A stretch of 62,132 bases of DNA, filler included. It is 8 parts of 8 records of this genome, joined end to end, with 100 filler letters (N's around TTAATTAATTAA, not from the genome) between each part and the next. Parts side by side here need not be neighbours in the genome. Positions count along the whole stretch, not along the records: positions 51,615 to 62,132 come from SRR7504441_5632; 7 more parts are not named here. One strand, written 5' to 3'. The translations under genes were made by a program, and so were the position numbers. A model generated the notes under the pieces. It was given only the letters and a program-made list of their open reading frames with translations. It had not been told where the DNA came from and made no database searches. Below are positions 1 through 62,132 of this stretch, piece after piece. How positions within the stretch are numbered: the stretch's first letter is position 1; each line of letters starts with the position of its first letter.

Positions 1-382
1 CCGGATGTCCCGCAGCCGAGACTTGTAGTGGTCCATGTCGCGGCTTGGCATTGCTGCGCGGACTAGGCGGCCAGCGTGGCCCCACGGGTGGGCTGGGCTG
101 ACGCCGGACCGGACTGGGCCTGCGCGCGCATCCTTCTGCAGCAAGGGCACCCTGCGTGAAGAGCAACGGCGCCGCAAAGTCTGTTTTTGTCTTGTCTTCC
201 GTTGGAGTCTTCTGGTGGCCAGAGATGGCTGAAGTACAAGAGGAGATCGGTGCTGTATTAACATAAGTAAATGCAAGCTCGCAAGCTCTGATGCGAACGA
301 TGCCGGCAGTTTAAGGTCTGGTTGAGCGGAGCGCCATAACGTTGCCTCACGAGTATTCGTACGGATACGTACGCAGGCCTGA

Positions 383-1191
383 TCAATCGAGCTTTAACTC
401 GCCCAACCAGGCGATAAGCATCTCTAGCTCGGCCGCCGAGTGCTCGCAGTGCTTTAGCCCTGCCGCCAAGCTCGCCACCCCCCAGCCCGCGGCTACCTGG
501 CTCCACGTGCAGTCTCACCCGGCGGAAGCCCGCAGCCAGTAGCCGTGCCCATCCTTGCAGTGCCAGCCCCACCCCAATCACCTCATCACTCGCCCCGTGG
601 AACGCGAACACCCGAAGATCCGCCCGCTCTGCCCGCACCGAACTCCCGCTGTACAGCTGCCCGAAGGAGGCGTAGACCCCTGCCCGCCGGTCAAGCCGGC
701 ACAGGCCGCCTCCTCCCACCGCCGATCGTCGCCGGGAAGCTCAGTGCAGCGTCTAGCGCCGTGCAGCAGCCTTGGGAGGCGCCACCAATCACTAGCCGGC
801 GGGGATCTCCCCCGAGCCTCGCTATCTCCTGCTGCATCAGTCGGTGCAGGAACGCGCGCGACTGGGTTAGATGGCCGTAATCTATTTCCTCTTCTATCTC
901 CGGCTCCTCGGCCTCCGCCCCGCCATGATCTGTGAAGTAATCGTGCCAGCTGTTGTAGACGTGCTCTCCCGGGCCGTAGCAGCTGTGCGGCCGGGCTGGG
1001 GCGGTGGGGCACACCCAGCGGGCCGACCCAAGCACATCAGGAGCCCGGGCCACCAGCTCGGTGATCCAGTCGCGCCAGGCGTCCCCGTGCCCGGTGAACC
1101 CGTGGAGCAGGATCAGCGTGAGGGTCGGAGCCGCCCCAGCGCTCGGGTCGATCGCCACGACCTGGAACCCCTCGCTTTCACAAGCCGCCAT
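383..1191 (-). CDS. Phospholipase/carboxylesterase (acyl-protein thioesterase-like alpha/beta hydrolase); exons 1191-720, 679-497, 459-383
   Basis: Motifs LLHGFTG, WVCPTAP, nucleophile elbow GASQG, acid in FHGASDEVI, catalytic His in GLKHCEHS. Removing GT-AG introns 719-680 (40 nt) and 496-460 (37 nt) gives a full triad and a TGA stop. Confidence 0.9.
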
Positions 1192-1273
1192 GGCCTTCCG
1201 TTAATAATAATAATAAACAAATTCGCGGGCCAGAAGCGTTGCAGGCTCCTTGCGTGGGTACAGGCGGCGGCAG
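1192..1273. promoter_or_regulatory. Putative bidirectional promoter (82 nt) with an AT-rich (TAA)n tract
   Basis: Head-to-head ATGs at 1191(-) and 1274(+). TTAATAATAATAATAAACAAATT at 1201-1223 sits in otherwise GC-rich DNA. Confidence 0.55.
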
Positions 1274-2300
1274 ATGGTGCTGGTGGAGGACTACACGGCG
1301 GTGGACGCGGCGGAGGACGCCAAGTCGCAGGGCAACATGGCCTTCCAGCGCAAAGACTACCAGCAGGCCATCAAGCAATACACCCGGGCGATCGAGGTTC
1401 GGACCGACTCTGTCTTGCATGTCTATTACTCCAACCGGTCCGCCTGCCACCTGGCCCTCAAGGTGCCCGCCCAACCCCGCCAAGCTCACCTGCCCCCAGG
1501 ACTGGGAGGCTGGCCTGGCCGACGCCTCTCACTGCGTCAGCATCAACCCTGGCTTTGTCAAGGGCCATTTCCGGCGGGTGGTCGCCCTTTGCGAGCTCGG
1601 CCGGCTGGACGAGGCGCGCGAGGCGATCTGGACCACCAAGCAGCTCGAGCTCTCGCCCGGCGAGGTGACCGACCTGGTCAAGCTGGAGGCTACCCTAGCG
1701 GCCGCCGAGGCCGATCCGGACAGAAGGCCGGACAGCGGGTCGGAGCTGGGCTGCAGCTGGGACGCGGGCGACCTCGGGTTTGAGCTGAAGCGGCAAGGGA
1801 ACGAGGAGTTTAAGGTGGGTCACTTTGACGCGGCGGTGCAGTACTATACGGAGGCGATCACTAGGCTCGATCGGGAGGGTCTCGATGTGCGTGTGGCCGT
1901 GGAGTGAGAACTGAGTGGTCGGCAGGTGGAGGTCGGGGTGGTGCACAACAATAGAGCAGCCTGCTGGCAGCAGCTAGGAGAATACCAGCGTGTGATCGAG
2001 GACTGCGACAGCGCGCTGGCGGCTCTGCCAGGGAACGTGAAAGCGCTGATACGGCGGGGTCTGGCACGCGAGGCGCTCGAGCTGTACCAGCCCGCGCTCG
2101 AGGACATGACGGCAGCCATCCGGCAGGAACCGCGGTCCACAATTGCAGCACAGGCCCGGAGTCGGTTGCAAAAGCTGCTCAAGGCGAGGCAGGAGGAGTT
2201 TGTGATTGTTCCTCCAGATAGTCCTTCGGCGGAGGAAGTCCATGCTGGTTGGGGCGCTTCGAGCATGTGGATTAACAACATCGACGAGCTAACCATCTAA
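1274..2300 (+). CDS. TPR-repeat protein with two TPR clamp domains (co-chaperone-like); exons 1274-1462, 1500-1886, 1926-2300
   Basis: AKSQGNMAFQRKDYQQAIKQYTRAI/YSNRSACHL and LKRQGNEEFKVGHFDAAVQYYTEAI/NNRAACWQQL/KALIRRGLARE. GT-AG introns 1463-1499 and 1887-1925 join three ORF-track fragments in frame. Confidence 0.9.
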
Positions 2301-2485
2301 TGTACTGCAACTTCTCTCGTATGTCTCGGGTAAAGTGATGTATAGGGAGCCCTTTATAGGTCTATTGATTAATTAAAAATGACACGCGATTGCACGCTTT
2401 CATGCAGCTCAAGTCGCTCAAGTCTTGCCAGTGCAATTGCTGCAATCATGTACTTGTTATGAAATCACAGTCCGTTTCGCTCAGC

Positions 2486-3436
2486 TCACATGAGCGCACA
2501 CTGCGACATGCACTTCTTCTGTTGGGTCTCCTCTGGCACAAGCTGACCCACCCATTAGCCTGCCAACACCCAGAGCTCACACCTCGAATTCCTCCACAAC
2601 CTCGGACCGTTTCTCCGGCTCGACCAGCGACACGTCCTGGAGCCCAACCCCCGCGGCCTCTTCAGCAGGCGACTCATCCGCCCGGCGCTTTTCCTGCTCG
2701 AGCGCTTCCTCCAACTCCGCGGCCAGCGAAGCCTCGCGGCCACGTTGCCAGGCCTCGCGAGGTGTGAGCACTGCCTCCTCTGGCTCAGCTGCCTGCTCCT
2801 CTGCCAACTCGCCTCCCTCAGCACCCGTACTATCCATCACTGCCTCTTCACTCTGCTCAGACGCTTCATCCAGCGGCTCCGTGTCATCGTCATTGGCGGG
2901 ATCCTGCTCAGGCGACGCAAGGATATCTGCCAGATCGCCCTCATCGCTTGCCGAGCCTTCATCAGCCTGTGATATCGAATCCCCCCAGATTTGTTCAATC
3001 TGCTGCTGCTCATGTGAGCTGCATGGCGATGCTTCCTCGTCATGCTCCTTCATCGGCTCCATAAATAGCCCGGATGGCTCGCCCCCCTCGTCAGATGAAG
3101 CAACGTCCACCATTGGCTCATTCACAGGTGGAGACGACGTCATCATCGACGCCCAAGCCTGCTCTGCCACAGACAGACGAGGCGTCGGCTCGTCATCCGG
3201 GTTTGGCAGAGGCCCCTCATCGAGCAGACCGCCGTCTATTTCGCCATCGGGAGCATCGGGCGTCTCGGCTTCCTTGGTCATGACATCTTCCAGTTCTGCT
3301 GCTGCATCCTCTCCTGCATCTGGCTCCTGCTCCTCCTCCTGTGCTTCCTGCTCCTCCGGTGCTGGTGCTGCCTCCTTTTCCTCTGGTGCATCCGTCTCTT
3401 CTGGCGCCTCCTCCTCCTCCTCCTCCTCCTGCTGCT
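2486..3436 (-). CDS. Acidic (Glu/Asp/Ala/Pro-rich) disordered protein, 5'-truncated, ending in a CaaX box (CALM)
   Basis: Frame is open from the contig edge. GT-AG intron 2582-2543 (40 nt) adds the last exon LVPEETQQKKCMSQCALM*. Confidence 0.75.
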
Positions 3437-3536
3437 NNNNNNNNNNNNNNNNNNNNNNNNNNNNNNNNNNNNNNNNNNNNTTAATTAATTAANNNNNNNN
3501 NNNNNNNNNNNNNNNNNNNNNNNNNNNNNNNNNNNN
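3437..3536. other. Synthetic contig linker
   Basis: 44 N + TTAATTAATTAA (stops in all six frames) + 44 N. Confidence 0.98.
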
Positions 3537-3665
3537 GCCGATGTCGATCGTGCCGTCGCGGACCGGTGGACCAGCGGCTGCCGTTTGATCGGCGAAGTCG
3601 GGCCGGGCCTTGCGCGGGTGGAAGAGGGCGTTGACCAGCAGCGGGTGGTCCAGCAGCCCGTCCAT
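3537..3665 (-). CDS. N-terminal fragment of a probable alpha/beta hydrolase (3'-truncated by the linker)
   Basis: MDGLLDHPLLVNALFHPRKARPDFADQ... runs into the gap. LD-P---LFHPR resembles the N-terminus of a group of alpha/beta hydrolases. It is missing from the ORF track because it is short. Confidence 0.45.
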
Positions 3666-3820
3666 AGGCTGTGTGTGCCGGCTGCAGCACGCCTTTCAAG
3701 AATTGATCAATTCAAGGACCGCCGGCGCGGAGCTCAAGTGGTGGAGGAGGAGTCCACGGGAGCCCCAAGAATGGTGATAGGGTGATGAGATGAGCCGACC
3801 TTAGAGCGGGGCGGCGCGCG

Positions 3821-6800
3821 ATGCAGGCGGACGCGCGGGCGGCGGCGGTGCTCCGGGAGATGGAGGCGCACCAGGCCCGCCGGCCGGCCGGCACTCGGCT
3901 CACCCGCCCGCAGGCCCTGGTCAGGCTGATCAGCTCGCCCAAACCGCGGGCAATGGAGCCTCGGCGCAGCTGGAGCCCCGAGAGAGACCAGCTGAGCGAG
4001 CCGGCCGACCCACTCAAGCAGCCGCCCAGGGAACAACTCACCGAGCCGACTGAAGGTGCCTGGGGCTGTGCACTGGCCCCAACTCGGGCCCCAGGACCGA
4101 GCCCGCAGTCCGGCCAATTCGCAGATTTCCGGAGGTCAAAACTGTCGGCCACCCGTCAGGTGCTGGGTCTGGTGAGGCGCTGGGGTGAGCCGGGTGGCAG
4201 ATGCTAGAGTCCGCCGAGCTGAAAGTGAGTGAAGCCCATCGGGACTTGATGCACAAGCAGGTGAGCAATCTTGGCGAGCGCCCGGCCAGACTTTTGGACG
4301 CAGGCGCTGCAAAACGACGTGGAAGCCATGTTTGTGAAGAGCTCGCTGGTGGAGGAAGCCCAGTGCGATGATTGGAGACAGTTTGCAGCTGCATGGCTCC
4401 TCCGCTGCTTTGCTAGGGGACGGCACAAGAGCATGGTGCTGAGGTGATCATGTGTGCTCCGTAGTTTTGCCTGACAGCGCGCATGCAGTCTGATTGCGAC
4501 CTGGAGGAGCAGCAATCTGCGGATAAAGGGCAAAGGCTTCAAATTGTACGTTGCCAGGAGCACAGCCCGAGTGGGCCGAGTGCGGGTCCTGCAGTCGCTT
4601 CGGATTTGGAAGGGAGAAGTGGCCTGCTGGAGGCGAGAGCTGGACCACGGACTCAAGAGCGTCCAGCAGCACAAGTTAGACAAGCAGTACAAAAAAATCC
4701 AGGAGACTAAGAGGAGGCTGGCAAGTGAGTTGCAGTCCAACGGGACGTGGAAGCTGGTTTTGAGACACACTCTGATCCAGAAGTACCGAGAGCCAATGCA
4801 AGCGGCACTAGTGTCGTGGTTCCATTCATATCACAAGGAAAGAGCAGAAATCGGCCGGCAGCAGGTGATTGGCATCTACCAACTGCAGGAGAGAGTGTCA
4901 CGGTTCCATTGGAGACGCCAATCCCTAGTCTTAAGCTGGCTGAAATCAACCCGTGAAGCTCGGCACAGCCGCGAGATCGCTCAACAGATTAAGACGATGG
5001 GGCTCTCGAAATTACAGAACTGCCTTCTTGTGTTTGCCAGCTGGGAGCAGCGGGTGTGTCTCATAAATTGGTCAGCAGCAACTGCAGCTGGTCGAGGCGA
5101 GTATATGAAGTTGGCTGTGCAAGCTGCCCAAGCAGTGGCCGCCTGCGAATCTCTCCAGCAGCTGCAGGACGCCAACACTGCCCATTTAGCCAGGCAGACG
5201 CTAATGCGAGCTTTATGTTGCGTGCTTCAAGCTAAAGCCACAACCTTGATCAAGGCCATTCACAGCCTCCTGTTCAACTGGTACAAGGCAGCGCAGCGCC
5301 ACTCCCGGGCCATGTGGCAGCTTGACTGTGTGTTGCGTGCCAACCAGTTCCGGGCGGTGTGGAAAGTAGATACTGTACTTCTGTCTCGGCATCGTCGTAG
5401 GCTGCGGGTATATACTGCCAGGTGGTACCAGCAGGCCGTAGATGCAAGGTGGGCTAAAAGCTACAGCGACGCCTTGACGGATGTCGAGGCTCAAGTGGCC
5501 TCAGAGACGCGTGTTCAGGCTATTATGCAGATGCAGCGTGTTCTTGGTAGCGACATGCGTCAACAAGAGCTGCGGCAATCTGCCGGGCAGTGGAGACTCA
5601 ATACTGTTCGGGCTCGGCACCGGCGCGACTTAGAAACCACCAAGGCTCATATATCATGGGCGTCCCACATTAGAGAATTCCAGCACTGGGGTATGATCAG
5701 GCTCCAAAATTGGGTGCTTGCACAGCAATGGCGAAAATTCCACCGGTGTTTGAACACGTGGTTCAAGAATTCATGCCAGTCTACCAGAGACATCATGGTG
5801 GCACAATATCAGTGCAATAAGGCAGTGATTGCCGCGCAGTATGAAGCCAGCCTGGACGACTATGAGGCCAGCCTTGAGGCCGCTCGAGAAGTTCACACAC
5901 AAGCACTCGTAGCGCACGACATAGGCTTTAGGGCTGTGTGCAAGTTGCTATGGACAATGAGGATTGGTCAAGTCCGCAACTTTCGGCTGTACATTAGCCG
6001 GTGGATCAAGGCCGCGTTGGCTTCCAAAAGGAGTGCAATGCTACAGAGTGGGACGCGCCAAAGGGCTGTGAAGATCTTAGACTTGGTGTTCCACTTCCAG
6101 CATCACAGAAGGTCAGCAAGCATTCTGAGGGCTTGGAAAGACACAATGGTCCTAACCACCAGGAGCACGCGCACACTAGCAACAGAGTCAGTGCAGCATG
6201 GGTTGCAACGGCTGAGGGTGGTCATGCGAATTTGGCAAAATCAACGCATCCAAGCATCTGTTGTCGGATGGAGCAGAAATGCTGTCAGCTCGCGTTTCGA
6301 GCGCCTCAGCCAAAGCTCCGCAGTGCGCAGGGCTGAAATTGCTGCCCAACACCAGTTAGAGCTTCAAGAAGCGGCTTCCAGCCTGGAAAGTGAGTTAGGT
6401 GCCCGTGGGAGGCAAATCAATGCGCTATGCATAATGCAATGGTCGTTAAGACAGCAAGAGAGGCGCCTTACCCGGCAATGTACATATAAGTGGGCAGAGG
6501 CCGTGTTTGAATCTATGAACGAAGCACAGGCCCCTCCTCTGCAAGCTCACGTGGCCTCAAGACTGCGTTCGGTATTAAGGGGAATTTGGTATCAGAGGCT
6601 CCAGGCAGCAGTAGCTACTTGGTCAAAAGCGGCTGTTGAAGCGCAGCACATTCAGGCAATGGCCCGATCGGTTCTCCAGCCGGATGAATCCTCAAAAATG
6701 CTACTACAGCTCCACTGGCGCCTTGCAACGAAGGTGGCGCAAGAGAAGCCAGCCTCTCGTAGTCGGAAGGTGGTCACAATCAAAGAGGTACTAGATTCGG

Positions 6801-6970
6801 CGCTCAAAGGCAAGATCCGACCGGGAATGGTGATCACCGAGATCAATGGCACCGCAATCGAAATGCTTAGCAGCAACGTGGTCCTGGCAAAGATCAAGTC
6901 TGCTGGGCGCCCCCTAACCATTACGTTCCAAACTCAAAGAGTACGGTTTGCAGACCAACTAGAGCATTGA
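3821..6970 (+). CDS. Sfi1-like Trp-repeat helical protein with a C-terminal PDZ domain; exons 3821-4159, 4201-4260, 4304-4443, 4489-6970
   Basis: GT-AG introns 4160-4200, 4261-4303 and 4444-4488 link into the 808-aa ORF. About 12 basic helical repeats end in W (e.g. RLRVVMRIWQNQRIQASVVGWSRN). PDZ-like C-terminus KIRPGMVITEINGTAI...KIKSAGRPLTITF. Confidence 0.7.
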
Positions 6971-7199
6971 TTCAATAATAAAAAGAAGATGCAACCAATC
7001 TACGTAACATTATAGCACGAGTACGATTTAACGTATCGTAAACGTATCGTTTACCGTGTATTTACTGCACGTGCGACTACCCTATTGCAATTGGGGCTAA
7101 CCTGAACCACACCACTAGTGCAATTCGACCAAAATCGGCCCAAAATCCATGGCAGACGTAGTGCAGCAACACCCCGCACCCCCCATCGTAACCCACCTC

Positions 7200-7922
7200 T
7201 CACGCCGCGAACACCCTTTCAAGTTGTTCCAAGGCGTCAAAATTGTCGTTGTTCACCACGTACACGCCTGCCTCCACCTCCTCCTTGATCTCCTCCCGAT
7301 GGAACATGAACCTCCACTCCAGAAAGTCTTTGTAGTTCTCCTCGTTCCCTCTGTACTCTGGCCCGTACCGCTCGCGGCACATCTTAAATCGCTCCCCCTC
7401 GTCCTCGCGCCAAAGTGTCTCGTGGATCATCCCGGCCTCAACCTCCCTCTGCAAGAACCGCTCCTTCAGCAGTGCGCGCGTGACCTCAACCTCCACGACC
7501 TTACAGTTGTGTGGCCCTCCGGGGAACACGGCCCGCAGCAGCTCCAGCGTCCACGGCTGGTAGCAGTGGTACGCAAACACGATCTTGTGCTTGTTTGTTG
7601 CCACCATCTCCTCCTTCAGTCTATGAAACACGCCGGTGAAATGCGGCTCCCAGGCCGCTCTAATCTCGGCTGCGTGCTGCCTCACCTCCTCGACCAACTT
7701 ATCGTTGCCCAACGTGCCGCGCATCATGCCCATCACCTCGAACTTCTGGGCGGCCTCCATCATGCTCCGCTCGAGCTCCGGGTTCGCCTTTCGGAACTCG
7801 TCGCCGTCTATCGAGTGCCAGCCCTGGTCGGCGTACTTTTCGGCGATCTGCTGGCACAGGGTTGTTTTCCCGCTCGCGTTGTGCCCGGTCACGTAGACGA
7901 CTTGCAAGCTCGGAGCGTCCAT
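7200..7922 (-). CDS. P-loop nucleoside/sugar-acid kinase-like protein (gluconokinase/AAA_33 type), apparently intronless
   Basis: N-terminal strand plus Walker A VVYVTGHNASGKTTL, followed by WHSIDGDEF. ATG at 7922. Confidence 0.75.
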   Translation of the reverse strand: MDAPSLQVVYVTGHNASGKTTLCQQIAEKYADQGWHSIDGDEFRKANPELERSMMEAAQKFEVMGMMRGTLGNDKLVEEVRQHAAEIRAAWEPHFTGVFHRLKEEMVATNKHKIVFAYHCYQPWTLELLRAVFPGGPHNCKVVEVEVTRALLKERFLQREVEAGMIHETLWREDEGERFKMCRERYGPEYRGNEENYKDFLEWRFMFHREEIKEEVEAGVYVVNNDNFDALEQLERVFAA

Positions 7923-8054
7923 AGTCGTAGTAAGACCTCTGGGTGGCACTACAGTCAGCGCATTCTGGGTCCAGTCACCAGGCCGAGGGCTGCGGTGGGC
8001 TCGGAGCGTGGCCTCTGTACGTGAACAGCACCTGCCCCCCCATTCCTCCCCGGC

Positions 8055-8154
8055 NNNNNNNNNNNNNNNNNNNNNNNNNNNNNNNNNNNNNNNNNNNNTT
8101 AATTAATTAANNNNNNNNNNNNNNNNNNNNNNNNNNNNNNNNNNNNNNNNNNNN
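8055..8154. other. Synthetic contig linker
   Basis: Same 100-nt N/TTAATTAATTAA/N spacer. Confidence 0.98.
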
Positions 8155-8155
8155 A

Positions 8156-11100
8156 TTGGCACTGCTGTCTAGCGACGGCAGCGACGCCCTTCCGATAGAG
8201 CTCCGAAGCTCAGAGAACGGTCCGCTGGGCTGCGTCGAGCGAGGTCTGACTGTGCAGCGTGTTGCAGCGGCGGCCCCACGAAGCGTGCTTCTCGAGACGG
8301 CAGCGGCCCAGCCAATGAGTGGCGACGCTGAAGCCGCCGCTAGCACTGCGAGGACGCTGGTAGAGGAGAAGCAGTCCGACGCGGACTTGGTGCTCTCTCC
8401 CAGGCGAAACCGGGGGCGAGCGGGGGTGGTGCAGTTCGCTGGGAAGGTGAAGAAGCTGGACCGGGAGCTGGTGCAGGCCAAGGAAGGTCGACAGACGATG
8501 GTCGACAGGGTGCAGAGCCTGGAGGCCGAGCTGGGCGCACTCCAGAAGGAGGTGGACGAGGTCAACCAGCGGTCCGCTGCGCTCGAGAAAGATCCTAACA
8601 GCACCGAGGAGGCTAGAGACACAGCCATCCGCAAGGTGCCGGCCGGCTGAATCGGGTCACGAAGCAGCGGGCAGGCGGCTGATGTGGAGAGCAAGGCCGA
8701 GATTACGCGGGCAAAGCTTGACAAGGCGAGGATGGCCCTTGACCAGCGGTCGCAGGAGGCAGGCAGCTTGGAGGACCGACGGCAGGAGCAAGCTAACCAG
8801 CTGGCCAAGCTGCGCGCCGACCTAGTCGTGCTGAGAACCAACGCGGCGGCGACCCGCTCGAAGGCCGATCACATCCAGCAGGAGCAGGCCAACAAATTGC
8901 AGCAGCAGGTGGACATGCTTGAGAAGACGAAGGTAGTCCAAGAGCGCGAGCAGGCTCAAAAGCTATCTCGGGACAAAGTCCGGCAAGCCGAGAAGCAGAC
9001 CGCTGATGAGCGGACTGAGGCAATGCGGCAAGAGCTGGAGAATCTGAGGACTGAGCGTGACCAAGCCAACCAGATCGCCCGCCAAGCAAAGATGCAAGTG
9101 GCCGACGCACAGGTAGAATCCAAGAAGGCTGAGGGCCTGGCGCTGGCGACGAAGGCGCAAAGCGAGGTGGACGATATCCGGGCGGCAGCTAGTGGGGCAG
9201 ACATGGAGGCAATTCTGCAGAGTAAGCAGGTCCAACAGCTTCAGTTGGCACAGAACAAAGCAAAGCAGCAGGCGGCCAAGCAGGCGCTGGCAGCCGAGGA
9301 GGCGCTCGAGCAGCTGACCCAGGAGCGGGCGCACGGCAATATCGATTCGATCCGTTCAAAGCTGGCTAGGACGAAGCTGGAGCGGAGGAGCATGCATCGG
9401 GCATGGCTGCGGGCCAAGAGTCAGCTCGAGCAGCATCGGATTAAAGTGCGCCAGATGGCGGCAGCGCTGGAACGAGGCGAGACTGTCCAGGGGCTGCACA
9501 ATCAGTCGTTCTACTGGAGCCAGATGGACAGCCAAGTTGGGTTCCTCAAGCGACAGGAGCAGCTGATGGAGGCTGAACAGAAGCGAGAGCACACCAAATA
9601 TAGACGGGCCAAGCAGGCCGAGCAGGCAGCCGAGAGCAAGCTTTCCAGTGAGCGGGAGCAGCTGGTTCAGAAGCAGCTGGAACTTAAGCAGTTCCAGCAC
9701 CAGCTTGGGGCGGAGAGCAGCAAAATCACACTCAGCGGGCAGAGCGAGGCACGTGTCCGGCAGATTCTAATCGAATATCAGCAAAAGCTGGCCAACGCCA
9801 AGGATAAGCTCCAGGCACTGATTGCTGAGGCAAAATCAAACGGCCGCGACTACGCCCAGAAGACTGCAGCAGAACAGAGAACGGAACAGGCGCGGCAGAA
9901 GCAGCTGGCTAGCAAGATTGCGACAGCCACCGCCCAGCTGACCAGCGAGGAGAGCAAGTTAAGCAAGTTGCGGCGTGAGCGCGACAATGAGCAGAACAAG
10001 ATTGATGAGCTGCAGGCGGAGGCAAAGCAGCAGAGGTCACTGCCGCTGACCAAGCAAGTTGACAATGAGGCAACTGCCGAGGCAAAGGTGGACAAGACGA
10101 AGGCTGGCCAGCTGCAGCGCGACTCGATGGCCCAACTGGAGGCAGCCAACCAGCAGCGAAGCAAGATTGAGACCCTGAGACAAGAGCTGCAGACTGTCCA
10201 AGACCAGGCTGCCGCTGGGCGGGAACAGCAGGCAGGCGCCGAGGCAGCCGAGGACCGACTGCTCCAGTCTCAGTTGAGCAAGGCGGTTCAAGAGCACGGG
10301 CAGAACCAGGCCTCACTGTCGGAGGAGCAGGCCAGGCTTGAGCAGCTGGAGGGTGATGTGAGCACAGCACTGCTGGCCATGCAACGGGCCAAGGCTGTCC
10401 AAGAAGCGGCCGACTCGCGACTGGTTCAGCTCAAAGGACAAAACCAAGCTGAGGCGGCAGAGGCTAGACAGGCTGCAGCCTCAGATGCCGAGCTAGACAA
10501 AAGAGAGCAGCAGATGCTGCAGCTGCAGCTAGAGAAGGCTGAGAGCCGTGCGGACCAGGCCAGGCTGACTGCTGCTCAGAGTGAAAGCCCTGCAGCTAAG
10601 AGCGCGGCCAAGGGGCTCGCAGCTACTGTGGTCGGGATGCAGAGAATGATGAACGCGCAGGCTCGGCTCACGGCGGAGAAGGCAGCAACTGCCAAATCAG
10701 CCACAGAGTCAACAATACAGGCCACTGCCAGCCAGCTGAGCACGGCGATAGCGGATCGTGACACAGTCGCAGCAAGCCTTGAGCAGGCAGTCGCCCAACA
10801 CAGGACAGCGGCCAATGCGCTCGCAGCACAGAAGGTGAGAGTCCAGCAGTCTCAGCTTCAGGCTGCAACCAGCCAGCAGGCAGTTGCCAGGGCAGAGCAT
10901 CAGCTGGCAACCCGGACCGCTGTACAACGGGCCGTTGTTGAGCAGCGGCTAGAGGTGGCAGTACGGCAGCAGGCGGCTGAAGGTTCACGGGCCAGGACTC
11001 AGGCAGTGGTGGTAGAGCAGCTGCAGGCCAAGCTCAAAGCACTCCATGTGGCTGAGCACAAGGAGCAGATTGACTTGGCAGCCAAGAAGAGCCAACTAAA

Positions 11101-14100
11101 GAGTCAGTTCAAGCAGCAGCTGCAGAATGCCAAGGCTGAAGCAGCAAGTGCAAAGCAAGCTGCAAAGGCTGCCTCTGAGGGCAGGAACTCACGCGAGGCG
11201 TCGGTCTTCACCGGTAAAAGCCACGCAGCCCATGCACAAGTAGAAAGGTTGATGTTAGACCGCAAGACTAAACTTGCGCGGCTGTTCAAGGGCACTGATC
11301 AGGCAGTCAACATCTTGAGGAGCCAGCAGACAGAGGTTTCGAACCAGCTGGAGGATGCAGTTGCCAAGAATAAGGCTACAAACGCTCTGGCAGAGGTGTA
11401 TGGCGCAAGGGTCCACAAGCTGCAGCAGCAGCTGGACTCTATGGACCAGCAAGCCACCAAGCAACAGGCAGAGTTGAGCTCACAGTCAGACAAGACTGTC
11501 AGTGAGATCAGGACTAGGATCACTCAGCTGGAGGGCATGCTGGCAGAGGCCCAGAAGAGCCAAGCCCAGGTAGCTGAGGTTGCTGCAACCGCAGCTGCAG
11601 CTGCAGCTGAGACTGAAAAAGCAGGGGATGCTCTAGACAAGCAAGCAAATGTTATTGTCTCGAAAGGACTACAACGAGCTGAGCAGATGAAGAGCACTGC
11701 CTCGCAGGTTGTTATCGCAGAAGAGTCAAGGGCAGCCAGCATGCAGCAGCAGGCCACTAGTGCAGCTGCTAGGGCCACTGAGCTCAAGACCGCAGCCAGG
11801 GCCAAGCGTAAGGAGTCCAACCAGCTACACATCAAGGAGCTTTCTCTCCAGAATCAGGCCCAGAAGCTCAGCTCAGCTCAGGATGCTTCCAAGACCGGCC
11901 AGGCATTAACTGGCATTCAGTCACAGGAAGCTAGCACCAGGAAGGAAGCAGACAGGAAGGAGGTGCATGCGGCAAGGGATCAAGCTCGGGCGGACGCTCT
12001 AGCCACAGAGCAGCGGATGATCAAAGACTCAGCTGATGCAGCCAAGAGCAAGATAGAGTCAGAGGCAGTGTCAATGAGCAGCAAGGCTCGTGATGCAGCC
12101 CAAAGCGAGCGAGGTAAGGTAGCTGTGATGCAAGATCAAGTACGTGGATACAAGGTGAAGGCTGCAGTGGCCGCTGCCAAAGGAGACATCCTCCAGAGCA
12201 AGCAGCAGGAGTATGTGCAGGAGCTTAAACAGCTACAGCAGAAGCTGGCAAAGGTGCAGGCGCAGGAGCAGGCCCAGGCTCAGAAGCAGGCTGCTGTGAG
12301 CCAGAAGCAGTTACAGCAGGCCAGGCTTCACGCAGAGCAGCAAGGTGTAAAGGCCCAAGCAGACCTCAAGATTGCCAAAATGACAGCTTCAAATGCTGCC
12401 AGCCAGGACCTCAATGGGCAACAAGCCAAGGAAAGTGCTGAAGCAGACGCTGCCAAGTCAGAGTCGGTGCGGCAAAGAGCAGATACACAAGTGCTTGCTC
12501 TCAAGGCTAAGGCTGAGGCTGCAGATAAGGAAGCCAAGAGGCAGAAGTTGGAGCTGGAGCAAAGCATAAAAGACCAGGTCTCTAGGCAGCAGAGCCAGGT
12601 CGCACTGATGCAGAGCACAGTTGGCAGTGCAGATAAGATAGCCACCGCGGCCCGCGCAGATCATCAAAAGGCAAAGGAGCAAGTGAGTCGGTTGGAGCAG
12701 GAGTGGGAAAACCTGCAGGAAAAGCTCGACAGCGTGTACAGCCAAAGCAACGCAGCTGTGGCCGCAGTCCAAACAAATACCCAGGCAGTGCAGCAGGTTG
12801 AGCATAAGGCCGAGCTGGCTGAGGAGCAACTGGCCATTGATGAGGCCAGGGAGGATGAGGAGCTACGTGAGGAGAAGCGCCTGAAGCAGGCTGTTGCCCG
12901 TGACTCGAATCAAGATGTTCAGCGGATTAAGGCTGCAACACAAAACTTGAAAGATTCGTCCACTGAGCAGGAAGCAGAGCTAGTGGCCCTGCAAGGCCAG
13001 GTGAAGACAGAGCAAAATGCTGCCAACGCTTTGCAGGCAGAAGCAAAACAAGACATGAAGGAAGCTAAGGAACAGAAACAAATGGCCAACACCAAAACAG
13101 CAAAGCTTGATCAGGATGTGAAGAGAGCCGAAGAGGCGGCAAAGAACAGCTTGGCATCTGAGCAGTCGAAGGTGGATGCGCTGCAAAAGGAGCTGTTAGC
13201 TGCTAAGGTAAACGCACATAAAGCTGCAAGTAAAGCCACAGCAGCTGAACAGAAGGTGGCCACGGAACAAGCTCAGCTGGCAGCTCTGGACACCAATGAC
13301 GCAGCTGCAGCACAGAGTGAGAAGAAAATGCGGAACGCATTGCTCAACGCTGCACAAAAAGAAATGGCTGCAGATCAGAGCCAGGCCACACAGGCTGCTG
13401 AAGCAAAACTGATTGCCCAAAATAAGCTGGACGCTGCACAGGCCAAGCTATCTGACATTCAAACCAATACAGCTAGACAGATCGCAGAAGCCAAGGCCAA
13501 GGCTCGAGAGGCAAAGGCTGAGTTGGCATCGGGGTACAAGCAAGCGCAAATCTTGGCCAAATCAAAGGAGAAAGCTGCTGCAAGCAAACTCACCACCATT
13601 GGCAAGCAGGAGGGCCAAATTGCAGAGCTCCAGAATGAACTTGATACCACCAAGCAGCAGGCGCGTGCTGCTGAAAGCGACGCAGCACAAAGCTCAAAGA
13701 CTATAAGCGTCGATCAGTCATCGCTGAATGCTGCAGTGAAGGCAGAGACAAGGATCAAGATGGCCCTGGCAGCTGCCAAGGTGACAGCACAGGACATGGA
13801 GCAACAAGTGGCAAATGTGGAGAAGGCTGCCAGTCAAACTCAAGCCTTGAATGCAGAAAAAGCCAAGGCTGAGGCTGGGGCTCTTGAAGAGCAGCTGCAG
13901 GCTAAGACTAAAGCTCTCGATGCAGCCAGACAAAACATGCGTCTCACAGCGACACAGCAAGCCAAGGCTGAGGTAGCACTACAGCTTGCTAACCAGAAGC
14001 TTTCCCAGGAGCAGGCTTTGCAGGACTCTGAAGCAGGAAATGCGGTCATGAATAACGCCAGACTGGAGGCCAGTGAGCAAGAGAGGCAAATTGACGCAGG

Positions 14101-17100
14101 AGTGGCAACTGCGAGTAAGGGGGTTGCCTTTGTGAACCTAGCTGCAGCAGAGGAGAAGATTGCAAAGCTCCGTGCAGAGATCTCGGCCATGGAGCAAGGA
14201 CTTTCTGACAAGAATGCGGTGGCAAAGGAGGAATTGGCAAAGGCTCAGCTTCTCCAGCAGAAAGCAAAGCAATTGGACAAGCAGCATGAGAACCAGGAGG
14301 CCAAAGCAGCTCAACAAGGAGTAGAGCTGTTGTCAAAGGAGGAAAAACAGCTCAGCAAGGTCGAGAATAAGCTACTAGCAGCGCGCTCAGCCAAGGCGCG
14401 GCTGCAGATACAGGCTGGTGCCGAGGCTGACAGTGCGAACAAATACAAAGAGAAGGTGATGGAGCTCAAGGCTGAACAGAAAAGTGTAGAGACCCTTGCT
14501 AAGCACTGCCTTACTGGTGACTGTGATGATGAGTTCAATGATGAAATCAAGAGAGAGAAACAGGGTATTGTGGCTGCAAAGAAGAGCATACTAGTGACGC
14601 AGACTCGAATTGCTCAAGTCAAAGCCCACCTGAAGCAAATGGCAACGCAGTCAGCAAAGTTGAGTGTGACCGAGAGCGCAGATAAAACCAACTTGAAGAA
14701 GGAGCAAGACAGTATCAAGAGCGAGACAGGAGAGGAGAACAAGACAGCAGAATCACTCGAGAATGAGAAACAGAAGGCCCTTGAAGCTAACTTGAAGAGT
14801 GCAAACGCCAAAGACAAGGCCAAAGACCTGGAGGCCCGTATCGCAGAGACCAAGCTTGAGGGCAAGGAGAAGATAGCTGAAGCCCAAAGTCGCGAGAAGA
14901 TGCAGCAGCGTGAGGCCGAGGAGAAACTCAAGAGGGCCAGGGTGACTCTCAACCGAAAGGAGTCACGCGTCGCAGAAATGAAGGAAAAACTTCAGGCCAT
15001 AGATGACAGGATCAGTACTCAACAAGAGCAGCTCGGCGAGATGCAAGCACGCGAGGATGCTCGGGAAAAGCTTGCCGCTGCAAAACAGGCAGAAAATAAA
15101 GTGGAGGCTGTGAAAAAAGCCAAGCAACAAGAAATGGATGCACAAGAAGCAACGCACAGAGCAGAACGGGTTGCACAGGCCAAACTGCAAGCGCAGGAGG
15201 CTATGGCCATCCAAAAAATCCAGGCTGAGGAGGATGAAGCGAATGCGGCGGTTTCCCAGGCAAAAGAGCAGGAGGAGTCTGTTCAGCAACATGCACGGCA
15301 AAGCAAGGCCAAGGCGCTTGAGGCTGCCTCGCAGAACAAGCTCAAGGCTCAGCAGGATATTGCGAACAAATCAATGAAGGAGCAAAAGGTCCTGCAGATG
15401 CAGGCCAATTCCTTAAAGCAAAAGTACGAGAACGAGGCAAACCGGGCAAAGGCATATGCAAAGGATGCACGCGAGTCTGCCCAAGTGGCAGTGGACGCTG
15501 CAAAGCAGGCAGTTGCAACACAACGCGCTAAAAAGCAGGACATCGAGAGTGCTGCCCAAGCCGAGACTGATGCAACCAAGGCTGCATTGGAGAAATTGAT
15601 GGCTGCGGAGAAGGACGAATGCGAAAAGAAGCTGCAAGAAGAGTTTAAAGCTAACCAGGCCGACGAAGCAAAGAAGCTGGCTGAGATTGACATGAAGAAG
15701 CAAGCTGCACTGAAGAAGGCTGGGGTCGAAGGCAACCTTGCGCTAGCCACAGTGAGACAGCAGACTGCAGAGCAAGCAGTCCAGCGGGCAAATGACCAAG
15801 CCAAGCAGATTGACACTGAGACATCACAGAAAATGAAGGAAGCGCAGGCTGATGCTGACCGGCAGAAGGCTGAGGTGAAGCAAGAGGCTGAAGAACGATT
15901 GGATGGCCAGCTTGCCGAGATTGATGCGCATGGCAAGACTGAAGTTGAGCTTATTGAGAAGCAAGGAGACGCACAGAAGCAAGAAGCACGGGCCAAGCTG
16001 ATGGGTGCAGAGGAGCATGCAGGCCGCATCAAACAAGCTGCGGAGACACAGATTTCGAAGCTGAAAATCCAGGATAAATTGGGTGAGAAGCAACGTAAAG
16101 ATCGCGAAGAGCAAGAGAAGGTCAAGCTTGGGGAAATCACCAATGAAGAGACTTCACAGAAGGCCAGGGCGCAGCAGCTCCGGAAAGAGGCAAGCACGGA
16201 GAAAGAGCGTCTGAAGCAAAACGAGCACAAGCCCATGAGTTCACATGAAAAGTTGGCCGTAGCGAAAACAGAAACATTTCAAGCTCGTGAAAAAACAGAG
16301 CAACTTTCAGATAAGTTAAGAGCCATTGAAGCAAAGTTTGAGGCGCTGACACGCTCTTCTGACCTGACACAGGTGTCAGACAAGACAAGGTTGGAAGAAG
16401 TACAAAGACGGCTGGATTCAGGTTTGGCAGAGGAGAGCAATAGCGAACTTCAGGCAGACAAGGTGCAGAATCGGATTGAGGAGCTCAGCAAACAATTGGC
16501 TTCTACCAAGGTCAAGGTGAAGCTCAACAAGTCCAAAATCATCGACTCAAGAGAGCGGATGAAGGCTTTGAGTAAGAACAACCAGAATGCGAAAGACGGT
16601 CTAAGTCAGGCTGAGGCCAAGGCACGCAGCAGTCAGGCTAAGCTTGAGGCTGCACGGAGAAAGCTCAGTGCGGCCGAGGTCGGTGAGAACGCGGATTTGA
16701 ACTCGTCTCAGAAGGAGATGGAGGAGAACCAGATGCGTATCAACCAACAAGTTGACGAGCTGCAGCGTCATGTAACAGCTACCCAGGTGCGTTGCTTGCA
16801 CTAGCCCTTGCATCTCTGATATTTACTTTGTTGCAGCGTGCCATAAGCGAGACTAGGAGCAAGCTTGCTGAAGATAAGACAGCAATCAGTGATAGACGTG
16901 AAGAAAAAAAGAAGCTTACCACAAATCTGGGCTTCGAGAAATCCAAGGTGATTGAACTGTCAGCCAGGGTGACACATGCCAAAAAGGCCATGCTCGCAAC
17001 ACAGTTGACCCAGAAGCAAGAAAAGGCGCGGGCTGACACAAGCCGGATTCAGGCACAGAAGCAGAACAGACGAGCCGAGATGCTGCATGACAAGCTGACA

Positions 17101-18966
17101 GCTGCAAAATCGAAGCTTGTGGATTCGAAAGAGTCATTGAGTGAGGTTCGCGACGAGGCAGATGCTGCACAAGAAGCAGTGGAGGCTGACGTCCAGTCCT
17201 CTATTGAGGAACTTCAAGACCAGTTGATTGACAAGGAGCAAGACTTAAATGAGGCTAAGTCAGCTGTGGACGATGCCAAAGCACAGGTCAAGAAGTTGCA
17301 GAAATCGCTGGCTCAGGAGGGAAGGAAGTCAAGAGCTAAGATGGAGCAGCACGAAGAGAAGATTGATGCTAACATCAAGAAATATGAGGCTATGCGAGGC
17401 CGCAAGGAGCAGAAGGTCGAGGAATTCCAGTCAAAGCTAGAAGAGACAAACACCAAATTGAGTGCCGCACATGACCAAATGAACAAGCTGCAAAAGGCAA
17501 TCGACAACAAAGTACTACAGGCCAACAATGCGGAAGTGAGCAAGGCTCAGAAAATTGCTGAGCTCAAGGTGCAGGCTTCGACACTCGAAGCAGAGCGGGC
17601 CAAGCAAATGGAGAGTGAATCGCTCTTAAAAATGCAGCTGGCAGCTGGGAAGGACAAGGTCGAGTTGCTGCAAGAAGAACGCACCGAAAAAAGCTCAGAG
17701 ATGGAGCAAGCAGCTGCTAGGAGTTTAGTGAATGAAAAGCAAAGGGTTGAGATTGAGGAGCAGGAGCTCCATGAGGTGGCTAAAGCCATGTCACAGGCCA
17801 AAGCAGATTTGCAAGAAGCACAAGAAGCTGCAGAGGGCTGCATAAGCAAATCCAAATCTGGTTTGAGGCGTCTGCTTTCTGTAGTCTTCAACCTTGGGGA
17901 GGCAAGCAGCTCTCAAATGTTCAACATGGTGGATGATTGCAGCCACGAACAACAGCGGCTTGCAGACTCCAAGCGAGCAAACGAGAATGCCCACGAGCAA
18001 TATGAGCTAAAGAATGATGAGATCAAAGCCAGACGCAAAGCTTCAAAGGAGCAAGTAGTGGCTGCAAAACAGGCCAAGCAGGCGGCACTTCCAGCAGTAG
18101 ATGCACATTTGAAAAGAGTACAGGATGTGCAGCATGCGATTGAGAGCAAGCTTACCGCAGAGGAAGAAGTCCGGCAGAAGGCTTCGGATAAGGTGCCTTT
18201 ATGCTAGGCATAGTGCTGATTGGGCATGTGGCAGTCCAAGGCAGTTAAAGGCAAACTGCAAGAGATTATGCAGGAACAGTCCAACATCGAACAGGGGAGC
18301 AGGTCAAGTATCAACATGCTCAAGCGAAAAGTTTCAGAGTTGCGCCAGCAAGCTAGTGAGCTGGAACAGCAGAAGCAGAGTGTAGCTAAACGAATGGCCG
18401 AGTATTCACTGGCAGCCAAGCATGCTGAGAGTCGAGTGGACCAGTACCAGACCGATGAGAAAAACCAGGCCAGATATCTTGAAGACTGCCGCACAGAGGA
18501 AGAGAAGATGCTAAAAGAAGAATTGAGGACGGCGAAGAAAGATGAAACTGCGGCAGTAAAGCAATTGCTGAAAACACGTCATGCACTTCATGCTCACAAA
18601 GCAAGGCTGCAACAAGCAAAGATGGCAGGGCAGAGGCATTCCAGCAAAGTGCACATGCAGGCAGAGCACAAGAATCAGAAGCTGGAGCTCAAGATCAAGC
18701 AGGAGGTATGATTGCCTGGGTCTGGAAGGCGAGAATCTGACTGTACCATTGTGTAGGTGGCTCAAACGAAGACCCTACAAGAGCAATATTCTGATGCTGC
18801 ATCGAAGGCAAAAGAAGCAGGTGAATTCGCACGAGAGGCGGAGACCAACGCCATGAAGGCCAAGGCAAATGCTGATGCAGAGGCAGATAACAGACGAATG
18901 AAACTCGAAATCGAAGAGGAATCTCTTGAAAGTGCAAAGCAACGGAAGTCTGACATACATCACCAG
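8156..18966 (+). CDS. Giant Ala/Gln/Lys/Glu-rich coiled-coil protein (>3,500 aa), open at both contig ends, possibly secreted
   Basis: Five ORF-track pieces are joined by GT-AG introns 8636-8674, 16787-16836, 18193-18234 and 18706-18756, plus a probable in-frame intron at 8390-8434. Heptad-type composition throughout. The start LALLSSDGSDA-LP looks like the end of a signal peptide. Confidence 0.85.
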
Positions 18967-19066
18967 NNNNNNNNNNNNNNNNNNNNNNNNNNNNNNNNNN
19001 NNNNNNNNNNTTAATTAATTAANNNNNNNNNNNNNNNNNNNNNNNNNNNNNNNNNNNNNNNNNNNN
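18967..19066. other. Synthetic contig linker
   Basis: Same 100-nt spacer. Confidence 0.98.
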
Positions 19067-22000
19067 GACCGCTGGCGCGACCGGATGTGTGCGCTCGTCT
19101 GGAGCACCAAGTCGCAGGACGCCAGCGAGCTCCAGCGGCACGTCAGCGAGATCCTGGACTGGATGGCCCAGGCTGAGCGGGGCGAGGCCGCGGCGATCGG
19201 CTCAGTGCACGAGCTCGAGGCCGAGCGGGAGAGTCTTCTCGGGTCGGCGATTGTGATGGCCCGCGATGAGCACAGCGCGCACAGCACCGAGACGGCCGCG
19301 CTCGAGCTGCAGCACGACGCCATAGTCAAGCTCGAGGCAGAGCTCGAGCAAGCCAGGGAGGAAGTGGGCCGGATTTGGCCGGAGCTGGTCGCCTCGCGCG
19401 AGCGGCTGGCCAGTGCCGAGGCCGGGCGCCAGGCGGCGGAAGCCGAGGCAGCGGAGTCAAGGGGTGAGCTGGGCCTGAGGGAGGCAGCGCTGGACGGGCT
19501 GAGGAAGGATCTAGACAGGCTGCGCAGCTCGGGCGGGGCGGGTCACGGCGCGCTCTCGGATGTGCTGCTGGCTGCTGAGACTGAGAACTGCCGGCTGCTG
19601 GAGCGGCAGCTGGAGTCTGCTGAGCTTGAGCTTGATAAGTGCAGGGAGGAATCCTCGGAGCAGATCGAGCTGTTACAGCTCGAGCTGAACCAGATGGCTG
19701 CCACCGCGAACACCGACAGGAGCGAGGCACGCACACAGCGTCAGTCGGACGCGGTGAGCAGGTTGCTTAAAGAGATGGTTCACGAAGGGAGAGCCAGGGC
19801 CAAGGCGGGGCTAGCTGAGTGGAGGCTTAAGGCCGAGCTCTCCGGCCCTCGGGCCCGCCCGCGCGACAGGCTCGGGGGGCTCACCGAGGAGCACCATACA
19901 CTGCTCTCCGCGGTGGCATCACACGGCGCTCGTGCGGTCGAACGGTTATCTCAAGAGACAGCCAATGCACTCGCCCAAGTCAACACGCTCGAGGGCGCTG
20001 AGGCAAGCGAGCGGCTGCAAGCGGTGGAGGAGCGGTTCGCTGGGCTGGCTGGGTGCTGCGGCCAGTTGGAGCTTTGGTCCGGGCGAGTTCCGGATTGGGC
20101 TGAGCAGGGTCCCGCAGAGAGGCTGGAGCTTGTGGAAGAGGGGCTGGCTGGACTGGAAGGGCTTACTGACCAGCTCTGGAGGTGGGCCTGGCCAACGTAT
20201 GACGGCAGGTTGGCTCATATGGCCCAGAAGCGGGCGGCTGAGAAGGCGGAATTGGAGCTGAGTGCCAGCCTGCAGGAGTTGGAACTAAAGCAGCAGATGA
20301 ACGCCAGGGAGCAGGACGCAGCCAGTGCGACCGAGCTGCAGGAGCATCTGCAGGCAGTCACGGTCCAGCTCAGCGCGCGCGGGGCGGCCGGGCTGCTGGC
20401 TGGGTGGGAGAACACGCAGCGGCAGCTCGAGATCTGCCTGAGCATCTGGCGACAGAATCTGTACATGGATATCCTGACTGTGCCTGAGTGTCCGCACTGT
20501 GTGAGGGCAGAGCGCCGGGCAGACATGTTTCGAGTCAAGTGGCTGCGGGATAGGGAGCGACTGGATGAGCTTTCGGTTCGCCCCCCGGCAGTTGAGGACG
20601 GATGTACGTGCGCCAGCTGCGGTGAGGTGCCCGGGCGGGCAGACACGCTCGCACTGTTGCTGGCAGAGGGCGACCGTGTGGAGCTGGAGCTAAGGGATGA
20701 GCTCGATGCCGCCAAGGACGAGTACGCCCGGCAGGAGGAGGAGCGAGCACAGCTGATGGCCGGCTGCCAGCGCGCCCTGGAGGAGCTGGACAGCGACGAG
20801 TTCGTCCAGTCGCTGCAGTTCCAACTCGAGAAGAGCCGTGAGGCGCTCGACCGATCGGTGCTGGCAGCCGAGAGCTGCAAGCAGGCCGCCGATCGGATGC
20901 GCGACCTGAGGGACGCGGCCGAAATGCGCGAGCATCTGAGCTGGAAGGACCAAGTTTGGCTGAGAGCGCAGCTTGATGCAGCGCGGCAGGCAGAAGTTGG
21001 GCCGGTAGGGGGATCCGATGACTCTCAGATGTGGATGGCGGAGGAACTGGCCAGACTGAGGGAAGAGGCTGATAAGCTTAGCCATAAGGTCGAGGAGTTG
21101 CGACTAGACCGCAGCAGGCTGGAAGAGCGGGCGCTGGTGGTTGCGACGCTGCACAGATCTGAGATCGAGGCGCTGGAGGCTAAACTGGAGGCTCTGGGGC
21201 CCGGACCTGAAGATCTCGAGGCAAGTCACGATGCGATGAGCGCCAAGTGCGCCGGTCTGGAGGTGAAGGAAGTGCAGCTGAGGGGTTGGCTGAGTGCTGC
21301 TGAGGACCGGCTGGCCAGAGCGATGCTCGAGTCGGAGTATCATCATGAGGAGAGTCAGGCCCAGCGGGAGCAAGCTGATGGCCTGCGCAGTGCTGTTGAG
21401 TTGGAAGGAGACAAGCAAGTGGCCGAGCTGAGCAAGGAGCTGCGGAGGGTGTCAGATAGTGCAGGGGAGATGAGAAGGAGGCTGACGGAGGCGACTGCGC
21501 GTGTGGAGTTTATGGCAGGTCTGAAGGATGAGGCCGAGGCTCGGTCTGAGCAGATGGCTCGTGAGTTGGACGATCAACGAAGCCATGTGGACGAGCTTAA
21601 GCAGCACATCAAGCAGGCGCAGGAGGCTCTCACCGAGGACCAAAAGAACAAGCATCTGGTGGCAGAGCTGCAAGAAAAGGACCTCAATCTGGATAAGCTG
21701 AGGCGGGAGCGACTAGAGCTGAGGCAGAGCAAGGTTAAAAAGGCGATGCTGCTTGAGGAGGCCGAGAGCAAGCTGGAGGCACTAACGCGAGAGAAGATTG
21801 CGCAGAACGAAGACGTTGCAGCGCTGGAGCAGAAGGTGGAGCGGCTGCAGAGCGTGGTAATGAGCATGGACAACCCGGAATCGACTACCAAGATTCTGAA
21901 CGAGCAAGTGGAGGACCAGAGCGCTGAACTTGCCGAAATGACCAAGAAGCTGCGCAAGGCGAAGGAGCAGAAGAAGACGGCGTATGATGTGCGCGATAAG

Positions 22001-23497
22001 CTAAAGGAGGAGATCCAGCGAAAGACCACCGAGATTTACGAGGTGCGGCAGTATCTGACGCAAGTTCAGCAAGAACTGCACGACTTCCAGGTCAGGCAAG
22101 CTAACGAGGACTACGAAGGCCAGGTGAGCCAGCTGGTGCTCCAAGTGAGCGAAATGGGCCAATCGATGCGCGTGCTGCACGAGAAGTGCGCCGAGTATGA
22201 GACGAGGTCGGACCGGATGCGTGTGTCGAGAGACCGGAGCGAAAAGAGGCTCAACAAGACCCACAGTGAGATCAAGATGTACGTGGACCGGTGCACAGAG
22301 TTGCAGGCTGATCTGGGCAAGCTCAGAGAGCAGTTGGCCTTGAGCCCAGATGAACAAGTGACCCAGCTGCAGCAGCAGCTTGAAGCGACCGAGGCTAGGG
22401 CGAGCCGCGAGCAGGCCGAGAATGCCAAGCAGGTGAAGGATACTGAGAAGCGGGCAGCGCTGATGCAGCAGGCGAGAGATATGGCCGAGGTCGAACTCAA
22501 CCAACAGTTGGCTGCGACCGAGAAAGTGGAGGCCGCCGCAGAGGAGTACAGACAAGATATCGACAGGCTCAAGGAGATGCTGGCAGGCGGAGATCCCGGG
22601 GCGTGGAAGATCCATGAAGACATGGAAACTGCAATCCAACTCAAACTGGCGGCGGTCGAGGAATCGAGCCGGCTACGCGAAACACGCACCGTGGCAGAGG
22701 AGAGGGTGCATCAGTTGGAAGAGCAGTTGGAGGCGCTCGAGGGGAAGTACCAGGCGCTCGGGAAGGACCTCCGCCCAGAGATCCAGACGCTCCAGAAGCG
22801 GTGTGAGCTGGCTGATGCTGAAGCGAAGCGGCTGGAGGCCGAGCTGGCTGAGGCTGACTCACGGCTCGAGCCGTTGAGCGACAAGGTGGATGCGGTCGAG
22901 GAGGATAGGGCCGAGCTGCGTGAACAGGTGGCAGCGCTTCGGATGCAGCTGCGGGCGCAGGTGCTCGGGAGGGCGCTGCGCGTGCTCCCGGAGAGGGAGC
23001 GGCTCAAGCAGAGTGTGAGCTCCGACCTGCTGAGCACGCTGATGCTCGAGGACGAGCGCCAGTGGCGGATCGAGGCTGAAGAGTCCCAGTCCGGGCTGGC
23101 AGCTGAGCGCGAAGCTGCGCACAAGGCTGCGCTCGAACAGATGGCAAAGGTGGTCAAGGAGCAGTCTGAGCAGATGGCTGCTAAGGATGCCGAACTGACG
23201 GCACTGCATGAAGCGAGTAGCGCAGCTCATGCTCAGATAGCCAAGGCAGCTGAGGTGGCACCGGTACGAGGCGACACAGGGGGCAATGCAGTGGGCACGC
23301 CAGCTGCGGGGCCGGCTGGTGGGCAAGCGGGCGCTCGGCCACCGGAGACAGCCTCGGCTCGCGAATGGCAGCTCGAGAGGCGGCTGGAGGAGGCATACTC
23401 GCGAATTGCGCTACTGGAGGCCAAAATACAATCACAGCAACGCCAAGTGGTTAGCATGCAGTTTGCAGGCGTGGACCGACTCAGCCGGCGCCGCTAA
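19067..23497 (+). CDS. Long coiled-coil protein (>1,470 aa, probably 5'-truncated), cytoskeletal/centrosomal-type
   Basis: Single 4.4-kb ORF of E/L/R/A-rich heptads, two CxxC motifs, TAA stop at 23495-23497. Confidence 0.8.
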   Translation, partial: DRWRDRMCALVWSTKSQDASELQRHVSEILDWMAQAERGEAAAIGSVHELEAERESLLGSAIVMARDEHSAHSTETAALELQHDAIVKLEAELEQAREEVGRIWPELVASRERLASAEAGRQAAEAEAAESRGELGLREAALDGLRKDLDRLRSSGGAGHGALSDVLLAAETENCRLLERQLESAELELDKCREESSEQIELLQLELNQMAATANTDRSEARTQRQSDAVSRLLKEMVHEGRARAKAGLAEWRLKAELSGPRARPRDRLGGLTEEHHTLLSAVASHGARAVERLSQETANALAQVNTLEGAEASERLQAVEERFAGLAGCCGQLELWSGRVPDWAEQGPAERLELVEEGLAGLEGLTDQLWRWAWPTYDGRLAHMAQKRAAEKAELELSASLQELELKQQMNAREQDAASATELQEHLQAVTVQLSARGAAGLLAGWENTQRQLEICLSIWRQNLYMDILTVPECPHCVRAERRADMFRVKWLRDRERLDELSVRPPAVEDGCTCASCGEVPGRADTLALLLAEGDRVELELRDELDAAKDEYARQEEERAQLMAGCQRALEELDSDEFVQSLQFQLEKSREALDRSVLAAESCKQAADRMRDLRDAAEMREHLSWKDQVWLRAQLDAARQAEVGPVGGSDDSQMWMAEELARLREEADKLSHKVEELRLDRSRLEERALVVATLHRSEIEALEAKLEALGPGPEDLEASHDAMSAKCAGLEVKEVQLRGWLSAAEDRLARAMLESEYHHEESQAQREQADGLRSAVELEGDKQVAELSKELRRVSDSAGEMRRRLTEATARVEFMAGLKDEAEARSEQMARELDDQRSHVDELKQHIKQAQEALTEDQKNKHLVAELQEKDLNLDKLRRERLELRQSKVKKAMLLEEAESKLEALTREKIAQNEDVAALEQKVERLQSVVMSMDNPESTTKILNEQVEDQSAELAEMTKKLRKAKEQKKTAYDVRDKLKEEIQRKTTEIYEVRQYLTQVQQELHDFQVRQANEDYEGQVSQLVLQVSEMGQSMRVLHEKCAEYETRSDRMRVSRDRSEKRLNKTHSEIKMYVDRCTELQADLGKLREQLALSPDEQVTQLQQQLEATEARASREQAENAKQVKDTEKRAALMQQARDMAEVELNQQLAATEKVEAAAEEYRQDIDRLKEMLAGGDPGAWKIHEDMETAIQLKLAAVEESSRLRETRTVAEERVHQLEEQLEALEGKYQALGKDLRPEIQTLQKRCELADAEAKRLEAELAEADSRLEPLSDKVDAVEEDRAELREQVAALRMQLRAQVLGRALRVLPERERLKQSVSSDLLSTLMLEDERQWRIEAEESQSGLAAEREAAHKAALEQMAKVVKEQSEQMAAKDAELTALHEASSAAHAQIAKAAEVAPVRGDTGGNAVGTPAAGPAGGQAGARPPETASAREWQLERRLEEAYSRIALLEAKIQSQQRQVVSMQFAGVDRLSRRR

Positions 23498-23829
23498 GGT
23501 AATCGAGACGTAATCGAGACGCAGGTTTAGCGCATGTTTGATTAAAGTAAAATGACATTGTACAACGAGTTCATGATTGTATAATTGTATATAAGCTTTA
23601 ATATATGATTGTACAGACTACTTGTAAGACTACTGTAAGACTGCCTGTACAATCGTACGTACAAATATCGTACGTGCGAACGATATCGTACGTACATGTA
23701 CGAACTCATATTTAATCTCGTTTGAGCACGTGTAAAGCACGTGCGTGCACGCTTCATATAAGGATTGCATTTATACATAATGCCACTATACACGATCGAA
23801 CTCGTCGACCTAAACAATATTATCGGAGC

Positions 23830-24568
23830 TTAGTTCTCCTCCGGCTTGATATTGCGAGCCTCCCCTTGGAACCCTCTGCCGGCCAAGCCATCAGGTGGCG
23901 GCCGCCCGCCGATCGCACCCGCAGTTGATGAAGCTGGCCGCAAGCAGCGTCCTTGCCTCGAGCAGGAAAGTCATAAAGCCGGTGACGCGCTCCTGGTCCC
24001 AGCGCATGGTCTTGACGTGATCCTGGGCGTAACACTCGATCAGTGCCAGTAGATACGCGTCCTTGGCCGCGTTATGGCTGTCAGCGTCTCCGAACACGCC
24101 TGCTTTGTACAAAACTTGGGGCACCAGCTGCATCGATACGTCCAGGTCGAGAGCGCCATCCTTCAGCCCGTCGGCTTCGTCCAGGAGCTGAATCATCATC
24201 GCGGCGAGCTGACCGAACTGAGACGAAACCGCCTCGCTCGCCAAGGCTTGCTCGTATCTGCGATTCGGCGGTGAGCTCGGTGACAGCTGGTGGGCCGCGC
24301 TGGGGACCGGTCAGGCGGCACAGAGCAGCCAGCTAGGGGGCGGTGCTAGTGCCCAGAAGTCGGGCCGCAGGCGGGCCACAGGCGGGCCAGGCGGGTGGGG
24401 TTCGTACGCTGCGTCCGCCGGCTTTGTGAATTCGTCGCGTGCATCCTCCACGCCTCCGCGCGCCTCCTCATGTACCGCGTTGTGGAACGCAGCCTCGGCC
24501 TCCTTTGCCTTCTCGCTCAGCATGTCGCTCGGTGCCGGCCGAGCAGGAATGGGCGAATGGTCGGCCAT
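23830..24568 (-). CDS. Hypothetical helical protein; 3' part firm, 5' join uncertain
   Basis: ORF 24244-23891 plus GT-AG intron 23918-23876 ends in ...NCGGFQGEARNIKPEEN*. The upstream ORF 24568-24311 is in the same frame but separated by a TGA that needs an intron (candidate GC-AG 24352-24287). Confidence 0.45.
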
Positions 24569-25175
24569 GCTTTGTGGGTATTTCCAATTCCAACGGCAAT
24601 CGGCGGCACCTTCTCAGGCTTCTGGTCACTACGAGAGCGCATTGGCCCATCTCAACTACAGCTCGCTCGGCAGCTGCAATTCCGAGCATTACCGAGCATT
24701 TCTTAAAACTCATACTAACAATCAACTAGTTATGCACTACTAAGAACTCTCGTCTCAATACCGAGTTCCATGCCGAGTTCGTCAATATGGTACCTATAGA
24801 GTTAATTAATTCACGCGAGAATCGAGCATATACTCGATGTACGGTATAGATTCAGAGAGTTAAAGACGTTTATTGATATTATTGTATAGATTCACATTTG
24901 GGACCGACTCCGACTGCATACTAACCGCATACTTGTACGCTCGTAACAATTACGAATGATTCATTACAATGATGTAATAGTTATTCCGGTGAGTAGGTCT
25001 ACCTTCACTTATCTAGCAATCAGCTCGTTGCAAGCTCGCGCGTCCAGAGCGTTTATAGTCTTGCGTTTACATCGTTGGTCAGCCAACCGGTGTCAGCGAC
25101 GTTACATTGTTCGCTATTCATGATTGCATGTTATCGACGTGTCCCATGGCGGTATATATGAACTCAGAATAAGGT

Positions 25176-26240
25176 TCACGGGCTGCTGTCATGCTTGCAC
25201 ATGTATCCATCGGCAATACTGTTGTATAGTTTCTGGTTCAGATGTGCATTGTGAAAGCACACCGCGCCACCGCCTCGAGAGCGCTGAGTAGTCATTCTGT
25301 TGATATCGCCCACGCAGACGCCCGACGAGCGCCCGAGCATGACCGCCCACTTGGCGTGGTCGGCCCCCTCTGACCATGTAATGTTCTTGCCATCCTGCCC
25401 GAGTGCAACCATTGTCTTGACATCGAGCACCTCATGCGCATGCTTCGGCCGACAATACGAGCCCACTTTGCTCCCGCGCAGCCACGACTCCACGTACATA
25501 TCCACCCGGTACTCGTTGGCGATGGCCGCATACAGGTCGTCTCCCCATGCCGCATTCTTAGCAAAGCTCGTGAATTCTCCAAGCTGTACCCGGAACAGCT
25601 GGTCCTCTCGCTCCCACTCTCCAGCGAGCAGCTTGGCAAGGTTCGGGAGTCCGAGGGCAGACCGATCAAAGGTGCTCCTGTACACGAACGGCCGGCTGTG
25701 CAGCAGCTGCTTGGCGGCCGTGTCCACTTGCTTCGCCGACATCTTGACGCAAAGGAAAGTCTGCCCATATTTCATCTCAGTATCGGGGAACTTCACAGAC
25801 CGCCGGCCCGGGAAGTGTGGGGTGCTGTGCACCAGCCAGAAGCCGGCCCCGCCTTTGGAGACCGCCAGCACCCCCTTGGCGTGCCCATACACTGCTGAAG
25901 GTCGGTCCCCGTCCGGCTGGTCCGAGTACATTAAGAAACCGCCTGTCCGGCTGCTGTTGAGCAGCCGAGCAGCGCTGTCGTCGTCGAGTGGGCTGACCAG
26001 CCGAGACTCGAGCTGGGCCAGCGTCCGGGTGAGCGGGGCCTTGTCGTCCTGCAGCCCGAGCCCGGAGTCGGCCAAGTAGCCCGGAGCGAGCCCGGAGCTG
26101 GGGCCGTGCCAGGCGGCGGCGAGCGAGCCCGGGAACTTGTAGCCGAACCACCAGTCAACTGATTTGCCCCGGCTGTCCAGGCACTCGAATCCGAGCCCCC
26201 CGGGCACCAGCAGCGCGCACAGCAGCGCCGATTTGAGCAT
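25176..26240 (-). CDS. DNASE2: Deoxyribonuclease II (PLD-superfamily acid DNase) with a signal peptide
   Basis: Signal peptide MLKSALLCALLVPGGLG. Family motifs CLDSRGKSVDWWFGYK, GHAKG, GFWLVHSTPHFP, YGQTFLC, DHAKWAV, VCVGDINRMTTQRSRGGGAVC. Confidence 0.95.
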   Translation of the reverse strand: MLKSALLCALLVPGGLGFECLDSRGKSVDWWFGYKFPGSLAAAWHGPSSGLAPGYLADSGLGLQDDKAPLTRTLAQLESRLVSPLDDDSAARLLNSSRTGGFLMYSDQPDGDRPSAVYGHAKGVLAVSKGGAGFWLVHSTPHFPGRRSVKFPDTEMKYGQTFLCVKMSAKQVDTAAKQLLHSRPFVYRSTFDRSALGLPNLAKLLAGEWEREDQLFRVQLGEFTSFAKNAAWGDDLYAAIANEYRVDMYVESWLRGSKVGSYCRPKHAHEVLDVKTMVALGQDGKNITWSEGADHAKWAVMLGRSSGVCVGDINRMTTQRSRGGGAVCFHNAHLNQKLYNSIADGYMCKHDSSP

Positions 26241-26328
26241 TGTGTCCGTGCGCCTCTCCAAAAGTTGGGGCCGTGACAAGTTTCTCCAGGGTGCCGTTAT
26301 AGATCTACCGGTAAGTATCAAGTACGTT

Positions 26329-28065
26329 ATGCAATCTGCGGCGACGTGCGGTATGGCAGGGCATCGGATGGCTTTGGCAGATGCTCGCCCGTGCGTCGGG
26401 ATTGAGATCGGCGCCCGGTTTATCCGGGGCACAATCTTAGCCGAAGGCGCCGCATCCCGGTGGCAGCGGCCCACAGCAGTCACCTTCACTGACATTGGGG
26501 CGTTTGCCGGGGATGCCTCGAAGACGGTCCTGTGGGAGCTGCCGCGGGTGCGCGCGCTGGTCTGCGGGACCTGCGACCCATCGTGCGCGCTCCGGGCGCT
26601 CAGGGACAATCCGCACATTCTCGAGCGGATCGTCCGCTCTGCTGGAATGGCTGGGCATACAGTGGCCTCTCCCCGGGGGGTGCTTCAGCGGGAGTGCGGA
26701 CCCGAACCAGCGGCGCTGGAGCTACGATACCGGATGGAGGATCAGGCGGTCACCGGGGTCGAGCTGTATCAGCTGCTCGTCCGGGAGCTGTACGATGCAC
26801 TTGGGATCGACCAGTGCGGGTGCGGGGCCGTGGTGTGCGTGCCTGTTGACAGCAACGACGAGTTCAGGCAGAAGACCAGAGATGCGCTTTACGCGGCCGG
26901 CTCACCAGACCACATCAACGTGCTTCGGGTCATCAACGAGCCGACCGCAGTCTGCATCAGCCTTGGATTGGCTGAGGATAACGATTTGCATGCGGTGAGT
27001 ATCGCTGAAGTCGGTCCGGATTACCTGAGGACGACGCTGATCTTGATCGAGGACGGGATCTTCGAGGTGGTGTACCACCAAAACCATCCGATGCCCTGCC
27101 TCTCCGATCATACTCAATCGACTGAAGAATGCCACCAAGCAGTGTGTGAGTTCATTAAAGCTGACTGCACTGCCAGCCTTACGGCGTACGTCATAGGCTC
27201 TATCCCATTCTACGACGGCACGATCGGCTCGCTGGCCAAGCTTGTGGTGTACTCTTCGCTCGGGCAGGACGTCACAGGGCTAGTCGAGATGCTTCAGGCA
27301 GAATCAGGGGCCCCACCAGATACGGTGCTGGCAGCCGACCCTTTTTGTGTGTCGCGCGGCGCCGCAATTCAGGCCGGCATTCTTTCCAATCCGGGCGACG
27401 ACGATCTCATGTGTGTGTTTGATGTGACCCCCCTGGCTCGAGGGGTCGAGACAGCAGATGGGCTGATGCACGTTGTTTCAGCGCGCAACACTACCATTCC
27501 TCAGCGGATGAAGCACATATTCACCACCCGAGAGGATATGCAGACCAGTGTCCGAATCCGTGTAGTTGAAGGCCAGCGGGCTTTGATGCAGGATGGGAGG
27601 GAGCTGGGGAGGTTGGATTTGCACTTGACCCACCCTTGCCCGCGGGGGGTCTCTCGAATAGAAATCGAGTTTGACACGGACGCCAACGGCACCCTCAACG
27701 TCAGGGCAAGCGAGTTGACTGGGTCAGGCTCGGCGACGGTTGCCATTGAGGAGCAACGGATGAGTCTAGACGAGCTGGTCCAGATGATACAGGACGGCGA
27801 GGAGCATTACGAAGCGGATCAGAATGCGATAGCCGCAATCGAGTTGGACCTGGAAGCCAAGAGAGACGCGTGGAGGCAGATGACAGGCTGCCCGAGCTCC
27901 CACTTGCGGCTGGAGGGCCTGCCAGAGCTTGCGCCAGCCCCAGTGCTTAGTATCACGTCAACTCAGGATCAACACAATTTCCCAGGAGTAGCGCCAGCGG
28001 CCCCGGTGCTTAGTATCACGTCAACTGAGGATCAACCACATTGGACGCTCAATGAGATAGATTGA
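26329..28065 (+). CDS. Divergent Hsp70-family protein with a degenerate nucleotide-binding domain and a conserved substrate-binding domain (start 26329, 26353 or 26368)
   Basis: NVLRVINEPTA, VSRGAAIQAGIL, DVTPLARGVET, RNTTIP, IFTTREDMQTSVRIRVVEGQR, PRGVSRIEIEFDTDANGTLNV. Confidence 0.85.
   Translation: MQSAATCGMAGHRMALADARPCVGIEIGARFIRGTILAEGAASRWQRPTAVTFTDIGAFAGDASKTVLWELPRVRALVCGTCDPSCALRALRDNPHILERIVRSAGMAGHTVASPRGVLQRECGPEPAALELRYRMEDQAVTGVELYQLLVRELYDALGIDQCGCGAVVCVPVDSNDEFRQKTRDALYAAGSPDHINVLRVINEPTAVCISLGLAEDNDLHAVSIAEVGPDYLRTTLILIEDGIFEVVYHQNHPMPCLSDHTQSTEECHQAVCEFIKADCTASLTAYVIGSIPFYDGTIGSLAKLVVYSSLGQDVTGLVEMLQAESGAPPDTVLAADPFCVSRGAAIQAGILSNPGDDDLMCVFDVTPLARGVETADGLMHVVSARNTTIPQRMKHIFTTREDMQTSVRIRVVEGQRALMQDGRELGRLDLHLTHPCPRGVSRIEIEFDTDANGTLNVRASELTGSGSATVAIEEQRMSLDELVQMIQDGEEHYEADQNAIAAIELDLEAKRDAWRQMTGCPSSHLRLEGLPELAPAPVLSITSTQDQHNFPGVAPAAPVLSITSTEDQPHWTLNEID
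27931..28036 (+). repeat. Imperfect two-copy repeat in the Hsp70 C-terminal tail (about 60-nt period)
   Basis: CCCC(A/G)GTGCTTAGTATCACGTCAACT(C/G)AGGATCAAC occurs twice and encodes APVLSITST(Q/E)DQ twice. Confidence 0.9.
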
Positions 28066-28186
28066 TTGATTACATGCTAGTGTGCAAGCGCTAGCTTACT
28101 CGCACGTCACTCGTATCCCCTCGAGCTCTGCTTCACTGCTTGGTAACTGCTTGGCGTCTGCCGGCCAGCTTTGCCGTTACGTCTCA

Positions 28187-28747
28187 ATGGTGCTGCAGAG
28201 CTGGTGGCCGCTGACTGAGCGGGGGGCGCTCTCCTGCAGGCGGGGCAGAACCTGAACTGGCCGGATCGGCACACGGCACACTACCCGGGCCGACCCGCGG
28301 CCGGCGCGGCCTATCTCCCCGGGGCGCCCCTCTACTCCCCGGATATCGCGTTCGCAGCCTGGGTGCTTCGCTGTATCGCCAACCAGCCTGGGGCCGGCTC
28401 GGGGGGCGGCCGACTCCAGCAGGACGTCACCGCGCTGCAGATCGCCTCCACCCGGTACGGGGTGCCACCCGTGGTGGCCGACTATCGGCGGCGGCATGGC
28501 AGCTTCAAGCAGATCTTTCTGAGTGGTCCCAGGGCCAGACTGGGCCGGCTGACTGGGCCGGCAGGGAAGTTCGAGCCAATGCTGCGCTTGTGGGGGAACG
28601 ACGTGTTTGTTGCTGGGCCGAGGGAGCTCGGGGTGCTGGGCCCGCCGGCCGGGGCGGGAGGGGGGGCAGGCGGCGGTGTCGAGTGGGCTGCTGTCGCTGG
28701 AGGATTTCGAGGCCGTGCAGAACGCCCGGGCCGGCGGCGGGCTGTAG
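28187..28747 (+). CDS. Small hypothetical protein (about 144 aa); exons 28187-28189, 28240-28525, 28565-28632, 28670-28747
   Basis: Three GT-AG introns (50, 39, 37 nt) give M-AGQNLNWPD...YRRRHGSFKQIFLSGKFEPMLRLWGNDVFV...LLSLEDFEAVQNARAGGGL*. Confidence 0.55.
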
Positions 28748-28969
28748 CGACCGGCTGATTCGGTGTAATGCGCGTTGGGCGGTTAAACTTCGATTTAATC
28801 CGATGCCACTAACCTACAGGCTTCGCTTCTGCATCGATATCACGTCCCAATAGCGCTCGTCGCATTGTCGCCGGCCATTGGAGCCTATGTTTCATATACT
28901 TACATGTTACTTATGTACATGTAACCAAGTGCGATGACGATTCGATCATCTGACCACCGTGAATTGGGA

Positions 28970-29069
28970 NNNNNNNNNNNNNNNNNNNNNNNNNNNNNNN
29001 NNNNNNNNNNNNNTTAATTAATTAANNNNNNNNNNNNNNNNNNNNNNNNNNNNNNNNNNNNNNNNNNNN
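28970..29069. other. Synthetic contig linker
   Basis: Same 100-nt spacer. Confidence 0.98.
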
Positions 29070-31250
29070 CGATGCGGCAACAGGCGATTCCAGCAGCGGC
29101 AATACGCCAAGGTGGAGGCCCGGGAGACCGATGGCAAGGGGATGGGCCTCTATGCGCTCGAAGCGATCCCGGTGCGCCATCCAGTGCTAGAACATGCGAG
29201 CGCTGGTGGTGCAGCCCGAGCATTTTGTGATAGAGTACGTGGGAGAGGCCATATCGCTGGCCGCGTACAACCAGCGGTGCGGCTGGCCAGGCGGCGGCGG
29301 CTGAGCGGCGGCGGTAGGCTGAAAGGGCAGGACGATAAGCAGCTGTCGTGCTCGTATGTGATGCAGCTCGACAACAACACACTGCTAGACTCATCCCGGT
29401 GCAGCGCCCACAGCTGTGCAGCGGCGGTAAGCCCGTGTGTGCAGGAAGGGCAACATCACGCGGTTCATCAATCATTCGTGTGAGCCCAATTGTGAGACAC
29501 AGAAATGGCACGTAGCTGGCAAAATCTGCATCGGAATCTTCACAAAGGCAGGCAAAAGCATCCGAGAGGGTGGGCGCTTTTAGCCCTGGGCTGTGCGAGC
29601 CAGCCTGGACAGGGGAAGAGCTCACGTTTGACTATCAATTTGAACATTTTGGGGGCAAGCCCACCAAGTGTCGCTGCGGGGCTGCCAAGTAAGGGCTCTC
29701 TCGTTCTAGCGCCTGACCTGACCGATAGGTGTCGCGGCTGGCTGGGGGACGCGTCGGCGATAAATTCGATAGAGTGCTCGATCTGTAGACAGGGCGACCG
29801 GGAGGAAGACTTGATGATCTGCGATAGCTGTGGCATAGAGGCGCAGCATGCACGCTGCGCTGGTTTCAGCGAGGTGACGGTCGCTCGGACACTGTGCCCT
29901 CACTGGTCTGTTGTGCAGGTGCCGCTGGGCGATTGGTTCTGTCAGTTTTGCACGGCCGAGGGCAAGGCTGGTAGTGAGGCTGGTGGCACAGTCAAGAGTG
30001 CGGCCCCACGGGACGCACACAGTGGCACTGCTTGTGGCAATCTGAAGTGTAAGCACTGCGACCGGAGGTTTGGATGGGCCCCGGCGCTTGCCCAGCACCA
30101 GAAGACCTGCGTAGGCAAGCAGGCCAGTGCCAGAGTTCCTCGGCAGAGCAAGCCTCCGCCGTCAGCTGCCAGTGGGCAGGTCAGCAGGGCTAGACGACGG
30201 AGTGTAGAGCCGAGCGCACAGCCAGGCCTGGTGTGCGAAACTCCGAACAACGCGCCGGCCAGCATTGGGGGAATGACTGAGCGGCAGCAGCTGGCCTTTC
30301 TGATGAAGATGACAGCAGGGCCATTAGACAAGCAAGGGCCGACCGACGACGAGTCCACTCTCACTTCTCCGAACCCAGATACGCTGGACGAGACGATCAT
30401 CCGAGACCCGCAGCTTGTGGATTCAGACGGGCAGCGGCCGGCGGCCGTCAGCGGTGGGGCACCAGAGGTCGGCTCGCCGGCAAGCAGAACGGCTGCGGAG
30501 ATTGCGGCTGCGGCGGCTGCAGCTTGTTTCCAGCCGGCTGCGACACAGGCAGATGGGGAGCCTCAGGAGGAGGACGAATTCGACGATCTTGCAGCCCTGG
30601 GTGCGGCCCATCCAAAGCCGTCGGCGACGGCGCCCTCGGCAGCAGTGCTGGGCAAGCGAGGCGAATCGTGTGGATCCACTGGAAGGAGCTGCAGGAAGAG
30701 GCAGAAAAGGAAGCCAGCGGTACGCACAACTGGGGTTATAAATGGCGACAGCGACGACGAGGATCTGCCGTTGAGCTGCCTGAGAGATAAGAAAATGGCG
30801 GCCCAGACCCCAGTGGTTGCTTACACGGTGGTGACCGCCGCACCGGTGATTCCTGTGCCGGTGATCCCTGTGCTGCTTGGCCCATCTCCCGCTTCGAAGA
30901 AGGCTCAGAAAAAGGGAGGTGGTGGTCGAGGTGGTGGTCGGCCGCCCAACGACTCTAAAGGCGCTACAATGGTCTGGGACGAGGAACACAACCTGTATCG
31001 ATCCAAGACCAACCCTCACGAGACCAAAGTCAAAATGGGCAAGAAGTGGGTGGCTCAAGATCGTACAAACGGACAGGCAGGCCAACGCAAGAAAATGTCA
31101 GTTCAGCTGGCAGCCAGGCCTCCGTCACCGTGGGTCCGTGATAATGAAGAGGACGAAGAGGACGAAGAGGATGTCCCGCTCTCCACTCGCTCGAAACAAT
31201 TGAAAGCGAAGGATGGTCCAAGATCGCAAAGACTCCGTGTGGACTTATAG
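29070..31250 (+). CDS. SET2/ASH1/NSD-type histone lysine methyltransferase (end of AWS, SET, post-SET, PHD finger, C2HC/C2H2-type finger, disordered tail), 5'-truncated
   Basis: After removing six GT-AG introns (29172-29214, 29277-29317, 29399-29444, 29570-29612, 29689-29728, 29874-29918): [63 protein letters not shown]...ICDSC...HARC...[15 protein letters not shown]...LAQHQKTC. Confidence 0.92.
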
Positions 31251-31515
31251 GTGTGGGTTCGTAGCTAGTTCGTAGCTTCGTATCACTAAAATATTGCAAT
31301 GCGTATGACTATACATGTATGCGTGATCTATGCTTGATCCTAGCGTGAGTGCTATAGTGATCACACGCTCACGTACGCTCTGTCTAGGTTGACTTCATGA
31401 TCTGCAGTATACGTAGATTTGCAACAGTTCACAGGGAGCTCAAGACTGCACCTGGCTCAGAGAAAGGCGGGAGGACCCAGAGTGGGAGGCGCGACCCCGG
31501 ACTGGTCTTGGGACC

Positions 31516-32512
31516 ATGGAGCCGGCGGAGGCCGGGTCCGTGGCGAGCCTGGCTGAGCTCCAGTCTGTGGTGCCCCCCGTCCGCCCTGCCGCCTGACCCG
31601 GCCGGTGCAGCGGGCCGAGCTTCGCCGGTTGCGGGCCGACCTGCACGCCGTGGAGGAGGCCAGCCGGATGAGCAGGCGGGGCAGCTCGCTCGACGGCCGG
31701 TGGAGCCCGCACGAATGCTGGGCCGACCCAAGGCGTTCGTCCGGTCTGGAAGAGGAAATCGAGACCAGTCGCGCCGGGCTCCGCAGGGCGGTGCTCCGGC
31801 TGGGTCGGGCCAACATGGTCCAATGGGCTGGGCTAGCGCTGGGCACCGTGTTCAGCTGGTGGGTGGCGGCGGTGCGCTGGCGGCTCTCCGCGCCGTGCTC
31901 GATCCTGGCCCTAGATCAGGCGCATCGAGAGTCGATGCTCCGTCAGGCGGAGGCGGCTGCCACCCGGCATCTGATGAGCCAGGCACCCCTGCGGAGGGCC
32001 CGGCCCACCGGCGGCAGGTGGCAGATCAGCACCGGGTGAATGCGTTAATTAGGGCGGCGGCCGGGCGCGTGGGCGGTGGCCACGCCCGGCCTGATCCGCC
32101 TACTGGCAGTGCGGACCAACTGCTTGCCGCGCACCAGGCAATCTGTGAGAGGAACCGAGGGCTTGAGGCCGAATTGGTGCGCTCAAAAGAGCGGCAGGCC
32201 CAGCAGTACGCGCTCAATCAGCGCCGTCTGGGGGAGGAGCGCAAGCGGCAAGTGAAGAGTGCTAGGGAGCAATCTGAGAGGTTCAGGGCGAGGCTAGCGG
32301 TGGAGAGGAGGCAAACTAAACTGGCAGAGGCCGAGATCGCCGAGCTGGAGGAGGCTCTTGGGGTGGCGCGGGCGGCGGTGCTGGAGGCATCGGCGCATGG
32401 GTTTGTGATGGGGAAGATAAGACAGGCGGTTGAGGGCAGGATGGACGAACTGCCTGAGGCCGGGCTGCTGCCAACAGATGCGGAGGTGCAAGAGGATCCG
32501 GACGCTTTCTGA
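31516..32512 (+). CDS. Hypothetical coiled-coil protein
   Basis: ATG at 31516, GT-AG intron 31570-31610, GC-AG intron 31983-32017 linking ORFs 31605 and 31397, and a probable in-frame GC-AG intron 32065-32109. Coiled-coil C-terminus. Confidence 0.65.
31983..32017 (+). other. GC-AG intron (35 nt)
   Basis: CAG|GCACCC...GGCAG|GTG. A frame change is needed here to join two coding frames. Confidence 0.6.
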
Positions 32513-32947
32513 GACCAACGGGCGTTCGCGCCCGTGCATGCTTGTCGTCAGCTAATCGAGGTGGGCCTTGGTTCGATGTGGCTCTAGATCCTCTAAAGCA
32601 ATGCTCCATATGGAATAATTTGACATTCAATGCAATTTATAAGTATAGACCGTTGTAAACTTGTCATGTGTAATCATACGTGGGTGAGAGATGCAGATTC
32701 CATGCACACATCTACGAAATACGTACATGTACGGAATATGTACGGAATATGTTTATCGATACTTTAAATAGTAATGCGCATGCATAGATCTAAAATTGTC
32801 CAAATATTACGCACAAAACCTACGGTATGTGTAGCCCAATCAGGTCCAGGTCGAGCTAACATAAGCGGTGCATGATAATGAACGCATGTGCTTGTTGTTG
32901 CAATTGTGTACACTTGTGTATAGCTCCTTGTCCTCACCTAGTGCTGC

Positions 32948-34560
32948 CTAGTGCAGACTCACCTTGACCGCGCCCACTCCGGGGAGCTCCACACCTTTGC
33001 TCATCATCTGCGTGAGCGACCACGGCACAGTCGCCGGCTTGCCGCCCGACCACTTGCGGGCCAAGAACGCCTGCACCACTTTGGAACTGTCGAGCCCTGC
33101 CCCTCTGTGCATTCGGGAGAGCATCTCGGGGTCGCCGTCGTTGGCAGCTTTGGCCTCGTCGTCCACGGCATGTTGCTGGCCCCATTGCTCGTAGCTGACG
33201 CACGTATGCAGCAGCCGCTGGCTGATCAGGTTCATGTAATGGTCAATCTGTTGCTGGCTCTTTGGGTCGATCACACCGCCTCGTGCGTGCATCATTTCAA
33301 ATTTTTGCACCGTCCGGTCGAGCTCAGCAGAGATGAGCCCGTTCAGGTGCTTCCTCAGCTGGGGCAACGGCACTTTGAGCACCGGCTTGGGCTTGGGCGC
33401 ATCCCCGCTGGCCAAGGCTGGCGGGGCATGCGAATTCTTGAGCTCACTCTGCAGTTGTTCTGTCAGTTGGTTGAGCCTATCAGTCTCGCCCTCGGCCCGC
33501 TCCTCGAGAGAGCCTTTGGGCGAGACGGGCCGGTCGGCCTCGACCGGTGGCTTGCCGCTCTTGATCGACTCGAGCAGCTGGGCGATCCCGTCAGTTATCT
33601 GCTCCTCGTCAGATTGCAGTGCTTCAAGTTCAGAATTCTGGGCTCGGTCGTCTGATTCCATCGGCTGGGCGGCAGGCACTATCAGGTCCATCTGACGGGC
33701 GTCGTTGGTCAGCCGGTCCAGGAACTCCGAAAGGTTAGCCGTGTCGATCAGATGTTTGAGCACTTGTGAGACTTCGCCATCGTTCACCTTGGGCTGGTCC
33801 TCCGTGTGCATCAGCATGTCTTCTTGGTCCATGTGCTTCCGTGCCGCCTCCTGTCCCGCCCGTCACGCGGGCAGCCGCCAAGCACACACACCGCATCTCC
33901 GCGGCGCAGGCTGACGTCATAGTCGCCGTAAGGAGAGTCCTCGTAGCCATACCGGGCGAGTGCGTCCGCAGTCTGTTCGACGTAAAACTGCCGCACCCTG
34001 TCCAGCTCCTCCCTGCCCGCCGTCGATGCCGCCCGGGATCGCACGCCTCACCGGGTGAGTGTCTGCCCGTGCTGCTGAAGTTTATGCAAAAACTGCGCCA
34101 CCCGCTTCACTGCAGCCTGCCCCGCCCTCAGCCGGGGGCGCCCGAGAATACGCGCCGTGGTGTCGTCGTCGCCGTGCACGCTCATCAGTTCGTTCAACGG
34201 CTTTGACAAGTCCGGGCTCTCGCCCCGGGCTTCTCCCAGTTCGGGCCGCTCGCATTGGTCGATCGCTCTGTCCAGCGAGAGCAGCGCCGACGTTCGCTGG
34301 TCGAGCGGACCGACCGCCGGCGGCTCGGACGTCTGGCCGGCCCCGAGCGAACGCACCTGCCCCGGCGGCTGAGCTTGGGCGCGGGCGGGGGGGGTTGCCT
34401 CGTGCATTCGGTCCGATTGGAGGTCGAACGGTGTGGCGTGCTGGGCGGCGAGCTGCCGGATCCGGAGCAACTGGGCCAACTGGTGGGCCGTCCGCGAATA
34501 CTGGCCCGGGAGCCCGACCGCGCAGGCCACCAACCAAGCGCAGAAGATCAGCCGGCGCAT
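32948..34560 (-). CDS. Putative secreted helical protein of unknown function
   Basis: Signal peptide MRRLIFCAWLVACAVG-LP. GT-AG introns 34051-34013 and 33891-33851 join three ORFs. Candidate in-frame GC-AG intron 34155-34117. Contains ELGEARGES. Confidence 0.7.
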
Positions 34561-35003
34561 TGTAGTTGGCTTAGACGTCTAGTCCCAACAGCATCCCATA
34601 ATATTGCGCATTTGAAAAAATAAAAATTCTCGTCCATGCCTGAGAGGCTCCGCGCGCTCCGCGCTCCGTGCGGGTCGTCTGGATCTATATCTCGCTCCCT
34701 TTGTGTCATCGCCCAAGGGTCCAGCTTACTCCGCTTGGATGTAATGTTAAACGTATCTTTCATCGCTTGCATGGAACCTTCGCAACGGTTTCATCTTCTC
34801 CTTCCGCTTCTTCGAATTCAATTCGAGATCTCCCGCCGCGCCTACGCCCATGCTACGCCACGCCCAACCTCACAGAACCTCACTCACAAATTTGAATATC
34901 ACGAATATAGTGGGGTTTATTAAAACGACTCGTCCGCCGACGACATCATGCACGTCTCGATTAATCAAATCAATTGTTTGATCCTCAACACTTGGTCAAG
35001 ATC

Positions 35004-36902
35004 TTACTTGGTCTTTAGAGTGTCTGCAGGAAATACCTCGAGGATGCTTGTCGCTGTGCTAATAATCACATCTCGGGGAAGGTGGTGGGTATTTAGCTTA
35101 GAGGCTTGCGCCACAATCCACGCCACTTGCCTTGAGTGCACAAGGCTAGCCCAATCAAGCACCTTGCTGACAAGTTGCTGGGCACTGCTGGCGCGATGGA
35201 ACCCATGTTGCGGATCTCCGTAGTCCTCGTGCTCATGACTACCATGGTCACACATTCGCAAGACGCGTCCAATGTGCCGCAAAATCACTGCTGGTCGCAT
35301 CCTAGACATGGCCGCTATGGACTCCCTCTTGAGCTCACTTACTCTATGTGCTATGCTGTAGTCCATGCAATGCACTATAGCGGGAGCTGTTACGTCCTCG
35401 GCCGATGCACAGCGCGCAGCGAGCAGGTTGAGGGCGACCAGCTGCAAGCTCGGCACGCCCCAGGCAGTGGGCTCGTAAGACCGAGTGGCATAGGTTGCGA
35501 TCAGCGATGCATGCTGTATCACTAATTCCGACGGCGCCTGTTGTACGCAATGCAGCGCCATTGCCATCTGATGCTCCTCCTTTTCAGGCATTCCAACTAA
35601 ACCCTCCTCTGATATTCTTGCCGACTCATCGCACTCCTGAGCAATAGCAATCAGGCCACGTACCACCATGCCTGCCAGTTCAAAGTTTTTACAAGCGGCA
35701 GAATTTGCGCCTTGCAGAATTGTCCTCAGCTCTGTTGAGGCTTTTGACTGGACTGCCCGTCGCGAGTCCTGCTTGAGAGTAATCAGCAGCCGGTCCACAA
35801 CAGCTGGTGAAGGCAACCGTTGCAGAAATAGGCCCAGCGCTTGCACTATCGCCTGCTGCTGTCCAGCATTATAGCCGGATCTCTCAGCCAGCTTCAACAG
35901 ATGCTCGGCTTTCATCTCGATCGCTGCGAGTGCCTTCACACCCTCTGTGAAGACTGGAATGGTTGCCGTCCTTGTGTTGCTGCGTGGCCATCGTGAACTG
36001 TCCTGTAGCGCGGCCACAATGGTCGGAACGGTATCCAGCGCCTTCGGGCCCATGTTTCCCAGCGCCTCGAGGCAGAATGTCAGTACCTCAGGGCGAGTTT
36101 CACTGGCCAGCTTCTCGCTGAGCGCTGAGCGGGCCTCAAAACAATAGTCATGTGGGGGCATAGCCTGGCCAGGGATACTGACCAGCGCCTTGATTACTCC
36201 GCACAGCATCCCTCTGCACCAGGCCTGTCGCGAGTTCTCCCACTCTCGCGAGTTCTCTCCCAGCAGCTTCTTCACATTGAGGAGGCTAAGGCAGCGCATG
36301 GCCTGGCAGTCAGGCGTTCGGGTGCACTTGCGGATCGCCGGCAGCACGTGAAGGGCCCGCAGATTGTCCCAGTCCCATTTGATCAAAGTCGACTGGAGCA
36401 ACTCTGCCAGCCCCTGCCACACTGCCTCTCCCGCGTCCGCCGCCGCCATGACCGCGAAGGATGCAGCCACTGCGCTGCAAATCTCGTCACGGACATGCGG
36501 CGAGTGCGTTCCTTTCTGCAAACCGAGCAGCGCGCTCAGCATAGCCGAGATTGTCTGCACGTGCTCGGGCAACGGCGAGGCTGTGGCCAGGATGTTCAGG
36601 ATCGATACCGCCCCCTTGAGCGGCCGGGAGCCCCCGGTGCCGAGATCGAACGGCTCCAGCCGTTTAGGGTTACTGGCGGAGCTAATGCAATCCAGAAACC
36701 GCCGGTGTGTTGTCCGGAGCAGCGAGCACAGCTGGTCGCGCAGGTTTGTCGCCAGCGCGCAGTTCCGGCCCAGGATGCTCAGCGTGACTCTCTGCGACGG
36801 CTGCTGGGCGGTGCTTGTAGCAACGTCCACCTCCGGGTCGGTCAGGGCGGCCGAGAGCGCCTCGGTCAGCACCCTGAGCGGCGAGGACCGGGGGAATGCC
36901 AT
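35004..36902 (-). CDS. HEAT/ARM-repeat alpha-solenoid protein (632 aa, no obvious introns)
   Basis: HEAT-like segments PHVRDEICSAVA, CLEALGNMGPKALDTVPTIVAALQD, LKQDSRRAVQSKASTEL. Confidence 0.7.
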   Translation of the reverse strand: MAFPRSSPLRVLTEALSAALTDPEVDVATSTAQQPSQRVTLSILGRNCALATNLRDQLCSLLRTTHRRFLDCISSASNPKRLEPFDLGTGGSRPLKGAVSILNILATASPLPEHVQTISAMLSALLGLQKGTHSPHVRDEICSAVAASFAVMAAADAGEAVWQGLAELLQSTLIKWDWDNLRALHVLPAIRKCTRTPDCQAMRCLSLLNVKKLLGENSREWENSRQAWCRGMLCGVIKALVSIPGQAMPPHDYCFEARSALSEKLASETRPEVLTFCLEALGNMGPKALDTVPTIVAALQDSSRWPRSNTRTATIPVFTEGVKALAAIEMKAEHLLKLAERSGYNAGQQQAIVQALGLFLQRLPSPAVVDRLLITLKQDSRRAVQSKASTELRTILQGANSAACKNFELAGMVVRGLIAIAQECDESARISEEGLVGMPEKEEHQMAMALHCVQQAPSELVIQHASLIATYATRSYEPTAWGVPSLQLVALNLLAARCASAEDVTAPAIVHCMDYSIAHRVSELKRESIAAMSRMRPAVILRHIGRVLRMCDHGSHEHEDYGDPQHGFHRASSAQQLVSKVLDWASLVHSRQVAWIVAQASKLNTHHLPRDVIISTATSILEVFPADTLKTK

Positions 36903-36998
36903 AGAGTCTCAGAAAATTGCGCGGGCAGCAAAAACCGGCACTCAGTACAAAGTCCCGGCAGAGAGCCAGTCAGGCTGAGTCAGCCCCGCGGCAAGGGG

Positions 36999-37410
36999 AT
37001 GCCCGACCACGAGGAGGCGGACCCCGATCAGCAGGTGCACGAGGCGGCAATCTCCGAGGAAGCCAAATGGCGGCAAGTCCACGACGCTACGCTCGTCAGC
37101 CGCCTGGGTCACTGCCATGGACCAACTGACTTTAGCCCTTTTACCGGCTCGAGTGAGTCCATCTCGACCACCGCCTCGCCGTAGTCGGCCGCTCTCGGCA
37201 TGTTCTGGTATCCCGCGATCAATATGTATACCTCTGCACCGATCCTGGCGGAGTGCCGGATCCAGTCACGCGATCAGAAGAGCTCCTCAGCCGGGCCCAG
37301 ACCCGTCATTGACAACTCCACCTGTCCGCCATACCAGGACGCGGGACCTGGCCTCAGAATCGGTGCCCCCGGTGGAGGTGCGCAGCCTCCTGCTGGGGAA
37401 GCAGGGGGAG
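36999..37410 (+). CDS. 5' fragment of a hypothetical protein (splicing unresolved, truncated by the linker)
   Basis: MPDHEEADPDQQVHEAAISEEAKWRQVHD starts 96 nt from the divergent HEAT gene, followed by donor-like GTGAGT and GTGCGC. Confidence 0.35.
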
Positions 37411-37510
37411 NNNNNNNNNNNNNNNNNNNNNNNNNNNNNNNNNNNNNNNNNNNNTTAATTAATTAANNNNNNNNNNNNNNNNNNNNNNNNNNNNNNNNNN
37501 NNNNNNNNNN
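37411..37510. other. Synthetic contig linker
   Basis: Same 100-nt spacer. Confidence 0.98.
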
Positions 37511-38149
37511 GCTCTCAAGGCAGCTCTCCTCCCGCCAGACGTACCGGCCCTCTACCCGACTCCGCTCCTGCTTACCGCCCACTGGCCTGCGTACCGCCGC
37601 CGCCTGCTCAGCCTGCCTAGCTAGCCGCTGGGCCACCGCCTCCGCCTTGCCTTTCCGAGCCTGCACCACCGCCGCCCGCTTCTGGCCGGCGACTGCAGCC
37701 CGCTCCCTGAGATCCTTCTGGATCTCCTGCGCCTGCCGATACCCCAGCCGCTGCTTGGGCCTCCGGGGCCGTGGTGCAGTCACAGTCCAGCGCTCGATCA
37801 CCTTCGGTTGGTTCTCGGCCAGCCAATTCTCTTTGAGCTTTGCTGCTTCCTTGTCGATCGCCGCCTTGAGCTTGTACCCCGGGCTCCGCGGCCGCCGCGC
37901 GTCCTCCTGGTCGAGGTACCCGCCCAGCACCCACGAGTCTCCCGCCAGCTGCGGCGGCCGCCGCCGCCTGACCCGAGGGCTGCTCCGCGGGCTGCTGCTC
38001 TCAGCCCGGCTAGTCGCAGCGGGCGCGCGGGGCGGGCTGCGGGTGATGGCGAGCCGAGCCAGCTCCGCCTCCAGCTGCTGGGCACGGTACGCCGCCGCGG
38101 CCGCGGTCTCCGGCTCACTGGCTGCCCTGGCAGCAGCGAATCGCACCAT
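37511..38149 (-). CDS. Hypothetical basic/helical protein, 3'-truncated
   Basis: ATG at 38149 after AT-rich intergenic DNA; frame stays open to the linker. Confidence 0.5.
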
Positions 38150-38296
38150 TTGAATGTCGTTGATGCCTTGTACACATGTAGGTACGCTGTACGGTAGATC
38201 TAATTAAAATAAGTAAGGTACTGTAAGACACTATGATTGTCTACACGTGTAGTACACGTGTAGAGCTAATTCACTCAATTAGAAAGGCACTCAAGT

Positions 38297-41200
38297 CTAC
38301 ATCTTGTCCCGCGAGTAGCACAGAAAGAATTGCTCCTTGCCCGAGCCCGAAATGTCTGCCGAAATGTTCTTGTTCTCCCATACCGTCTTCACGACAGTGT
38401 ACCTACAGCGTGCACTCAGCCCGGCCAGTGCCAGGCCGCACTCAGGCGGTGCAGTCTCGACCACTCCCGAGTTTGGTCGGAGTGACTTCGGAAAGTACGG
38501 GTCCGGAGTCGCGTGGCCGAGCATTGTGCAGCCTAGAAACCAGCTCAGCATTGACAAACTAGGTTGACCTGGGGTTTTGAGGATCTGTAGGTCTGTCAAG
38601 TCGGCACCCCAAATCGGATCCCTATTGAACATAAGATGCAGCGCCAGATTCTTGCGGGATCTGCCGAACACTCAGCGCCAGCAGATTAAGGGATGGCCAC
38701 TTCACTCCTTCGTACAGGTTGGCAACCTCTCTCGAGGGCATCAAGCAGCGCGCACCCTCCCATGGCAAACGTGGGAACAGCCCTCCAATCGAACTTCTCT
38801 GCACGTCTTGCGTTGTGTTCCTTCGCTCTGCACAACACGCTAGCCCAGGCTCGCTGCTAGGGGCATTGCCTGGCCCTGATGCGAGCTCGATTTCTTTTCT
38901 GTTTCTGATCACTACGACACGAGTGATCGGGTCATGCCCCTGCCCCAAGTCAGCAACTAGACAGATGGTGGCTACCTGGTCCCGTCGCACAGCCAGCATC
39001 ATCCGGCGCGAGCCATCGCCGCTGTCAAGCTCAGCAGAAAGCCCGGAGATTGTCTTTGCCAGCACATGCCAACCATCCACACACATTTGGTCCACTGCAT
39101 TTGCCAACTCTCGATCGTTCCTCCCAATTACTACAGCCAAGTCTGTAATTGGGGGCAGCGCTCCCAGACTGTACACTCTTTCTCTGAGGGGGAGCACTTG
39201 TCGCGGCGCCATAGGTACAAGCATGAAGCTGATCATCGTGGAGCACAGCCGGACTTTCCGTCTGGATCCGGCAGCCTCGAAGGTGATCCCGTGCCGGGTG
39301 AGTCCGAACAGCTCCTGCCAAAATGTTCAAGCGCCAGGCGTGGCCACACTCGCCTGTGGGTCTTCGTCATCGTATGCTAGCTGGAGCTGAGAGATGACAA
39401 GAGGCCCACCGGCTGCGGCGCCCAAGTAGCGGCCGCCCTCAAGTGCAATCCCAAGTGGCCGCACCTGAGAGGCATTCAGCACATAAGCAGGCTGTGAGGC
39501 AAGGGACTATGCTGTGTGCATCCTAGTGAGATTTGGCCCAGCTACCGTCGTGCGCAGGTCGCGCTCAAGCAACGCTCTCTCGTTTTCGTCCTTGTATTCC
39601 ACAATTTGACCTATAGGCAGCTCTTCAAGAGAGTACTTAACTGTCAGCACCACCGCCGCGCTCCCTGCACCGACTGAGCCCAGCACCGCTAGCCCGCTGC
39701 TACCTGCTGCCAGCTCGAACGGCTGGTTCAGACTGTCGTTGATCACCACGTATCCAGCTGGCGGATGCACTGCCACTGGGAGCAGCTTGAGGTCAGTCAG
39801 AGGTCTGATCTCCCGGCTGACGCCCTTGCTGGTGTCCCACTGGGGAATGAAGCCACAGCTGTCGATCAAGTCGCGCGGCTCAGCCACACGCTTGCTCGGC
39901 TTGATCACCTATCGACACATTTACGTGGAGTTATGACTCGGGCGGGACCTGCAGCGTATCGGCACGGTCTGCTGCATTGCGCACATCACTGGTGATTCCA
40001 GTCGCCAGGTCTGCAATCCCAGTGACTGGCTTGGCCACAACTCCAACCACCCCCTTGCCAAGTCCCTTGAGCAGTCCCAACGCACCCCCCTCTACTGCGC
40101 CCTTGACCGGCTGATACAATACCCCGCCAACCCCCTCGACGATCCCTCGACCAAACGACACCAACCCAGACCGCGAGTTGGCAGTCTTGTAAGTCTTCTC
40201 GGCCTGGGACTGATTCAACTTGACTTGTTTTCGCTTGTTCTTGTAGTCCTCGTCGAAAGTTGCCTTGGCAAATACATCAGCCGCCTGTGGCCCAGCACGC
40301 TCAGTCACAACGACACCATCCTTGGCGTCAAACCTGGCCAAACACCGACGCACCAACCCCGCCCACACCAGAGACCATTCCCGCGCCAGCAGACTTGCCC
40401 GCAGCGCTCCAAGTGGTCCTATTGCCCTCGGACGGCTCATATAGCAGTGACTTGACTCGAGAGAAGGCGCGGGCAGCCCGCGACGGATTGCCCAAGAATT
40501 CCAGTCCACTCGCCAGTCGGCCAGCTGAGGCCAGTCCGGCTTGGACGTAGAACTCGGTGAGCACGTCCTGCAACTGCTTCGAGTCCCAGATCTGACCGCC
40601 TGAAAGCTGGAAAGAAGGCAGCTGCATCACCTAGCCCACGCACTGTCAGGTTGAGACAGTCGGTCTGCCGGCACCGCGTTGGTCATGTTGGGGATCATGT
40701 ACTCTCCCAGCCGGATCGAGACAACCGCCTTGGCAGGCTGAAGCTCAAAGTTCCGGATCCGCAATTCAGTCCCAGTGCGAGGCGCACTACACCAGTCAGA
40801 GTCACAGCAAACTGCAGGAGGCGGGTCTAACCTGGGCGGGTCGGGCTTTCCTGATTTGGCAGGTATGAGCATCTGCAGTTCCTGCCAGACAATTCTAACT
40901 ACAGTTCAGGGCTTGGCGGTGCCTGGTAGAAGGAGGTCTCCACTTGGACGGCCAGAGGCTGCACCAGCACATCAAACTCGTGCAGATGAAGCTCCATTGC
41001 CCGCTGAGCTGCAGCGCCGCGCCGCCTGCCACAGCCATTCTCGGTCAACGACTGGCCTTTGTCAAGCACAGACCTGGCTTGCCACCCTGCCACTACCTCA
41101 ATCATCGGCCTGGAATGATACTCATAAGGGGACAGCACAATGTCGAAGAAGTGCGGTGATGTGCACTGATTGTCGATCTGAAGATGATCCACAGAGCCCT

Positions 41201-44200
41201 CCAGCTTCTGACGAAGCCCCTGGCTGGAGAGCTCGCCATACACCCCAGCCACAGTCAGCTTGGTCACTTCTCGCATCAGGTTGGATGATCGCAAGTAGAT
41301 ATTGGCGCTGATCCCCGTCAGGATGATCGACATCCTGCATTGTCTCAGGTCCAACAGAGCATCTTTGTACAAATCCCTGGCCAGTGCTCGCGATAATTCC
41401 TCCTCTTCGAGCACCAGCGCCCTGAGATGGCTTTCACGCATGTTTGGGTCCATGAACCGAGTGAAGCGTGTTCGAGTCCATCGCCGCCGCCGAACATACA
41501 TGGTTCCTCCTGAAGAGCCATAGTAGCTCCCACCAAAGTTAAATCCATAGAACCAACCGTCCTTATCTGGAGCCACCCCACTCTCTGGAGCCGTGGCTGG
41601 ACGCCATGGACCTTCCCAGTACCACTGCTTGCCATCAGGCTGGCCTGACTCATCAGCGAATTCGAGGTTGTTGAACTTTTTCTTTGGCTTGTTCTGACCG
41701 TCTGACCAGTTGTCTCGGTCAGTTGGAAACAGGCTGCCAGCAGAGTAATCGTTCCAGGCCATCAACCGACGCTGGTTCTCCCAGATTTCCTCGACTACGC
41801 GCTCTGTGATGATGTTCACGTTCTGATCCTCAAACATAATTGTGGTGATCCCATCGTCTACAATCACCTTGTACAGAATCTTACTCTTGAGCTTGCTGGC
41901 GTTGTCTAGTGTGAAGATGGTGTCCAGCTCAAAGGTAGTCACCTCGCCCAGATCTATCTGATGAGTCCTCGACCGGTCCTGTCCATCTGTGTATGCTACA
42001 AGCAGCCTGTACCCGATCGTCTGCTGTCCCTGCTGTGTGAGCGGCACTGTGTCATAGAAGTACCCCATCTCGCTGCCTGGCGGGAGCTTGTCGGGGAGAG
42101 GCTGTGGCAGCGAGACAGGCACATCCTGCTTGATACTCACCGTGTATGGAGTCTTGTTGATCACGATGATTGGCGGCTGAGACTGCGCCGAGACCTGCAC
42201 CAGCGATGGATCGAGGCACAAGTAAGGCTTGGCACCTCGAGCACGTATGACGCCATCTGCTTCCTGACTGCGACTTGCAGCAGCAACTTCTCGCCTGTCC
42301 TGAGGTTGCACAGCTTGCGGATGTTGGAGCCCAAGTCGTCCGCCAGGACTGGGCTGCTCCAGTCCCACTCGGGCCCGAGCCGCACGTGCACAAGGTCCTC
42401 GTAACTCTTGTCCATATCCTTTTCCACGTTCCACTCAGAAGGCGCCGGCAGAGAGAGATCCCTAGGGCCCCACTGCAGCGGGCTTTCTGACCCAGCTGGC
42501 AGCTCGAGGGAGACGTTGCGCCCACATCGGACTGAGAGCGGCACATCCAGCCTGTTGTGAAGGGTATACTTTGGAGCAAACTTTAGGATCTTGGTCCAAC
42601 GCAGCTTACCCACCCCAGCTTCGCACCTAGCCACCCCCATGACTCCCCTTTCGTAACAAATTAGGGTTTGAACAGTTAATCTAAGGCGAGGGTCACCAGA
42701 ACTGGATCAGCAGCTTATCAGGCCCATTAATCAGCCTGATAGTCTCAACACTGCCCATCCCGAGCGGCTTGGACCCAAATATCAACTTCTGCTCCTCTGA
42801 CTCACCCAATCGCATAATAAAACCCATGTTGGCCAGGTCTCCACCCACTGGCGAGATGCGTGAACCATTGGCAAAGTCCTCCTTGCACAAGATAACAAAC
42901 TCGTCGCCCTCTGACACGCGATTCTGGCCCCACTCCAGCCGGAGTTGGGAGAAGACTTGCTCGCAGTGGCCGTCGTTCCGCATCAAGTGAACTATGTAGG
43001 GGCTGTAGATCACCAGCACCACATGCAGGTCCTTCTTTCGGAAGTCTGCAGTGACGTACACCCGTTCTTCGCGGTTCAGAGCCTGCAGCACCACTGGTTC
43101 TGCCGGTTTGTCGGGCTCCGAGGAATGGCATGCCGCCAGCTGGGCAATCGTGAACTGACTCTTGCCCTCCACACCGGGCAACTGCACCCAGGCGCTCAGC
43201 TCACTCTGGTTCAGACGTTGCGGCAGTGTGATCAGCTCGGACTTTTTGTTTGGCCCAATCACGACTGGCTGGTCCATCCCAGTCACGTGCAGCTCCACTT
43301 CAAATGGAAGTGCATTGGCTATCTTGACCGCTGTCTGTGTGGAGCCGCCAGGTGTAGTTACAGACGGTGACATTGTAGGCGACATCATCTCGCCGTGTAC
43401 AGAGTCTGCCAAAATATGACCAATCAAGCAACCTAGCTTACTATCCAGATGACATACCATTCCAGACCTTGGCTGTATCCATGTTGAGTGCGTCGAGTGC
43501 GCTCTTATTGACGTGCAGCGAGATAAGATGCCCACATACCAGCCTCACGGAGTAGTCCGGCCGGCCTGGCAGACATTTGTCAGATCCTTCACTGGCCTTG
43601 GCAGGGCAACCCACCAAAGTCGGGGCTGATGATTCGCTTGGCCGTCAATCCGAGCGCGCACTTGTCTACCAGAGGCTGCTGTACCATTGAAGGCAGCAGA
43701 ATAGTCAACTCTGCCAGCAATCGAGCAGTGGCTGTCATAAGGTCAGGCCAGCATAGAAACATCTCGACGTGGGCCTTTTCTATTCCAAGCTTAGCGATGG
43801 GTAGCCAGCCGCGGGTCGTGTCAGAGCAGTATTTCATCGTGACCCTGTCGGCCTTGAACGAGGCAGTCAGCTCGATGGAGACGCCCTGGTTTTGGCCATG
43901 ACGGGGGCCCATGATCGCAGAAGACTCGAACAGCGATCGGTCAAGCACCTGGATTGTGCGCTGCTTGTGACCCCAGCTATCCGGGATGCTGCCAGGCTCC
44001 TGTAGATCGAGTCTACCTGAAGCTACCCTGGACAGAGCTTCCTGCTCTTCGGCATCTTCCCCGATGGCCGGCTCGGGCCGCGTGGCCGAGTCGTGCTCGG
44101 CGATGTCCTCCTGGGAAAGAATGCCTTGGACCTCTTGTACAGAGTACGACACCTCTTGCACAGCTTGGGTGACCTCCTGCAGCAATTCCTCCAGCACAGA

Positions 44201-47200
44201 GTCGCGGAACTCGAGGACTAAGTCCCCAACTGTCACCTGCAGGTGCCCGTGGCACTGAATATTCAATGCCCGACTCCCGTAAGCGCCGTCGCCGAAATTA
44301 AGCAGCGTAAGTTTTCCTTCATCAGGCGTGAACTCGATCGCGAGGCTCGACAGCTTGATTGCTGTATACATTGACCCCATTGCGCTCTCTGCCCTCGCCA
44401 GGCTCACTCTCTGGTCTCTCTGAGTCTTGCATCGCTGAATATTACAGTCAGTCAGCTGTAGGGAAGCATCCTTGACTGACGCATTGCGCATTGTGAACTG
44501 AAGCTCAATGCTCAGTGATGCTTCGAGCGAGTGGCTTCCCCTGAGCGGACACACCACGCCCAGGCCATTGATTGAGACCAGGTGGTCCTGCAACCCCTTC
44601 GACACATCGTCTGATTTGGGCGACTGAACAAACGAGTGCTGACAAAAGGCCTTGTCCAAACTCAGTTGGACAGTCCCAGCAGTTGAGCCTACCAAGTTTG
44701 CGCTGATCGACTCGGTAGTGAGAAGCCACTTGGTCTGTGGGTTCTGCTGCTTGCTTGACGCCTTCTGGGTTTGCCATGAGCTGAGCACGGGCTCCAGTGA
44801 ACCCTCCCAGTACGCAAACAGCAGCGATGTGTAAACTGCAGACATGTGCAGCTGGCCTGTCCCCTTGTGGTGCAGCTGATTGATCTGCTCCATTGTCTTG
44901 TGCCTGCACCGGGCACTGTCACAGGCCTAAACCGCTTAGCAATTACCTGAATTCGAAGCACACAGCGAGTAGATCGGCCTGTTCTCCTGTCAGCTCCAGC
45001 ACTGGGGATCGAGTGTCGACAGTGGCTAGCTCCAGCGCGCTTGGCCCGATGCTTAGCTCGAACTTGAACGAGCCCTTCTCGCCAAACCGAGTTGCCATGC
45101 CAAACGAGTCGACTCGCAGCCATCCTGCAGGCTGCAGCGTCGATTGTTGCTCGCTGTTCATTACAACTTCGACTGACTTGACTTGCAAGTCGAACACTGT
45201 CGACATAGCAAATACGTCGCCAGCTTGCGCTTGGGTCAGCTGTGGCTGGAGCTCTGGAATGCCCTTGAATCGATCCGAGGTGATGGGCAACTGCTCATCA
45301 TACTGGCTATTGAACCCCTCGTAGTGGATGAGTACCTGTGATTGGCACAAATGAGTTCCTTAATTCGTTGAGAGCTTCTACCTCGATGGGCTGTGCCGCA
45401 GTGTTGACATCGACGATGCTGCATCCCCTTTCGCTGCCGCTCTTTGAGACAACTTGCGCTGTGGCTCCAACAGCCCAAGGGCTGTTGGACAGGAGTCGCT
45501 CAGAGTCGCCTTCTAGCCACTCGTCATACTCGTCGCCATATCCTTCGAAATGCACTTTCAGCTTGTCAGGGCCATCAGAACCCGGCTCGACCGCCACAAT
45601 CACACAGTCGCGGAGACTACCGGTCTTACTGATCACTTTCACAGGATTACCAACAAGGCTGTCAGCTGTTGTTGGGCCGGTGGCCTCCATAAATCCACGC
45701 AGGGTAGCCCCCAGCTCGCAGAGAGTGGTCGGATTCCATTCGAGCAGCACCTGGGGGCCAAAATCAAATGATGATGTCTAGATCGGGGCGCCTGGTCTAC
45801 AGTCGCATTGAACGTGGAGCTCGGGCTGGGCTCTGTTGGGCCACTCTTGGCACTGTAGTTGGCCTGTATGACTGGGTTGGGTGACGGGGCTGTTGGCAGG
45901 GCGCACCTGCAGGATGGCATCAGAGCTGCCTGCATCACTTGACTTGAGCTGGAGAAGCGAGTGTGACGCTCCACTGTGGAACAGGTCCTGCCCAACCAGG
46001 CTCAGGCCAATTCACTGCAGGAAATTTGCCTGCACATCCAGCACACCCAGCTTGAGGCTCATCTTGCTGGCTAGTCCGCCCAACAGCGTCTGCTCTTGGG
46101 CCCAATCCAGCTCCAGCCGTTGGCATGCAATCTGCACCAGCGCTATGCCAGCATTCGAGTTGACCTTGAGACAAACTCCGCTCCAAATAAAACAGAATTT
46201 GCTCCTAGCAGAGCACTTGTCCTCTACTGAGAGGGCTGGCTCGGCTGGGAGCACCAGATCAGAGCTCGGACTGTCCTCTTGGGTAGCAGCTGGACTGAGG
46301 ATATTGCCAGAGATTACTCCCAGGACAGTGCTAAGCACAGCACCAGACATGTCCATCGACAAGCCTGGAGCCTCCAAACTTATCTCGCTCTCTTTCACAC
46401 CATCCACGGCACTGTTCCCTGAGCGCATTTCCAGCCTGAGCCCCAGTCCACCCAGCAGCTCCTGATCCTGCGCGCCTTGCACAGAGAGTCCAATGTCTTC
46501 CAGCTGCACAGTGAGCAGATTGGCATCCGTGAGGCTATCAGTTGCTGCCTCTGGAGCCATGCTCAGCCGAATCGCCGAGGCCTCAACTGCTAGGCAGTCG
46601 TGGGAGGAGCCTCCTGGAAGCAGGATCGTCGGGCTTTTGACTTCGAACTGGAGCATCTGCTGAGTCGAGCTGGAAGTGCTGCTACTCGACCGCTGTGCGA
46701 GCACATTCACCACACCTGGTCCAGTGACATAATCGATCAGCTGCATTGTGAAGGCATGCAAGTACACCAACCGAACCGATGCCAGGCTGCCTGTAACTTT
46801 GGTGCTCACCGGCGTAGTTTCCACTTGGAGCTCGAGCAGAGATGGTTCTTCCGGATTGCTCAGCCCAGCCAACCTGTGGAACGGACCCTGGCCATGTGCC
46901 ATGTCAAACACTTCGAAGTTACCCACAGTGGTGTTGAGTGTCATGCACTGGTCAGCAGCCTGGGCAAACGCCACAGAGGACGACTCGAGTCTCACAGTCA
47001 CCAGCTGCTGCGCCAGATCCTCTCTATTGAGTGTCAGCTGTAGCTGTTGCAGCTCTACCTTGACATCCATCGCTGATGCTTGATCTGGGGTCGCTGAATC
47101 GTCACCCGAGTCGTCTGCTGGCGGACTGGCGCCGGCAAGGGCTTGGAATGCAGTCATCTCTTGATTGATGAGCTGCATCACCTTGCCGACTGTCTGGTGA

Positions 47201-47524
47201 TTCCATTGTACACTGAGTCCAGACAGGGCCACCGCAATCTCAGTCAGCTCGGGCGCTACATTCATACTCAACTGCAGTCTCTCCGGAGCAGAGCTGCCCT
47301 GCGATTCCAACTCCCCGGAGCTGACAAGCCATGTAAATGCATCCGAGCCTGTCGTCTGCAGTTGATCTCGAATCGACAACCCAGTGGAGCAAAGCCCAAA
47401 CTTGACTCGACCACCACTGGTCTGTAGAGATATCTTGGTGGTGACGAGCTCTGCGAGCACCAGCTGCTCGGACTCGGCCTGCAGTTGAAGCCCAAGCTGC
47501 GGCAGACTGATACCCAGCTCAAAC
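38297..47524 (-). CDS. VPS13: VPS13-family bridge-like lipid transfer protein (C-terminal part, 5'-truncated) with two Tudor/chromo-barrel-like domains, VAB/SHR-BD repeats, a DysF domain, ATG2_C/VPS13_C helices and C-terminal MABP-like domains
   Basis: Hallmarks LQIDNQ, LVQPLAVQVETSF, GLEFLGNP, KATFDEDY, GIVEGVGGVLYQPVKGAVEGGALGLLKGLGKGVVGVVAKPVTGIADL, VIYSPYIV, KFAPKYTLHNRL, IVINKTPYTVSIKQ. About 20 mini-introns join the ORF fragments. Confidence 0.9.
39315..39353 (-). other. GC-AG intron (39 nt) in VPS13
   Basis: CAG|GCGAGT...TTGGCAG|GAG. Contains an in-frame TGA. The donor is the GC variant of GTGAGT. Confidence 0.75.
40882..40922 (-). other. GC-AG intron (41 nt) in VPS13
   Basis: CAG|GCACCG...CTGGCAG|GAA. 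Removes a TAG and restores VETSFYQ-ELQML. Confidence 0.75.
45751..45791 (-). other. GC-AG intron (41 nt) in VPS13
   Basis: CAG|GCGCCC...CCCCCAG|GTG gives ATVDQ-VLLEWNPTTL. A weaker GT donor 9 nt upstream is an in-frame alternative. Confidence 0.65.
45988..46029 (-). other. GC-AG intron (42 nt) in VPS13
   Basis: CAG|GCAAAT...TGGGCAG|GAC. Removes a TGA and gives VLDVQ-DLFH. Confidence 0.65.
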
Positions 47525-47617
47525 CTGCCCGCACACAGTCAGCCCAGAACTCGGGCTCGACAGCCAAAAAGTGGTCAGACAGGCCAGTAATTGGCACGTG
47601 AGGGTCAGAAGATGCAG

Positions 47618-47707
47618 TCGACAGTCGAGAAAACACATTCGACAGTCGGGAAAATGCATTCGACAATCAAGAAACAGCAGTCGACAGTTAGTAATGCACA
47701 GTCGACA
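47618..47707. repeat. 21-bp minisatellite (4+ copies) inside a long VPS13 intron at the contig end
   Basis: TCGACAGTCGAGAAAACACAT / TCGACAGTCGGGAAAATGCAT / TCGACAATCAAGAAACAGCAG / TCGACAGTTAGTAATGCACAG / TCGACA. Confidence 0.85.
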
Positions 47708-47807
47708 NNNNNNNNNNNNNNNNNNNNNNNNNNNNNNNNNNNNNNNNNNNNTTAATTAATTAANNNNNNNNNNNNNNNNNNNNNNNNNNNNNNNNNNNNN
47801 NNNNNNN
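47708..47807. other. Synthetic contig linker
   Basis: Same 100-nt spacer. Confidence 0.98.
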
Positions 47808-47997
47808 GGCGGGGGGGGGAGGGGGGGCACGTGCTCGTCCTTGGGCAGAAAACGCCGGACGAACTTTTCAGCCTGGCCCCGGGCTCAGCCTCCGAGAGTG
47901 AGCCCCTCGACTCACCATGATATCAACAGCACAAAGCCAACGGAACTCGAGCATTTTAGGGAGTGGCTCCAGGCAGCCGCAAGGCGCGGCGGCGTCA

Positions 47998-50900
47998 ATG
48001 CCAGGGGACGAGGCGGGCGGGCCTTCGACCTCTGACTGGGAGGCGTTCCAGACCGACCCGGCCGATGGCGGGCACTGGTGCTGACCCTCGCGCCGGGCCA
48101 CCGACAGTTGGCAGGTACTTTTACAATCAGCGGACCGGTGAGACGTTGTGGGCCGAGGAGCTGCAGGGGGGCGCATCCCGGCAGCGTGGTGCAACCCCGC
48201 CGCCGCCACATGGTGCTACCCGTCCCGCGCAGATCCCGACTGTCGGGTGCAGGGCCGTCGATGCAGGACTCGGTGCAGCGACTGGAGCGTGCTTTCCAGG
48301 CGGTGGCAGGCCAGCAGAGCCAGGAGTACGTGGCAGAGGTCCAGGAGCTACGCAGGCAGCTCGACGAGGCCACTGCGCGCGGGCCGCAGGCTGGGGCCGG
48401 CGCGTCTGGTGTCGCTGGCTTGCAACTGCGGCTGGACCAGCAGGAAAAGCTTTACCAGGAACAGATCGCAGAGCTCAACTCGTCGCTCAAACTCAGCCGT
48501 GAAACGCTGCTGAAGGGCAACGTGTCATTTCAATCGCTCGAGTCGACGCTAAAGTCGCTGGAACACCAGTGTGAAACACTCGAGGAGACACAGGTGACAC
48601 GCTGCGGCATGCACACAGCCTGTCGACAGTCACGTGTAGTCTATCGTACTGACGCTGTTCGGCTGCAGGTCCAAGCTCGGGAGCTGGCACAGATGGCTGC
48701 AGAAGACGAGTCTGGTCGACGCATTGAGCTGGAGTCGCGTGAATCGCTGCGGCTTGTTCTCGACGCTTTCATTGGTAGAAAAGAACCTTTTTCAGCAATG
48801 ACGGATGGCGGCGTCCTGAGCAGTGGCCTTCCTCCGATTGAGCGTGCTACTCACTATGTGTCGGACATCCCGTGCCAGTTTCCCTGGCCAAAGGCATGTG
48901 CAGATAATGCAGGTATTCACAGCATTGCTGCTGGAGCCAACTTTTTTGTTGCATTGAGTGCTTCAGGCCGGCTTTATCAATGGGGCTTCATTGCGAAGGT
49001 TGTAAGCCTTTGCCCGAGACCGCTGTCAATCGCAGAGTCAGTAAAGCACGTAGCCTGTGGGATGTATCATGCCGCGCTGGTGACCATGGAATATGAGGCT
49101 TTCTGCTGGGGTGCTTCATCATGTGGCCAGCTTGGGCTTGGAAACAGTGGTGATGTGCACGTGCCACGAAAGATTGAGGCCCTAGCGGAGAAAACGGTGC
49201 GCCACCCCTGCCAGATTATCCGGTTGATATGCTTAGCAGGTGAAGAGCATTACCTGTGGATGCTATCACACGCTGGCAAGCACACAGCGGCCAGGACAAG
49301 TGTATGCATGGGGTCTAGGAAACCATGGTCAGCTCGGGCAAGGCGATGATCGAACAAATAGGTTCATCCCAACCTTGGTCAAAGGTGTCGATGATGGTGA
49401 GCGCATTGTGGACCTTGCAGCTGGCCTGGGGCATTCGTTGGCTGTAACAGCATCTGGGAGTGTTTACACATGGGGCACGGGACTGCGCGGTGAGCTTGGG
49501 CTCGGAGATCAAGTACGATTCTCAGGTCGGCCACAGAAGCTTGGAGGGCAATTTAACAACTGCCTGGCAACATCAGCAGCGTGCGGACTGCACCACTCTG
49601 TCGTGGTCTCAGTCTTGGGTCTCTGGCAGAGGGAAGATGTTCGTTCACCAGCTCATGCACTGCATGGAACTAGTCTTATCCTGGTCCACGATCAGAGTGG
49701 CGCTCCTCTGCTCTTTTGTTTTGGTGGAGAGGGCAATCAAGGTGTTCATGGATGCTTTCAAGTGATGAAAGTTCAGGAAGATGGATCTCCGCTTCAATGG
49801 ATTGAACCACTTTATCATGGTTCGGCAGCCACTCCACGTGTATACCACAGTGCCTCTCTGGTCCAGGACTCCATATTCATCTGGGGCGGGCTGGATACCA
49901 ACCATGAACCATGTGATGCTGGCATCAGTATGTTTAATGTTGGCACAATGACATGGTCTACGCCAGCTGTCAAAGGAGAGCTCCCGGCAGCTCGAGCAAT
50001 GCACAGTGCGACTGCAATGGGTACCTCGCTTGTAGTATTTGGTGGCGCTTCAATGGCAACAGGACGCCCTGTTGGTGATTTGGCCATTCTTGACACCTCA
50101 AAAGGGGAACCGTTCCAGTGGCAGGTGATCCCCCACCAACCTTACAGTTGGCCCCGGCCGCGCGAAAGGCACAGTGCAGATGCCGTGCAAGACAAGCTAC
50201 TGATATTTGGTGGGTTTGATGGCGAGGTTTCCCTGAAAGACGTGCATGTACTGGATGCGTCTCTGCAGTGGATAGAGCTTGACACTTCTGGAAATGACCT
50301 GATGGAGGCCCGGTCCGATCATTGCACTGCAGTACTTGGCAAGGGAACCAATTTGGCAGTGTTTGGTGGGCATGATGGTACTCATTATCTGAACGATTTT
50401 TGGATCCTTGATGTTGACAAGAGGCAATGGTCTGCTCCCAAAGTGGGTATTCACTCTGTACCAGTGCCTCGCGCCTGTGCATCGTTGTCAGCATGGCCAG
50501 ACGAGAAGGGAGAGACGCATTTCTTTCTTGTGGGAGGATTTGATGGCCATGAGCATCTTGGTGACACGTGGAGATTGTCACTGGACCACCGAGAAGTGCT
50601 TACTTGGGGTGACAACACAAATGGGCAGCTCGGGTGCGCCATTAGTCAACACAAAGGACCTGATGCCGTCGTGTGGGCACCCAAAACAGTTGGAGCTCTG
50701 GGCGATGAAAGCATCCGCTCAATTGCCTGCGGGTTGCATCACACCACGGCTTTGACGGGTAATGGGAAGGTTCTAGCATGGGGCTCTCAAAAGTTTGGGC
50801 AAGTTGGCAAGGATATGAATGTTTTTGGTGCAAGTGCTCCTCAAACAATTCAAGCTGCTCCTGTTGATGTGACACCTGTCGGGCAGGTTGTGCGTCACAT

Positions 50901-51514
50901 CTCCTGCGGAGCTTACAGTACTTTTGCAATAGATGCGTATGAGACCATGTGGTCATGGGGATGGAATGGGCCAGTGGCACATGGCCGTGGAAGTGGTCAA
51001 AATGCCAGGGCAGTTAAAGCTGTAATCTCCACTCTCCAGCGTGTGGCCAGAGGAATGCTAGGGCGCCGAAAGGTCAAGACTGTGAGCGGTATGGGGCGAG
51101 ACGAGAAACGGAACTGGGCTGCTCGACTTATACAGCAAAGGTACCGCCTGAACAAGGTTTACATAGAGCGAAATGTCGATACGCGAGACAAACTGATAGC
51201 CACAGTGGAAGCTGCTGTATTACAGGCACAAAGAGAGGGCAAGCCTGTGCCCCCAGAGATCCGACAAATAGAGGAAAGCAGAGAAAAGAAAAAGAGATGG
51301 CTGGCAGAGAGAGACCGACTAGCCGCAAACGAAGGTAGATCTACCGGGAAGGATCTTGACATGAACGTGTCCTTGCCAACACAGGTGAATGCACATGATC
51401 AGCAGGAAATGGCGAAGTGGCAGGATATCAAGCAGGCGGCAGAGCGAGAGAGAAGTTTAGCAGAGAAGCTGAAAGCCGAGGCTAATGCCCAGACTGCAAA
51501 GGCGCAGGAGATGA
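47998..51514 (+). CDS. WW - coiled coil - RCC1 propeller (with inserted Kelch propeller) - IQ protein, 3'-truncated
   Basis: GT-AG introns 48078-48114, 48213-48252, 48594-48668, 49197-49239. WW domain DWEAFQTD...WYFYNQRTGETLW; 7 RCC1 blades; 6 Kelch repeats; IQ-like LQRVARGMLGRR and LIQQRYR. Confidence 0.88.
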
Positions 51515-51614
51515 NNNNNNNNNNNNNNNNNNNNNNNNNNNNNNNNNNNNNNNNNNNNTTAATTAATTAANNNNNNNNNNNNNNNNNNNNNNNNNNNNNN
51601 NNNNNNNNNNNNNN
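51515..51614. other. Synthetic contig linker
   Basis: Same 100-nt spacer. Confidence 0.98.
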
Positions 51615-54600
51615 CGCTAGCCCCGATGCCTCCTGCTTCATCTCGTTTTCGACCTTTGCAAGTGTGTCTTTCTTCTCGGCAGCGCGATTGCTGGCATCCC
51701 CGATCCTCTGTTGGAGCCCCTTTTCCCTGCGACGCTCATCCATCTTGCTCTGCTGTGCCTCAGCTGCTTGTCTATTAGCTAGTCGCAACGCTCCAACTGT
51801 ATGCTCAACCGCTTCCTCTGTGGTCTGTGCTCCTTGCTTTGCTAGCCCAACGGAGTTGGCGGCTGCTGACTGCTGCTTGCGCGATTCTATAAGAGCAGCT
51901 TCCGCCTGCTTGAATGCTTTGTTTGCCAATTGCTGCCTCTGCTGCAGCATACGCTTCTCTTGGCTCCATCCTGCTTCAAAAAACCCCAACTCTTGCTTGG
52001 CAGCCGCTGCAGCCTGCTTCTGCCTATCTAACCGGCCCTCGAGCGTCTCCCTCTCAGCTTCAGCCATTTTGACTGCCTGAGCATCAGCCTCTGCTTTGAC
52101 GCTCTTGGCTGACAACTGGGTCATGATCTGATCAGTCTGCTTCTTTAGCTGATCTAGCCTAGATTGATCAACTCCCCGCTGCTGGTCCAGTTGAGTCCAC
52201 TGTTGCCGGGCGTCCACCCAGCCCTCCCTGTCCTGCTGTTCCTGCTGCTTTGCTTCTTGCAACTCCTGTTTGTCCTCTTCGACACCTTCTTCCAGCATTC
52301 CAAGCTGAACCTTTGCCGCTGCCACCTTGCTATCTATTGACTCCTGCTGTATCGTTCCCTGGGCTGTCACTCGCTTCAATTCGAAACTTGCACCTACCCG
52401 GGAGGAGGACAACTCCTCTGCGGACTCGATGTCGTCAGCCTGCTTCTTACGCGCATTGCTGGCCCTAGCTTGTTCGTTGGTTATCTCCTGGACCAACTGT
52501 TTGTGCGCTTCTTGAGCCCGGCTAAACTTGCTCGAAGTCACGTTGGCCGCCTCTTGAGTCACATGCCGCTGCTTGATTGCATTGTCTACTTCTTTCTTCG
52601 CGAGTGCAACTACTCTTTGGGCTGCCTGCTCTCCTCGGACCTTGGCCTGCTCGTGTATTTTTGCATCATGCAAGATGGACTCGCTCTCGCGAACAAACCT
52701 ACTCTTCTCCCTTACATCAGACTCCTTGCTCAAAACTCTGCTTTGGGCCTCATACGAAGTCTGCGCAGCAGCAGAGGCCACCGTCAAGGCTTTGTCATGA
52801 TCACTAATGGCATCCTTCAGGGCCTTCTGTGCCCGCTCATTCCGCATGCCAGCCTCTTTCTCAGCGCGGACAGCCTCCTTGATCTGGGCCTTGAGCGCCA
52901 GCTCTTTTTCCACCATCATCGCGCTGGCTTTTGCAGTGCTATTGGCTACGGAAGCCTGCACTTGAGAGGCGCTCTGAGCAACTGACACTGCGTGTTTAAT
53001 GTCAGCAGCCCTGCGCTTGGCCTGGTCGAGCTGACTCTCTGCAAACCATTGACTCCGCCGTGCTGCTTGGGCCATCACCTCTGCAGCCAGGCGTCTGCTC
53101 TCTGTCTGCTGCACTGCTTCCCAGCCTGTGACGACCTGTTCCTTCATTGCATTCGCATCGCCTGTCACATTGGCAGCAGCAGCCTTAGCGACTTCGAGCT
53201 TGTCTTTTGCTGCTACCAGATCAGCTGTATGCTGATCCAGCACGGCTTGAGTCTCGTTTTGCCAGCCTGTTGCCTGACGCGCTTCCTCCACTGCATGTTG
53301 TTGTGCTTGCTCAGCAGCAGAATCACGTTGCTTGTATCGTTTCAGCTGCTCACGTTCCTGTACCACGCGACTGCGCGCTTGAGTGTACATCTTGTGTGCA
53401 TCCTCCAAATCCTCCTCAGCCTTTTTGTTCCCGGCGAGGACTGCTACAGTCTTTTCAGCCTGCGTCTTGTCGCGCTTTTTCAGCTTTCTAGCTTCCTTCT
53501 TAGCTTCACGGGTCTGCTTCTTAGAGATTTTGTACTGCTTTCTGGCACCAGCATACGCCTGCTTGGCATTCTTGAGCCCAGTTTCACTCTCACTCAGCTC
53601 CTGCTGGGCAGTTTGCTGCTTTTGCTTGAAAGCTGCCGCCTGTTGGCCAGCCAGTTCAGCTTTCAGCTGCGCGTGATCATCTGCTCGCTGGGCATCCATC
53701 CACTTGGCTCGCGCCCTCTCCGCCTCAGCAGCAGCCTGACGGGCTCGATTCACCTGCAACACGTTCAGAAAATGCTCAGGGCTCGGAGTGCGCACCTGGA
53801 TGTTTGAAGCCTTGCTTGCAGCCGGCAGTTCGATGTTGACTAGCTCCTCCAGTTCGTCTTGCATCGCTTTGAGTGGAGCAAGGTCTACACTGGGTTCTTC
53901 ATCCAGCAATACCAACGCACTGGGCTCCTTGTCATGCCCAGGATCGTCACGCCCCTCGCTCTTTGCGCACCGCTCCTTAGCTTTGCGCACTTGAGCATTA
54001 CTGATATCTTCTGCCTCCTCCTGCCGAGTAGTGGCCTCCTTTTTCACAAGCACTTCCAGTCTATTACTATCGCGCTCAGAGTGCTCTGCAATGCCCTTTT
54101 CCATCTGCTTCAACTGAGCGTCCATGGCCTTGCTGTCTGCTGATGCTGATGAACTGATTATCTTAGCCTGAGCTGCAGTAACTCGCTTCATTGCTCTCGT
54201 GCTACACACATCTGTCAGCATGCACTCTTACTATGGCAAGGCAAGCACCTGGCTTGGACAACTTCAGTAGCCCGCTCAGCACTATGCTTCATCATTTCCA
54301 ATTCTTCAGGCTCGGATCGAATCTGCCAGCCACCCATGAGACCCGCCCTACACCAGCTGCACACCTGTGCTCGAACCCTTGCAACCTTTCTCATTGCTTG
54401 CTGCAGCATCTGCTCGGTCTTTTCGTGAGTTGTCTGGTTGATCTTGGCGGCAGCCATAGCAGCAGTATGCTGCATCTCGTCGGCAATTCGCTTGCTATCT
54501 GCATCTTGCTGATCAAGCACAAGCTTAGCTGCAGTCTGATGGTCGACTGCTTGTTCCCTTAACTGATCAGTCCTCTCCTGCCTCTTGGCTGTCTTCATGC

Positions 54601-57600
54601 CCATAAAGTCTGCAAACTCCGAAGCCTTGTCCGTTATGCTCGCTGCATGCTCCTTGGCTTTCTCAATCTGATTCTTAGCAGCTGTTCTAGTCCGCTTCAG
54701 CTCCTTGTTTTGGTGTTTTTCAGCATCTTCGGTTTCTTCATGCGCATTCCTTTTTGCGTTTGCCACCAGTATTGATGCTGCACTCTCTGCGTCTGTAACC
54801 ACTTTATTTGCCGTCTGTTGGGCCTCATCCTCCCTCTTGATGATGCTGGCTCGCATTGTTTTCATCTCATGCGCATATTGCCTATGCAAAGCACCATTTC
54901 TGTCTCTGTCATCCATATACTGGGCTTCATCTGCCTTGGCTTCCTTCCTTGTTTCTGCATAGCTAGTCGCCTGTTGTGACTTGGCAGCACCGACAGTGGT
55001 CTTGGCCGTTTCCTTGGCCCAAATGCTGAAGTTCGAGGTAATGCCAGCCTTCATTGCTGCACCAGCTGTTTTGAGTCTCCCGAACAAGTGCTGTGCTTTG
55101 CTTCGGAGCTTTAGTTCAGCATCAAATGCAGCATTGCTAGCCTCCAGAGCGTCAGCTGCCCTTTTCTCTGCAGCCTGCTTAGCAGTGATTGCCAGGGCCA
55201 GCGCAGCTGCTGTGTCATCAGCCCGATCCTGCGCTTCTGTTGCAGCTTGGCTAGCTGTCTCCACCTGTGGGTTGAGTGCTGCAAGCCGCTGCTTAGCAAT
55301 TTTGGTCCGAGTTTTTGCATTCCGCCACAGTTCAGCTGCTGTCCTTGCGCCACTTCTTGCCTGCCTGAGCTCACCCCGTAGATCTGCCGCTTTGCTGACA
55401 GCTTGGAGTTTGGAATGTGCGGTCTTGGTTGCTTGTTCAATGTCTGCCTCCACAGCCTTTGCCTGCAGCTGTGCTGTTTCCTGCACAGCTTGCAAGTGCT
55501 CTTTTTGCCTGTCTACTATTGCATTTGACCGGCCCACTCTCTCTTGCAACCCATCCACGCGATGCTTCCACAGAGCAGCATGCTCAGCTGCAGTAGTTTG
55601 GGTCTGACCGGCTGTCTTGCTCTGCAGCTCAGCCAGACTGGCCTGCAGCCTGGCCAGGCGCAGCGCCTGCTGCGCTCCTTGAATCGACTGTTGATATCCA
55701 GCCAACCTAACTTTCTGCCTGTCGCTTTCCCTAGCTAGTTCAATGGCTTGCGCCTCCTGCTGCTTAAGCCTTGCTAGGGCTTGTTTATTGTCGTCCCAGG
55801 CGACATCTACGCGGCTGCTAGTATTCTGGCTCGCTGCAGTTGCTTTGCCAGCCACTGTCTCCCTTGAAGCAACCCTCTGCTTCCACCTACCACACGACAA
55901 CTCAGACCCAGCTTAGGTGTAAGTTAGTCACTTATCCAGCTTTTGTCGCAGTGGACCAATGGCCTGTTGGCTGTGCTTCAACATGCGTTCCTCCATCTCT
56001 GCTGTTGCGTTTGCGCGATCCACATGAGCCTGTACCAACACCTCCTGCGCCCTTGCCCTACTCTGGGTGCTTTGGGCCTCGATCTGACCCTCTCGGGTAT
56101 TTTGTGCAGATACAACCGACCTTTCGACTCGCTTGCGCTCGTCTTCGAGGCCAACTCGTGCCTGTCCCGACACAGTAAAGCACTAGGCAATTCACTACAG
56201 GTGTATAGGCACCTGCTTTCTCTTCTGAGCTGCACTGCCCTCAGCTTGCTCGGCCACCTTGAGCAGGTGCTTACTTTGCTTTTCGGCTGTCACAGCGGCT
56301 AAGATTACTTTCTGCTTCTGTGCTGTGCTTTCTTCGGCGCTATCCAGCTGCTTATTCTGTCTATCCAAGTCAGCAACCGCAGCCTTCTCTGCAGTCTCTG
56401 CATGTACCAGCTGCTGCTCTGCAAACTCCTTGAGATGATTGGCCTGGACTGAACGACTCTGGAAGTCACGCACTCGACGACCCTTGCCTGGAAGCTTGGC
56501 TGTGAGCCGCTGTGACAACAGATCAAGGCGTGTAGCCTGTCGTGCGGAGGCAGACGCCTGCTTGGCGGCGGCTGCTGCCTTTACTGCTACCTTGCGTTCC
56601 CTTTTATGCGCATCTGCAGCGGCAGCATCTGACTGGCGCTTCACAGAGTTTTGTTGGTGCTCAGCTTCTCTTAGTGCTTTTTGTGCTGCTTGTTGCTCTG
56701 TGTACCGCTGGTTTTCTCTCTTAGTAGCTTCGCCAAGCCTAACCTCGCTCAGCTCCTTCTTACGCTCTGCCTTCCATAATTCGACTTGCTTGGTCAATGC
56801 AGCTGACCGGGCTTGTTGCCATTTGTCTTGCGCTGTGCCCAGCTTATCTTCAACAGACTTGAGCGATGCCTTCAACTTTTTCACGACAGCATGGCTGCCC
56901 TGGGCTGCCTTTTGCTTGGCCTCCAGCATTTCAGAATGCTCGAGCTGATGTTGCTTCCGTGCAAGGTCCACAGCATTCACAGCTTTGGTTACTGACCTCG
57001 TTAGCTTCTTTGTTGTGGTGTTGGCTTTATCAGACTCTTGCGCCATGACCTCATTGGCATCTATGACCGCCTTCTTTGTTGCGGCTTCGGCGCTGGCACT
57101 TGTCTTGGCCTTGACAGCAGCTGTCTCAGCAACCGCCTCTGCCTTCTGCACCTGTGCATTGGCTTTGTCTTGGTCGCTCTTGGCCTTGTCTTGGGCCATG
57201 AGTGCAGCTTGCTTTGCTTGCTCTACCTGACGCACTGACTCCTCCGCCCGAGCCAAGCTTGCTTTTGTCTGGTTCAGTTGGGCTTTGAGTTCATGCGCTT
57301 TTGACCTGTGTTGCTTAAGCAGCGCCACTGCCTCTGATACAACATCCACACTCTGATCACGGGCTGCCTTTGCTCGCGCATAATCTGCCTTAACACGGCC
57401 AAACTCCAAGCTCACTGCATCAGCCTCAGCCTTGTGCTTGGCCTGATTCTCGAGGGCCAGCTCCACCTTGCTTTCTGCGCTCTGCTGTGCTGGAATGGCA
57501 TCCCGCTCCAAATGTTCAACTGCCTGCTTACTCGCCATCCTCGCCTTGGTCACAACCGCAGCCGCCTTGGCTTCGCGCCGCTTTGCTTCACCTATGCGCG

Positions 57601-60600
57601 TCTCTGACTGATCGAGTGTTCTGATTGTTTTTGCAAGCGCCCTCTTAGTATGATGAAGATCAGCCGCTTCTTTTTCAGTAGTGACTGTGCGCTCTGCAAC
57701 CACAGCTGAAGCGTGATCATACGCGTCCTTTGAAATCTTGGCCGCAGCGCTCGCTAGCTGCCAGGCGCTGTGTGCCGCTGTGGCCTCAGGATCATTACGG
57801 AGCAGCTTACCCACAACAATCACTTCACACAGGGAGAGCTGCTGGGCTGAACTGCCCACTGTGACAAATCGTCCCACCTTGCCCGAGCAGTCCACGGTCT
57901 GGGTACCTCCTTCATTGATTGAGACCTCCGGCCCACAGATCCGGCCAGTTTCAGGTTTATCATCCATCCCCATGCGTACTTGAATTGCCTCTGCCAGACC
58001 TGGTGCATCACCGCGCGCTATCAACTCTACAGAATTGACTCTGGCGAGATCTTCCAGGTGCACTTGCCACCAGGGTCGCTGTTCGACCTCAGTAGCAAAG
58101 CATGAGCCCAAAGAGAGCACATTTTGTGCACTTCCATCCACGCCTCGGGTGGCCACGGCGTTACCCAGGGTAGAAGACTGCCGAGCAGGTCTCCCAAGTG
58201 CTAGAGTCTGCTGCATACTGCCTTGTCGGATGTAGGCGCCATTCACTCGAACTTCACACAGTTTGAGCTGCACCTCCTGGGAGCTGCCACTGTTTACAGA
58301 CACGTACCGGCCTTGCCGCGCTGGGCTGCAAGTTACTTCTGACAGCTTGCCAGGCATCAACTCCAGCTGTTGATCTGCACAGCGCGGATTACGGAGACCG
58401 CCTTTGGAGCCAAAGGGACCCACGTGCACAGCAATACTGATCGTCTTCAAGGGGTTGTCGCCACCTGGCACTATTTCGACCGCCTGAATTATTGCAGGCT
58501 TGCCCAAGTCTACCATCCACCAGGCTGCAACGACTGGCGGGGACGCAAAACAGGTTGACAGGTCCCCATCATTGGCTAGTGGAGCGTGGCCACTGAGAGC
58601 AGTGCTCTGTCGTGCAAGGCCGATATTCTGTATGGCAGTGCTTGGGGACTGCTGACCATAGACTTGTACCTGAAGCACACACCATTCAATCATGAGTGCT
58701 AAAGGAACATGGCATGGCGCTACCTCGCAGAGTCGGAGTGTAGCTTCAGGGGCCTCGCTGGCGACTGTGACATAACGCCCGTCAATCGCAGGTACGCACA
58801 TGGCCACTGCAGATCCACCGGCATCTATGAGCAGCCCAGGCCCACACAGTTGACCCTTGCCCTCACTACTGCTTCCCACATACACTTTGAGTGCCTCGGT
58901 GGAGCCGGCAGCCTGGCCACTGCTGCTCACCTCCACAGAAGACACTCTCACACTGCTCTGCAAGTCAACACGGAGCCATGGAGCTGGCTGCTGACGACTG
59001 GCAGCGCATGTAGTCCTTTTGCCATCAACTGCAAGGCTGCCTGCGTGGTCACCAGTAGTGCTGGATAGCTGGACAGGTCGACTGCGAGAGACCGATTCCA
59101 CCCTCGAGGATGAGGGTCCTGGGATACCGTTCACCTTGACTTCACAAAATCCAAGCTGCTGAGCACTCCCTCGGCGCACTAGTGTTACAAACCGGCCTTG
59201 CACTGGTGGATCACACACCACAGTGCCAAGTCCTCCCTGTGGTATGTCGATTGCAGTGTTACACAATTGATTTTGTATTCCACCAGCTTCAGGAGAGCTG
59301 CCCACTCGAACCTCTACTGAAGCACCCTGCTCAGAACAGCAATCAGCACGTCCGGTGATCTGCACTTGAATCACAGTGGCATCACTCAGCAGGTCCACAC
59401 GCCACCACGGGTCGTCTTCTTCTTGTGTCACTGTGCATGAGCCCTGGCTGTAGTCTGTGTCCAAACTGCCATCAACAGCCGCAGCAGGATCGCTGCCATG
59501 ATCCATTGAACTCTGGGTGGCTGGCTTGTGCGCACCCAGATTTGCAAGAGTTGGCTTGAGACCAGTCTTCTTGATATAGACAGTTGAGACCATCCCTGGT
59601 GGTGCCTTGCCATATGGACAGTTGTCAGCATTGGCCAGTGAATTAGCCAGTGGATCCCAGTCACTTCCGAGAGTCTCTGTGTTGCACCCCTCTGGAGTGA
59701 GCAGTCCAAGCCTGCATTCCGCCTCATGTTCCGCATAGGAGAATCCTTTGCAGAGCTTGTCGCCTAAGCAGGCTGCTTCACACTTCCTCCGGCTGATCCC
59801 ACGCTGTTTCCAGTGGCCCTTGCCCCAGTGGTACATCAGGCTCCCATCCTGTGGCAGAAAAAGAATCTGCGAGGATGCCTTGACTGTACCAGCCTTGCCA
59901 GGGTAGTACTTGATGTACAATTCAGCGCTGGTGCCATCCTTAACCTCACCATATGGACACTGGTGCGGCACAGCCAGCGGATTATCTGCTGCCCATGCTG
60001 GCCCCAGAGCTGCACCATTGCATTGAGCCTGCGTAATCAAGCCTAGCTGACACTCATCTTGTCCGCTGAGGCTGTACCCATGGCAGTTGGCATCCTTCTC
60101 ACACATCGCTTGGCAAACTGGCTGGGTGGCCGTCACCTGGAATCCCTTTGGACCCCAGTTGTACTTTTTCTGTCCTGGGATTTTCTCAAATAGTGCTCCC
60201 TTTGACGCATCTTGTGGCTTGGGATTTGCCAGGACTGTAAAATCGTCTGGACGGCGCTCTGGAAGCGATGCTTGAAAGCTTTGGAACACCTCAGCTGCCG
60301 ACAGTGTTCTGTCGTACACTCGAAGGCTGAAAATGTCCCCACGCCAACCTGCAACTCCCCGGCCCTTGCCAACAAGCATGCGGCTGGCACCAGGCAGCAA
60401 TGCTGGGCCCGTTGGCTCACCCCATGTCTCACTAAGCTGAGCTGCTCCATTTATGTAGATAGTAGTACCCTTGTTGTAGTGCTTTCGCCAGTTCTCGACT
60501 GCTACACACACGTGATAGACAGCACCTGCGGTGAGCATATCCTTTGCCTGCCGGCCGAAACCTCGGCAGTCCCCAGTTGCCACCTTGCCACTTCTCAGGA

Positions 60601-62132
60601 ACACCTCAAGGCACTCTCCTTGTGTGCGAGCTCCCTGGCTAAGCAGGACACTAGATTCGGCAATTACTGTCTGTCGAAGCACTGCACACACTGTCATTTC
60701 ACCGCTGCTGGCCACTGCTTTAGATGGCGCACTTCCTTCAAATGCCTGCTTGCCTGTGAAGTGATAATGTGGTTCTCTGCCTTCCACAAAAGTCGGCCTT
60801 AACCCAGCTGTGCCAGTGAGATTATTCCTGTTCGGACTCAGATCTTGCCAGCTTGTTGAAGCCCCACTATAGCTTGTCCTCGCTTCCACACCCAATACAA
60901 GCCCTTCAGCTACAGGCCCAGGCTTGCCTCGAGCTTGCAGTGGCAGGCGGGGTCGAAGGTTGAGCGAGGCAGCGTAGTTGTTTGCAACCTCCGTCTCAGA
61001 CAGAGCCCTGCTGTAGACTTGGATTGCTGATATTGTGCCAGACCATCCAGTGTCTTGCCTGTCAGTTGCCCACATGCCCACTCTGAATGGTGCAGCTGGC
61101 ACTGGACCAGTGGGCGCTTCGCTCCATTGAGCTGTGCTGCGGAGCTCACCATTCACATAGAGCTTGGTGGTAGTCTGATGTGACTCCCACTTTTCGATCA
61201 CATCACACACATGCATCTCTGTGTGGAGCTGATGAGCCCGGGACTCACGTCGACCTGCAGGGGACCACTGATCTGTAGCGAACCGTCTGTTGTTAGAGAT
61301 AAAACCCATGCACTTGCCAGCCTCACCCGCATTCTGGCTTATGATTGTCGCGTACGGGGCAGGTGCTGACTCAGATACTCTGGCACAGATGGTAGTAGCA
61401 AACTGGTTACCACTCAGGGGGGAGGCCCATGTAGAGGTAAAGTACTGGCGTGACCCAAAAACAAAGCGAGGCCCAAGCTTTTGGGAGGTTTCAAACCTCG
61501 GCTTGTGCTCTGTGGACGCAATCATGTGGTTCTGTGAAGGACTCAAGTCAAACCATGTATTGCCGTGCCCAGGATAGCTAGCAGCTTCCCTTGTATCAAG
61601 GTCCAAAATTAGCCCATCGCTTTCGAGCTGCCCATTGGTGCTTGGGAGCGCGCTTCCGGAATGCATCTGAATAATCCTTGCAGTGGTGCTATTATCATAC
61701 GAGTTCAGAACTGCGGGCTGCCCCTCACACGCCTTGTGTGACCATGGCCCCAGGGTCGAGTCCAGCTCATCAGGGCATTGCGCTGCTCGGCTTATCAAGC
61801 AGAAAGGTGGCTCGCCATCCTGGTCAACGGTGCACTGCCCTCCTGGCCCCCATCCCTTGCAGCGACACCCACTGAGAGATTCTGCCTCAGGGCGATCAAA
61901 CTCAAAGCTACCATATCGAGCCTCGAGCTTAGTCTCCTTGGCTTTTACTCGATTGAGCTCTTTGAGCGCTTTGATGATCATGGTCGTGTCCCCAGTGATC
62001 TTGGCAGCCAGCAGATGCTCTTGTGCTGTTTGCTCAGACTGCGATACTTCCAGCACCTTGGATGTAATCTGAACTTCTGACTCCTGAGTGGGCAGCAGCA
62101 CGCTTTCTGCAGCCGCTTCTGCCTGGCGCTCC
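51615..62132 (-). CDS. Giant multidomain protein (>3,400 aa, open at both ends): Cys-rich module, 2 LamG/ConA-like, 2 PAN/apple-like and 4 F5/8-type-C (F-type lectin) domains, then about 2,000 aa of coiled coil
   Basis: Four ORFs are joined by GT-AG introns 56212-56162, 55931-55887 and 54248-54202, plus in-frame introns 58723-58670, 54364-54323 and 53795-53754. Motifs SYPGHGNTWFDLS...IQVYSRALS; CQAMCEKDANCHGYS; KPATQSS...AVDG...PWWRVDL...GFCEVKV. Confidence 0.88.

Follow-up and report, generated by a model that had tools for sequence, protein, structure and literature searches.

Can a complete beta-propeller of one family sit inside a single blade of a propeller of another family, such that both rings still close, and what might a protein built in this way do? 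These questions are raised by a gene on the + strand of one contig (positions 47808-51514) of the window, i.e., the whole 62,132-nucleotide stretch of DNA that was analyzed, which consists of eight contigs with N-linkers between them. A sequence-only reading had proposed that the gene encodes a six-bladed Kelch domain inserted mid-blade in a seven-bladed RCC1 domain.

Gene layout and domain content

The gene, which has at least about 1,100 codons, is genuine and eukaryotic, and its host is an aquatic single-celled eukaryote. The open reading frame runs into an N-linker, i.e., the contig end cuts the gene and the C-terminus is absent. Positions 49240-51514 form a single open exon that encodes RCC1 blades 3 to 5b, the complete Kelch domain and blades 5c to 7; residue numbers count the product of this exon from position 49243. 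The features are as follows.

47998..48077, + strand: predicted exon 1, with the likely start Met and, from about 48034, the N-terminal half of a WW domain, open in its own frame
48078..48114, + strand: predicted 37-nt GT-AG intron that splits the WW domain; by arithmetic, its excision brings both WW halves in frame
48115..48212, + strand: predicted exon 2, with the second WW half and a Pro-rich stretch; that half alone matches PF00397 with E 0.037, below the cut-off
48213..48252, + strand: predicted 40-nt GT-AG intron, from frame arithmetic
48253..48872, + strand: probable N-terminal coiled-coil region, as read from the sequence, and linker; sub-threshold Fib_alpha and Laminin_I matches
48594-48668, + strand: probable in-frame 75-nt intron inside the coiled-coil region, its ends read in the sequence
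48873..49196, + strand: RCC1 blades 1 and 2, plus a short preceding segment that may give the outer strand of blade 7 (Pfam PF25390, PF00415 and PF13540; alignment; predicted interface)
49197..49239, + strand: 43-nt GT-AG intron at the boundary of blades 2 and 3, whose splicing joins the two
49240..49611, + strand: RCC1 blades 3 and 4 and strands a-b of blade 5 (Pfam; model 1 pLDDT 66-87; relative P0001 spans blade 4 to 5b)
49612..50583, + strand: six-bladed Kelch propeller insert of the KLHDC/LZTR1 type, 324 residues, linker-less (PF24681, E 5e-63; model 2 pLDDT 61-96; superposition on LZTR1 Kelch)
50584..50991, + strand: RCC1 strands c-d of blade 5, and blades 6 and 7 (Pfam; relative P0002 gap-free at the junction; blade profile resumes at strand c)
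51034..51075, + strand: canonical IQ motif (L598-Q599, R603-G604, R608, V611), read by eye against the IQ consensus
51130..51171, + strand: second, degenerate IQ-like motif, read by eye, conserved in P0002, without the Gly and the second basic residue
51172..51514, + strand: charged tail, probably helical or coiled-coil, open at the contig end, where the reading frame enters the N-linker; aligns with P0002

The overall layout is best explained as a WW domain, a coiled coil, an RCC1 ring into which a Kelch ring is inserted, IQ and a further coiled coil. The RCC1 ring had been taken to start at 48915, but it probably begins near 48873, since residues 1-5 of the blade 1-2 piece lie in the predicted interface (see below). 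A contig from another DNA run spans 49054-49305, which includes the 43-nt intron, with two differing letters and no gap. An alternative in-frame Met upstream of the predicted start is possible at 47917.

In WW domains, an aromatic strand lies between two Trp residues with a spacing of about 20-23 residues. Splicing of the 37-nt intron would create this pattern; the half domain reaches 14.5 bits against a cut-off of 26.9, and the last Pro is missing. The IQ consensus is [FILV]QxxxRGxxxR. By eye, the stretch at 51034-51075 conforms to it, and its Q, R-G and R are kept in P0002; there is no Pfam IQ match at E 0.01. The earlier claim of an N-terminal WW domain, a coiled coil and IQ motifs is supported in part by the sequence: one IQ motif reads as canonical, the second is degenerate, and the WW domain requires predicted splicing, with a half that scores below the cut-off. 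The accompanying suggestion of Ca2+/calmodulin regulation has the two IQ motifs, both read by eye, as its basis.

Position of the Kelch insert and closure of the two rings

In the main exon's frame (49237-51513), Pfam identifies both RCC1 repeats (PF00415, E 6.6e-40, 135.9 bits; PF25390, E 4.9e-53, 181.2 bits) and Kelch repeats (PF24681, E 5e-63, 212.8 bits), and the upstream frame contributes two further RCC1 blades (PF00415, 43.8 bits). With repeats above the Pfam cut-off, the protein belongs to the RCC1-like domain (RLD) superfamily. Its RCC1 blades number 4.5 + 2.5 = 7, and Pfam finds no further RCC1 match up- or downstream of these seven in the visible gene.

The insert can be located by the spacing of conserved residues. 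The Gly of the a-b loop and the Trp of strand c are 16 residues apart in blades 4 and 6 (G61-W77 and G497-W513), and 340 residues apart in blade 5 (G115-W455). The 324 extra residues (residues 124-447, nucleotides 49612-50583) coincide with the part of the model (range 124..448) that can be superposed on solved Kelch propellers. Excising exactly these 324 residues restores the normal spacing, and the insert is therefore without a linker. One complete propeller thus lies inside a blade of another, an arrangement that resembles Trm734 (see below) in topology and is unrelated to it by sequence. The mid-blade insertion is confirmed by Pfam, the spacing arithmetic, the models and the junctions of relatives, and the limits first given for the insert (49612-50589) are right to within two codons, as the 324 extra residues end at 50583.

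The Kelch insert has six repeats and forms a closed six-bladed propeller, according to PF24681 and the superposition of model 2. Its model aligns with the Kelch domain of LZTR1 over 303 residues (Z 39.2, rmsd 2.0 A), with KLHDC3 tied (Z 39.1). Based on the sequence and the models, the outer strand with which the Kelch domain starts and the third strand with which it ends adjoin in its closing blade. With chain ends adjacent in this way, the whole ring can take the place of the b-c turn of RCC1 blade 5, and both rings can close.

We evaluated closure of the RCC1 ring by folding blades 1-2 as a separate chain. They contact exon residues 1-43 (blade 3) and 552-571 (blade 7) with a score of 0.65, a pass that may reflect likeness to solved RCC1 domains, while the best of 3 controls scored 0.00. 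At least 86% of the contacts agree between runs, the partner's pLDDT is at least 75, and that of the exon product is 82 without an alignment. The mark that we applied is reached by 51 of 78 solved microbial pairs and 39 of 65 solved eukaryotic pairs, versus 2 of 108 and 2 of 126 mismatched pairs, respectively. In this prediction, blades 1-2 bridge blades 3 and 7, such that the seven blades would close one RCC1 ring.

Of the two AlphaFold models of the exon, neither model 1 (mean pLDDT 52.9) nor model 2 (mean pLDDT 59.6) reaches confidence in the two rings at once, and the joints have a pLDDT of 35-73; because of this, the rigidity of the ring pair is weakly based. Strands run unbroken across the joints in these models (E118-132 in model 1; E119-131 and E442-457 in model 2). 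In model 2, where no other alignment row extends across both halves, both RCC1 halves have a pLDDT below 50. Model 1 superposes on UVR8 (307 residues, 2.6 A), but we rejected this result as a test of the continuity of blade 5, because the alignment had placed ordinary RCC1 blades in Kelch columns. This model is further discounted because the alignment tied the RCC1 halves together and the exon is without blades 1-2. In a blade-profile scan of RCC1 proteins, strand c is where the profile takes up again after 241 of 554 long gaps, with the positive control (the protein's own a-b half blade) going undetected. Ordinary RCC1 domains likewise start at strand c, which confounds this count.

The chains of human RCC1 and of its orthologue P0030 run from strand c at the start to strand b at the end, which makes the b-c turn a natural opening point of the RCC1 fold. 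That the insert occupies a beta-hairpin, which allows both rings to fold, had been suggested from the sequence; the relatives' junctions, the predicted complex and the superposition support this for the b-c hairpin of blade 5. It is conceivable that the RCC1 halves do not close within one chain, and instead complement each other in trans, as a domain-swapped dimer held together by the coiled coils, or that they are what is left of two separate rings. Like whole canonical RCC1 domains, the N half stops with strand b and the C half opens with strand c, and blades 1 and 7 have short or deviant c-d loops. However, the blades of the two halves number exactly seven, the chain ends of the Kelch domain lie side by side, and blades 1-2 sit between blades 7 and 3 in the predicted complex, so we consider unclosed halves very improbable. 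Given where the halves end and start, an RCC1-Kelch-RCC1 tandem trimmed at its outer ends is a possible origin. Such a tandem yields an identical nested ring, and is therefore an origin more than another structure.

Relatives that retain the junctions

The P0001 cluster retains junction 1 (56% over 279 columns), and P0002 retains junction 2 (49% over 451 columns), along with the two IQ-like motifs and blades 5c-7; the joint is gap-free in both cases. P0001 and P0002 may be fragments from a single organism or from two different ones. The protein searches found no relative across both junctions, and none with the WW domain or blades 1-2. Using the double propeller as query, a word-index search (7,999 scored candidates, proteins of at most 1,325 aa) returned 2 proteins with both domains among the best 120 of 130 matches. 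A search with the IQ region found a single match, P0002, among 973 candidates of 416-1325 aa, and a search of short proteins gave 43 matches in 5,136 candidates, with P0001 and three close Kelch-only fragments. The best 150 of the 120,551 matches in an exhaustive search are mostly giant many-repeat proteins. Both domains occur in 4 of 271 proteins screened, all from the P0001 and P0002 clusters. Scans with two exact peptide patterns, which have low sensitivity, found 3 loci in 170 stretches of JGI metagenome DNA, all of them Kelch-only and unrelated, and no locus among 19 stretches in prokaryote genomes or 42 in viral contigs.

Chimeric assembly had been named beforehand as something that could overturn the nested arrangement. 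The contig is short, the assembly is fragmented, and no read or contig of other runs spans a junction (0 of 10 placed pieces). None of the sequencing runs listed as sharing the gene is an RNA run, and the shares are all small. On the other hand, independent ENA proteins at roughly 55% identity keep each junction in frame and gap-free, which argues strongly against a chimera and largely refutes this concern, and the ends of the insert coincide with exact structural boundaries. The probability of an assembly or amplification artefact is therefore close to negligible.

Possible functions and comparison with known propellers

Our preferred reading, to which we assign a probability of roughly 60%, is that the protein is a non-enzymatic, two-faced adaptor on coiled coils, possibly regulated by calmodulin; the earlier proposal of a scaffold is thus the one that fits best. 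Ligands usually bind RCC1 domains at the a-b and c-d loops, and Kelch domains at the d-a and b-c loops. Both joints sit in loops away from these faces, and both faces therefore stay free. The adaptor would hold two partners at a set geometry, the coiled coils might anchor or dimerise it, a Pro-rich partner could dock on the WW domain, and the IQ motif, which adjoins blade 7, might be a site for calmodulin or a different EF-hand protein. The missing C-terminus could hold a catalytic or cullin-binding domain.

Without a linker, the RCC1 b and c strands and the Kelch closing strands would probably form a continuous two-stranded ribbon that fixes the rings close together, as low-confidence models suggest. 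It is possible, though doubtful, that this ribbon makes the protein a rigid module, in which the angle between two partners is fixed (these are perhaps a small GTPase and the target of that GTPase) and calmodulin on the IQ motif serves as a calcium switch. In that case, eukaryotes would have their first reported Kelch-in-RCC1 protein, and the design of rigid propeller-propeller fusions would have a template from nature.

The protein might instead regulate small GTPases, with the Kelch ring holding a GDP-bound Ras-family GTPase, like LZTR1, and the RCC1 ring acting on the same or a second GTPase under calcium control. The top structural matches of the insert include LZTR1 Kelch bound to MRAS, KRAS and RIT1 (Z 39.0-39.2), but LZTR1 is tied with KLHDC3 at 19-24% identity, and this match therefore shows the fold only. 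As for the RCC1 ring, identity with RCC1 proper, the Ran GEF, is not supported. No blade has the longer c-d loop of human RCC1 and P0030, there is a two-residue gap relative to P0030's wedge blade, and no register is favoured when the protein is compared with P0030 (best local score 69 bits). Moreover, 0 of 7 a-b loops have an Asp, unlike human RCC1, which has the acidic residues D129 and D182 in these loops, with a role in Ran exchange. RCC1-family domains do bind GTPases (RCC1-Ran, RCC2-Rac1), and the beta-wedge hairpin, which is absent here, is required for RCC1 exchange activity, according to portions of PMC5759027 and PMC7522611. A GEF role, as had been suggested, is thus unsupported for Ran, and we regard GTPase regulation as rather unlikely. 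The UVR8 photoreceptor has Trp-Arg motifs in its a-b loops. The protein has no Trp in any a-b loop, and the UVR8 match (26-28% identity) is a general RLD likeness.

A flagellar or cytoskeletal component, i.e., an axonemal or basal-body scaffold whose IQ motif binds calmodulin or centrin, would be a special case of the adaptor. The insert's best solved-chain sequence match is the dynein 'Heavy chain alpha' 7kzm_A, but its E value of 4.3e-38 is summed over several stretches, and the single best stretch has only 49.9 bits, near KLHDC3 (44.8). Ciliate dynein chains and a flagellar-associated protein are also among the matches listed, RPGR, a ciliary RCC1-domain protein, is among the RCC1 matches, and a section of PMC3143110 describes RCC1 fused to myosin and kinesin in ciliates. 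However, the protein searches found the RCC1-Kelch family in no named flagellate, and we consider this case rather improbable. A role as a ubiquitin-ligase substrate receptor, with a Kelch pocket that reads a degron like KLHDC2/3/10 and a connection to a cullin or HECT enzyme through a partner or the missing C-terminus, is quite unlikely. KLHDC3, KLHDC2 and KLHDC10 are among the insert's best structural (Z 36-39) and sequence matches, and HECT ligases commonly use WW and RCC1 domains as substrate modules. RCC1 domains occur in UBR5 and HERC, as stated in part of PMC10425842. Nevertheless, neither the visible part nor the slightly longer-reaching P0002 has a BTB, HECT, RING or F-box match.

The sequence-only reading described the nested architecture as one that it did not recognise. 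Our literature searches likewise turned up no paper that describes Kelch nested in RCC1, though supplementary domain tables could list such proteins; the principle of nesting is, however, known from Trm734 and UBR5. In DDB1, the propeller BPB is also a nested insert. DDB1, like the CPSF160/SF3B3 family, has three propellers, with BPB joined to the BPA-BPC pair (sections of PMC1805432), but BPB is on a flexible hinge, the repeat family is different and the protein is a cullin adaptor. Yeast Trm734 (human WDR6), a WD40 triple propeller, is alike in that a whole propeller, BPB, lies inside a blade of another, BPA, between strands c7 and d7, with both closing (sections of PMC6847430); there, WD40 is inserted in WD40 by way of linkers, just ahead of the final strand of the last blade. 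In contrast, our protein combines two different repeat families, at the b-c hairpin of an internal blade with 2.5 blades after it, and without a linker. UBR5 has a seven-bladed RCC1 domain that likewise hosts whole domains, with UBA between blades 1 and 2 and SBB1-SBB2 in blade 4 (passages of PMC10425842), but these are small and not propellers, UBA is on long flexible loops, and UBR5 is a HECT ligase.

With RLDs (UVR8, the RLDs of HERC1/2, RPGR, RCC1 and RCC2) the protein shares the repeat pattern and fold, UVR8 being the best solved match (E 4e-48), but it has no beta-wedge, no UVR8 Trp loops and a 324-residue insert. Among the matches listed, 0 of 48 solved RCC1 matches have a name that indicates both domains. 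The insert shares its six-bladed fold with Kelch domains of the KLHDC2/3/10 and LZTR1 type (PF24681; Z 36-39, rmsd about 2 A, about 300 residues), at 19-24% identity, and differs in having both ends tied into another propeller. Cullin-ligase receptors of this type carry an elongin-binding box or a BTB-BACK domain; Pfam gives no BTB match in the visible part.

The RCC1-Kelch combination is new, while both binding modules are well known; the family is narrow and its biology is limited for now. It presents a clean natural linker-less insertion of one propeller family into another, conserved across about 45% sequence divergence. Since RCC1 opens at the b-c turn, where the chain ends of human RCC1 lie, and Kelch closes at an adjacent strand pair, the two could be spliced directly. 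This bears on the origins of multi-propeller proteins (insertion versus a tandem that is then trimmed) and on the design of rigid fusions. Domain callers would report such proteins as two broken RCC1 pieces.

A Kelch propeller within blade 5 of an RCC1 propeller

The window is made up of eight contigs separated by 100-base N-linkers, and one of these, of 3.7 kb (47808-51514, 56% G+C), carries a gene that combines RCC1 and Kelch domains. Its main exon is a single open frame that begins at 49237 and runs off the contig, in which both RCC1 and Kelch repeats score far above the Pfam cut-off; Pfam detects two further RCC1 blades in the upstream frame. In the exon product (residues counted from nt 49243), the distance from the glycine of the a-b loop to the tryptophan of strand c is 16 residues in blades 4 and 6 but 340 in blade 5. 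The surplus of 324 residues (124-447; nt 49612-50583) coincides with the part matched by superposition to solved Kelch propellers (124..448), so the Kelch ring is seated in the b-c turn without a linker, and nothing has been replaced. A single-blade profile detects the C-terminal half from strand c onward, and the 4.5 blades of the N-terminal half and 2.5 of the C-terminal half add up to seven. Pfam, the spacing arithmetic and the blade count thus agree with what the sequence-only reading had proposed, i.e., a six-bladed Kelch domain inserted mid-blade in a seven-bladed RCC1 domain. The protein is real and conserved, belongs to a narrow eukaryotic family and is apparently undescribed.

All introns of the gene model are predictions from the DNA sequence:

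49197-49239, + strand, predicted 43-nt intron connecting the main frame with the upstream frame of blades 1-2 and the coiled-coil region
48594-48668, + strand, probable in-frame 75-nt intron (predicted)
48078-48114 and 48213-48252, + strand, predicted introns attaching the WW domain to the front of the gene

The five predicted exons stay in frame (phases 2, 1, 0, 0, by arithmetic on sequence outputs), giving a predicted spliced gene of ~1,107 codons with an open 3' end. Upstream of Met 47998, two small insertions are present in a contig of run X1, at window positions 47965 and 47976; these have low depth and may be errors. The one-base insertion among them would break the frame from Met 47917, which favours 47998 as the start. 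The contig is eukaryotic in origin, judging by its short GT-AG introns and by the Pfam domains on the window's other contigs. Nine contig pieces from three public DNA runs in three studies (one labelled aquatic metagenome, one marine metagenome and one unlabelled) match short stretches of the gene at 95-100%, and a fourth run gives a single poor 34-base match.

Relatives and the authenticity of the junctions

Among the 120 listed homologues, only two stored proteins, P0001 and P0002, have both domains; a local test found both in 4 of 271 stored proteins, all from the clusters of these two. The cluster of P0001 (four ENA proteins) aligns from RCC1 blade 4 through Kelch blade 3, with 56% identity, and is gapless at the junction where the Kelch domain begins (junction 1). 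P0002 aligns from Kelch blade 4 through the tail, with 49% identity (~55% in the folded part), and is gapless at the junction where blade 5 resumes (junction 2). Three additional fragments, with 78-90% identity, are confined to Kelch parts. It had been suggested that reads spanning both junctions be sought. None of the 10 contig pieces from other runs crosses either junction, and no homologue covering both was found; however, each junction is gapless in one cluster of relatives. Since two mid-blade junctions are conserved separately, a chimeric assembly is very unlikely.

Of 973 candidates compared with the region of the IQ motifs, P0002 was the sole match. No family members came up when the DNA of JGI metagenomes, prokaryote genomes and viral contigs was scanned for two exact peptide patterns. 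On the basis of these searches we consider the family to be narrow; the word-index searches covered proteins up to 1,325 aa. Compared with window 49612-50583, the relatives P0001, P0272 and P0275/P0276 have apparent breaks at three intra-Kelch introns that are missing in the window. From the sequences, these differences appear to reflect intron gain or loss between close relatives (56-90% identity). An unrelated locus (L001:102-2700 and 3152-4144) has a long TPR-like repeat gene beside a stand-alone Kelch gene.

Predicted structures and the choice of the b-c turn

Two AlphaFold models were made, both of the main exon product only. In model 1, from an RCC1-rich alignment, the RCC1 halves are confident and the insert is not. 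Its fit to UVR8 (Z 29.5, 307 residues) was discounted as a test of nesting, as the alignment is biased. In model 2, from a Kelch-rich alignment, residues 125-448 are confident and the RCC1 halves are not; it resembles LZTR1 (Z 39.2, rmsd 2.0 A, 303 aligned), KLHDC3 (Z 39.1, rmsd 3.7-4.0) and KLHDC2 (Z 36.8). The strand at junction 1 is unbroken in both models (E118-132, E119-131), as is that at junction 2 in model 2 (E442-457), with pLDDT of 35-73 at these strands.

Closure of the RCC1 ring was examined with ESMFold2, without supplied alignments, by folding the exon product together with a separate chain made up of blades 1-2 (48873-49196). This piece contacts residues 1-43 (blade 3) and 552-571 (blade 7) simultaneously. 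The complex scored 0.65, versus 0.00 for the best of 3 controls, with at least 86% of contacts common between runs and a pLDDT of at least 75 for the partner and of 82 for the exon product. In calibration, the pass mark was reached by 51/78 solved and 2/108 mismatched microbial pairs, and by 39/65 solved and 2/126 mismatched eukaryotic pairs. Because halves of known folds tend to pass through likeness, the complex shows that one closed RCC1 ring is compatible with the Kelch insert; its formation in the cell is a separate matter. The earlier expectation that both rings can fold is supported by the modelling of two closed rings, with the caveat that the closure result may reflect fold likeness.

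The stored protein P0030 is an orthologue of human RCC1 (E 4.4e-122). Both chains start at strand c and finish at strand b, so their ends sit at a b-c turn. In a Kelch ring, one blade provides both the first strand of the chain (its outer strand) and the last (its third strand), and model 2 is consistent with this. The two openings are joinable without a linker. Two origins would account for the arrangement: the Kelch ring may have been inserted directly, or an RCC1-Kelch-RCC1 tandem may have had its two outer ends trimmed, the data favouring neither. The stored proteins P0124-P0271, from an exhaustive search, include many giants; they reach 7,235 residues, and as many as 46 RCC1-like stretches were matched in them. 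Among long gaps between blade matches in all stored proteins, 241 of 554 resume at strand c; these may be inserts in the b-c turn or domain starts.

According to excerpts of the respective papers, Trm734 shares propeller-in-propeller nesting with our gene, its BPB lying between strands c7 and d7 of BPA (PMC6847430), while in DDB1 the BPB is on a flexible hinge (PMC1805432) and in the RCC1 domain of UBR5 the inserts are UBA and small beta-barrel domains (PMC10425842). In Tetrahymena, RCC1 is fused to myosin and kinesin, the excerpted text making no mention of pairing with Kelch (PMC3143110). The main texts searched, mostly of open-access papers, yielded no description of Kelch inside RCC1. Nesting of propellers is already known from Trm734; it is the Kelch-in-RCC1 pairing that appears to be new.

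Possible functions, and other genes in the window

The order of parts read from the sequence is a WW domain in front, coiled coils on both sides of the double ring, and IQ behind. An IQ motif lies ~25 residues past blade 7; the first IQ is kept in P0002 and is unscored by Pfam, and by eye it fits the IQ consensus. Given the usual location of ligand faces on propellers, both joints would lie away from these faces, so the unit would present two free binding faces, held at a roughly fixed angle between the two coiled-coil regions. From the parts, their order and the two modelled rings, our preferred reading is a non-enzymatic, probably calmodulin-bound adaptor (probability roughly 60%), in line with the scaffold proposed from the sequence. 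That this two-faced module is also rigid and switched by calcium is less likely than not.

The same proposal had offered a GEF as the alternative. For Ran, this is not supported: the protein lacks the beta-wedge, which RCC1 requires according to excerpts of PMC5759027 and PMC7522611, and no a-b loop has an Asp, making a Ran GEF unlikely. Regulation of GTPases other than Ran is an improbable role. We would give similarly low odds to a flagellar scaffold, the insert's best sequence match being the Kelch region of a dynein heavy chain, and slightly lower odds to a substrate receptor of a ubiquitin ligase.

Elsewhere in the window, a DNase II ORF (PF03265, E 5.6e-71; 25179-26684, - strand) and an Hsp70-like gene (PF00012, E 3.1e-51; 26143-28062, + strand) overlap by ~540 bases on opposite strands, as measured between their open frames. 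A 1,978-residue open frame at 56198-62131 (- strand) has F5/8 type C (4 stretches), Laminin G3 and PAN domains, and long coiled-coil frames lie downstream on the same strand (51615-55912). Stop-free, charged, coiled-coil-like frames of 2,717 and 1,476 residues at 8651-16801 and 19067-23494 (both + strand) have no Pfam match above the cut-off. Finally, the large gene at 37511-47707 (- strand) has many exons and encodes a Pex24p-like domain (E 1.1e-09); the remainder of the gene presumably resembles a VPS13-type lipid transfer protein.

Follow-up and report, generated by a model that had tools for sequence, protein, structure and literature searches.

A spliced gene of an uncultured marine microbial eukaryote combines lectin-fold modules and a long coiled coil in a giant, probably secreted protein

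Introduction

What kind of protein joins nine cysteine-bearing, extracellular-type modules to some 2,000 residues of coiled coil, and what might its bearer use it for? The question is posed by contig 8 (positions 51615-62132), the last of eight contigs that make up a window of 62,132 nt, within which they are artificially joined by N44-TTAATTAATTAA-N44 linkers. A sequence-only reading had taken this locus to encode a giant lectin-tipped fibre akin to another giant protein of the window, that of contig 3, and had suggested a role in prey capture or in an extrusome of a predatory flagellate. The source is an uncultured marine microbial eukaryote. The other contigs of the window carry only widespread families, and end overlaps of at least 15 nt were found between none of the eight.

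Gene structure and expression

The whole of contig 8 is occupied by a single minus-strand gene with both ends open (Table 1). Three long collinear ORFs on this strand are connected via short GT..AG introns, and the encoded fragment is collinear with residues 2331-5724 of P0154, a near-full-length orthologue of 5,872 aa, its residues 1-3426 corresponding to ~2306-5724 there; measured against it, contig 8 represents ~58% of a protein of roughly 5,900 aa. DNA and RNA contigs extend 469-586 nt beyond the contig end at position 51615. Searches for longer homologues that would complete the gene (2,627 candidates) and for shorter homologues of residues 1-260 (2,421 candidates) returned none, and a metagenome locus scan gave 27 loci, all of them weak matches (36-38% identity over 35-95 residues), which were set aside. 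On the plus strand of contig 8, none of five ORFs had a Pfam match above cutoff, and we regard these ORFs as artefacts that arise opposite a coding strand of biased composition. The contig showed no tandem DNA repeats and no Rfam family.

Table 1 Features of the gene on contig 8, in coordinates of the window.
Feature	Position	Strand	Remarks
Partial gene	51615-62132	-	6 exons, no stop codon, 3,426-aa fragment
Exon 1	58724-62132	-	
Exon 2	56213-58669	-	
Exon 3	55932-56161	-	
Exon 4	54365-55886	-	
Exon 5	54249-54322	-	
Exon 6	51615-54201	-	
Intron	58670-58723	-	54 nt, GT..AG, inferred; in-frame, stop-free, inside FTLD2
Intron	56162-56212	-	51 nt, GT..AG; spliced out in X2 RNA contig, shorter side 127 nt
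Intron	55887-55931	-	45 nt, GT..AG, inferred; frame stays open after removal
Intron	54323-54364	-	42 nt, GT..AG; spliced out in X2 RNA contig, shorter side 22 nt only
Intron	54202-54248	-	47 nt, GT..AG, shifts frame; spliced out in X2 RNA contig, shorter side 74 nt
Helical lead-in	61877-62131	-	fragment residues 1-85
6-Cys module	61727-61870	-	76% identical to P0154, 6/6 Cys kept
Laminin_G_3 (ConA-like), copy 1	60938-61639	-	Pfam 1.8e-18 (2 stretches, both copies)
Laminin_G_3 (ConA-like), copy 2	60254-60919	-	
PAN/Apple 1	59888-60199	-	6 Cys, all conserved
PAN/Apple 2	59534-59878	-	6 Cys, all conserved
FTLD1-4, tandem	57806-59527	-	Pfam PF22633 (F5/8-C) 4e-49, 4 stretches
Rod 1	53979-57805	-	1,214 aa, ~180 nm if fully helical
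Hinge	53757-53978	-	KERCAK...DP..VLLDE motif, conserved
Rod 2	51615-53756	-	714 aa, cut by contig end; ~148 aa more in orthologue

The gene is spliced and transcribed. Three of its five introns were seen spliced in metatranscriptome contigs, in keeping with the earlier call of an intron-containing eukaryotic gene; one of the three (56162-56212) contains three in-frame stops, and the introns at 54202-54248 and 54323-54364 are both retained in an X1 DNA contig. The remaining two (55887-55931 and 58670-58723) lie outside the RNA contig coverage, and gaps in coverage were not counted as evidence. ORF callers translate the latter as 18 extra residues, which are absent at that site from the orthologue P0001. 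RNA contigs from two studies were at least 99% identical to the gene in 19 of 19 cases for X2, five of five for X4 and four of five for X8, a polyA library. One RNA contig (57487-57895) spans the boundary between the module block and the stalk at position 57806, which lies within a continuous ORF. Together with orthologues that carry both parts, this places head and stalk on one transcript, as the sequence-only reading had assumed.

The module block

Nine Cys-bearing binding-type modules make up the block on contig 8, namely a 6-Cys module, two LamG, two PAN and four F-type-lectin-fold domains (FTLDs). All nine had been recognized before, with coordinates that agree with ours within ~35 nt. 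The block is preceded by a helical lead-in which, by comparison with the orthologue, is the last part of a linker of ~455 aa rich in A, Q and E. AlphaFold2 placed helices at residues 16-46 and 49-73 of this lead-in (pLDDT 61-74); the additional helix noted upstream is present over 85 aa, with no heptad signal in that stretch (z = -0.6). Single-sequence prediction of the N-terminal 398 aa reached a mean pLDDT of 36, too low for a fold search.

The 6-Cys module gave no significant Pfam match and belongs to no known family, and PDB sequence searches returned nothing for this module or for the LamG and PAN part that follows. Assignment of the LamG pair is supported by a Laminin_G_3 score of 67.6 bits, well over the Pfam cutoff (27.6), and the two copies share 29% identity (E 9e-32). 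For the PAN/Apple pair, PAN2 scored 27.6 bits, exceeding the Pfam cutoff of 21.4, and PAN1 only 16 bits; the two are 37% identical to each other (E 2e-16), and it is the PAN2 match together with the 6-Cys pattern that identifies them. Across the head, all 43 cysteines are conserved in the orthologue at module identities of 44-76%, the numbers per module being 6, 3, 4, 6, 6, 6, 4, 4 and 4, i.e. mostly even.

By fold and sequence signature, the last four modules are true F-type-lectin-fold domains. Their closest solved structures are the striped bass lectin FBP32/MsFTL1 (3cqo, 5e-46) and the eel agglutinin AAA (1k12, 2e-23), with which they share the FTLD signature, and their tandem arrangement is that of FBP32. 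FTLD1 retains a Cys-Cys pair that aligns with the pair of the solved fish lectins. A VDG-type motif reminiscent of the calcium-binding motif h2DGx occurs in three of the four domains (AVDGS, AVDGK and GVDGS), FTLD3 having NDGD. The sugar-binding motif of F-type lectins, HX24RXDX4(R/K) (PMC12221842), was in contrast found in none of the four domains of contig 8 and in none of the four of the orthologue, even when spacings of 22-26 were allowed, whereas the control proteins P0002 and P0003 matched it. As the fucose-binding motif is missing from all of these FTLDs, glycan binding by them is doubtful.

The coiled-coil stalk

Behind FTLD4 lies a stalk of 2,003 aa rich in A (19.5%), Q (10.3%), K (9.8%) and E (9.7%). 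It is a canonical heptad coiled coil: the 3.5-residue periodicity reaches z = 12.2, as compared to 1.2 in the head, and a single register runs unbroken over 580 aa with two hydrophobic phases three positions apart. Position a is mostly L, V, I or A, position d mostly Ala (41%), and helix breakers are few, with 13 Pro in the entire stalk, seven of which fall within the hinge region. The sequence-only reading had been right about a coiled coil of ~2,000 aa, for which it made continuity a condition of its length estimate; a hinge of ~60-75 aa interrupts it. In the AlphaFold2 model of the hinge, two helices are separated by ~60 aa of low confidence that include one short helix, the flanks having pLDDT values above 90. 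The only cysteine of the stalk, residue 2642, is located in this hinge and is conserved.

Rod 1 is 1,214 aa long here and 1,216 aa in the orthologue at an identity of ~19%, from which we conclude that its length is strongly conserved. In line with this, all eight 150-aa segments of rod 1 aligned best to the orthologue at offsets of 0 to +2, and the distance from the head to the KERCAK sequence is 1,223 aa in the one and 1,225 aa in the other. Internal repeats were not found in the stalk by self-BLAST, and long-range or myosin-like charge periodicity, which underlies the staggered packing of filaments, did not rise above shuffles in any of four rod segments. The two rods are less likely to fold back on each other as an SMC-like antiparallel hairpin, given their unequal lengths of 1,216 and ~840-870 aa in P0154.

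The supposed kinship with the giant protein of contig 3 holds for the composition of the stalk, which is shared, and fails for homology. BLASTP of contig 8 against contig 3 returned nothing at E<=1e-3 with SEG filtering and nothing at E<=10 without it, while a shuffled control gave one match, at E 5.8; P0154 matched contig 8 alone among the contigs of the window. We therefore rule out that contigs 3 and 8 are one gene or family. Nor does contig 3 supply the missing part of the protein, as the place it would need to fill is taken by globular modules in the orthologue. Contigs 3 and 4 of the same bin hold other giant coiled-coil genes that carry no extracellular modules.

Orthologues and cellular location

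In P0154, the nine-module block is internal (residues 2385-3738 of 5,872), and the label "lectin-tipped" is wrong. Upstream of the block, this orthologue carries ~1,930 aa of PAN, LamG and Golvesin-C-like modules and the 455-aa linker. Head and stalk occur together in the orthologue proteins P0001, P0154, P0163, P0167 and P0157, and independent orthologue assemblies show an identical module order. Homologue searches placed the family in just two species-level lineages. An exhaustive HMMER search, for which the query was the N-terminal 1,200 residues of the ORF, produced 6,939 matches; among the 150 listed, nearly all were tandem-FTLD proteins, and the N-terminal side was matched by P0106 alone. 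A PDB sequence search with P0168 yielded nothing. As anticipated by the sequence-only reading, orthology to a characterized protein was not found in any of the sequence and homologue searches, and its pairing of binding-type modules and a long rod is confirmed.

At the annotated, possibly incomplete N-terminus of P0154 there is no clear signal peptide, the best candidate being an 8-residue Ala-rich stretch at residues 18-25. No TM segment was found in P0154 (maximal 19-residue hydropathy 1.39, compared to 1.53 in the contig-8 fragment), and its C-terminus, ...QVDLPAPTL, is not hydrophobic and offers no anchor-like or GPI-type tail. Given these results, the case for secretion is carried by the domain types and the conservation of cysteines; the retention of 43 out of 43 head cysteines leads us to favour a secretory location.

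Discussion

Judging from its sequence, the protein is a new architecture assembled from known domains, whose function we infer. It is probably a secreted adhesive or matrix fibre. More specifically, contig 8 encodes over half of a modular, fibrous protein of ~5,900 aa, which we read as a multivalent fibre of long reach with an adhesive or matrix role, an interpretation we hold with slightly better than even confidence. The protein would enter the secretory pathway, as suggested by its extracellular module types and conserved head cysteines, and its rods would pair or bundle in parallel, perhaps stapled via the hinge cysteine. The product may be a fibre of ~0.3 micrometre, one end of which would display two large arrays of ligand-binding modules, each in several copies. 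It would be placed on or around the cell, where the conserved rod length could set a fixed spacing or register, and its ligands need not be fucosylated glycans. A bolder version holds this to be an undescribed family of secreted ~5,900-aa fibres in uncultured marine protists, with a length-calibrated rod of ~0.3 micrometre, a disulfide-stapled hinge and two arrays of about twenty carbohydrate-binding-type modules, forming the protist equivalent of laminin-like or capture filaments and possibly the shaft or thread of an extrusive or surface apparatus new to molecular study; in this full form we consider it unlikely and put it forward tentatively.

Release from an extrusive or secretory organelle (an extrusome or mucocyst-like compartment) of a predatory flagellate, in which the protein would be stored compactly and from which it would emerge as a capture filament, is quite unlikely in our estimate. 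A rod held to strict length at low identity would suit in-register packing, the modules are of secretory type with conserved cysteines, and with neither TM segment nor anchor-like tail the protein could be soluble secreted or lumenal cargo. However, the stalk has no periodic charge pattern, no signal or pro-peptide is visible at the annotated start of the orthologue, and the searches gave no named homologue and no link to an extrusome protein family or a predatory lifestyle. Literature searches on extrusomes, trichocysts and mastigonemes with a coiled coil or lectin likewise gave nothing similar. The extrusome, the prey capture and the predatory flagellate of the sequence-only reading found no supporting evidence in the analyses run.

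Long coiled coils of eukaryotes are mostly intracellular, and the protein could be a scaffold or tether inside the cell, comparable to cytoskeletal, rootlet or golgin proteins, with lectin-fold modules as an incidental addition. This would agree with an orthologue that shows no clear signal peptide at its annotated start and no TM segment, and with the presence in the bin of giant coiled coils that lack extracellular modules (contigs 3 and 4). We nevertheless deem it improbable: PAN, LamG and FTLD modules with every one of 43 cysteines conserved, in mostly even numbers and including the Cys-Cys pair of FTLD1, point to disulfide bonds, which one would not expect to form in the cytosol, and homology of the stalk to the contig-3 protein was not detectable. 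A chimera of assembly or binning, in which head and stalk would stem from separate genes or organisms and which short, artificially joined metagenome-type contigs and the fact that no single contig of the runs compared covers the whole stretch might suggest, has a negligible probability, as one open frame leads from FTLD4 into 530 aa of stalk inside one exon, an RNA contig crosses the boundary, and independent orthologue assemblies repeat the order.

How, then, does the proposed multivalent adhesive or matrix fibre compare with known systems? Unlike FBP32 and eel agglutinin, whose domains belong to small soluble serum lectins, the FTLDs here sit inside a protein of ~5,900 aa that includes 2,100 aa of coiled coil. 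Laminin alpha chains combine LG domains and a long coiled-coil rod, with a cysteine placed where it could staple the rod. The present protein likewise has LamG-type domains and a long rod, which its hinge cysteine could staple, but its LamG domains precede the rod in the chain, partner chains are not known, and neither laminin N-terminal (LN) nor EGF-type domains were detected by Pfam in the contig-8 protein or its orthologue. The rod of laminin, moreover, has about one-third the length of the contig-8 rod. The likeness to laminin is one of analogy, not of membership.

Alveolate LCCL/CCp proteins and PAN-bearing microneme proteins are strings of discoidin/F5-8C-type, LamG/pentraxin-type and PAN modules. 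Pfam revealed no LCCL domain in our protein and we found no sequence orthology to these families; to our knowledge, no alveolate multi-adhesive-domain protein has a kilo-residue coiled coil. Multi-lectin proteins are mostly compact or beaded. In design logic, the protein resembles bacterial fibrillar adhesins, trimeric autotransporters and phage tail fibres, all of which hold binding modules on a long stalk away from the base; the sequence-only reading had already drawn this parallel for the fibrillar adhesins and tail fibres. Yet the gene is eukaryotic and spliced, its product has no anchor, its stalk is alpha-helical rather than built from Ig-like or beta-helical repeats, and the block is not at the tip.

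That coiled coils with Ala-rich cores can be secreted is known from the honeybee silk proteins AmelF1-4 (PMC12284834). This silk is a secreted fibre in which rods of ~210 aa assemble into antiparallel heterotetramers, Ala also occupies positions e and g, and binding modules are absent; the stalk analysed here has 41% Ala at position d and just two hydrophobic heptad phases, and its secretion is a prediction.

With ~3,700 aa of extracellular-type modules and 2,100 aa of coiled coil fused in one chain, the protein would represent a distinct single-cell route to a long multivalent fibre, and the constancy of rod length under sequence drift makes this fusion more striking. Should the protein turn out to be part of an ordinary surface glycocalyx or matrix, it would still offer a new domain architecture and a clear instance of length-constrained coiled-coil evolution. 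It also offers a handle by which the organism and the structure could be located, be it an antibody, a FISH probe or a recombinant head. At least two studies of natural marine communities show the gene expressed, and whatever structure it contributes to is therefore in use in the ocean.

A spliced and expressed gene joins binding modules to a coiled-coil stalk

The eight contigs of the window are separated by seven artificial linkers, so neighbouring contigs have no biological adjacency; the gene under study spans the whole of contig 8 (10,518 nt). Its coding sequence lies in three long collinear minus-strand ORFs. Contigs of three RNA runs (X2, X4, X8) and one DNA run (X1) were aligned to contig 8, and excision of five introns, all with GT..AG borders, gave a single stop-free frame of 3,426 aa, open at both ends. 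RNA contigs matched contig 8 at ≥99% identity in 19/19 (X2), 5/5 (X4) and 4/5 (X8, polyA library) cases, from two studies. Given these borders, RNA contigs that skip introns and the transcript matches, the gene is eukaryotic, spliced and expressed, as the sequence-only reading had supposed, and it encodes extracellular-type binding modules and a hinged ~2,000-aa coiled-coil rod in one polypeptide. ORF-based callers would silently translate the inferred stop-free intron, placing 18 false residues within an F-type lectin domain (FTLD); further in-frame introns of this kind may lie in long exons outside RNA-contig cover. Near-identical sequence was present, in part, in 14 of 21 listed marine or seawater metagenome and metatranscriptome runs (8 of the 14 recorded as RNA; 11 studies).

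Features of the window and of the orthologue P0154
Feature	Coordinates	Strand	Remarks
Linkers	3437-3536, 8055-8154, 18967-19066, 28970-29069, 37411-37510, 47708-47807, 51515-51614		N44-TTAATTAATTAA-N44
Contig 8 gene	51615-62132	-	ORFs 56195-62131, 54215-55900, 51615-54221
Intron	54202-54248	-	47 nt; absent from X2 RNA contig, retained in X1 DNA contig
Intron	54323-54364	-	42 nt; absent from X2 RNA contig (shorter flank only 22 nt), retained in X1 DNA contig
Intron	56162-56212	-	51 nt; absent from X2 RNA contig
Intron, inferred	55887-55931	-	45 nt; from sequence, contains stop
Intron, inferred	58670-58723	-	54 nt; in frame, stop-free; its 18 residues missing in orthologue
6-Cys module	61727-61870	-	76% identity to orthologue, highest in head
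Laminin_G_3 x2	head	-	Pfam 1.8e-18, 2 stretches; copies 29% identical, E 9e-32
PAN1	head	-	16 bits, under cutoff; 37% identity to PAN2, E 2e-16
PAN2	head	-	27.6 bits, cutoff 21.4
F5/8-C x4 (FTLD1-4)	head	-	Pfam 4e-49, 4 stretches; top PDB relatives FBP32 3cqo (5e-46), eel agglutinin 1k12 (2e-23)
Second giant gene	8155-18966	+	ORFs 8684-16804, 16792-18207, 18220-18711; open at contig 3' end
Coiled-coil ORF	19067-23494	+	1,476 aa, 5'-open; E/L/R-rich, Cys present, no Pfam match
DNase II family ORF	25179-26684	-	5.6e-71
Hsp70-like ORF	26143-28062	+	3.1e-51, profile C-terminal half only
RCC1-repeat and Kelch-propeller protein	48036-51514	+	Kelch 5e-63, RCC1 1.4e-39
P0154 globular array	residues ~1-1930		Cys-bearing; PAN (2e-9), Laminin_G_3 (6e-17), repeated Golvesin_C-like modules (4.8e-17 in P0168)
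P0154 linker	residues 1930-2385		A/Q/E-rich, no heptad signal (z = -0.3)
P0154 nine-module block	residues 2385-3738
P0154 rod 1	residues 3739-4954		1,216 aa
P0154 hinge	residues ~4955-5029
P0154 rod 2	residues 5030-5872

The stalk follows directly on FTLD4, within one exon, and runs for 2,003 aa (A 19.5, Q 10.3, K 9.8, E 9.7%). Windowed hydrophobic periodicity at 3.5 residues, scored against shuffles, was strong in the stalk (z = 12.2) as compared to the head (z = 1.2). Folding a 580-aa stretch modulo 7, without fitting, yielded hydrophobic phases at just two positions, with a spacing of three: the first has 40% L/I/V/M/F and 24% Ala, the second 41% Ala and 19% large hydrophobics; the orthologue stalk had the identical two-phase pattern across 450 aa. 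Judged by this pattern, the stalk has a canonical two-position coiled-coil core, with an alanine-rich d position. Unlike in four-helix bee silk (PMC12284834), the phases flanking the core are not hydrophobic.

Seven of the 13 stalk prolines fall within residues 2651-2705, and AlphaFold2 modelling of 211 aa around them predicted two helices (pLDDT >90) separated by ~60 low-confidence residues and one short helix. The stalk, put earlier at about 2,000 aa or more of coiled coil, is real, but its continuity is broken by a hinge. With a helix rise of 0.1485 nm per residue, rod 1 (1,214 aa) would measure ~180 nm and the contig-truncated rod 2 (714 aa) ~106 nm. The end of rod 1 bears the sole stalk Cys (residue 2642), part of a KERCAK...DP..VLLDE motif that also occurs in the orthologue.

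The nine-module block is internal in a near full-length orthologue

A homologue search recovered P0001 (2,538 aa), with 53% identity across the head and likewise a long stalk after it, whose 90% cluster includes P0154 (5,872 aa), P0167 (3,879 aa) and P0163 (2,974 aa). Since these three finish at identical residues, the orthologue C-terminus is real. P0154 matched contig 8 only, collinearly over residues 2331-5724, and by this alignment the window gene is missing some 2,300 aa on the 5' side and some 148 aa on the 3' side; the latter figure agrees with DNA and RNA contigs extending 469-586 nt beyond position 51615. The block had been described as a lectin tip with more helix upstream. In P0154, the array and linker lie N-terminal to it, so it is not a tip, and the upstream region exists but corresponds to the end of the A/Q/E-rich linker. 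Within residues ~900-1900, ~5 Golvesin_C-like repeats, each closing with ...SKLKL(I/V)C, alternate with other beta-rich modules of no assigned family; a PDB sequence search found no relative of this repeat region.

The module list of the sequence-only reading proved correct, its coordinates lying within ~35 nt of those re-derived here. Pfam and PDB sequence searches found no family for the 6-Cys module. The other head modules all share their fold with known families, the four F5/8-C modules being true F-type lectin domains in this respect. The diagnostic sugar-binding motif of that family, given in one source as HX24RXDX4(R/K) (PMC12221842), was found in 0/4 FTLDs of the window protein and 0/4 of the orthologue, and is retained in unrelated FTLD proteins from the same searches; according to that source, departures from the motif may signal altered specificity or lost sugar binding. 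Because of this shared loss, sugar binding by the head, asserted earlier, is plausible only, as judged on module types. Among the HMMER matches listed, two unrelated proteins (P0091, P0081) likewise pair canonical, motif-bearing FTLDs on the C-terminal side with a long charged stretch, helical or repetitive; mounting FTLDs on extended spacers may be a design that recurs.

Rod length is conserved beyond rod sequence

From the end of FTLD4 to KERCAK, the window protein has 1,223 residues and P0001 has 1,225. Rod 1 was split into eight 150-aa pieces, each slid along the orthologue from -30 to +30 residues; top identities fell at offsets 0, 0, +1, +2, +2, +2, +2 and +2 (16-24%, against a background of 9-11%). 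Thus, merely about two single-residue indels were accepted over 1,214 residues despite ~19% rod identity (head, 44-76%), which argues for selection acting on rod length or register, not rod sequence. This length-constrained rod is the most unusual feature of the protein. The stalk showed no long-range charge periodicity of the sort indicating staggered filament packing.

A secreted fibre is the favoured reading

Along P0154, hydropathy over 19 residues peaks at 1.39, too low for a TM segment, and the C-tail is likewise not hydrophobic; as a candidate signal peptide, the annotated start offers only a weak Ala-rich stretch (AAAAVWTL, residues 18-25). All 43 head Cys of the window protein (6, 3, 4, 6, 6, 6, 4, 4 and 4 per module) aligned with Cys of P0154 at module identities of 44-76%, and an adjacent Cys-Cys pair retained in FTLD1 aligns with that of solved fish lectins. 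Such a pattern is typical of extracellular or lumenal modules held by disulfides. The secretory pathway is favoured despite the unclear N-terminus mainly because of these conserved Cys and a stalk with one Cys in 2,003 residues.

On balance we lean slightly towards a secreted adhesive or matrix fibre. The protein would be secreted, its rods would self-associate in parallel, perhaps stapled at Cys2642, and its role would be that of a long, multivalent fibre for adhesion or in a matrix. Neither an extrusome nor a predatory flagellate, both proposed earlier, drew support from any result; the families recognised on the other contigs are all widespread ones (DNase II, Hsp70-like, RCC1-Kelch, Pex24-like). 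We regard extrusome cargo as unlikely. An intracellular scaffold, set against the Cys pattern, appears quite improbable, and the remaining weight falls to some explanation of a kind we have not conceived. Module architecture and rod length are kept in a second lineage, and an assembly chimera is hardly credible.

The protein resembles laminin (LamG domains and a rod), bee silk (a secreted coiled coil whose core is Ala-rich; PMC12284834) and the stalked adhesins of bacteria or phages in design only, and it lacks their defining features. Searches of Pfam, PDB and 5.8 billion proteins and an exhaustive HMMER search gave no named or characterised relative, and a literature search of partial coverage, from which we claim no absence from print, returned nothing of this architecture. 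We rate it as a new architecture assembled from known parts.

A second giant coiled-coil gene and other genes

The contig 3 product, a coiled coil of ≥3,400 aa that is rich in A/Q/E/K and matches no Pfam family, is very close in composition to the contig 8 stalk, as noted earlier, but membership of one gene or family did not hold up. BLASTP between the two gave no match at E≤1e-3 with the low-complexity filter or at E≤10 unfiltered (shuffled control, one match at E 5.8), no contig-end overlap joins them, and at the position of any such join the orthologue carries globular modules. On these comparisons we take the two genes as separate. At its ORF breaks, contig 3 has short GTGC.../GTAT...AG introns in the style of contig 8, so both contigs are compatible with a single source organism.

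The coiled coil of the ORF at 19067-23494 is of a different type from those of contigs 3 and 8. The RCC1-Kelch protein, cut by the contig end, has a basic, coiled-coil-like tail, and the DNase II and Hsp70-like ORFs overlap by ~540 nt on opposite strands at the level of unspliced ORFs.
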